From Dickeya solani IPO 2222 (GTDB lineage Bacteria > Pseudomonadota > Gammaproteobacteria > Enterobacterales > Enterobacteriaceae): 32,000 nt of DNA. The position numbers were made by a program, and so were the translations under genes. The stretch covers positions 3,000,001 through 3,032,000 of the forward strand of contig NZ_CP015137.1 of assembly GCF_001644705.1 (NCBI RefSeq), given 5' to 3'. Below the pieces are notes generated by a model. That model was not told the DNA's origin and did no database searches. It saw only the letters and a list, made by a program, of their open reading frames with translations. Positions 1-32,000 of the stretch are shown here, piece after piece (position 1 is the stretch's first letter; every line of letters starts with the position of its first letter).

Positions 1-1241
1 GTTCGGTGTTCACCGGCGACATTCCGGCGTCGCTGGATGAGGGCATTACCGTCAAAGGCGTGCGCGTCGAGGTGCTCAACGTGCTGGGGGCGGGCGATGC
101 CTTCATGTCCGGCCTGCTGCGCGGTTATTTGAGCGGCGAGGGTTGGGAAAAAGCCTGTGCCTACGCCAACGCCTGCGGCGCGCTGGTGGTGTCTCGCCAC
201 GGCTGTGCGCCGGCGATGCCGAGCCGCATCGAACTGGATAACTATCTGGCGCGCGCCCATGCGGTGCCGCGTCCGGATCTGGACCCGGAGCTGAACCATT
301 TACATCGCGTCACCACCCGCCGTCAGCGCTGGGAAGAGCTGTGCGTGATTGCCTTTGATCACCGCATTCAACTGGAGGAAATGGCGTTGGCCTGCGGCGC
401 TGAACGCAGCCGGATCCCGGCGCTCAAGCAGTTGATCCTTAAGGCCAGCCAGCAGGCGGCGCAGCAGGCCGGGCTGCTGGGTGATGCCGGGTCGCCCGGA
501 AAAGCCGGATTAGCGGCCGGCAGAGCTGGATTAGCGTCCGGCAGAGCCGGATTAACGCCCGGCAAAGCCGGATTATTGTGCGACGGCACTTTCGGGCAGG
601 ACGCGCTTAACGCCATTACCGGGCAGGGTTGGTGGATCGGCCGTCCGATCGAATTGCCTGGCTCGCGCCCGCTGGCGCTGGAGCACGGCAACATCGGTTC
701 GCAACTGGTGAGCTGGCCGCTGGAGCACATCGTGAAGTGTCTGGTGTTCTTCCATCCGGAAGATGACAGCCCGTTGCGGCTGGCGCAGGAACGGCAGGTG
801 ACCGAGGTCTATCGCGCCTGTTGTCAGTCCGGCCATGAGCTGCTGCTGGAGGTGATCCTGCCCGCCGATATGCCGCGCAGCGACGATCTGTATCTGCGGG
901 CGATCCAGCGTTTCTACAATCTTGGCATTCGGCCCGACTGGTGGAAACTGCCGCCGCTGTCCGCCGACGGCTGGCAACGGCTGGAACACCTGCTGGCCGA
1001 GCGCGATCCCTATTGCCGCGGTGTGGTGATCCTCGGGCTGGATGCGCCGATCGAGACATTACGTCAGGGGTTCAACGCCGCCGCCGGTCAATCGGTGGTG
1101 AAAGGGTTTGCGGTGGGGCGCACGCTGTTTGCGCAGCCGGCACAGCAGTGGCTGCGCGGCGACATCAACGACGAACAGTTGATCGCCGACGTCAAAAATA
1201 ACTACCTGCAGCTGATCGCCTTGTGGCGTCAACGCGGCTAA
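1..1241 (+). CDS. iolC: Bifunctional IolC-type 5-dehydro-2-deoxygluconokinase with a C-terminal DUF2090/aldolase-like domain; the 5' end lies outside the window
   Basis: The frame is open from the window edge to TAA at 1239-1241. It carries the PfkB kinase C-terminal signature (VLNVLGAGDAFMSGLL, ANACGALVVSRHGC), followed by a second domain of ~300 aa (IAFDHRIQ ... VKGFAVGRTLF). It lies directly upstream of iolE and iolB. Confidence 0.8.
   Translation, partial: SVFTGDIPASLDEGITVKGVRVEVLNVLGAGDAFMSGLLRGYLSGEGWEKACAYANACGALVVSRHGCAPAMPSRIELDNYLARAHAVPRPDLDPELNHLHRVTTRRQRWEELCVIAFDHRIQLEEMALACGAERSRIPALKQLILKASQQAAQQAGLLGDAGSPGKAGLAAGRAGLASGRAGLTPGKAGLLCDGTFGQDALNAITGQGWWIGRPIELPGSRPLALEHGNIGSQLVSWPLEHIVKCLVFFHPEDDSPLRLAQERQVTEVYRACCQSGHELLLEVILPADMPRSDDLYLRAIQRFYNLGIRPDWWKLPPLSADGWQRLEHLLAERDPYCRGVVILGLDAPIETLRQGFNAAAGQSVVKGFAVGRTLFAQPAQQWLRGDINDEQLIADVKNNYLQLIALWRQRG
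496..579 (+). repeat. Four in-frame tandem copies of a 21-bp unit (CCGGCARAGCCGGATTAGCGN) inside iolC
   Basis: Units at 496-516, 517-537, 538-558 and 559-579 were read directly from the sequence. They translate to PGKAGLAAGRAGLASGRAGLTPGKAGLL, between the kinase domain and the C-terminal domain. Confidence 0.9.
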
Positions 1242-1267
1242 ATCCATTTAATGAGAGGGAATCGAGA

Positions 1268-2158
1268 ATGACTGTTCAACTGGGTATCAATCCGCTGACC
1301 TGGACCAATGACGACCTGCCCTCGCTGGGCGCGGAAACCTCGCTGGAAACCTGCCTGAGCGAAGGGCGTCAGGCCGGTTTCGCCGGGTTCGAACTGGGCA
1401 ACAAGTTCCCGCGCCAGTCCGGCGTGCTGGGGCCGATTCTGAAGAAACACGGGCTGAGTCTGGTTTCCGGCTGGTATTCCGGCCAGTTGCTGACCTGTTC
1501 GGTGAAAGACGAGATCGCCGCGGTGCAGGATCACCTCAACCTGCTGCGTGAGCTGGGCTCCACCGTGCTGGTGTTCGCCGAAGTCACCGGCGCGGTGCAT
1601 GGCGAGCAGCGCACGCCGGTGCATCTGCGCCCGCGTTTTCCGGCGGCGCGCTGGCAGGAATACGGCGACAAGCTCAGCGAATTCGCCCGCTATACCGAGC
1701 AGCAGGGCGTGCAAATCGCCTATCACCACCATATGGGCACCGTGATTGAAACCGCCGACGACGTAGACCAACTGATGACCCACACCGGGCCGGAAGTGGG
1801 CCTGTTGTTGGATACCGGCCATCTCACCTTTGCCGGCGCCGACCCGCTGGCGGTGGCGCAGCGCTGGGTGCAACGCATCAACCATGTGCACTGCAAAGAC
1901 ATTCGGCCCGAGGTGCTGAAAGAGGTGAAGAACCGCAAGACCAGCTTCCTTGATGCGGTGCTGAACGGCGTGTTCACCGTGCCGGGCGACGGCTGCGTCG
2001 ATTACCCGTCGCTGTTCCGGTTGCTGAAAGCCCATGATTATCGGGGCTGGCTGGTGGTGGAAGCCGAACAGGACCCGGCGGTGGCGCATCCGCTGACTTA
2101 CGCCACTTTGGGATTTAATAATCTGCAGCGGTTTGCCCGCGATGCGGGTCTGATCTAA
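1268..2158 (+). CDS. iolE: Inosose dehydratase (myo-inosose-2 dehydratase)
   Basis: ATG at 1268 is preceded by GAGAGGGA. The N-terminus MTVQLGINPLTWTNDDLPSLG and the xylose-isomerase-like TIM barrel pattern are typical of IolE. It sits between iolC and iolB. Confidence 0.85.
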   Translation: MTVQLGINPLTWTNDDLPSLGAETSLETCLSEGRQAGFAGFELGNKFPRQSGVLGPILKKHGLSLVSGWYSGQLLTCSVKDEIAAVQDHLNLLRELGSTVLVFAEVTGAVHGEQRTPVHLRPRFPAARWQEYGDKLSEFARYTEQQGVQIAYHHHMGTVIETADDVDQLMTHTGPEVGLLLDTGHLTFAGADPLAVAQRWVQRINHVHCKDIRPEVLKEVKNRKTSFLDAVLNGVFTVPGDGCVDYPSLFRLLKAHDYRGWLVVEAEQDPAVAHPLTYATLGFNNLQRFARDAGLI

Positions 2159-2182
2159 CTGTTGCAGGCAGGGAGGTGGGCG

Positions 2183-3010
2183 ATGTCTGAATTACTGTCC
2201 CGTTATCATGCGCCGGATAAGCAGGGCCGCATCCAGCAGATTACCCCGGCTCGCGTGGGCTGGCGTCATGTCGGGTTTGAGGTTTACCAGTTGTCGACCG
2301 GCGCGACGCTGGCGCTGCCGGCGGTGGCCGAGGAGCGCTGTCTGGTGTTGGTGGGCGGCCGGGCGACGGTGGCGACGCCGCAGGCGCGGTTTGAGCATAT
2401 CGGCGATCGCATGAATCCGTTCGAGCGCAAGAAGCCTTGGGCGGTGTACGTTTCGCCGGGGGAAACGGTGACCATCACCGCCGATACGCCGCTGGAGCTG
2501 GCGGTTTGCGCTGCGCCGGGATGGAGCAACCATCCCACCCGGTTGATCGCCCCACCGGATATCGGCGCGGAAGCGCGCGGTGCCGGGTGCAACCGCCGTT
2601 TCGTGCACAACATCCTGCCGGAGGACAAGGTGGCGGACAGCCTGCTGGTGGTGGAGGTCTACACCGACGAAGGCTGCACCAGTTCTTACCCCAGTCACAA
2701 GCACGACGTGGACAACCCGCCGCAGGAAACGTATCTGGAAGAAACCTACTATCACCGGCTCAACCCGCCGCAAGGGTTCTGCCTGCAACGGGTTTACACC
2801 GAGGATCGCGCGCTGGACGAGTGCATGGCGGTGTATGACCGGGACGTGGTGATGGTGCCGCGCGGTTATCATCCGGTGGCGACGCTGGCGGGGTACGACG
2901 GCTACTACCTCAACGTGATGGCCGGGCCGGTGCGTCAGTGGCGTTTTAGCTGGGAGCAGGACCACCAGTGGGTGAACAGCGCGGAATACGCCGCACGGCA
3001 TAGTGGATAG
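2183..3010 (+). CDS. iolB: 5-deoxy-glucuronate isomerase
   Basis: ATG at 2183 is preceded by GGGAGGTGG. The protein (MSELLSRYHAP ... SYPSHKHD ... MVPRGYHPV) is cupin-like and IolB-like. It is the last gene of the iolC-E-B run. Confidence 0.85.
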   Translation: MSELLSRYHAPDKQGRIQQITPARVGWRHVGFEVYQLSTGATLALPAVAEERCLVLVGGRATVATPQARFEHIGDRMNPFERKKPWAVYVSPGETVTITADTPLELAVCAAPGWSNHPTRLIAPPDIGAEARGAGCNRRFVHNILPEDKVADSLLVVEVYTDEGCTSSYPSHKHDVDNPPQETYLEETYYHRLNPPQGFCLQRVYTEDRALDECMAVYDRDVVMVPRGYHPVATLAGYDGYYLNVMAGPVRQWRFSWEQDHQWVNSAEYAARHSG

Positions 3011-3151
3011 AGCGCTACGCATGAGGCTTTAACATGGGTTGTTAACCCAAACCGTCATGTTCTCTCGTGAACGGTGACGTCTGCCTGGGCGGTGAATGGT
3101 TTCGTGCGGGATAAACGGTGTAATTTCTTTGCAATTTCATCGCACGCACGA

Positions 3152-3181
3152 CAAGGAGAGGCTCAGCGCCGCCTCTCCTTG
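3152..3181. other. Strong 11-bp GC-rich hairpin in the iolB/mltB convergent spacer
   Basis: CAAGGAGAGGC (3152-3162) pairs with GCCTCTCCTTG (3171-3181) across an 8-nt loop. There is no flanking T-run on either strand, so its function as a terminator is uncertain. Confidence 0.5.
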
Positions 3182-3198
3182 ACCACTGGCTGGAGGCT

Positions 3199-3334
3199 AA
3201 ACTATGCCGCTTCGCGGTCCCTTCGGCGTTCGCCTTCGCTGTTCGGACCGCCCGTGACGCGTTCCAGACGCGGCACGGGCTTGCGCGGCTTCCCTGCCGC
3301 GCATCCGGCGAAGTCGAGCGCCTCAGCATAGTTT
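3199..3334. repeat. GC-rich imperfect palindromic element of ~136 bp (REP/MITE-like)
   Basis: It has a 9-bp terminal inverted repeat, AAACTATGC (3199-3207) and GCATAGTTT (3326-3334). A central hairpin pairs GCCCGTGACGCG (3250-3261) with CGCGGCACGGGC (3269-3280) with one mismatch. Confidence 0.6.
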
Positions 3335-3396
3335 TTAACGCCAGTAAAACCCTCATCCGCATGTGCTAATGTGTTTGTTAGCAATCTGAACTCGGC

Positions 3397-4500
3397 TTAA
3401 TACCCCATTCTCGCTTTTCTGACTTCTTCCCCCAACTGCCACACCGCCATCGCGTAATGCACGCTGTTGTTGTAGCGGGTAATCGCGTAGAAATTCGGCA
3501 GGCCGTACCAGTACTGGTAGTAGCTACCCATGTCGAGGCGCAGCAGGCTGGCTTCCTGCACACCGCCTAATGAGGCGGTCGGGCGTAGCCCGGCGGCCGC
3601 CAGCGTCGACAGCGAATAGCGGGTCTTGAAGCCGGTTTCCAGCGCGAAGGCCTGGCCGTTGGCGGTCACCGCCACCTGTCCGTTAGGCTGCCAGCCGTTT
3701 GATTTGAAGTAGTTGGCGACGCTGCCGATGGCGTCTACCGGGTCCCACAGGTTGGGAATGCCGTCGCCGTTGAAATCCACCGCGTATTTCTTGAATGCGG
3801 ACGGCATGAACTGGCCGTAGCCCATCGCGCCGGCAAAGGAGCCGCGCAGCGACAGCGGGTCAAAGCCGTCTTCCCGCGCCATCAGCAGAAAATACTCCAG
3901 CTCGCTTTGGAAGTACTCGGCGCGGCGTGGGTAGGCGAAGGCCAGCGTCGCCAGCGCATCCAGAATACGGGTTTTGCCCATCACCCGGCCCCAACGGGTT
4001 TCCACCCCGATAATACCGACGATGATCTCCGGCGGTACGCCGTAGACCTGCTGGGCGCGATCCAACGCGTCCTGATACTGGTTCCAGAACGCCACGCCGT
4101 TCTGCACGTTATCCGGGGTGATGAACTGTTTGCGATAGCGCAACCAGGCACCATTGGGAATGTTGGAGGGGGTTGCCGTTGACGGCGACGGCGCCTGTTT
4201 GTCCATCAGCCGGATCACCCAGTCCAGCCGCTGCGCCTGTGCCAGCACATCGTGCAGTTGCTGGCGTTCGAAGCCATACTGCCGCGCCATTTTGTCGACG
4301 AAACGGTCCACTTCCGGGCTGTTGGCGAAATCGCCGCTGGTCAGCAGACCGCCGGCGTGGGCAGGGGATAACAGAAAGCCGCCGGATGGAGCGTTGGCGG
4401 CGGGCGTACCGATAATTTCAGCCCCAGCGGGCTCAGCGGATTTATTGCTGCAGGCGGACAGCGCCAGCAACAGCGGAAAAACAGCAACCAGGCGACGCAT
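3397..4500 (-). CDS. mltB: Membrane-bound lytic murein transglycosylase B (lipoprotein)
   Basis: ATG at 4500 gives MRRLVAVFPLLLALSAC, which contains a lipobox. There are long collinear matches to E. coli MltB as I remember it (GAWLRYRKQFITPDNVQNGV, VPPEIIVGIIGVETRWGRVMGKTRILDALATL, GSFAGAMGYGQFMPS, LPNFYAITRYN). Confidence 0.9.
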   Translation of the reverse strand: MRRLVAVFPLLLALSACSNKSAEPAGAEIIGTPAANAPSGGFLLSPAHAGGLLTSGDFANSPEVDRFVDKMARQYGFERQQLHDVLAQAQRLDWVIRLMDKQAPSPSTATPSNIPNGAWLRYRKQFITPDNVQNGVAFWNQYQDALDRAQQVYGVPPEIIVGIIGVETRWGRVMGKTRILDALATLAFAYPRRAEYFQSELEYFLLMAREDGFDPLSLRGSFAGAMGYGQFMPSAFKKYAVDFNGDGIPNLWDPVDAIGSVANYFKSNGWQPNGQVAVTANGQAFALETGFKTRYSLSTLAAAGLRPTASLGGVQEASLLRLDMGSYYQYWYGLPNFYAITRYNNSVHYAMAVWQLGEEVRKARMGY

Positions 4501-4602
4501 CAGATATCCATATAATTCGGTCAAAAACAACGTGGCGGCCATGGTAGCGCAACGTCCATAGGGAAAAAACCGAATTGTGGGTCCGATTGACGGCATCGGC
4601 GA

Positions 4603-5526
4603 TTATGCTTCCAACTGCTGTTCCTGCTCCATAATCTGAATCAGGTGGCTGGTAAACGCGGAGACCGCTTTCGGCAGCGTGCGGCCTGCCAGCGTGTTCA
4701 GTTCGATGTTGAGTCCGTTTAGATCCTGACCGGTAATCGGCACCGCCACCATATCGTGATCCTTCAGGTATTGACGCACCACCAGCTCGGTGGAGATGAC
4801 TACGCCGTCGCAGTAACGGGCGAACGCTAGCAAAGCGCTGATGGAGGTGGTTTCAAACGCCGGATCGATCAGCAACCCCTGGCGGCTGCAGCAGGCGTCG
4901 AACAGCCGCCGGGTCAGGATGTGGCGAACCGGTACGCCAAGCGGATAACCCGCCAGTTGCGACAGGCGCAGGCTCGATTTCTCTGCCAGCGGATGGTGGC
5001 GCTGCATCACCGCCACCAGCGGCGAGTGCAGCCGGTAGGCGACATGAATATTGGCGGTCGGTACCTGACTGAACGTCAGCCCGATGTCGCTTTCGCCCTC
5101 ATTCAGCCGGCGCGCCACTTCTTCGGCCGTCGCCACCAGTAACTGAAAGCGAATATAGGGGTAATGCTGGCGAAACGAGGCGATCGCCATCGGAATAAAA
5201 TCCAGGCTAAATCCCGCCGTGGACACAATGCGTACGTCGCCGCGGCGCAAACCCTGCAGTTCCCGGATTTCCTGCGTCACTTGCTCGGTTTCCAACTGAT
5301 TGCGAAAGGCGTAGGCCGCCAGCAGTTCTCCGGCGGCGGTGGGGGTCATACCGCTTTTCCGCCGCTCAAACAGTATGGTGTTGAGCCGGTCTTCCAGCCC
5401 GCTGACCTGGCGACTGATGGCGGAACCTGCCACGTTGAGTCGCAAGGCGGCTTCACTAATGGAACCACAACGCACCACTTCCAGAAAATAGCGCAGGGCG
5501 GTGTCCTGCAGATAACGTGCGGTCAT
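4603..5526 (-). CDS. LysR-family transcriptional regulator
   Basis: The N-terminal wHTH (LRYFLEVVRCGSISEAALRLNVAGSAISRQVSGLEDRL) is followed by a substrate-binding-like C-terminal domain. It is divergent from the MFS/enolase operon. Confidence 0.85.
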   Translation of the reverse strand: MTARYLQDTALRYFLEVVRCGSISEAALRLNVAGSAISRQVSGLEDRLNTILFERRKSGMTPTAAGELLAAYAFRNQLETEQVTQEIRELQGLRRGDVRIVSTAGFSLDFIPMAIASFRQHYPYIRFQLLVATAEEVARRLNEGESDIGLTFSQVPTANIHVAYRLHSPLVAVMQRHHPLAEKSSLRLSQLAGYPLGVPVRHILTRRLFDACCSRQGLLIDPAFETTSISALLAFARYCDGVVISTELVVRQYLKDHDMVAVPITGQDLNGLNIELNTLAGRTLPKAVSAFTSHLIQIMEQEQQLEA

Positions 5527-5549
5527 GCGATTCCCTCAATGATTGAAGT

Positions 5550-5564
5550 TTGCCATTTCGGCAA
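5550..5564. promoter_or_regulatory. Candidate LysR-type box (interrupted dyad TTGCC-N5-GGCAA) in the divergent promoter region
   Basis: TTGCCATTTCGGCAA was read at 5550-5564, 24-38 bp upstream of the LysR start codon. It resembles the T-N11-A style dyads used by LysR regulators. Confidence 0.35.
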
Positions 5565-5706
5565 TGAGGTGGTGAAAAAGTTGAAATAGCAGTATGGATG
5601 GCGGGTGTCTAGTATGCAATCAGGAGGTGTTATCGGCACAGGAAAAGGCGTCGCAGAACGCACTGGCTTCAGACAATGAAAACATCACACGGGGGAATCG
5701 GGACAG

Positions 5707-6921
5707 ATGGAGTATTACACGAGAAAAAAATCATATTGGGTGCTGTTCCTGCTTTATATCGGCTGGTGCGTGGCTTTTATCGATCGCGTGGTGCTGAGTA
5801 TGGGATCGACGCAGATGGCGAAAGAGCTGTCGCTGTCGCCCAGCGAGGTTGGGCTGGTGCTGAGCGCTTTTTATTTCGGCTTCTGGTTGATGCAGTTGCC
5901 CGGCGGCTGGCTGGCGGATCGCTTTGGCGCCAGGGTGGTGGTGGCGATGGCGATCGCCATGTGGTCGCTGTTTACGTTCCTGACCGGTATCGCCTGGTCG
6001 TTGACGGCGTTACTGGTGATTCGCTTTCTGTTTGGGGTGGGGGAAGGCGCCTATCCTTCCGCTTCCGTCAAGAATGCGGCGGAGCAGTTCCCACCGAGTG
6101 ATAAGCCGCGCATGACCTCGCTGCTGATGTCTTCCAACTATGTGGGCAGCATGATTGCGCCGTTGCTGATCGCCCCGCTGATCCTGGCGTTGGGCTGGCG
6201 TCATGCGTTCATGGTGATTGGTCTGTTCGGTATCGCTTTCGTGCTGATCTATACCCTGACCGTCAGCGCCAGGCCGGCATGGGTGTCCGATGAACCGGAA
6301 CGCCTGAGCGGTGCGGAGTGGCGCGACGTGATGAAAAATCCGCTGTTATGGCGGCTGGCGGCGGTTTGGTTCGGCCTGAGCCTGATCAACAAGGGGCTGG
6401 ACTCCTGGATGCCGATTTACCTGATGACCGAACGCCATCTGGACCTGAAAGCGGTGGGGGTATTGTTGCCGATTCCTTACGTGATGGCCGGGGTGGCGAC
6501 CGCCTGCGGCGGCTGGGTGATGACCCGTTTTTTTGATGGCCGCGAGCGGGTGATGCTGATGGGGTGCGCCTCGCTGACCGCCCTGTTCCTGTATCTGATG
6601 TACAGCGCGTCGACCATTACCGCCGTGGTGATAGCGCAGTCCTGCGCCTACTTTTTCAAATCGTTCGTACTGGCGATCGCCGTGGCGCTGCCGACCAAGG
6701 TGCTGGCTTCACGCATGGTGGGGTCCGGCATCGGGGTGATCAACGTTGGCGGTCAGGCGGCCGGGTTTATCGCGCCACTGGTCATTGGCGCGATGGTGGA
6801 GTATTTCGGCTATCCCTCGGCGTTTTTGTTTCTCATGGCGGCAGCCGCGTTCTCGGCGGTGGTGAGCCTGACTATTCATACGCGCCCGTCGGCGAAAACC
6901 GACATGGCAGCGCAGGTTTGA
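5707..6921 (+). CDS. MFS transporter (anion:cation symporter-like)
   Basis: The protein is 404 aa with about 12 hydrophobic segments and the MFS loop motif GGWLADRFGAR. Confidence 0.8.
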   Translation: MEYYTRKKSYWVLFLLYIGWCVAFIDRVVLSMGSTQMAKELSLSPSEVGLVLSAFYFGFWLMQLPGGWLADRFGARVVVAMAIAMWSLFTFLTGIAWSLTALLVIRFLFGVGEGAYPSASVKNAAEQFPPSDKPRMTSLLMSSNYVGSMIAPLLIAPLILALGWRHAFMVIGLFGIAFVLIYTLTVSARPAWVSDEPERLSGAEWRDVMKNPLLWRLAAVWFGLSLINKGLDSWMPIYLMTERHLDLKAVGVLLPIPYVMAGVATACGGWVMTRFFDGRERVMLMGCASLTALFLYLMYSASTITAVVIAQSCAYFFKSFVLAIAVALPTKVLASRMVGSGIGVINVGGQAAGFIAPLVIGAMVEYFGYPSAFLFLMAAAAFSAVVSLTIHTRPSAKTDMAAQV

Positions 6922-6948
6922 CGTTAAACGTGTTGTGAAGGACAGAGG

Positions 6949-8061
6949 ATGAAAATAGACAAAATTGTATTGCGTCAGATGAAAATGACGCTGAAAACCC
7001 CGTTTACCACCAGCTTTGCCACTCAGACGGAAAAGTACTTCACCGTAGTGGAAGCGCATAGCGGCGATGTGGTGGGCTACGGCGACTGTTCGGCGATTTC
7101 ACTACCGTTTTACAACGAGGAAACCAACGTTACCGCCTGGCACATCATGCGCGATTTTCTGGTGCCGATGCTGCGTCAGGTCGGCGAGATTCGCCATCCT
7201 TCCGAGGTGCGCGACATTTTTGCGCCGGTGCGCCGCAACAATTGCGCCAAAGCGGCGGTGGAGGGCGCGGTATGGGACGCCTACACCAGGCAGAAGCAGA
7301 CGCCGCTGTGGCGCGAGCTGGGCGGCGTGCGCGATCGGGTCGAAGCGGGCGTAAGCATCGGTATTCAGCCGACGCCGGCGGATTTGGTGCGTGTGGTGGC
7401 GGGCTACCGGGAGGAAGGCTACCGCCGTATCAAGATTAAGATCAAGCCGGGTAAGGATCTGGCCTATATTCAGGCGCTGCGCAGCGAATTCGGCGACATT
7501 ACCCTGATGGTGGACGCCAACTCCGCCTACTCGCTGGGCGATATTCCGCTGTTCCGTGAGTTCGACAAATACAACCTGCTGATGATCGAACAACCGCTGG
7601 CGCACGACGATATCGTCGATCACCGCAAGTTGCAGGCGGCGATTGAGACACCCATCTGCCTGGATGAGAGCATTGCTTCGGTGGAAGATGCCCGCAAAGC
7701 CATTGAGCTGGGCAGCGGCCGCATCATCAATATCAAGGTGGCTCGGGTAGGCGGCATCACCGAAACCAAATTGATCCACGATTTCTGTCAGGATGCCGGT
7801 GTTCCGGTATGGTGTGGCGGCATGCTGGATACCGCGGTAGGTAAGGCGCACAACATTGCGGTCGCGACGCTGCCCAATTTCCTGCTGGCGCATGACATTC
7901 CGCCGTCATCACGCTACTGGGCGCAGGACTTCATGCTGCCGGAAGTGACGCTGGACCAGGACAGCATGGTGGCGGTGCCGGACAAGCCGGGCATCGGTTT
8001 TGAGATCAATCCGGAACTTTATGCCCGTTATTGCTACGGTGAGGAAACCATCCACTTTTAA
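6949..8061 (+). CDS. Enolase-superfamily enzyme of the o-succinylbenzoate synthase / N-acylamino-acid racemase type
   Basis: The expected catalytic pattern is present in order: KxK (RRIKIKIKPG), metal ligands in MVDAN, MIEQP and CLDES, and the second Lys in INIKVARVGG. Confidence 0.8.
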   Translation: MKIDKIVLRQMKMTLKTPFTTSFATQTEKYFTVVEAHSGDVVGYGDCSAISLPFYNEETNVTAWHIMRDFLVPMLRQVGEIRHPSEVRDIFAPVRRNNCAKAAVEGAVWDAYTRQKQTPLWRELGGVRDRVEAGVSIGIQPTPADLVRVVAGYREEGYRRIKIKIKPGKDLAYIQALRSEFGDITLMVDANSAYSLGDIPLFREFDKYNLLMIEQPLAHDDIVDHRKLQAAIETPICLDESIASVEDARKAIELGSGRIINIKVARVGGITETKLIHDFCQDAGVPVWCGGMLDTAVGKAHNIAVATLPNFLLAHDIPPSSRYWAQDFMLPEVTLDQDSMVAVPDKPGIGFEINPELYARYCYGEETIHF

Positions 8062-8212
8062 TTACCGGGGAAAGCGGCTGCGGCAGCTCGCTACCGCGCT
8101 ACAGTCGCCAATAACTGTGCCACCGTCGCCAATAGAGATGTTCCGATTACCGGCGTCGGATAACGGCAGGCGATGCGTTCGCCCGGATGTGGTGAAAAAC
8201 CTTCTGGAATAT

Positions 8213-8228
8213 TGTGATGTTTATCACG
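8213..8228. promoter_or_regulatory. Near-consensus CRP-type site TGTGA-N6-TCACG
   Basis: TGTGATGTTTATCACG was read at 8213-8228, about 80 nt upstream of the 8308 start codon. It is followed by a 9-bp-stem hairpin (CCCGGTATG at 8248-8256 pairing with CATACCGGG at 8272-8280) in the leader. Confidence 0.4.
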
Positions 8229-8307
8229 AAAATATCCGGACTGAGAGCCCGGTATGCGCCCGTTGACGGCACATACCGGGACAGATTCACCCGTGCAGGG
8301 ACATTAC

Positions 8308-9240
8308 ATGAACGTGATTGGAATCATCATGTCATCGGGGAAGGCCTCCGTTGACGTTGCGCTGTATACACTGTTGCCGATTATGGTCGTGATGCTGGTC
8401 ATCATGCGGTTTCTGGAAGCGAAAGGCATCGTGGATGCGCTGGTTCGGTGGATGGCGCCGATTCTTAAGCCCTTCGGGCTAACCGGGATGAGCACCTTTG
8501 CGCTGATTCAGCTCAACTTTGTCAGTTTTGCCGCGCCGCTGGCGACGCTGTCGATTATGGAAAAACGCGGCGTGTCCGATCGCCACATGGCGGCGACGCT
8601 GGCGATGGTGTTTGCGATGGGGCAGGGCAACGTATTTTATCCGTTGACGCCGTTTGGCCTGCACTGGGCGGCGGCCATCGTGATATCGATCATCGGCGGA
8701 CTGGCGGCGGCTGCGCTGACCTACCATGTGCTGGGGCGTAAATTATCCGCCGTGGAGGGCGGGCGTTCCGGCGAGGTTTCTGCCGAAGAGCCGGCGGCCA
8801 GAGGCGTTATCGGTATCATTAATAGCGCAGGGGCGGATGCCATCAGGCTGGCGCTCGGATCGGTGCCGATGCTGATTCTCTCTATGACGATTGTCGGCAT
8901 ACTGGAATCCGCCGGTGCGGTGACGGCGCTTGAGCGCTTTTTCTCGCCGTTGCTGGCGTCGGCCAATATCTCTCCTGTCTTTGTGATGCCGACGCTGGTG
9001 AAATGTCTGGCGGGCGGCACCGCTTATTTTGGCGTGATGTCAGACCTGATTCAGCAGGGAAAAATGACCGCCAGTCAGATCAATGCTTCCGCCGGTCTGC
9101 TGATACAGACCTTTGATTTACCGGGCATTGGCATCTTTCTGGGCGTTGGCTCCCGCTTCACCCGACTGTTCCGCTACGCCGCGCTGGGGGCTGTGTTCGG
9201 CATTCTGGTCAGAACCCTGTTGCACGTGGCGGTGTTTTAG
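8308..9240 (+). CDS. Nucleoside-recognition (Gate) domain-like integral membrane protein
   Basis: ATG at 8308 gives MNVIGIIMSSGKASVDVALYTLLPIMVV... The protein is polytopic and hydrophobic, with a SpmA/SpmB- or YjiH-like N-terminal pattern. The assignment is from motif memory only. Confidence 0.55.
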   Translation: MNVIGIIMSSGKASVDVALYTLLPIMVVMLVIMRFLEAKGIVDALVRWMAPILKPFGLTGMSTFALIQLNFVSFAAPLATLSIMEKRGVSDRHMAATLAMVFAMGQGNVFYPLTPFGLHWAAAIVISIIGGLAAAALTYHVLGRKLSAVEGGRSGEVSAEEPAARGVIGIINSAGADAIRLALGSVPMLILSMTIVGILESAGAVTALERFFSPLLASANISPVFVMPTLVKCLAGGTAYFGVMSDLIQQGKMTASQINASAGLLIQTFDLPGIGIFLGVGSRFTRLFRYAALGAVFGILVRTLLHVAVF

Positions 9241-9292
9241 GCGGCGTCGCGCATCATTGCGGGACACCACCTGGGATCAGGTGACGGTGTTA

Positions 9293-9565
9293 TCAGGTAA
9301 TGGTGTTCCCGCACTGACCGCAAAACTTTGCGCCAGCCTGTACCGAGGTGCCGCATTGCGGGCAAGCTGCCGGCACGAGCGATGAGCCACATTGCTGGCA
9401 GAAACGCGCGGTGGCGGCATTGAGCGACCGGCAATTCGGACAACTCATCCCCGTGTTGTTCCCGGTTGGGTAACGGTCATGAGAATCACGATGGCCGTTG
9501 CCGTGATGATATCCGTGATGGCCCCCTCCGTGATGACCGCCAAATAATTTGTCAAAAATACCCAT
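9293..9565 (-). CDS. His/Gly-rich double zinc-ribbon protein (90 aa)
   Basis: ATG at 9565 has a GGAG motif 8 nt upstream. The N-terminus is GGHHGGGHHGYHHGNGH. Two CxxC...CxxC ribbons follow (CPNC...CQQC, CPQC...CGQC). Confidence 0.6.
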   Translation of the reverse strand: MGIFDKLFGGHHGGGHHGYHHGNGHRDSHDRYPTGNNTGMSCPNCRSLNAATARFCQQCGSSLVPAACPQCGTSVQAGAKFCGQCGNTIT

Positions 9566-9657
9566 AGATATTTCTCCGCTCACTGTTGGAATTTGCCAGA
9601 CGACCGACGCTGTGGATAAGCGCCATCCGTTGTATGCGGCTTATTCAACACCCTGTA

Positions 9658-9745
9658 GTTACTACAGGGTCAAGAGTTACTACAGGGTCAAGAGTTACTA
9701 CAGAGTCAAGAGTTACTACAGGGTCAAGAGTTACTAAGGGTCAAG
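9658..9745. repeat. About 4.9 tandem copies of an 18-bp unit GTTACTACAGGGTCAAGA
   Basis: Copies lie at 9658-9675, 9676-9693, 9694-9711 (with a G>A variant) and 9712-9729, plus a partial copy at 9730-9745. The first copy forms a hairpin with upstream CCCTGTAG (9651-9669). Confidence 0.95.
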
Positions 9746-10051
9746 CGGGAAACATTTTTTCGAACCCTCCCGTTTTCTGGAGCGGTTCAGACTGCCAGAG
9801 CAACAACTGCTCGATGCGGCGGCGGCCTCAGCCCGGAACAGTTTGAAAACCATAATCGCGCCTGGGGCCGAGTCCACAATACGTGGGTAAGATCAATGTT
9901 CCATCTTGCTGTGCTATACCAGCACTGTTCGCGTCTGGTGCAGCGGTGCCTTGTATTTTCCCCGGCCTCGTTGTGGCCGGGGAAAGGGAATGATTGAGAC
10001 GAAAAAGAATAGTACCGTATTTATAAAGCAATCAGTTAACTGCGCCTGACA

Positions 10052-10834
10052 CTATTCTTTTACGCTTAAATCAATATCGCCAAAATACCGTTTCTTGATA
10101 CTGGAAAATTCACCGCTGTTCATTATATTTTGCAGACCCTGATTGAGAACCTGCTTTGTTTCCGTATCGCCTTTGCGTATACCGTATGCTGAGCCGATAC
10201 TGAACAAATCCGCATCGGTTATTTCCGGGCCTTTTAACTCAAAATCCTTACCTTCCGGAGTTTGTAAGAATCCGAATGTCAGAGCAACTGATGGACTCAG
10301 CGCACCCTCAACCCTCCCGGCATATAAATCTTCGTAAATTGCCTCCTGGTCAGGGTAGCTAATAACGTTAACCCCTGCAGGCAGCCAGTGTTTGTTGGCA
10401 TAGGCTTCTTGAATAGTTCCTTGTTGTACCGCTATATTTTTCCCTCGAAGCATGTCGACCTGAGGAAGAAGGTTAGTCTCTTTCCTTGCGACAAATCTGG
10501 TTGGTATATGAAAAATATAGTTGCTGAAATCTATCGATTCCTTTCTCTTCTTTGTCACACCAAGTGGTGAAATGACGTCTATTTTTTTGGCGAGGAGGGC
10601 CGGGATCTGGGCATCGAATGTATTTACAATATAGTCGCATTTGGCATTTACTGATTTACAGATGGCATCGGTTATATCGATATCAAACCCTGATGGATTG
10701 CCATTTTTATCCCTGATCTGAAAGGGCGGATAAGTCAAGTCGACGCCAATACGAATGACCTCCTGTTTAGCAAATGCAAATGGTGAAATAGCGAAAATGA
10801 CAATGATCTTTACGAGAGATAGTTTTCTGAACAT
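10052..10834 (-). CDS. Periplasmic amino-acid-binding protein (SBP family 3, HisJ/ArtJ-like), with no adjacent permease or ATPase
   Basis: It has a signal peptide (MFRKLSLVKIIVIFAISPFAFA), the pattern IRIGVDLTYPPF ... GFDIDI and a typical length of 260 aa. AAGAGGTG lies 8 nt upstream of the ATG. The gene is AT-rich relative to the core. Confidence 0.8.
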   Translation of the reverse strand: MFRKLSLVKIIVIFAISPFAFAKQEVIRIGVDLTYPPFQIRDKNGNPSGFDIDITDAICKSVNAKCDYIVNTFDAQIPALLAKKIDVISPLGVTKKRKESIDFSNYIFHIPTRFVARKETNLLPQVDMLRGKNIAVQQGTIQEAYANKHWLPAGVNVISYPDQEAIYEDLYAGRVEGALSPSVALTFGFLQTPEGKDFELKGPEITDADLFSIGSAYGIRKGDTETKQVLNQGLQNIMNSGEFSSIKKRYFGDIDLSVKE

Positions 10835-11279
10835 AACAATAACACCTCTTTTTAACCGTATAAAAATGAATATAAATATTCCAGTATCATCTCATCACCG
10901 GTGGTAGGAAATGAGCTGATACCACGCAGGTTTGCCCTCTTAATTCCGGCTGAACCTGGGCATCACCGGCCGTATTTCCGGAGGGTAAGTCAGAAAGCGT
11001 TATTCAGCCCCACATCCGGAAAACGGACATTAACTTATACGTAAAACTATAACCAATGGTTATTATTTTGTTTGCAGGATGTAAAATTTATGTGTGGTCG
11101 GGTGCCGGTATCGCAGCCGGTGGGGGGCGGCTCTGACTACACATCATATGGTAGCGGCGTTGCTGACCGGCTCGGTAACCAGCAGGCCAATTGAATCACC
11201 ACGGTTTTAACCGACACCTCAGAGTCATTTAAAATGGCTTAAAAAGAGGTACCCATGAGCGGTTGTAAGCGCACCCGTT

Positions 11280-11582
11280 TTAGTTCCACGCACTTTTTGA
11301 GATTTCCGGGTTTTCAGCCATCTGCCGGTACTCTTCCGGTGTCAGGTTATTCAGGGATTCATGGGGGCGCTCGCTGTTATATTCAGCCAGCCAACGTTCT
11401 GTAATTTCCCGCGCTTCATTCAGTGTTCTGAACAGATAAAAATCCAGTATTTCTGTCCGGTACGTCCGGTTGAACCGTTCGATAAAGGCATTCTGCGTTG
11501 GTTTTCCCGGTTTGATAAATTCCAGCACCACGCCATGCGATTCTGCCCATTGTGCCAGCGTCAGAGAGACCAGCTCCGGGCC
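11280..11582 (-). pseudogene. IS3-family orfB (DDE transposase), C-terminal fragment
   Basis: It translates to (G)PELVSLTLAQWAESHGVVLEFIKPGKPTQNAFIERFNRTYR...ERPHESL. This continues exactly from ...LRMDNG on the far side of the inserted IS110-type element. Confidence 0.8.
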
Positions 11583-13141
11583 GTGATACCTATTGAATGC
11601 ATCCAGTTCGCGTTTTACTCAGCCATTTTCTACAACTTGTAATGCCTGTCACAAGTGGAGAAAATCAATGAATACTCTTGTCAGTAACACCAGCCTGTCG
11701 GGGACACTGATTGCCCTGGATATCGCTAAAAAACATCATGATGCAAAAATTCGACACCCGGATGGACGAACATCTTTCCTGCGTATTGAAAATACACTGG
11801 AAGGGTTCAACCGATTGCTTGCGCTCACCGCTTCCCCCCATGATGATATTATCGCGGCCTTTGAACCTACAGCTGATTATCACCGTAACATCGCATGGTG
11901 GTTACATAAGCAGGGCGTAAAATGCCATCTTGTTTCATCTGTCAGATGTGCGCGAGCGCGTGAGATGCTGTTTAAGACCTGGGATAAAAATGATCGCAAA
12001 GATGCCAGTGTCATTATGTATTTGCTCGAACAGGGATTATCTTCACCATTTTATGATCCTCTGGCGAATGGCATTATCGATATACAGGAGATATCAAACA
12101 CATACCATCAGGTTACTCTGGCTCGAACCCGATGCCTGAACAGCCTGGTTAACCACTATCTGACCCTTTATTTCCCCGAGGCTGAGCAATTTCTGCATAT
12201 GTCCCGGGCAGAGTGGTTCTGTCAGTTTTTACTTCACTTCCCTACACCGTCTTGTATCACATCACTGAACCGGGATGTGTTTGTAAAACAGTCATGGGAT
12301 GTTGTTGGCAGGAAACAGTATAAACAGCAGTTTCTTGAACATCTCTATGATGTTGCTGCGGATTCCATTGCATTACCGTTGTCAGAAGATTCTCTGGCAG
12401 TGACCACGTTCAGATTACAACTTCATCGTTATGTCGGGCTTTCGGCACAGCGATTGCAGCTTGAAAAGCAGGCAGAAAATTATTTACAGGAACGGAGTGA
12501 CTACAGGCACTTACGTACGATCCCCGGTATTGGCGCCATCATTGCCCTTATGATAATTGCTGAAAGCGGTGATCTGACACGTTTCGCTCATTACCGGCAG
12601 TACCTCAACTTTTGCGGTTTTAATCTTTCCGCCAGCCAGAGCGGGCAAAAGCACAGTGATTACAGATTGTCGAAACGTGGAAATGCGCGGTTAAGATATG
12701 CCTTCTGGCTTGCCGCCACCGTAGCCGTAAGAACGAGAGAAAACAGCTTCCGCTACAAATATGAACGTTATATTCGGGAAAATGGAGATAAGCCAGATCA
12801 GAAAAGAAAAGCCATGACGGCTGTAGCAACAAAAGTCGCCAGAGTGGCGCATGCAATTGTAAAGCAGGATATTGATTACAAAGGGTATTATGAAATAAGC
12901 CATGGGACGTGATTCAACGGGCCGTAAGGCGCATCGCGACCATTAGATAATGCTCAACGCCCATGGTTTCCCAAAATGCTGTGTTAAGTCCTGTCGGGCC
13001 ATTCGGACCCTTGTATGTCATGGTAAGCATATTTATAAGCCGAAAGGAAATGAGCGATATCGGATACAACAATGAACCATCGCCTTTGTATTAGATGGCA
13101 GGATCCTTGCGCGCAAAAACTGTTGATTCAAACGGTAGTCC
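11583..13141 (+). mobile_element. IS110-family element (IS1111-like layout) inserted into IS3 orfB
   Basis: The host orfB codons ATGGACAACGG|CCCGGAGCTG are separated by ~1.56 kb. The junctions are ambiguous by 2 nt (GT occurs at both sides). There are no terminal inverted repeats, as expected for this family. Confidence 0.7.
11668..12912 (+). CDS. IS110-family DEDD transposase/recombinase
   Basis: ATG at 11668 follows GGAG. It has an N-terminal RuvC-like DEDD pattern (LIALDIAK, AFEPTADYH, DRKDA). The C-terminal motif is IPGIGAIIALMIIAESGDLTRF...SASQSG. Confidence 0.85.
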   Translation: MNTLVSNTSLSGTLIALDIAKKHHDAKIRHPDGRTSFLRIENTLEGFNRLLALTASPHDDIIAAFEPTADYHRNIAWWLHKQGVKCHLVSSVRCARAREMLFKTWDKNDRKDASVIMYLLEQGLSSPFYDPLANGIIDIQEISNTYHQVTLARTRCLNSLVNHYLTLYFPEAEQFLHMSRAEWFCQFLLHFPTPSCITSLNRDVFVKQSWDVVGRKQYKQQFLEHLYDVAADSIALPLSEDSLAVTTFRLQLHRYVGLSAQRLQLEKQAENYLQERSDYRHLRTIPGIGAIIALMIIAESGDLTRFAHYRQYLNFCGFNLSASQSGQKHSDYRLSKRGNARLRYAFWLAATVAVRTRENSFRYKYERYIRENGDKPDQKRKAMTAVATKVARVAHAIVKQDIDYKGYYEISHGT

Positions 13142-13633
13142 GTTGTCCATCCGAAGTTTCAGCGGATAACCCCGGTTTGCCACGAGTCTGTCCAGCACTC
13201 TCACGACCCGCTGCGCCGGGATATTCAGGTCAATTTCGATCGCCAGTGCTTCACGGTTAAAATCATCCACCACGTTGAAGGTCCGGAAGCGTCTGCCGCA
13301 CACCAGCGCATCATGCATAAAATCGATGGACCAGCTCTGGTTCATCGCCTCTGGTGTCGCCAGCGGAGCCGGATTACGCACCGGCAGGCGCTGTTTTCCC
13401 TTACGGCGAAAATTCAGTTTCAGCAGGCAGTAAATCCGGTGAACTCTTTTATGGTTCCAGATATTGCCCTGTCTGCGAAGGACCTGAAAAAGCTTTTTAA
13501 ATCCGTATCGCGGATAGCGTTCTGCCGCCACGGTCAGCGCCATAATCACTGGCTCATCACGTCGCGTATCCGGCTGATAATGAAAGACCGTCCTGCTCAG
13601 CGACAATGTCCTGCATGCCTGGCGTAAGCTCAT
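13142..13633 (-). pseudogene. IS3-family orfB, N-terminal fragment
   Basis: It translates to ...RYPRYGFKKLFQVLRRQGNIWNHKRVHRIY...WSIDFMHD...LRMDNG and then runs into the IS110-type insertion. Confidence 0.8.
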
Positions 13634-13683
13634 GGCAAACTGCGCGGTCAGATAGCTGACCAGCTCACGCTTTATCGCTGGTT

Positions 13684-13950
13684 TTAAAGCTTTTTTTCAA
13701 TAACGTCTTTCAGTGCGCGGCACTCGAGACTCAGATCCGCAAACATCTGTTTCAGCCGGCGGTTTTCATCCTCGAGGTCTTTCATCTTTTTGATATCAGA
13801 GGCTTCCATACCACCAAACTTCGCTTTCCAGTTGTAGTACGAGGCCTCAGAGATCCCGGCTTCGCGGCAGACATCTTTAACGGTACGTCCAGCCTCAACG
13901 GACTTCAAAACGGCGATGATCTGGTGCTCGGTGAATCGGGCTTTGCGCAT
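13684..13950 (-). CDS. IS3-family orfA (HTH transposase subunit)
   Basis: MRKARFTEHQIIAVLKSVEAGRTVKDVCREAGISEASYYNWKAKFGGME...LEDENRRLK is the classic IS3/IS407 OrfA pattern. Confidence 0.85.
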   Translation of the reverse strand: MRKARFTEHQIIAVLKSVEAGRTVKDVCREAGISEASYYNWKAKFGGMEASDIKKMKDLEDENRRLKQMFADLSLECRALKDVIEKKL

Positions 13951-14032
13951 AGCGATCTCCTCAACGGGACATAATCAGTATGTCGGAAGATCTCTAAAAG
14001 TGAATGGTTCGGTTTACTGGGATACTTACAGT

Positions 14033-14816
14033 GCTATCTTTGCTAAAGAAGACATTAATGGACCATTACCGAATCTCCTCTTTATCTCTGGTGATAATGA
14101 AAATAGAAATTATTTTTCTCGTATGAAAAAAATAATGGAAGAAGAGGTTTTTTTTATATTTTAATAAAGTTGGTGATGGTTGGATATACCGGGGTGAAAG
14201 GCAAATAATAAGGTTGTTAGAACCATCATCTTTTGAAGCTATGCAAGTCTTGAATAAGGAAGTATGTCGCTTAGATGTAGTTGGTTACAAAAAAAATGAA
14301 CCATTTTGGCAGCTAATTAAAGATGAGAGATATTTATTTGAAAAGCCAAGGGTAATTGAATTTATAGCAGTGATCGATCTGCAATCTTCTTCATTTTTAT
14401 TCAATAAAGCAGAAAGCTCAGTCATTGGTAGAGTAAGGGAGGCTATTATTCGAATTCGTTTAGATCAGAGAAAATTTTCAGCATCAGTAAGTAAACTATA
14501 TAAAAATAAATGTATTATAACTAATGCCCCTAAAATTAAGGATTCACTATATGTTCAGGCATGTCACATTTCAAATGAAAGAGACTCTGATTATAACTTT
14601 CTCGATAACTCATCTAACAATGGAATATTATTAAGAGCAGACCTTCATGCTCTTTTTGATAAAGGATTGATAACAATTGATGCAAAAACAGGTATCGTTA
14701 CTTTTGCAAGTAAGGAGTTGCAATCATTTTACTCTGAGTATCATAACAAACTATGTAAGTCATGGGGACTTGTTCCAAACAAAGCAAGAGAAAATCTTTC
14801 TAAAATTAATATTTGA
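14033..14816 (+). pseudogene. HNH endonuclease of the modification-dependent (type IV-like) kind. The 5' end is lost at the IS boundary and the frame is broken at a T8 run.
   Basis: The C-terminal HNH_2-type motif is RLDQRKFSASVSKLYKNKCIITN...VQACHIS...NGILLRADLHALFDKGLITID. The upstream frame (AIFAKEDINGPLPNLLFISGDNE...MEEEVFF) joins the downstream frame (LYFNKVGDGWIYRGE...) only if one T of T8 (14148-14155) is removed. Confidence 0.6.
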
Positions 14817-14984
14817 TCTTAATTTTTCATGATGAATTGTAATATACTTAAATATAAGATGGTCATGTTTTTTTAATTTTCACATTTTAATAAAACCATC
14901 AATAGTAATTTTTAAATTGTAAATATAGCTACATTGAACAATCAGAAGATAAATAATAATATTTTCATGAGTTTATCTGTTTTA

Positions 14985-15012
14985 TAATGGCCAGATTTAT
15001 CTCTGGCTATTA
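14985..15012. terminator. Hairpin between convergent genes (candidate bidirectional terminator)
   Basis: TAATGGCCAGA (14985-14995) pairs with TCTGGCTATTA (15002-15012) across a 6-nt loop, in AT-rich flanks. Confidence 0.45.
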
Positions 15013-15101
15013 ATAATTTTACCAGCGTGGTTGTTTCTAATATTAAATCAGTCGTTTTCCAGTGTTACTATCAGTTAATAATGGGGTTGTTATTATTTAC
15101 T

Positions 15102-15734
15102 CTACTTAGAAATCGGTTTGGGGAACTCTTTAGAGAAAAGTTCTATGGTAATCTGTAAAAGTTCTAAAGCGTTTAAAATATATGAATGCATTTCTTTGGA
15201 GCTACATCCTTTTATAGCTAAAAGATAAGTGGAATGAGAGTATTTTAACGAAAGAATTCTATAAACTGAATTGTAAAAACGACCGACTTCAGAGGCGTGT
15301 GCTGCGTTGTAAATGCTATATCCACTACTCTCTGTAGGGGATTGAGTAAAATCTTCAATGACTTTTTTAAATTTTTCCTTTTTATCTTCGTTAATATTTT
15401 CGTAATCATTAGGTGCTAAGTCTGCATCAAGTATTTTTGCTGTTTTTTCTAATTCCACAGAAGACGAATTTTTTATTATATCTAAAAAATCTTTTTTTCT
15501 TATCAGAGCAAAAATATTAAAAAAGTGCTCTATAGATAATCTATGGATAGCAAGAGCTTCATTGTAAAACCCACCTTCAATAAGAAGGATCATCGATTTG
15601 TTATTTTGTATAAACAACTCAAAAAACGATATTGCTATTTTTACTCTTTCTTCAAATTCGTTTGTTTTTATGTGAGAAATAATTTCATTTGCATCTTTAA
15701 TAAGTATGTTTAGCTTAGATATGTTATGTTTCAT
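15102..15734 (-). CDS. Hypothetical all-helical protein (~210 aa) with no motif I can name
   Basis: It is a long ORF in very AT-rich DNA, where stop codons are frequent. ATG at 15734 is preceded by GAGAG. Any resemblance to DUF5677-type helical proteins is only an impression. Confidence 0.6.
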   Translation of the reverse strand: MKHNISKLNILIKDANEIISHIKTNEFEERVKIAISFFELFIQNNKSMILLIEGGFYNEALAIHRLSIEHFFNIFALIRKKDFLDIIKNSSSVELEKTAKILDADLAPNDYENINEDKKEKFKKVIEDFTQSPTESSGYSIYNAAHASEVGRFYNSVYRILSLKYSHSTYLLAIKGCSSKEMHSYILNALELLQITIELFSKEFPKPISK

Positions 15735-16043
15735 AAACTCTCTCAATAATTAATTCATCTAATTAAATAGTTAATTTTAAGGCAATGAAATATGAAGTTA
15801 TACGGTTTTTTTTCAATTCCCAGAATAATATCTCCATTTTTTATGAGGTGTTTTTAATGAAATTTATGATGCTAGAATTTACATAATTTATCCTCAGTGA
15901 ATTTTCGTGTTTTTAGCTAGCTTTATTATTTTTATGAAATAAAGAATTAGATTGTTTTTTACTTACATCAGAATATTTTTCTTGGTAAGCTATTTGTTCT
16001 AATCATAATGGAAATCACGCTACTTAGGTATTGGCTAGTATAC

Positions 16044-16220
16044 CTAATGTTTGTAGTGCTTTAAATACATTTCAACAAACATATCACGAGACTCAACTTC
16101 ACGACCAAGAAGCTGCTTCTTAAACTCGTATATTAGGGGTATTTCGTTCTCAGTCAACGGGGAACGTCCATCATAGTTTACAAATGAGTAAATCGATTCG
16201 CTGAGCTCTTTGATATCCAT
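16044..16220 (-). CDS. Small hypothetical protein (58 aa), divergent from hcp
   Basis: It falls below the ORF-track cutoff. ATG is at 16220 with AGGA 4-5 nt upstream. It translates to MDIKELSESIYSFVNYDGRSPLTENEIPLIYEFKKQLLGREVESRDMFVEMYLKHYKH. The stop codon overlaps a hairpin (TTAGGTAT...ATACCTAA). Confidence 0.35.
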   Translation of the reverse strand: MDIKELSESIYSFVNYDGRSPLTENEIPLIYEFKKQLLGREVESRDMFVEMYLKHYKH

Positions 16221-16310
16221 ATCATCCTAATCATTATAATTGCAACAATGGCCTTGAATGTTCATTAACGATAATATGCAAATCGTAGAACCATTGAAAA
16301 GGAAATTTAT

Positions 16311-16796
16311 ATGGCTAATTATGCATACATGACTATCGAAGGTAAATCACAGGGATTGATTTTTGAGGGTTGCTCCACATTAGAATCTATTGGTAACCGA
16401 TATCAGGCAGGACATACCGATGAAATCATGATCCTGGCTTTTAACCATATGATGAGCAATGACGGTCATGCTGTTCATAATCCTATCACTCTGGTAAAAC
16501 CTATCGATAAGTCAACGCCGTTACTGGCAATGGCATTAAACGAGCAAGAGAAGGTCAAAGTGTTGCTAGATTTTTACCGCACGACGCAACATGCCAAGCA
16601 AGAGAAGTTTTTCTCCATTCAGATCAATGATGGACTCATATCTGATATCAACCTCGTCATGCCTAATATCATTGATGATGGTGCTGGCCTGATATTGGAG
16701 CATATCTCTATCAGATATAAAGATGTGACATGGACGCACCACAAAGCCGGAACGTCTGGCTATGCATTGTGGGAAATGACGAAGTTTATGAACTAA
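16311..16796 (+). CDS. hcp: Type VI secretion tube protein Hcp (orphan copy)
   Basis: The protein is 161 aa. It matches the Hcp pattern YMTIEGKSQGLI..GCST.ESIGN....GH.DEI ... KPIDKSTPLL ... ISIRYKDVTWTH..AGTSG. AAGGAA lies 7 nt upstream of the ATG. Confidence 0.85.
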   Translation: MANYAYMTIEGKSQGLIFEGCSTLESIGNRYQAGHTDEIMILAFNHMMSNDGHAVHNPITLVKPIDKSTPLLAMALNEQEKVKVLLDFYRTTQHAKQEKFFSIQINDGLISDINLVMPNIIDDGAGLILEHISIRYKDVTWTHHKAGTSGYALWEMTKFMN

Positions 16797-17178
16797 ACAA
16801 GATGCAGGGTTTCTCCTTGCATCTATCTATGTGAGTTGACACTTTTTGGATTCAAGAGCATACCTGACCGAACAGATAACTTTGTGCTAAGTGCTGATAC
16901 CGTTAACATCCAAGTGAATTGATTAATTGGGTTCAGATTATGAAGAGTAAATTTATGTCTGCATCTAATGAGATGTAAATTGCTATTGTTACTCTAGTTA
17001 GATTATTAGATGATAAGTAGGTAAAATCAGAAAGTCGCAGCTTACAAAATGATGTCTCTGCTGAGGTTTTTTTATTCACTGAATGGTATGTTTTCTTAAA
17101 ATAATTATTATTTACATGGTTTTTTATAAAATAGCAAGTGTAGTATCACATGATAAAACTAACTAGTTGGGAATTGAC

Positions 17179-17838
17179 ATGCCTGAACAAACCAAAAAGA
17201 TATATTGCAATAACTGCTCTTGCGAAACGAGGCATTCTATCCTTTTCTACAAGAAAAAAATGAACGTAGAAGAAGAAGGAGATCAAATCGTGTGGTTTGA
17301 GGAGGATAATTATTATTTTTCTGAGTGCATGGGGTGTGAAAATATAACACTGCACATAGAGAGCACATATAGCGGGTTGGATAATGAATATTATACCACT
17401 CAATTTCCGCCAAAGATAATAAGGAAAGAACCCAAATGGCTATATAGAATTGATGGTGATGGTATGGTGTTGGGGACATCTGATAAGATAGAAATATTTA
17501 GAGAGATTTATATTTCACTTAAAAACAACACACCTAGATTAGCAGTTATGGGAGTCAGAGCATTGCTCGAAATGGTAATGATAGAAAATATTGAAGATCA
17601 AGGTTCATTTGTGAAGAATCTGTCGAAGCTGAAAGAAAGTGGTTATATTTCAAACTATCAATTCGAAGCGATTAATAAAGTTATAGAGGCTGGTCACGCG
17701 AGCATGCATAGAAGCTATAAGGCATCTAGTGATGAAGTCTCAAGTATTATGGATATAACTGAAAATATTATAGAGTCTATTTATATAAATAAGTTAAATA
17801 TAACGAAAATAAACCCATCTCCCAGGGTTAAAAAATAA
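17179..17838 (+). CDS. Zinc-ribbon / DUF4145-like protein
   Basis: It has an N-terminal CxxC...CxxC (YCNNCSC...SECMGCEN). The C-terminal helical region (AVMGVRALLEMV...LKESGYISNYQFEAINKVIEAGHASMH...SIMDITENIIESIY) fits the DUF4145 pattern, but the usual Arg before the G-N/H-x3-H is absent. Confidence 0.65.
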   Translation: MPEQTKKIYCNNCSCETRHSILFYKKKMNVEEEGDQIVWFEEDNYYFSECMGCENITLHIESTYSGLDNEYYTTQFPPKIIRKEPKWLYRIDGDGMVLGTSDKIEIFREIYISLKNNTPRLAVMGVRALLEMVMIENIEDQGSFVKNLSKLKESGYISNYQFEAINKVIEAGHASMHRSYKASSDEVSSIMDITENIIESIYINKLNITKINPSPRVKK

Positions 17839-17883
17839 AAAAATGGTTTTATATTACAGATAGGGGGTCATTATGTGTATTAG

Positions 17884-19630
17884 TGTGATTACCAAGGGAT
17901 ACTGACGGAATAATTACCGGGCGATTTTGTCGTTATCACACTATCAACGCCCTTCGATTCAGGCAAAGTCTTTTGCGGTATTAGATAGCGATTCCACTTT
18001 GGCTAACCTAAGGGCTATCGTATTCATATTCTCGCGCAGCCAGATGTAACGGACGCCATTAGGGCTAATATCTGCTGAGTAACGATCGTTCATCTGACGT
18101 GATACCTGCACTTGACCAAGATGAGGATTACGTAGAGAGAAGTCGATAATCAGCCTTTCCAGGGCTTCTTCTGTTCGGTTCTTGTGCCGTAAACCTGGTG
18201 TCTCCTGGCGCTTGAGGGCATCAATACCTCCTTCTTTAACCAGCCGTCTGTGACGGTGAATGGTTTCCCTTGATACGCCGCTCAGGCGCGAGGCCTCTGC
18301 TACGTTACCCAGCCTGTCAGCCAATGCGAGTACACCAAGCTTTTTCTGGATATCGATATCCTCCAATGAGGCTTTAGTCGGCTCTGTCACCTCTGATACC
18401 TGTAATTGTCTGCCTGCAAAATAGGCGCTGAACTGTTTATCTTTTCCTGCTCGGATTTCGATTTTCTGATTGGCGATAGAATGCCTGAGCGGTGATTCAA
18501 TGAAATAGAATTTATTGCCGTAGCTGAATGTATGGTCATTGCGGATCTTGCGATAAACCTTGGTGATGCAGATATCATCAAGATTTATGTACCTCGACAG
18601 CGGGGTATATTCGGAGGCGGGTGTTCTTGCTTTGACCGTTAGTTTCTTGCGCCAGAATTGCGGTATAAACACATGCTGAAGGTAGCTGTTAGCACCTGCC
18701 ATATCAATAATATTGTGCAGTCTCAGTTCCGGTATGAGTCGGTCTTGCAGGGTATCGAAGGCACGTTCAATACGCCCTTTGCCCTGTGGTGAGCTGGCAA
18801 AGATGATTTCGATACCCAATTCCTCACAAGCCCGCTGCATCTGGGAGAAGTTGCAACGTTTGGGGCCACCAAAGATACCCGCCCGGTCAACGTACAACGT
18901 CTTAAACACACCATACGTCTCAATAACTGAGCGCATGACTTTCAGGCAGCCTGCGGTGGTTTCTGACAGGAAGAATTCAGCGTGAATATCGCTATTGGCA
19001 TCATCAATCATCGCAATCAGACAGGATTTGTTATTGCCAAACCAACGGTGAGTGCTGCCGTCCATTTGTAGCATCAACCCCGGCGCTTCCATTCGTTCCC
19101 TGCGTTTGTGAACCCGACTTCGCCTGCGCTTTGCGCGTTTTACATGATGAATATCGTGTGCCCATTTTCTCAATGTTTCACGCTTCACGACGAGGTGTTC
19201 ATTGGCTTCCAGCATTTCAGCGAGATGCAGCAAATTCAGGTCATAGTATTTTTCACGGATAAGCGTTTGAACCTGTTGTTTTACTGTATCTGGCGTTTTA
19301 TTAGCAGGTTCACTCCCCGCGTTGCCATGAATAACAAACTGGAGCCCCTTTTCTCGATAACGCTGGAGATAGCGTTCGATGGTACGTCTGGACTTATTGA
19401 GGAGCTTGGCGGCATTGGCAATAGCGATTTTACACTCAGCCACTTTTGCAATGACATCCACGGTCAATTGAGCTTTGGAGTTCAACGTGATCATCCTTAG
19501 CATCCTGTGAGTGTACAAAAAACACTCAAAGAACACGGTTATGGATCAACCGTCAATTTCCCATGGTAATTAGCAACTACGACAGAATCGCGTGGTAATT
19601 AAAGTACGACAAAATCGCTTGGTGTTAACA
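17884..19630 (-). mobile_element. ISNCY-family (IS1202/ISPlu15-like) insertion sequence
   Basis: Imperfect terminal inverted repeats are TGTGATTACCAAGGGAT (17884-) and the reverse complement TGTTAACACCAAGCGAT (-19630). A ~24-bp subterminal motif (..ATTACCnnGCGATTTTGTCGT) occurs twice at the left end and three times at the right end. The element is flanked by direct repeats cATtATGTGTATTAG (17869-17883) and cATaATGTGTATTAG (19632-19646). Confidence 0.7.
17959..19503 (-). CDS. ISNCY-type DDE transposase with an extra C-terminal HTH-like region
   Basis: It has an N-terminal HTH (NAAKLLNKSRRTIERYLQRYREKG) and an rve-like core (LMLQMDGSTHRWF...AMIDDANS...LYVDRAGIF...SPQGKGRIERAF). The last ~125 aa resemble the N-terminal HTH module of IS481-type transposases. 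The start codon is uncertain (19503 or 19494). Confidence 0.8.
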   Translation of the reverse strand: MLRMITLNSKAQLTVDVIAKVAECKIAIANAAKLLNKSRRTIERYLQRYREKGLQFVIHGNAGSEPANKTPDTVKQQVQTLIREKYYDLNLLHLAEMLEANEHLVVKRETLRKWAHDIHHVKRAKRRRSRVHKRRERMEAPGLMLQMDGSTHRWFGNNKSCLIAMIDDANSDIHAEFFLSETTAGCLKVMRSVIETYGVFKTLYVDRAGIFGGPKRCNFSQMQRACEELGIEIIFASSPQGKGRIERAFDTLQDRLIPELRLHNIIDMAGANSYLQHVFIPQFWRKKLTVKARTPASEYTPLSRYINLDDICITKVYRKIRNDHTFSYGNKFYFIESPLRHSIANQKIEIRAGKDKQFSAYFAGRQLQVSEVTEPTKASLEDIDIQKKLGVLALADRLGNVAEASRLSGVSRETIHRHRRLVKEGGIDALKRQETPGLRHKNRTEEALERLIIDFSLRNPHLGQVQVSRQMNDRYSADISPNGVRYIWLRENMNTIALRLAKVESLSNTAKDFA

Positions 19631-20111
19631 ACATAATGTGTATTAGCTCAGACCTGATCTGGCACTGTTACTGCGCAGAACTAAACTTAATCTGACAGGC
19701 AGCTCTGTGCCAAGAGCGGATGTTGTGGAATATTGCTTCACATTCGCCGCTCTGTCGTGGCGGTTCTCTGCCACTGAGCAACATTACCAGCTATCACAAC
19801 CCGGCCTGTGACACCTCACGTAACACGCTGGGGATGGCCCCTAAGAGCGGTAACGAAGCTACCATGACTTTTTATTATGTTAATGGCTTTGCAGCGTAAG
19901 ATGAAGGCTAGTTTTTTCAGTGCAGCTTAAGACCATCATTCACACGCTGGGCGGGTCTCGAGAGTCTTGTTGCAACAACACCTGGAAGGCTGACACAGGT
20001 TGACAGTTGGTTGTGATTACTCATTTGCTGACAGCCATACGCACGAAATATTACTTAATTCTCTGTCGAATATGCCGTTAATAAACAGATGGATTGAAAG
20101 GAACAAAAACT

Positions 20112-20615
20112 ATGAAGCAACTATGGGAAAAACTGGAAGCCATTCTGCAAGACATCGACCCTGATTTATTAGCAGATCTTGCTCCCCCGGCCACTGATGA
20201 GGACATCGCCACGTTAGAGCAGGCTCTGGGTGTGAGTTTGCCTGCCGATTTTGTTGCCTGCATGAAAATTCACAATGGCCAGCACGGTATTAGCCACGGA
20301 CTGTTTGATGAATGCGAGTTCTTATCCACTTCGCGCATTTTACAGGAGTGGCGCATCTGGAAAGGGTTACTCGATGGTGGTGATTTTGATGGAGCTGAGT
20401 CGTGTCCGCAAAGCGGTATTCGTCCGGAATGGTGGAGTCCCGCCTGGATCCCGTTTACTTACAATGGGGCGGGCGATCATCTTTGTCTTGACCTCGCGCC
20501 GACTGACGTTGGGATTCGCGGGCAGATTATCACGCTCTGGCATGATGATGGAGCGCGTGAAAAACAAGCGGACAGCTTCATTCAGTGGTTCACGCAGTAT
20601 GTAGAGCAAATGTAG
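20112..20615 (+). CDS. SMI1/KNR4 (SUKH-1) family protein, a putative immunity or antidote component
   Basis: ATG at 20112 is preceded by AAGGA. Family hallmarks are present: LEQALGVSLPADFVACMKIHNG, EWWSPAWIPFTYNGAGDHLCLDL and IITLWHDDG. Confidence 0.8.
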   Translation: MKQLWEKLEAILQDIDPDLLADLAPPATDEDIATLEQALGVSLPADFVACMKIHNGQHGISHGLFDECEFLSTSRILQEWRIWKGLLDGGDFDGAESCPQSGIRPEWWSPAWIPFTYNGAGDHLCLDLAPTDVGIRGQIITLWHDDGAREKQADSFIQWFTQYVEQM

Positions 20616-20652
20616 GTCTTTTTGCAATAGGTTCGATAAACCAGGAGGGTAA

Positions 20653-22191
20653 ATGGATTTAACATATGAAGAATTAAAACAGCAGCGCCTGCAGAAACTC
20701 TTTAATGATTGCCGGCAGCAAGTGTTGTCACAAATTATCGGGCCTTTCGGGCTTTCAACGGCCATGTTTGAAGATCGCAACGGCGGCAATGTGACAACGT
20801 TGCATAATTTCGAGCGCGAAGAGTCGGATTTCATTGCTGATAAAGACATGTCCAGTCATGCGAAATCGCGTCAGGATTACCAGCGCAAAGAGTATGAAAG
20901 TAAAGATTTTACAGAAAAAAGCAAGAAATTACGGGCCGGCGGTGTTGATGGTTATACGGGGAAAACGACCAATGCTGCGGATATGGATCTCGATCATGTC
21001 ACTTCATTAAATACATTGTCCAAAAATAAGAAAGTGCATCTTGCTCTGGAAACCGGGGAAGGTGTTGAAAAAGTAGTGAAAATGGCCAATGCAGACGAAA
21101 ATCTGGTGACCACACATAAATCGATTAACCGTTCCAAAGGTGCAGGTGAACTGGATACTTTTGCAGAAAAAAATGGTGAAAGGTTTGAGCTGGATCCAGA
21201 GCGAGTCGCAGCAGCGAAGAAAAAATCGGATGACCATGTTTCGACAACGCTTAACTCGGCGCTGATGAAAAAACAGGGAAAAGAGTTGTTGCAAACAGGC
21301 GGCCAACAGGCGTTGCAGATGGGGCTGCGACAAGCACTTGGTTTGCTGCTCACTGAACTGGTGAATGGCTTGTTTAATGAATTCAAAGTTCTCATTCAAC
21401 ACGGCGTTGAGGTAAGTAAAACGTTATTTGAGGAGATCCGCCAGCGCTTAATGCGGGTAATTGCTTCCGTGGTCAAAAAAATCCCCGATGCGCTGGGACA
21501 AATGTTCCAGGGGGGTGTGAGTGGATTTATGAGTAATTTACTCACCTTCTTGCTGAATAATTTTCTCTCAACCGCAAAGCGTTTCGTTACCATGATTCGG
21601 GAAGGGCTGTTGGGACTTTTCCGGGCGTTTAAAATGATTTTCTTCCCACCGGAACATATGACGCCAAATCAAGCGTTACAGGAAGGGTTGAAAATCCTGA
21701 CTACTGTCATCGTGACTTCAGTCGGTATGTTATTGAACGAAAGCATCGCGACGTTTATGGCGACAGTACCGTTTCTGAAACCATTTGCAGATATGCTAAC
21801 GCCAGTGCTTATTGGTATTGCCACCGGGTTGCTTTCTGCTTTTCTCGCATATCAGATAGACACGTTTTTTGATCGCTCCCGTTTTTCGCCGAGCGAAAAA
21901 CTGATGGATGAGATGCTCGCAGATAGCAAACGTCGGGAAGCATTTGCCAGTGAACTGGTGACTCTTTCAGAGAGTTCGCTGGGTAATATTGAAAATTACG
22001 CGAACGCAATAACCCAGTATCAAGCTATTGGGGCAAACCTGGCTACTGCCACGATCTCGACTACAGCAATGCTGGTAAGTCTTGAGAGGACAACTAATGA
22101 TACGGCTGTGCAGGTGGTGCGGAGTACCGCTGCAATTGCGTTTATTAATGAAAGCCAGGCTGAAATTGATGATTTTCTGAAAAATATTTGA
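20653..22191 (+). CDS. Membrane-embedded HNH nuclease-like protein (512 aa)
   Basis: There is a strong RBS (CCAGGAGGGTAAATG). The HNH core at residues ~99-163 is DGYTGKTTNAADMDLDHV ... ENLVTTHKSINRSKG. At least three hydrophobic helices lie at residues ~290-400 (LLTFLLNNFL, ILTTVIVTSVGMLL, MLTPVLIGIATGLLSAFLAY). Confidence 0.75.
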   Translation: MDLTYEELKQQRLQKLFNDCRQQVLSQIIGPFGLSTAMFEDRNGGNVTTLHNFEREESDFIADKDMSSHAKSRQDYQRKEYESKDFTEKSKKLRAGGVDGYTGKTTNAADMDLDHVTSLNTLSKNKKVHLALETGEGVEKVVKMANADENLVTTHKSINRSKGAGELDTFAEKNGERFELDPERVAAAKKKSDDHVSTTLNSALMKKQGKELLQTGGQQALQMGLRQALGLLLTELVNGLFNEFKVLIQHGVEVSKTLFEEIRQRLMRVIASVVKKIPDALGQMFQGGVSGFMSNLLTFLLNNFLSTAKRFVTMIREGLLGLFRAFKMIFFPPEHMTPNQALQEGLKILTTVIVTSVGMLLNESIATFMATVPFLKPFADMLTPVLIGIATGLLSAFLAYQIDTFFDRSRFSPSEKLMDEMLADSKRREAFASELVTLSESSLGNIENYANAITQYQAIGANLATATISTTAMLVSLERTTNDTAVQVVRSTAAIAFINESQAEIDDFLKNI

Positions 22192-22201
22192 GAACAATAA
22201 G

Positions 22202-23224
22202 ATGAGTTTGTTAAATAAGCAGGAACTTCAGGTCATTCAGGCCTTTTCGTCCGCAGATTTGCCGGAACGTCTCTTTCGCGACAGCAACATTAACGAATTA
22301 ATCAGCGGCATGACGGAGGAGCAGCAAACGGTTCAGAAGAGCGCAAAGGATCTTGATTGCCTGCGTAGGGAACAGAGGGACGGAAACTTTATAACTAACT
22401 GGTGGAACGATCGCGACGATCTGTTACAGGATGCACAAATCGATCTCAATAAAGCCATTGGTCGCCTGACGCAAAAATCTTCTCAGTTATTGATTGTCAA
22501 TACGGCACTTTCCAAACTACTGAACCAGCAACAACAGATTTTATTGAACCAGCAAAATATTCTGGAAGGTCAGACACATTCTCTTGCTGAACAAAATGAA
22601 CAGATCCTGAAACACCAGGTGCTGCTTGAAGAACAGCAAAAAGAGATTAATAAGGCCAACCAGGGGCTGATGGATGCCAAAGGCGTAACACAAGAGCAGG
22701 CTAAGCAATTAATTGGCTGTGTAAAGCGGGTGACAGAAGCGGAGAACAAAATTGGTGACGCAAACGCAACGTTGCTCACAGAACTTGAACAGCGTATCGC
22801 GAAATCTGCCTCGGATTTTGCACAGCAGTTGCAGGGCGGCCTGGCGGAGCAGGGAAGGCAGTATAACATTCTCGAACAGATGATGGTGGATAACCATGCC
22901 GTTCAACAGAGTTGCGTTGAAGCTATGCAGCAGTCGTTGTCGCAGGAGCAACAGCAACTGTTTGCTGAATTGGAGCGAAACCGTCTGGCTCTGCTTGATT
23001 CGGTACAATCTACCGCAAACCAGTGTGATGCACTCCAGCAAGAGTTATCCCTTATCGTGACGCAGCATGTCGACAGCCAAACAAGCACCGCTAATGTTAT
23101 TGCTGCGTTACAGGGAGAATTTCGCCAATCCCGATCTCGTCACCGTTTTGCGCTAACGGCGATGGCCTGTGCTATTGGGCTTTCTGTCGGCTGGCAAATA
23201 GTGCAGCACTTTTCGATGTTCTGA
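22202..23224 (+). CDS. Q-rich coiled-coil protein with a single C-terminal transmembrane anchor (340 aa)
   Basis: It starts 10 nt after the stop of the previous gene. About 200 residues have a Q/L/E heptad-like sequence (LLNQQQQILLNQQNILEGQTHSLAEQNEQILKHQVLLEEQQKEINK...). The C-terminal segment FALTAMACAIGLSVGWQIVQHF is hydrophobic. Confidence 0.7.
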   Translation: MSLLNKQELQVIQAFSSADLPERLFRDSNINELISGMTEEQQTVQKSAKDLDCLRREQRDGNFITNWWNDRDDLLQDAQIDLNKAIGRLTQKSSQLLIVNTALSKLLNQQQQILLNQQNILEGQTHSLAEQNEQILKHQVLLEEQQKEINKANQGLMDAKGVTQEQAKQLIGCVKRVTEAENKIGDANATLLTELEQRIAKSASDFAQQLQGGLAEQGRQYNILEQMMVDNHAVQQSCVEAMQQSLSQEQQQLFAELERNRLALLDSVQSTANQCDALQQELSLIVTQHVDSQTSTANVIAALQGEFRQSRSRHRFALTAMACAIGLSVGWQIVQHFSMF

Positions 23225-23233
23225 TTGTGTTAA

Positions 23234-23258
23234 ACCGCATCGCTTATGCAGATGCGGT
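23234..23258 (+). terminator. Hairpin closing the three-gene operon
   Basis: ACCGCATC (23234-23241) pairs with GATGCGGT (23251-23258) across a 9-nt loop, 10 nt after the stop codon. The T-tract that follows is weak (CATTGTTCC). Confidence 0.5.
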
Positions 23259-23389
23259 CATTGTTCCGGTTGCAGTAAAAACGTCACAACTTTTTATGGA
23301 TGCTTAGGAGTCATTTTGGACTAACCGTACTCGTCTTTTACGGCCATAAAATGATGTCATTAACTTCCGCTTCACGCCCTGAGACATTT

Positions 23390-24656
23390 TTATGGCTTCA
23401 GTAAGGGCGAGTGTCGCGCTTCGAGAGCCAGCAAATATTTTGCTTCGTCGTACTGGGTTCTGGTCTTCCAGCAGCGGTAAATGATCCTTATCCATTTGAA
23501 TGCCAGAGCCCGGATTGCTGACTGATGAGATTTTCCTTTTTCTCGCAGCCCCTGATAATACAGCCTGGCCCAGTATGATGAGTTAACCGTCTTGGCAGCC
23601 CATTCAACAAAGGTCTGCCTGACGACTGCCATCGCCAATGAACCCAGGATTTCTGGCCACTTCGTTCTGTCACCGGTGCAATACCTGCGTAGTTTTGAAT
23701 TTCTTCAGCGCTGTTAAACCGGTCGCGGTTATCACCAAGTGCAGCAAGCATCCTTGGGCCCATGCACGACCCCATGCCCGGAAGTGATTTGAACAGCCCC
23801 GCATCTGGCAATGCGTCAAATAGCGTTTCGATTCGTTCGTCATAGGTTTTGATAATTTCACTCACGACTTTAATTTGTGTCGCCAGTGCTGTTGCCATAA
23901 AGCATTAGCCTCTATAACACTCTGATCTGTAGTCAATGGGATAGCGTTATCAATACTCGCAACACGCTGCTCGGTAAGGACCATTGCACGGCCACCTTTG
24001 GCATTCAGAAAGTTGCGGACCGTGTCGCGCCTGGCACGTTTCAGTTGCTGCAGACTGGGCCACCGTATAATCAGTTCACACAACAGTAGGCTGCCCCGGT
24101 GTGAGAACCATCCCAGTGGCTGAGGATAATACTGTTTAAGCGTATTGATTAACCGATTTACAAAGCGTCGTTTATCCTCAACCAGTTGACGACGTTGCTC
24201 AACCAGTTGCTGTAGCAATCGGATATCGGCGTTATTGGGTTCAATGGCTTTTATCTTTTGGGGATAGCGTAGCATTAATTCTAATGCCAGCTCGGCATCC
24301 TGCGGATCATCTTTAGCACCGCTGGGTGAGAAGGCTTGCCGGTAACGAGCCAGGGACAAAGCGTGGACTGGGAAAACGGTGATAAACGGATATTTCTGAA
24401 GAGAATACACCACGGGTCCCTTTTTCAGCCCAAGGGCGATAGCGATCCTGCCTTTTACCTTCTGGTGTAACTTGGTAAGCCAGATATCAAGCGATTCTGC
24501 GGTATGTTCAATCACGTGGAATACGCGTTCGCCGTTTTTAAACTGAACACAGACATCGTGTTTTTTATCTGCCCAGTCCAGACCAACATGTGCAGCAAAC
24601 TGATTAGTTGCAGTCATCACCAACTCCTTTTCATCGGGGATTGGTATGCATTCCAC
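23390..24656 (-). pseudogene. IS110-family transposase gene broken by two frameshifts
   Basis: Three consecutive ORF pieces lie in different frames: MTATNQFAAHVGLDWADKKHD..., then MATALATQIKVVSEII...LPGMGSCMGPRMLAAL...TERSGQKS, then ...VRQTFVEWAAKTV...AFKWIRIIYRCW. The frame changes fall near 23895 and 23630. Confidence 0.8.
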
Positions 24657-24864
24657 GCTCTTCGAAAGAAATATAGCCAGCAGTAAATCTGCATGCCCTG
24701 AGTATTCGTTAGCGAACGTGGAGCACTTACTGGCTCGAAAGAAAAGCGGCGATCATCACATGATTCTCGCTCAATATTCGTAACCAGTAAGCGCATACCC
24801 TGAATCACTTAAAAGTGTAATTCTCAGGGTGCGAATGACTATACCTCGCTCTTGAGGGACAACC

Positions 24865-24901
24865 ATACTCAAATCTCCCACATTGCAGGAGATTTGAGTA
24901 T
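24865..24901 (+). promoter_or_regulatory. Perfect 14-bp-stem hairpin covering the RBS and start codon of the integrase fragment
   Basis: ATACTCAAATCTCC (24865-24878) pairs with GGAGATTTGAGTAT (24888-24901) across a 9-nt loop. The GGAG and the ATG (24900-24902) lie in the 3' arm. Confidence 0.5.
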
Positions 24902-25130
24902 GAACACGTTACTGTGGAACAAAGACTGTATCATCGGACAAAAAAGACCGCTTCAGATATCTCATATCTGGGGGATCCGAATCAGGCTTGAACTGGAAGG
25001 TAAAACGCGCGATCTGGACCTGTTCAATATGGCTTTGGACAGTAAGCTGCGGGGCTGTGATCTAGTTAAACTCAAAGTGTCAGACGTTGCATATGGCAAT
25101 TCTGTTTCAAGTAGAGCTGGCTTGCTCCCC
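24900..25130 (+). pseudogene. Tyrosine recombinase/integrase, N-terminal fragment only
   Basis: MNTLLWNKDCIIGQKRPLQISHIWGIRIRLELEGKTRDLDLFNMALDSKLRGCDLVKLKVSDV matches the N-terminal SAM-like part of small enterobacterial integrases. The catalytic domain is absent, and the frame degenerates before the hns stop codon. Confidence 0.6.
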
Positions 25131-25161
25131 ATTGTATGCCATACAACAGGGAGTAATTTGG

Positions 25162-25563
25162 TTAGATAGCAAAGGTTTCCAGCGTTTTACCACTTTCCAG
25201 CGCAGCAGCGATAGCTTTAGGCGTTCGGCCCTGACCTGTCCACGTCTGTTCGTTGCCGTTTTCATCAGTATATTTGTATTTGGCAGGACGGGGAGTACGT
25301 TTGTTTTTTGCTGTTTTACTGGTAACAACAGCGCCGAGCAGTTCAGACGGATCAATACCATCTTCCAGCAGTTTTGCACGTAAGGCTTCAATTTTAGCCT
25401 GACGTTCTGCGTTTTGTTGCTGTGCGCTGGCTTCTTCTCCACGCCGGTCTTCAACAATGGCGGTCAGTTTTTCCAGCATTTCTTCCAGTGTTGCCAGATC
25501 GGTTTCACGAGCCTGAGCACGAAGGGTGCGAATGTTATTTAATATTTTTAGGGCTTCACTCAT
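25162..25563 (-). CDS. hns: H-NS family nucleoid protein, island-borne paralog
   Basis: [20 protein letters not shown]...EEMLEKL...DGIDP.ELL...[27 protein letters not shown]. The termini are near-identical to canonical H-NS, while the central linker has diverged. A ~300-bp AT-rich region lies upstream. Confidence 0.9.
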
Positions 25564-25863
25564 TATCATTTATCCTGAATGTTGAACGTCATAAACATCA
25601 TACTATAAACGATAAAATAAAGCAGATACTATAAATTTGCTTGATGCTTGATTATCCATTTTTGTAAGTTTATATTTCTCGTTCTTGAACTGTTTTTATT
25701 TTTTGTTAATTGAATGGTATGTGAAAATAGAAAGCGCGATAAAAAGATAATTAATCTGGAAAATACGGCGACAATATTGACAGTAATATCGGAGAAATCC
25801 TGCGTTTTCCGCGCCATACTTACGAACGGATTCTGTTTGTTGACAATATCGGCAGGCAACTTA

Positions 25864-26082
25864 TTAAAAATCAAATAAACTTTGCAGTTGAATCTCCAAC
25901 CCGTCAGCAATCACCCCAATCACTTCCAGAGTCGGATTCCTAACGCCCCTCTCAATGCCGCTGATATAGGTGCGATCCAAACCGCACTTGTCGGCGAAGG
26001 CTTCCTGGGAGAGCCCTGCCTGTAAGCGAAGCGTTTTTACACGTTGCCCAAAACGGGCGGTGATATCTTTTGTATTTTTCAT
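25864..26082 (-). CDS. XRE-family HTH regulator of the restriction-modification controller (C-protein) type, copy 1
   Basis: ATG is at 26082. The core is LRLQAGLSQEAFADKCGLDRTYISGIERGVRNPTLEVI. Degenerate C-box-like sites lie upstream. Confidence 0.8.
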   Translation of the reverse strand: MKNTKDITARFGQRVKTLRLQAGLSQEAFADKCGLDRTYISGIERGVRNPTLEVIGVIADGLEIQLQSLFDF

Positions 26083-26105
26083 GCCGATAAGCATCATCCC
26101 ATGTT

Positions 26106-26131
26106 GCTTATCAGACCACGGACGATAAGTC
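26106..26131 (-). promoter_or_regulatory. Degenerate C-box pair upstream of regulator copy 1
   Basis: The minus strand reads GACTTATCGTC-CGTG-GTCTGATAAGC. It also overlaps the dyad GATAAGCA-N11-TGCTTATC (26086-26112). Confidence 0.45.
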
Positions 26132-26175
26132 ACATATAGACTACTTCGCCGATTTAATCGATAAAGGTTCAAAAA

Positions 26176-26406
26176 TCAGGCTGGATCATGGAATACGAAG
26201 AGCGTGGTGAGATCGGTATGCAATCCAGTCGCAAGAATATAGAGCACTTCAAGCGTTGGGTTTCTCACCCCTCGCTCAATGCCGCTGATGTAAGTTCGAT
26301 CCAGCCCGCACTTTTCAGCGAAAGCTTCCTGAGATAGTCCCGCCTGCAATCTGAGCGCTTTAACACGTTGTCCCAGCAGGATTTTAACCGAATCGGATGT
26401 TTTCAT
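26176..26406 (-). CDS. XRE-family HTH regulator of the C-protein type, copy 2
   Basis: MKTSDSVKILLGQRVKALRLQAGLSQEAFAEKCGLDRTYISGIERGVRNPTLEVL. The core is nearly identical to that of copy 1. Confidence 0.85.
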   Translation of the reverse strand: MKTSDSVKILLGQRVKALRLQAGLSQEAFAEKCGLDRTYISGIERGVRNPTLEVLYILATGLHTDLTTLFVFHDPA

Positions 26407-26428
26407 GGCATAAGCATTCTGTTTTGGT

Positions 26429-26454
26429 GCTTATAAGTCCACGGACTATTAGTC
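26429..26454 (-). promoter_or_regulatory. C-box pair (GACT-N3-AGTC, 4-bp spacer, GACT-N3-AAGC) upstream of regulator copy 2
   Basis: The minus strand reads GACTAATAGTC-CGTG-GACTTATAAGC, ending 22 nt before the ATG at 26406. This matches the operator layout I recall for C.PvuII and C.Esp1396I-type controller proteins. Confidence 0.6.
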
Positions 26455-26478
26455 ATAATTCGGGGTTCGTGTCACGAT

Positions 26479-26493
26479 GTGACTAATAGTCAC
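26479..26493. promoter_or_regulatory. Perfect 15-bp palindrome containing a third C-box, just upstream of the ner-like gene
   Basis: GTGACTAATAGTCAC lies at 26479-26493, 15-29 nt upstream of the ATG at 26508. It is an inverted copy of GACTATTAGTC at 26444-26454. Confidence 0.55.
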
Positions 26494-26507
26494 AATGAGG
26501 AGGGCGT

Positions 26508-26723
26508 ATGGAGCAACATGACCGGCATCCTGCGGATATCATTGCGGGTTTAAGGAAGCGGGGAACAACGCTGGCGGCGGTTTCGAGAGAAGCTGGGCTG
26601 GCTTCGTCTACGTTGGCAAATACGCTGGTGCGGCATTGGCCTAAAGGTGAGCGCTTGATCGCCAACGCGTTGAATAAACGGCCTGAAGAAATCTGGCCTT
26701 CGCGGTATCACGACCTCAAGTGA
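26508..26723 (+). CDS. Ner/Nlp (SfsB)-family DNA-binding protein
   Basis: HPADIIAGLRKRGTTLAAVSREAGLASSTLANTLVRHWPKGERLIANALNKRPEEIWPSRYH is collinear with E. coli Nlp and phage Mu Ner. GAGGAGGG lies upstream. Confidence 0.85.
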   Translation: MEQHDRHPADIIAGLRKRGTTLAAVSREAGLASSTLANTLVRHWPKGERLIANALNKRPEEIWPSRYHDLK

Positions 26724-26801
26724 GCACCGAGTGGGGAAGGGAAGTCAGAGTGAAGGTGACTTCCCTGATAAAAATGACGTCATTCGTCGTGGTAAGAGTT
26801 T

Positions 26802-27010
26802 TTAAAGTCCGGATGAGGTGTTAAGGCCGATTTTCAGGGGCCTGGCGGTATCACGAACGCCGACGCCGTTGAAGGCCGTTTCGCTGCTTTTTGACACCCG
26901 GCTTGTGCGCTTCGTAGACATAAGTGATCAGAAACATGCGGTGGCAGTCACGACAGCGAAATCTGTCATGGCCTTTAGGCTCTGACCATGGCGATAAACC
27001 TGCGCAGACT
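26802..27010 (-). pseudogene. IS1-family insA-like remnant (frameshifted and truncated)
   Basis: The minus-strand frames read ...GHDRFRCRDCHRMFLITYVYEAHKPGVKKQ and, after a shift, AFNGVGVRDTARPLKIGLNT. The zinc-finger N-terminus and insB are absent. Confidence 0.5.
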
Positions 27011-27061
27011 GATTAACAGTGACAATAAACATAATCACAACTAACTGATTAGGCGTTGACT

Positions 27062-27367
27062 ATGGCTGACGCGCATTCTACGCCAGACACCGCCGTTTTT
27101 AAAATCTCGCAGCATGAGCACTTTACCCATGTCGGGCATCATCCCGTTAAAGGCAATCATGATACGCCTGCCATCAACATAGCCGGGCAGTGGCTGAAGC
27201 TGCGTGTGATGCCTAGCTGCATTGTGATCACCGAGCAGGATATCCACGCACTGTGGCAAGACCTGCACGCACTGAGTATCGCCTCATTCGATGAACAGGC
27301 GGTGGCACAGTGGTTAAGAGGGTTTCCGGGTGGGCTTAATCTGGCAGGGATGGAGAACGGTCGGTAA
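27062..27367 (+). CDS. SymE-like (type I toxin, AbrB-fold family) protein, possibly degenerate
   Basis: MADAHS...PAINIAGQWL...VMPSCIVITEQ compares with E. coli SymE MTDTHS...PAITLKGQWL...VMEGCIVLTAQ, recalled from memory. About 12 residues of the core appear to be missing. Confidence 0.5.
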   Translation: MADAHSTPDTAVFKISQHEHFTHVGHHPVKGNHDTPAINIAGQWLKLRVMPSCIVITEQDIHALWQDLHALSIASFDEQAVAQWLRGFPGGLNLAGMENGR

Positions 27368-27396
27368 ATTACCGCCACTGAGCAGCAGATAAAATA

Positions 27397-27430
27397 AAGC
27401 CGGAAGGATCGTTAGGATCGCTTCCGGCTT
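27397..27430. terminator. Bidirectional rho-independent-type terminator between the symE-like gene and the rhs immunity gene
   Basis: AAGCCGGAAG (27397-27406) pairs with CTTCCGGCTT (27421-27430). It is flanked by an A-run upstream (AAAATAA) and GTTTCT downstream. Confidence 0.65.
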
Positions 27431-27438
27431 GTTTCTAA

Positions 27439-27846
27439 TTATAAATTATATTTAATCCATTTATCGTCATAGAAGCTGAATCTTTCTTTTTTATCAATAC
27501 GCCATTCATCTTCTTTAAATTGAAGGGTATAGCGAAACTTATTTTTGGCTTCAGTGTATTGCTGGGTTATAAAAACACATTTATTCTTATTTAACTCACT
27601 GCTTAATACTTCTTCATCTGGTGAGTATTCCGGTGGTTCACCACATGATAGCGATATTTGCCTGCCCTGTTTTCTTTCTTTTTTTGTGCAGAAGAGATCA
27701 TATATATCATCAAGTTCCTTTTTGGCTGCATCTTTATACGCAGTCATTCCTTCATTTCTGAATAATGGGTAATACTTCAACTCCCACTGATTCATTTGAA
27801 TGATAAATTCTTTTAGAACCTTTTCAGCTTTAGATAACTCAGTCAT
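27439..27846 (-). CDS. Rhs C-terminal-toxin immunity protein (RhsI)
   Basis: It starts 9 nt after the rhs stop codon, with AAGG overlapping that stop. It is AT-rich like the rhs tip. The 135-aa cytoplasmic protein has a position and size typical of a cognate immunity gene. Confidence 0.7.
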   Translation of the reverse strand: MTELSKAEKVLKEFIIQMNQWELKYYPLFRNEGMTAYKDAAKKELDDIYDLFCTKKERKQGRQISLSCGEPPEYSPDEEVLSSELNKNKCVFITQQYTEAKNKFRYTLQFKEDEWRIDKKERFSFYDDKWIKYNL

Positions 27847-27855
27847 AAAAATACC

Positions 27856-30800
27856 TTAGTTATTGAATATTCTACCAAAGACTTTCTGTCCATTTTGATA
27901 GACGTCATAGTAGATTTCTGTAGGTCGGGTTCCACCATTGCCATATTTAAAGGCCCATTCAATATCAACCGAACCATGCTGCCCGATATAATCTTTCACA
28001 ACCTTTTCAAAGTCTCTGTATTGTCCGCGGTTAATAGCAGGCAACTGCGGGAACACATTCCCTTTACCGCCTTGACCACCAAGCACATTGCCTAATATGT
28101 GTCCGGCATCATCGGTTTGATTACCTAATGAACGGGCGTAATCTCTGGAGCTTTGATTCGTTCCGGAACCCGTTCTAAGCTCGGCTTTCGATACGGTGGC
28201 TTTGGCTGATAATATTTCCCCGTTAGCGCCATGAGCTAACGTCGGGCACTTCGCCAACCCAAATGGGTCGACCCAGCACATGGGATTTGAGACATACCCG
28301 TAGTTACTCTCTCCCCCCGCTATCCCTATCGGGTCCGGCGACACATAGCACCCGCCGGCCGGGTCGTAGTACCGGAAGCGGTTATAGCACAGCCCGCTTT
28401 CGCTGTCACGGAGCTGCCCGGCGAAGGCCAGACCCGGGTCCGGACTTTCCGATTTTTCTGTCTGCCGCCGGCCCCACAGCGTGGCCTTCGGTGCCTGCCA
28501 GCGCAGGGTGCCGTCGTGCGCGAACAGTGCTTGCGGGGTACCGTTCTGGCTGCTGGTCACAAAATCCGTTTCCCAGTCGCCGCCGGTGTGCTGGCGCTGC
28601 TGCACCACCAGCTCCCAGCCGTTGTACACCCAGTGACGACGGGCCACGAGCTGGCCGTGGCGGTAGTGGCGGATTTCCGCTATCTGGTCTCCGTCCCACA
28701 GGTAGCGAATCTCTTCGGCTTTCTGGTCGCAGCGTTTACCCACCCGGCGGCCGAACGGGTCGTAACGGTACAGCCAGCGTTCGCCGGTCGGGGTATCCAC
28801 CACCCGCAGCTGGTTGCGGCTGTCCCAGCGGTACTGCCATACCTGGGGGCGGTAACCCGGCTGTACCACCTGTTTACGGATAAGCCGTCCGGCCCTGTCG
28901 TACTGGTAATGGGCGTCATCGCGCTGAACCAGTCTGCCAGACTGCCACTCGGTGAGGCGTCCTGCCTCCTGCGGCAGGCCGCTGCGGGTGTAGTGGTAAC
29001 GGGCGGTAGTGTCTACCGGTTTGCCCGCCCCGCCGCTCAGGATTTCCTGCACCCGACCGGTGGCGTCCAGACGATAACCTTCGGCATCGCGGTTGTGACG
29101 TACCCCGGTCAGGTTGCCGGCACCGTCGTAGCGGTATTCCCGCGTCTGCGCTGGTTGCAGGCGGCCGTCGTGCTGTGCGCCGCTCATTTCCCGCGTCAGC
29201 CAGCCCATCACGTCGTATTCCCGCTGCTGCACAAAGCCGCCGCCGGTGCGGAGCGACTCGCGGCCCGCCGCGTCCTGGGTCAGGGTCAGCTCGGCACCGT
29301 CCGGCAACTGCACCTGCCGCAGCTCGCCGGTGCGGGTGTAATGGAACAGACTGGTGAGCGGCGCGAGGGTGCCGGTGGTGTCATCGGCGTCGTCGTCCCA
29401 GGTCAGGGTGCGGGTGACGGTGCGGGCGTTGTCATCAACCTGGCGGGTGAGCAGCGTGCCGTTGTGCCATTCGCGCACCACCCGGTCGCGCAGGTCGTAT
29501 TCCAGCTGCACATGGGCGGTGGACGAAGAGACCTCGGTCAGGCGGCCCACCGCATCGTACCGGTAGTGCAGGGTGTCGTCCGGTGCGGTTTCACGCAGCA
29601 GCAGCCCGCGGGCGTCGTACAGAAAGTGGCGGGTGTCGCCTTCGCCGTTGTGCACGCGGATGCACAGGCCGTCCTCATCGTAGTCGTAGTGGGTCTCGGT
29701 GCCGGCCATGTCGCGCTCGCGGATGACCCGCCCGTCGGCGTCCAGCCACCACTGCCAGCGGCTGCCGTCCGGGGCAATAACCGTTGTCAGTTGCTGGCTC
29801 TCTTTATCGTACTCGTAGTGCCAGGTGCGGCCTTCGGCGTCGGTGCGCGCGGTCAGCAGGTCGAACGGCCCGAAGGTCTGACGCCACAACGCGCCGTTGC
29901 CGTCCACGTAGCTCAGCAGGTTGTTATGGCGGTCGTACTGGCGCTGCTCTTCCTTGTCATCCGGGCGTATCAACTGCTCCGGTAGCGTCCAACTGGCCCG
30001 GCGGTAGCCGAGCCGGAAACGGGCACCGTCCGCCCGTTGCCACTGCACCACCCGGTCCTGCCTGTCGTAGCGTAACTGCTGGGTACGGCTCTCGGCGTCA
30101 GTGGCGCTCAGCAGCCGCTGACGGTGGTCGTACTGCAACCGGGCCTGCGTGTCACCGGCGGCGTCGCTTACCTGGGTCAGCAGGCCGTAGCGGTTCCAGG
30201 TGAATCGTACCTCGCTGGCATCCGGACCGGTCAGCCGCTTCGGGTTACCCTCGGCGTCGTACACCCAGCCCCACTCGCGTCCCAGCGGGTCGGTGACGCC
30301 GCACAGCCGCTCGGCGGCGTCGTAGTCGTACTGCCACTGATGGCCGCTGGCGTCGGTAAAGGTGCTGACCCGCCCGGTATCGTCCAGATAGGTGAATTCG
30401 ACCACCCGCCCGGCGGGCGAGATTTCCCGCAGCAGGTTGCCAACCTCGTCGTACTCGTAGCGGGTGACGTGGCCGAGCGGGGATTTTTCCCAGCTCATCA
30501 GATGCAGGTCGTTGAAGCCGAATTCGCTGCGCTGGCCGAGGCCGTCGGTCATCACCACCCGGTCGGGCAGGTAGTCGAAACGGGCGGTCAGAAAACCGTC
30601 GGCGCAGGTGGTGTAGACGCAACGCCCCTGCGCGTCGTATTCGTAGCGCGCCCAGGTCTGGTCGTTGTCGTGCCAGCGGGTCAGCCGGTGGACGGCGTCG
30701 TACTCGTAATAGAGGTGATAGGCCTGGGTGGCGTCCGCTTCCACCAGTCGGCCCTGTTCGTCCTGGCGGTACTCGGCCAGCAACGTCTTCTGGCCGCCAT

Positions 30801-32000
30801 CGATGCGTTGTATCTGGTGAAGGTACTCGCCCTGCCACACCAGCAGCAGGGTGACGCCGTCGCTGTGGCGCACCTGGCGCAGGTAGCCTTTCGGGTCGCG
30901 CACCAGTTCGATGCGGTTGTCGTGGGTATCGTGAATGGCCGACAGCAACCGGCGCTCGCCCTGTATCACGCTAAAATCGCGCCAGGTCTGCTGGTCGCGG
31001 TGCCACAGGCTGAAGCCGTCGCCCCGGCGGTGCAGGGTAAATTCGGGGTAGTGCGGGCAGTACACCGCCTGCACGTCCTGATGGAAGATGAAATCGATGT
31101 CGTAGCCCTGCGCCAGCGTGATGACCACGTGGGTGTTGAGGCCGTCGCGCGTCACCGTCGCCACCTCGCTCCAGTTGTCGTGCCAGCCGTGGCCCAGCAG
31201 CCCGACATGCACGGAGGCGGAGCGGTAGGTCCGCTCGAACACCAGCGGCAGCGTCTGGCCCAGCGCGATATCGGTACGGGATTCAATCACCTCGCCGCTG
31301 GCGATATAGACCGGGTCTTTGAGGAAACCGCGCACCGCTTCCGTGACACGCGACAGTCCCCTGCTGTTGCGAAATCCGTCACTGGCGCAACTGACCGCCT
31401 CCCGCAGTCCTCTCAGCGTGGTTGCAGCACCCGCGCGCATCCCCCGCAGCACCGCCATCGGCCCACGGGTGAACAGTTTCCCCAGCCCCTTGAACATGCC
31501 GCGGCTGGGCGGCACCAGAAACTCCACCGCAATCAGCAGCGCTCGTTGCAGTGCGGTAAATTCTTCAGCAATCTCCAGATAGGTGCCCTGCCCGGAGCCG
31601 AAAAATACCGTCGAGGCGCCTTCCTTGAGGGTGGCGCCACACACGGTTTTATCGTCGATACGGGCGGCTGGCGCGTCGTTCACGAACACCGACTCGCTGC
31701 CCTGGGCAATCAGTTGCGGGCTGTTGTGCCGGGTGCAGGCCACGGTGTCCTGGGTGGCGCGGGCCACCGGCTGTTTTTCGACAAACACGTTGCCGGAGCC
31801 CGACGCCACCGGTCCGAATGATGGCGAGCCGCTGTCCACCATCGCCGACACCTTGCTGGACACCGTGTCTATCAGCCCGCCCAGCAGGCTGACCGCACCA
31901 AATCCGACCGCCAGTTTTACCGCCCCCACCACCAGCGCCGCGCCCATCCCGCCAGTCCCTATCACGGCAACGGCGATAGCGCCCGCCACCGCCGCGGCCA
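27856..32000 (-). CDS. rhs: Rhs-family polymorphic toxin (T6SS effector type); N-terminus beyond the window edge
   Basis: The frame is open to position 32000. It has N-terminal hydrophobic helices plus a PAAR-like segment (GSGNVFVEKQPVARA...VFVNDAPAARIDDKTVCG). Many YD repeats are present (YEYDAQGR, YDYDAAERL, YRYDGAGNL...). The demarcation motif PMCWVDPFGL is followed by a 132-aa tip carrying DDAGHILGNVLGG...NVFPQ...INRG. Confidence 0.95.
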   Translation of the reverse strand, partial: AAAVAGAIAVAVIGTGGMGAALVVGAVKLAVGFGAVSLLGGLIDTVSSKVSAMVDSGSPSFGPVASGSGNVFVEKQPVARATQDTVACTRHNSPQLIAQGSESVFVNDAPAARIDDKTVCGATLKEGASTVFFGSGQGTYLEIAEEFTALQRALLIAVEFLVPPSRGMFKGLGKLFTRGPMAVLRGMRAGAATTLRGLREAVSCASDGFRNSRGLSRVTEAVRGFLKDPVYIASGEVIESRTDIALGQTLPLVFERTYRSASVHVGLLGHGWHDNWSEVATVTRDGLNTHVVITLAQGYDIDFIFHQDVQAVYCPHYPEFTLHRRGDGFSLWHRDQQTWRDFSVIQGERRLLSAIHDTHDNRIELVRDPKGYLRQVRHSDGVTLLLVWQGEYLHQIQRIDGGQKTLLAEYRQDEQGRLVEADATQAYHLYYEYDAVHRLTRWHDNDQTWARYEYDAQGRCVYTTCADGFLTARFDYLPDRVVMTDGLGQRSEFGFNDLHLMSWEKSPLGHVTRYEYDEVGNLLREISPAGRVVEFTYLDDTGRVSTFTDASGHQWQYDYDAAERLCGVTDPLGREWGWVYDAEGNPKRLTGPDASEVRFTWNRYGLLTQVSDAAGDTQARLQYDHRQRLLSATDAESRTQQLRYDRQDRVVQWQRADGARFRLGYRRASWTLPEQLIRPDDKEEQRQYDRHNNLLSYVDGNGALWRQTFGPFDLLTARTDAEGRTWHYEYDKESQQLTTVIAPDGSRWQWWLDADGRVIRERDMAGTETHYDYDEDGLCIRVHNGEGDTRHFLYDARGLLLRETAPDDTLHYRYDAVGRLTEVSSSTAHVQLEYDLRDRVVREWHNGTLLTRQVDDNARTVTRTLTWDDDADDTTGTLAPLTSLFHYTRTGELRQVQLPDGAELTLTQDAAGRESLRTGGGFVQQREYDVMGWLTREMSGAQHDGRLQPAQTREYRYDGAGNLTGVRHNRDAEGYRLDATGRVQEILSGGAGKPVDTTARYHYTRSGLPQEAGRLTEWQSGRLVQRDDAHYQYDRAGRLIRKQVVQPGYRPQVWQYRWDSRNQLRVVDTPTGERWLYRYDPFGRRVGKRCDQKAEEIRYLWDGDQIAEIRHYRHGQLVARRHWVYNGWELVVQQRQHTGGDWETDFVTSSQNGTPQALFAHDGTLRWQAPKATLWGRRQTEKSESPDPGLAFAGQLRDSESGLCYNRFRYYDPAGGCYVSPDPIGIAGGESNYGYVSNPMCWVDPFGLAKCPTLAHGANGEILSAKATVSKAELRTGSGTNQSSRDYARSLGNQTDDAGHILGNVLGGQGGKGNVFPQLPAINRGQYRDFEKVVKDYIGQHGSVDIEWAFKYGNGGTRPTEIYYDVYQNGQKVFGRIFNN

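Follow-up and report, generated by a model that had tools for sequence, protein, structure and literature searches.

A three-gene operon of Dickeya solani IPO 2222, encoding a SUKH-1 protein, an HNH-type protein with a hydrophobic region and a coiled-coil protein, raises the question of whether it serves in defence or in toxin export, and whether it belongs to a named system. We analysed it within a window of 32,000 nucleotides (the whole stretch of DNA, numbered from its first letter). The layout described in a first-pass annotation, three co-directional open reading frames set 37 and 10 nt apart, was borne out in coordinates and spacing (Table 1). The ATG start gives gene 1 a length of 167 aa, with an upstream TTG at 20094 as a possible alternative. 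Mobile elements do lie on both sides, as the annotation had claimed, and the split IS110-family copy on the right bears no relation to the intact member of that family at 11593–12912. The setting is a low-GC island full of IS elements. The composition of the trio (GC 0.47) indeed differs from both the AT-rich block on its left (0.32) and the GC-rich core (0.60–0.65). The hairpin said to close the operon exists, but it is modest, lacks a T-tract and received no call in a terminator scan; it is possibly a non-canonical terminator.

The same annotation had matched the trio to no named system, which proved wrong. All three proteins match PADLOC profiles over their full length, gene 1 as PDC-M40A (E 1.4e-84), gene 2 as PDC-M40B (E 2.7e-272) and gene 3 as PDC-M40C (E 1.3e-160), with the same A, B, C order and strand and no sequence-level difference. 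PDC-M40 is cassette CAS_00143, one of 145 phage defence candidates that Payne et al. put forward (2024, bioRxiv 10.1101/2024.01.29.577857), so the trio was already catalogued, as a candidate. PDC-M40 is a catalogue entry only, without domain description or mechanism, and in a literature search the main text of no paper contained the term 'PDC-M40'. We consider it reasonably probable that the Dickeya solani trio is an intact, horizontally acquired copy of this three-gene anti-phage defence candidate, a judgement that covers identity, acquisition and the mechanism proposed below jointly.

Table 1. Features of the PDC-M40 locus and its boundaries (window coordinates).
Feature	Position	Strand	Description
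Left boundary, IS transposase (HTH + rve)	17959..19536	-	Pfam HTH_29, HTH_32, weak rve match
Gene 1 (PDC-M40A)	20112..20615	+	SUKH-1 / SMI1_KNR4 protein, cytoplasmic, 167 aa; Pfam and PADLOC
Ribosome-binding site of gene 2	20643..20648	+	AGGAGG, strong; read from sequence
Gene 2 (PDC-M40B)	20653..22191	+	HNH domain, hydrophobic helical region and helical C-terminal tail, 512 aa
Gene 2 residues 20-55	20710..20817	+	N-terminal motif C20, IGPFGLS, D41-x2-GGNVTT-x2-N52
Gene 2 residues 99-162	20947..21138	+	HNH (beta-beta-alpha-Me) core D99-x-Y-T-G ... D114-H115 ... N150 ... N159-x2-K162
Gene 2 residues 283-402	21499..21858	+	Hydrophobic helices; hydropathy of protein and family average
Gene 2 residues 403-512	21859..22188	+	Helical C-terminal tail; putative gene 3 docking module
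Gene 3 (PDC-M40C)	22202..23224	+	Tail-anchored coiled-coil protein, 340 aa
Gene 3 residues 1-185	22202..22756	+	Strongly conserved N-terminal helical domain
Gene 3 residues 186-314	22757..23143	+	Poorly conserved coiled-coil spacer, variable length
Gene 3 residues 316-334	23147..23203	+	Single C-terminal transmembrane anchor; KD 1.72
Hairpin 3' of gene 3	23234..23258	+	8-bp stem, dG -16.3 kcal/mol, z -1.72
Right boundary, decayed IS110-family transposase, two ORFs	23488..24656	-	Pfam DEDD_Tnp_IS110 and Transposase_20 on separate ORFs

Gene 2 belongs to a family of 1018 clusters at 50% identity (exhaustive profile search). The HNH core that had been placed at nt ~20947–21141 is present, with D99 at nt 20947 and K162 at nt 21136, and is conserved far beyond chance: D99, Y101, D114, H115, N150, N159 and K162 are invariant among 29 homologues sharing 55% identity or more, while H115, N150 and N159 remain invariant, and Y101, T102 and D114 near-invariant, among 31 homologues reaching down to 29% identity. 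Across these 31 homologues G33, D41, G44, G45, V47, T49 and N52 of the N-terminal motif are also invariant; AF2 confidence is low over residues 20–55, and the motif is kept in gp118 of phage D3. Residues 55–205 were modelled by AF2 with a pLDDT of 88–94. The best PDB matches of the HNH domain in Foldseek were Cas9 HNH domains and the Gme HNH nickase, with weak E-values of 0.07–1, and its viral matches were HNHc, EndoVII and GmrSD_C proteins. No Pfam HNH model reaches threshold on the window's own gene 2 protein; among the 31 relatives, Pfam detected GmrSD_C in eight (best E 5.6e-5) and GH-E in three, and a PHROG endonuclease VII profile matched gene 2 with E 9e-4. By computation, gene 2 is a predicted nuclease of the HNH (His-Me finger) class, and of the Cas9 / GmrSD_C type within it.

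Downstream of this domain, the hydrophobic region reported earlier is real, but its supposed three or more strongly hydrophobic helices reduce to one strong transmembrane segment (residues 381–402, KD 1.98; family mean 2.1), a moderate one (345–370), a weak polar helix (283–307) and an amphipathic helix (311–330). Because pLDDT falls below 50 over two thirds of the AF2 model, the membrane topology of gene 2 was read solely from hydropathy and charge; a helical hairpin at residues 345–402 is the likely membrane anchor. Residues G287, G291, T298, N302, T307, R316, P333 and K347 are invariant among the 31 homologues, and the hydrophobic region as a whole is conserved at least as well as the nuclease. 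This conservation, including small or polar residues (G287, G291, T298, N302, T307) of the kind that usually packs helices together or lines a pore, is what would be expected if gene 2 were a membrane-disrupting abortive-infection effector, its helices forming a depolarising pore and its HNH-like domain acting as a DNA sensor or second effector; membrane effectors such as Cam1 are frequent among defence systems (PMC10808066). We regard a pore as quite unlikely: the invariant catalytic set (D/H, N, N) argues for catalysis over binding alone, only a single helix is strongly hydrophobic, and searches including Pfam and Foldseek found no similarity to known pore-formers.

The C-terminal tail of gene 2 appears to be linked to gene 3, which is present in 44 of the 46 loci where the tail is at least 60 aa long and in none of the six where it is shorter, and we infer that the tail is a docking module for gene 3. 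The description of gene 3 as a Q-rich coiled coil ending in a transmembrane helix stands, with 15% Gln, an all-helical AF2 prediction (H65–159 and H166–339) and a transmembrane segment at 316–334. All 48 invariant alignment columns fall inside residues 15–181, in homologues the spacer is lengthened by insertions that reach about 200 aa, residues 316–340 contain no charged residue, and conservation is 90% or higher at R315, S328, W331 and Q332. Judged from sequence, both gene 2 and gene 3 are predicted to associate with the membrane.

Gene 1 is a SMI1/KNR4 protein, as had been proposed (Pfam PF09346, score 86 bits, cut-off 25.4, E 4e-24). Comparison of 52 loci supported the view that the unit is a conserved operon, gene 3 immediately following gene 2 in 44; SUKH immediately precedes gene 2 in 27 and is absent from the other 25, five of which have a TerB-like membrane protein upstream in its place. 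The conserved core of PDC-M40 is the gene 2–gene 3 pair, and the SUKH-1 component is shown by this computation to be an optional accessory. Since SUKH occurs in only 27 of the 52 loci and the HNH catalytic residues stay invariant without it, also in the phage homologue, it is not a universally required antidote; the conjecture that SUKH restrains the nuclease is thereby weakened, and its universal form ruled out.

In several independent lineages the family lies among defence genes. Type I BREX systems of Pseudomonas, Stutzerimonas and Marinobacter hold PDC-M40 between PglX and PglZ, and BREX-embedded members were likewise found in the source study (Payne et al. 2024). In Citrobacter, the closest relative, the immediate upstream neighbour is Gabija GajA; HTH-WYL-WCX regulators occur in 13 of the 52 loci, mostly directly upstream on the same strand; and an island on a Klebsiella IncF plasmid combines PDC-M40 with genes for TIR, toxin-antitoxin and helicase proteins. 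At many other loci the surrounding genes are housekeeping genes. A homologue is carried on 68 plasmids, and its frequency on large conjugative plasmids, in IS-flanked islands and beside toxin-antitoxin genes would also suit a toxin-antitoxin-like addiction module that kills cells losing the element, or an exclusion module that cuts conjugative or transforming DNA, as a membrane nuclease would presumably meet all entering DNA. Such a module is unlikely, however: a labile-antitoxin signature is missing, about half of the loci do without the putative antidote SUKH, the family is also common on chromosomes outside any mobile-element context, and BREX embedding and Gabija adjacency point to phage defence.

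The neighbours of the trio in Dickeya itself are IS elements, an orphan Hcp and an Rhs toxin rather than defence genes. The first-pass preference for defence over an exported effector is favoured by the BREX, Gabija, WYL and plasmid-island associations elsewhere, but it had overlooked this T6SS/Rhs setting: the island lies downstream of a PAAR-DUF6531-RHS-Endonuclease_NS_2 toxin and its Imm-NTF2 immunity gene. SUKH-1 is reportedly, after Zhang, Iyer and Aravind in 2011, the classic immunity family for nuclease toxins, and gene 2 might accordingly be an exported HNH toxin of a T6SS or polymorphic-toxin cassette, possibly Hcp- or Rhs-associated, with SUKH as its immunity protein. We consider this very unlikely. 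Pfam detects no PAAR, Rhs, MIX, LXG or VgrG domain in gene 2, in agreement with the annotation; its nuclease is N-terminal and conserved, with no variable C-terminal tip; the SUKH gene precedes the nuclease gene instead of following it; and the HNH residues are invariant in the 25 loci that lack SUKH. The trio is moreover convergent with the Rhs operon, with IS110, H-NS and XRE genes in between, and Hcp, Rhs or Imm-NTF2 homologues lie within 10 kb of gene 2 in none of 56 other genome loci. SUKH/HNH-toxin pairs of polymorphic toxin systems likewise place SUKH-1 beside a nuclease of the HNH/EndoVII superfamily, but PDC-M40 differs from them in its reversed gene order, its conserved N-terminal nuclease, its lack of a trafficking domain, its dispensable SUKH and the absence of secretion-system linkage outside Dickeya.

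The family also extends into phages. A full-length homologue of gene 2 is present in the Aeromonas jumbo phages D3, D6, D9 and LAh10 (hhalign probability 99.9%, E 1e-34; PADLOC PDC-M40B E 9e-31); in phage D3 (gp118) it keeps the HNH catalytic residues and has neither SUKH nor gene 3. As a lytic jumbo phage carries the full-length protein without its partners, the gene 2 family is not exclusively one of host defence. A phage-derived function unrelated to host immunity, as a virion- or injection-associated membrane nuclease or a domesticated superinfection-exclusion protein, could account for the position of the D3 homologue, ~1.1 kb away from an opposite-strand gene with a tail assembly chaperone annotation, and for a very weak match of gene 2 residues 219–300 to the RcGTA tape-measure model (E 0.028). 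That match is not significant, among 50,697 phage records the homologue occurs in a single phage genus, as against more than 1000 cellular clusters, and phages commonly encode copies of defence genes, which fits an exclusion or defence role; we hold such an origin of function to be most improbable.

PDC-M40 is most likely a membrane-sequestered nuclease defence system. Gene 3 would dock on the gene 2 tail to form a long cytoplasmic stalk, and membrane tethering would keep the nuclease off the chromosome. On infection, the complex may cut or nick DNA at the membrane, namely incoming phage DNA or, alternatively, any DNA once activated (abortive infection), and gene 1 may tune activation by binding gene 2 or a phage protein. 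SNIPE and Zorya II provide experimental precedents for this logic. SNIPE, a GIY-YIG nuclease bound to the membrane, cuts phage DNA as it is injected and is prevented from self-cleavage by membrane sequestration (10.1101/2025.11.03.685801); like it, gene 2 is predicted to be tethered to the inner membrane with a cytoplasmic catalytic domain. SNIPE is a one-protein system comprising an N-terminal TM, DUF4041 and GIY-YIG, whereas gene 2 has an N-terminal HNH, internal hydrophobic helices and a coiled-coil partner, and neither DUF4041 nor GIY-YIG in Pfam. In Zorya II, the ZorA-ZorB membrane complex with its long coiled-coil tail, the integrity of which matters, recruits the HNH nickase ZorE (PMC11890865), and PDC-M40 resembles it in pairing an inner-membrane part and a long cytoplasmic coiled coil with an HNH-type nuclease or nickase at the membrane. 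ZorE is soluble and recruited, however, whereas the HNH of the trio is fused to a membrane protein; SUKH has no counterpart in Zorya; and no MotA/ExbB-like ZorA or MotB/OmpA-like ZorB was found in the trio, the sole PADLOC match, of gene 3 to ZorA3, being non-significant (E 0.078). The type IV restriction enzymes GmrSD, BrxU, SspE and HEC-06 combine DUF262 with a DUF1524 HNH, and GmrSD_C (DUF1524) is the nearest Pfam model for the gene 2 nuclease domain; these enzymes differ in having a DUF262/GmrSD_N NTPase domain, absent from gene 2 and its relatives in Pfam, and in lacking a membrane region and coiled-coil partner.

To the catalogue entry, our analysis adds the gene 2–gene 3 core, the optional SUKH, the co-occurrence of the gene 2 tail with gene 3, the recurrent association with WYL, BREX and Gabija, the lack of T6SS genes at all other loci, and the full-length gene 2 homologue in jumbo Aeromonas phages.

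Profile matches place the three-gene operon of Dickeya solani in PDC-M40, a catalogued, uncharacterised candidate family. Against the PADLOC-DB v2 profiles, gene 1 matches PDC-M40A (E 1.4e-84, residues 1-166 on profile positions 1-166 of 169), gene 2 matches PDC-M40B (E 2.7e-272, residues 1-511 on 1-546 of 547) and gene 3 matches PDC-M40C (E 1.3e-160, residues 1-339 on 1-343 of 344), in the adjacent, single-strand order A>>B>>C of the PDC-M40 entry. The family is among the 145 candidates of Payne et al. 2024, drawn from genes lying inside BREX, DISARM and type I RM loci (10.1101/2024.01.29.577857). There it appears as cassette CAS_00143, FAM_02470>>FAM_01369>>FAM_02062 (count 79, 'Assign as candidate PDC-M40'; supplementary file 8, bioRxiv 10.1101/2024.01.29.577857), and the two-gene cassette FAM_01369>>FAM_02062 (count 7) falls below the cut-off (10.1101/2024.01.29.577857). 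The main text of that study names neither M40, SUKH nor SMI1 (10.1101/2024.01.29.577857), and our literature searches found neither a paper naming PDC-M40 in its main text nor the family under another name. Because the trio is catalogued, it is not a discovery, and the first-pass annotation was wrong in stating that it fits no named system. Its label of an undescribed toxin-antidote or defence module is fair as regards mechanism; overall, its observation of the operon is confirmed and its interpretation partly supported.

The three open reading frames lie on the forward strand as originally described, separated by 37 and 10 nt, and their products correspond to records ANE76176-8 by exact-sequence match. 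The GC content of the trio is 0.47, compared with 0.32 in the AT-rich block at 14-17.9 kb and 0.60-0.65 in the flanking core. The hairpin that had been taken to close the operon exists, with an 8-bp stem, but the terminator label is not justified, since its stability is modest (dG -16.3 kcal/mol, z -1.7) and a T-run is missing; a terminator scan did not call a canonical intrinsic terminator there. A consensus scan of the forward strand, uninformative in this case, found no sigma-70 promoter 5' of gene 1.

Features of the PDC-M40 trio, its island and related loci (window positions unless a locus is named; L0nn, loci gathered around gene 2 homologues)
Feature	Position	Strand	Remarks
Gene 1	20112-20615	+	
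RBS of gene 2	20643-20648	+	consensus AGGAGG
Gene 2	20653-22191	+	
N-terminal motif, gene 2 residues 20-55	20710-20817		C20, IGPFGLS, D41-x2-GGNVTT-x2-N52
Gene 3	22202-23224	+	
Hairpin	23234-23258		
HTH/rve transposase			left neighbour of trio, 525 aa
IS110-family transposase			right neighbour of trio, split into two ORFs; same element as the decayed copy at 23488-24656
Intact IS110-family transposase	11593-12912	+	brackets 13-23 kb segment, left
Decayed, frameshifted IS110-family transposase	23488-24656	-	brackets 13-23 kb segment, right
HNH_2 endonuclease	14214-14816		AT-rich block; generic PADLOC HNH profile match
DUF5677	15102-15746	-	AT-rich block
Orphan Hcp	16311-16796		AT-rich block
DUF4145	17167-17838		AT-rich block
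H-NS paralogue and XRE/HTH_3 protein	25162-25569 and 25864-26172	both -	neighbours
Imm-NTF2 immunity gene	27439-27846	-	directly after Rhs toxin gene
PAAR-DUF6531-RHS-Endonuclease_NS_2 toxin gene	27856-31989	-	1377 aa in window, Endonuclease_NS_2 C-terminal
Third architecture	L039, L047, L049, L050, L055		TerB/DUF533-like protein at SUKH position
Phage D3 gp118	L063:2462-4036		gene 2 homologue, 524 aa; HNH + hydrophobic helices

The HNH core recognised by eye in gene 2 (residues 99-162 of 512) withstood the tests of conservation and predicted fold. H115, N150 and N159 are invariant among 31 homologues from Proteobacteria, Firmicutes, Lentisphaerota and Campylobacterota, down to 29% identity, and Y101, T102 and D114 are at least 90% conserved in the same set; among 29 homologues sharing at least 55% identity, D99, Y101, D114, H115, N150, N159 and K162 are all invariant. 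Residues about 55-205 of the AlphaFold2 model have a pLDDT of 88-94. D114-H115 lie on predicted strand E111-115, with the catalytic His following Asp where the first strand ends, N150 begins predicted strand E151-155, and N159 falls within predicted helix H156-162. The two asparagines, in the places of the structural and the metal-ligand residue, show the Cas9-like N-x8-N spacing, for which N854/N863 is the reference pair in the Cas9 HNH domain. The top Foldseek matches of the domain in the PDB are all HNH, namely 4oge (probability 0.95), 4h9d (TM 0.53, probability 0.93), 8f43 and 5vgb; they comprise Cas9 HNH domains from more than one species as well as the Gme HNH nickase (TM 0.53, probability 0.93), and their E-values are weak (0.07-1). 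Among viral models (BFVD), the best non-homologous matches are HNHc, endonuclease VII and GmrSD_C proteins.

Family profiles add to this picture mainly through the relatives, of which 8 of 31 match GmrSD_C (DUF1524; best E 5.6e-5) and three match GH-E in Pfam. The window protein gave only MASE7 (E 0.11) below E<1 in Pfam, and neither gene 2 nor gene 3 matched a significant family in Pfam or NCBIfam; gene 2 did match PHROG endonuclease VII (E 9e-4), and one public annotation for a member of its 90% cluster reads 'McrA'. When gene 2 was compared with PDB sequences, phmmer returned nothing and a profile search gave a designed repeat protein only. Matches to the RcGTA tape-measure protein (E 0.028), MASE7, SMC and deaminases were dismissed as noise or coiled-coil composition. 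The computational evidence from sequence and model thus identifies gene 2 as a predicted HNH / His-Me finger nuclease. Its N-terminal motif at residues 20-55 is invariant across the family and as conserved as the catalytic residues, has a pLDDT below 50 and yielded no match to a known domain; it may serve to bind a partner or DNA.

The helical region C-terminal of the HNH domain is even more conserved than the nuclease domain, with G287, G291, T298, N302, T307, R316, P333 and K347 invariant. Hydropathy is strong at residues 381-402, moderate at 345-370 and weak and polar at 283-307, and residues 311-330 form an amphipathic helix. Positive charges flank 283-307 and follow residue 402, and the loop at 371-380 is short; this arrangement suggests that residues 345-402 form a hairpin in the membrane and that both termini are cytoplasmic, a topology that we infer.

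Gene 3 is predicted to be all-helical (H65-159, H166-339) and contains 15% Gln. Its N-terminal 185 residues are strongly conserved, as is its C-terminal TM anchor, and the spacer differs in length by up to about 200 residues between homologues; Foldseek with the gene 3 model returned generic coiled coils only. Gene 3 accompanies gene 2 in 44 of the 46 loci where the gene 2 tail is at least 60 aa and in none of the six where it is shorter (<60 aa), although the tail-less forms probably make up a single clade. Tail length tracks the presence of gene 3, and nothing else in the data speaks more strongly for the gene 2 tail as the putative docking site of gene 3.

An exhaustive profile search recovered 1018 gene 2 clusters at 50% identity, 434 of them at E<=1e-30, from Proteobacteria, Firmicutes, Lentisphaerota, Campylobacterota, plasmids and jumbo phages, and nearly all retain query positions about 5-405, which comprise the nuclease and the hydrophobic core. 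Among 56 loci collected from species-dereplicated genomes, 52 were full-length and were scored with HMMs. The trio genes co-occur elsewhere: gene 3 lies directly 3' of gene 2 in 44 of the 52 loci and SUKH directly 5' in 27, showing that the conserved core is the gene 2-gene 3 pair and that SUKH is an accessory component of the module. Five loci have a TerB/DUF533-like membrane protein, with glycine- and alanine-rich hydrophobic segments, 5' of gene 2 in place of SUKH, and at these loci gene 2 has no C-terminal tail and gene 3 is absent. An HTH-WYL-WCX regulator (BrxR/CapW-like) is found in 13/52 loci, mostly directly 5' and on the same strand. The assignment of gene 1 to SUKH-1/SMI1_KNR4 was borne out (PF09346, residues 26-161, 86 bits against a gathering cut-off of 25.4). 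The first-pass annotation saw in it a protein holding the nuclease in check; since the HNH residues of gene 2 are invariant with or without SUKH, it cannot be a generally required antitoxin. Literature searches found no characterised defence system containing SUKH or KNR4.

Several of these loci lie in defence contexts. The trio occurs within type I BREX in Pseudomonas paraeruginosa and in four further loci of Pseudomonas, Stutzerimonas and Marinobacter, in the order BrxC, PglX, A-B-C, GmrSD-like, PglZ, BrxL. In P. paraeruginosa ATCC 9027 (L013:2484-18819), the trio and the GmrSD-like gene (PADLOC Orf5/HEC-06) both lie between PglX and PglZ, so that two HNH-type modules stand side by side. In Citrobacter, where gene 2 is 95% identical, Gabija GajA adjoins the trio directly 5', and on a Klebsiella IncF plasmid the trio lies amid TerB-N/ATPase/helicase, DUF1778-GNAT, TIR and ATPase+UvrD genes. 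Other loci have housekeeping neighbours. Gene 2 homologues are carried by 68 plasmids, and the two-gene form occurs on an E. coli mcr-1 plasmid; the trio has no DNA match in E. coli complete genomes.

In Dickeya the island is placed downstream of an Rhs toxin and its Imm-NTF2 gene, a classic T6SS Rhs effector-immunity pair, and also contains an orphan Hcp, an HNH_2 gene, DUF5677, DUF4145, an H-NS paralogue and XRE regulators. This setting raises the alternative that the trio is a T6SS orphan cassette. We found by tblastn no homologue of the window Hcp, Rhs-PAAR, Imm-NTF2, HNH_2, DUF5677, DUF4145 or H-NS within 10 kb of gene 2 at the 56 other loci, and on this absence a general T6SS linkage of the trio was rejected. 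The comparison with polymorphic toxins points the same way: such systems are recurrently linked to secretion genes, whereas Hcp, Rhs and Imm-NTF2 are absent at those 56 loci; their toxin domain is variable and C-terminal with the immunity gene directly 3', whereas the gene 2 nuclease is N-terminal and conserved, and SUKH is optional and lies 5'. Gene 2 also matches no trafficking domain (PAAR, Rhs, LXG, MIX, VENN and others) in Pfam or NCBIfam, in line with the initial reading.

The island layout of the window recurs in complete chromosomes of 4.92 Mb, among them CP016928.1 and CP051457.1. Because the Rhs toxin gene is called at 1448 aa in complete genomes, compared with 1377 aa here, it probably extends past the window's open reading frame and runs off the window end. 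Gene calls vary among otherwise near-identical D. solani genomes (window 23862-24656 / 23488-23898, and L060). In one strain (CP051459.1), the Rhs gene is called as two separate products of 326 aa and 1037 aa, and Hcp, HNH_2 and Imm-NTF2 all have shorter gene calls. Such differences suggest ongoing island decay or sequencing differences. The AT-rich block (window 14214-17838) has a GC content of about 0.28-0.38, and its HNH_2 protein is its only member to match PADLOC, through the generic HNH profile. The H-NS paralogue within the acquired island may be a xenogeneic silencer, and its XRE/HTH_3 neighbour matches PADLOC RM 'control protein' profiles (E 1.5e-21) with no restriction gene adjacent. 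As these two PADLOC matches were the only ones outside the trio, the rest of the island was rejected as a recognised defence island. The bracketing IS110 copies have no DNA match to each other and 21% amino-acid identity; being unrelated, they do not make the 13-23 kb segment a composite transposon.

A full-length gene 2 homologue is also present in the Aeromonas jumbo phages D3, D6, D9 and LAh10 (about 260 kb). It matches PDC-M40B in PADLOC (E 9e-31) and gene 2 by Foldseek (E 3.6e-10), and hhalign aligns D3 gp118 with gene 2 over 379 columns (probability 99.9%, E 1e-34), taking in the GGNVTT motif, the D-H/N/N core and the hydrophobic helices. The adjacent gp119 was rejected as a gene 3 equivalent (hhalign probability 0.1%) and no annotated SUKH gene was found near gp118, which indicates that the nuclease-membrane core can stand alone. 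The gp118 gene lies ~1.1 kb from an annotated tail assembly chaperone gene on the opposite strand, and the LAh10 copy is mis-annotated as 'cobalamin adenosyltransferase'. A lytic phage plausibly uses such a protein for superinfection exclusion or DNA degradation.

Two membrane-associated nuclease systems invite comparison. In Zorya II, the ZorAB membrane complex has an essential long coiled-coil tail and upon infection brings the ZorE HNH nickase to the membrane (PMC11890865). SNIPE, a GIY-YIG nuclease bound to the membrane, cleaves phage DNA while it is being injected and is toxic once untethered; it combines an N-terminal TM, DUF4041 and GIY-YIG in one protein (10.1101/2025.11.03.685801). 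Zorya type II requires ZorA (MotA/ExbB-like) and ZorB (MotB/OmpA-like), both of which the trio lacks; gene 3 has a coiled-coil match only to ZorA3 (E 0.078), and no ZorB match was found. Gene 2 likewise has neither a DUF4041 nor a GIY-YIG match in Pfam. Since PDC-M40 shares no parts with SNIPE or Zorya II, it may resemble them in its working by analogy at most. GmrSD-like type IV restriction combines DUF262 (GmrSD_N) with a DUF1524 HNH domain, whereas GmrSD_N is absent from gene 2 and its 31 relatives.

With HNH identity, hydrophobic anchor segments, a tail-anchored coiled-coil partner, operon structure, co-occurrence and defence contexts established computationally, the best-supported reading of PDC-M40 is a membrane-sequestered HNH nuclease defence complex. 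The gene 2 nuclease domain would face the cytoplasm, with its tail docking gene 3; confinement to the membrane would protect the cell's own DNA, while the nuclease would cut entering DNA or cause activation-dependent DNA damage, and SUKH may act as a regulator or sensor. Such a logic is workable, because SNIPE and Zorya II show it experimentally. If the proposed mechanism holds, PDC-M40 would be a third independently evolved case of spatial self/non-self discrimination, after SNIPE and Zorya, with a nuclease confined to the membrane where foreign DNA enters, and SUKH-1 proteins would gain, beyond toxin immunity, a part in regulating intracellular immune nucleases.

We also consider a more far-reaching but rather improbable proposal, that PDC-M40 represents a new mechanistic class of envelope-associated immunity. 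Here an HNH nuclease built into an inner-membrane helical assembly would be positioned or gated by a tail-anchored coiled-coil 'stalk' of variable length, under the control of exchangeable sensors (SUKH-1 or a TerB-like membrane protein), and would cut phage DNA as it emerges from the injection channel. Self and non-self would be told apart by location, as in SNIPE, from unrelated parts, and jumbo phages would have adopted the nuclease-membrane core as a means of superinfection exclusion.

The family is large and architecturally distinctive, and its natural variation spans the nuclease-anchor fusion, swappable partners (SUKH, TerB-like or none) and coiled-coil length. The analysis gives testable hypotheses on the HNH residues, the hairpin anchor, tail-stalk docking, the optional SUKH/TerB-like module and the phage homologue. 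D. solani is a potato pathogen and a target of phage biocontrol efforts, and an additional defence system in this species would bear on the choice of phages.
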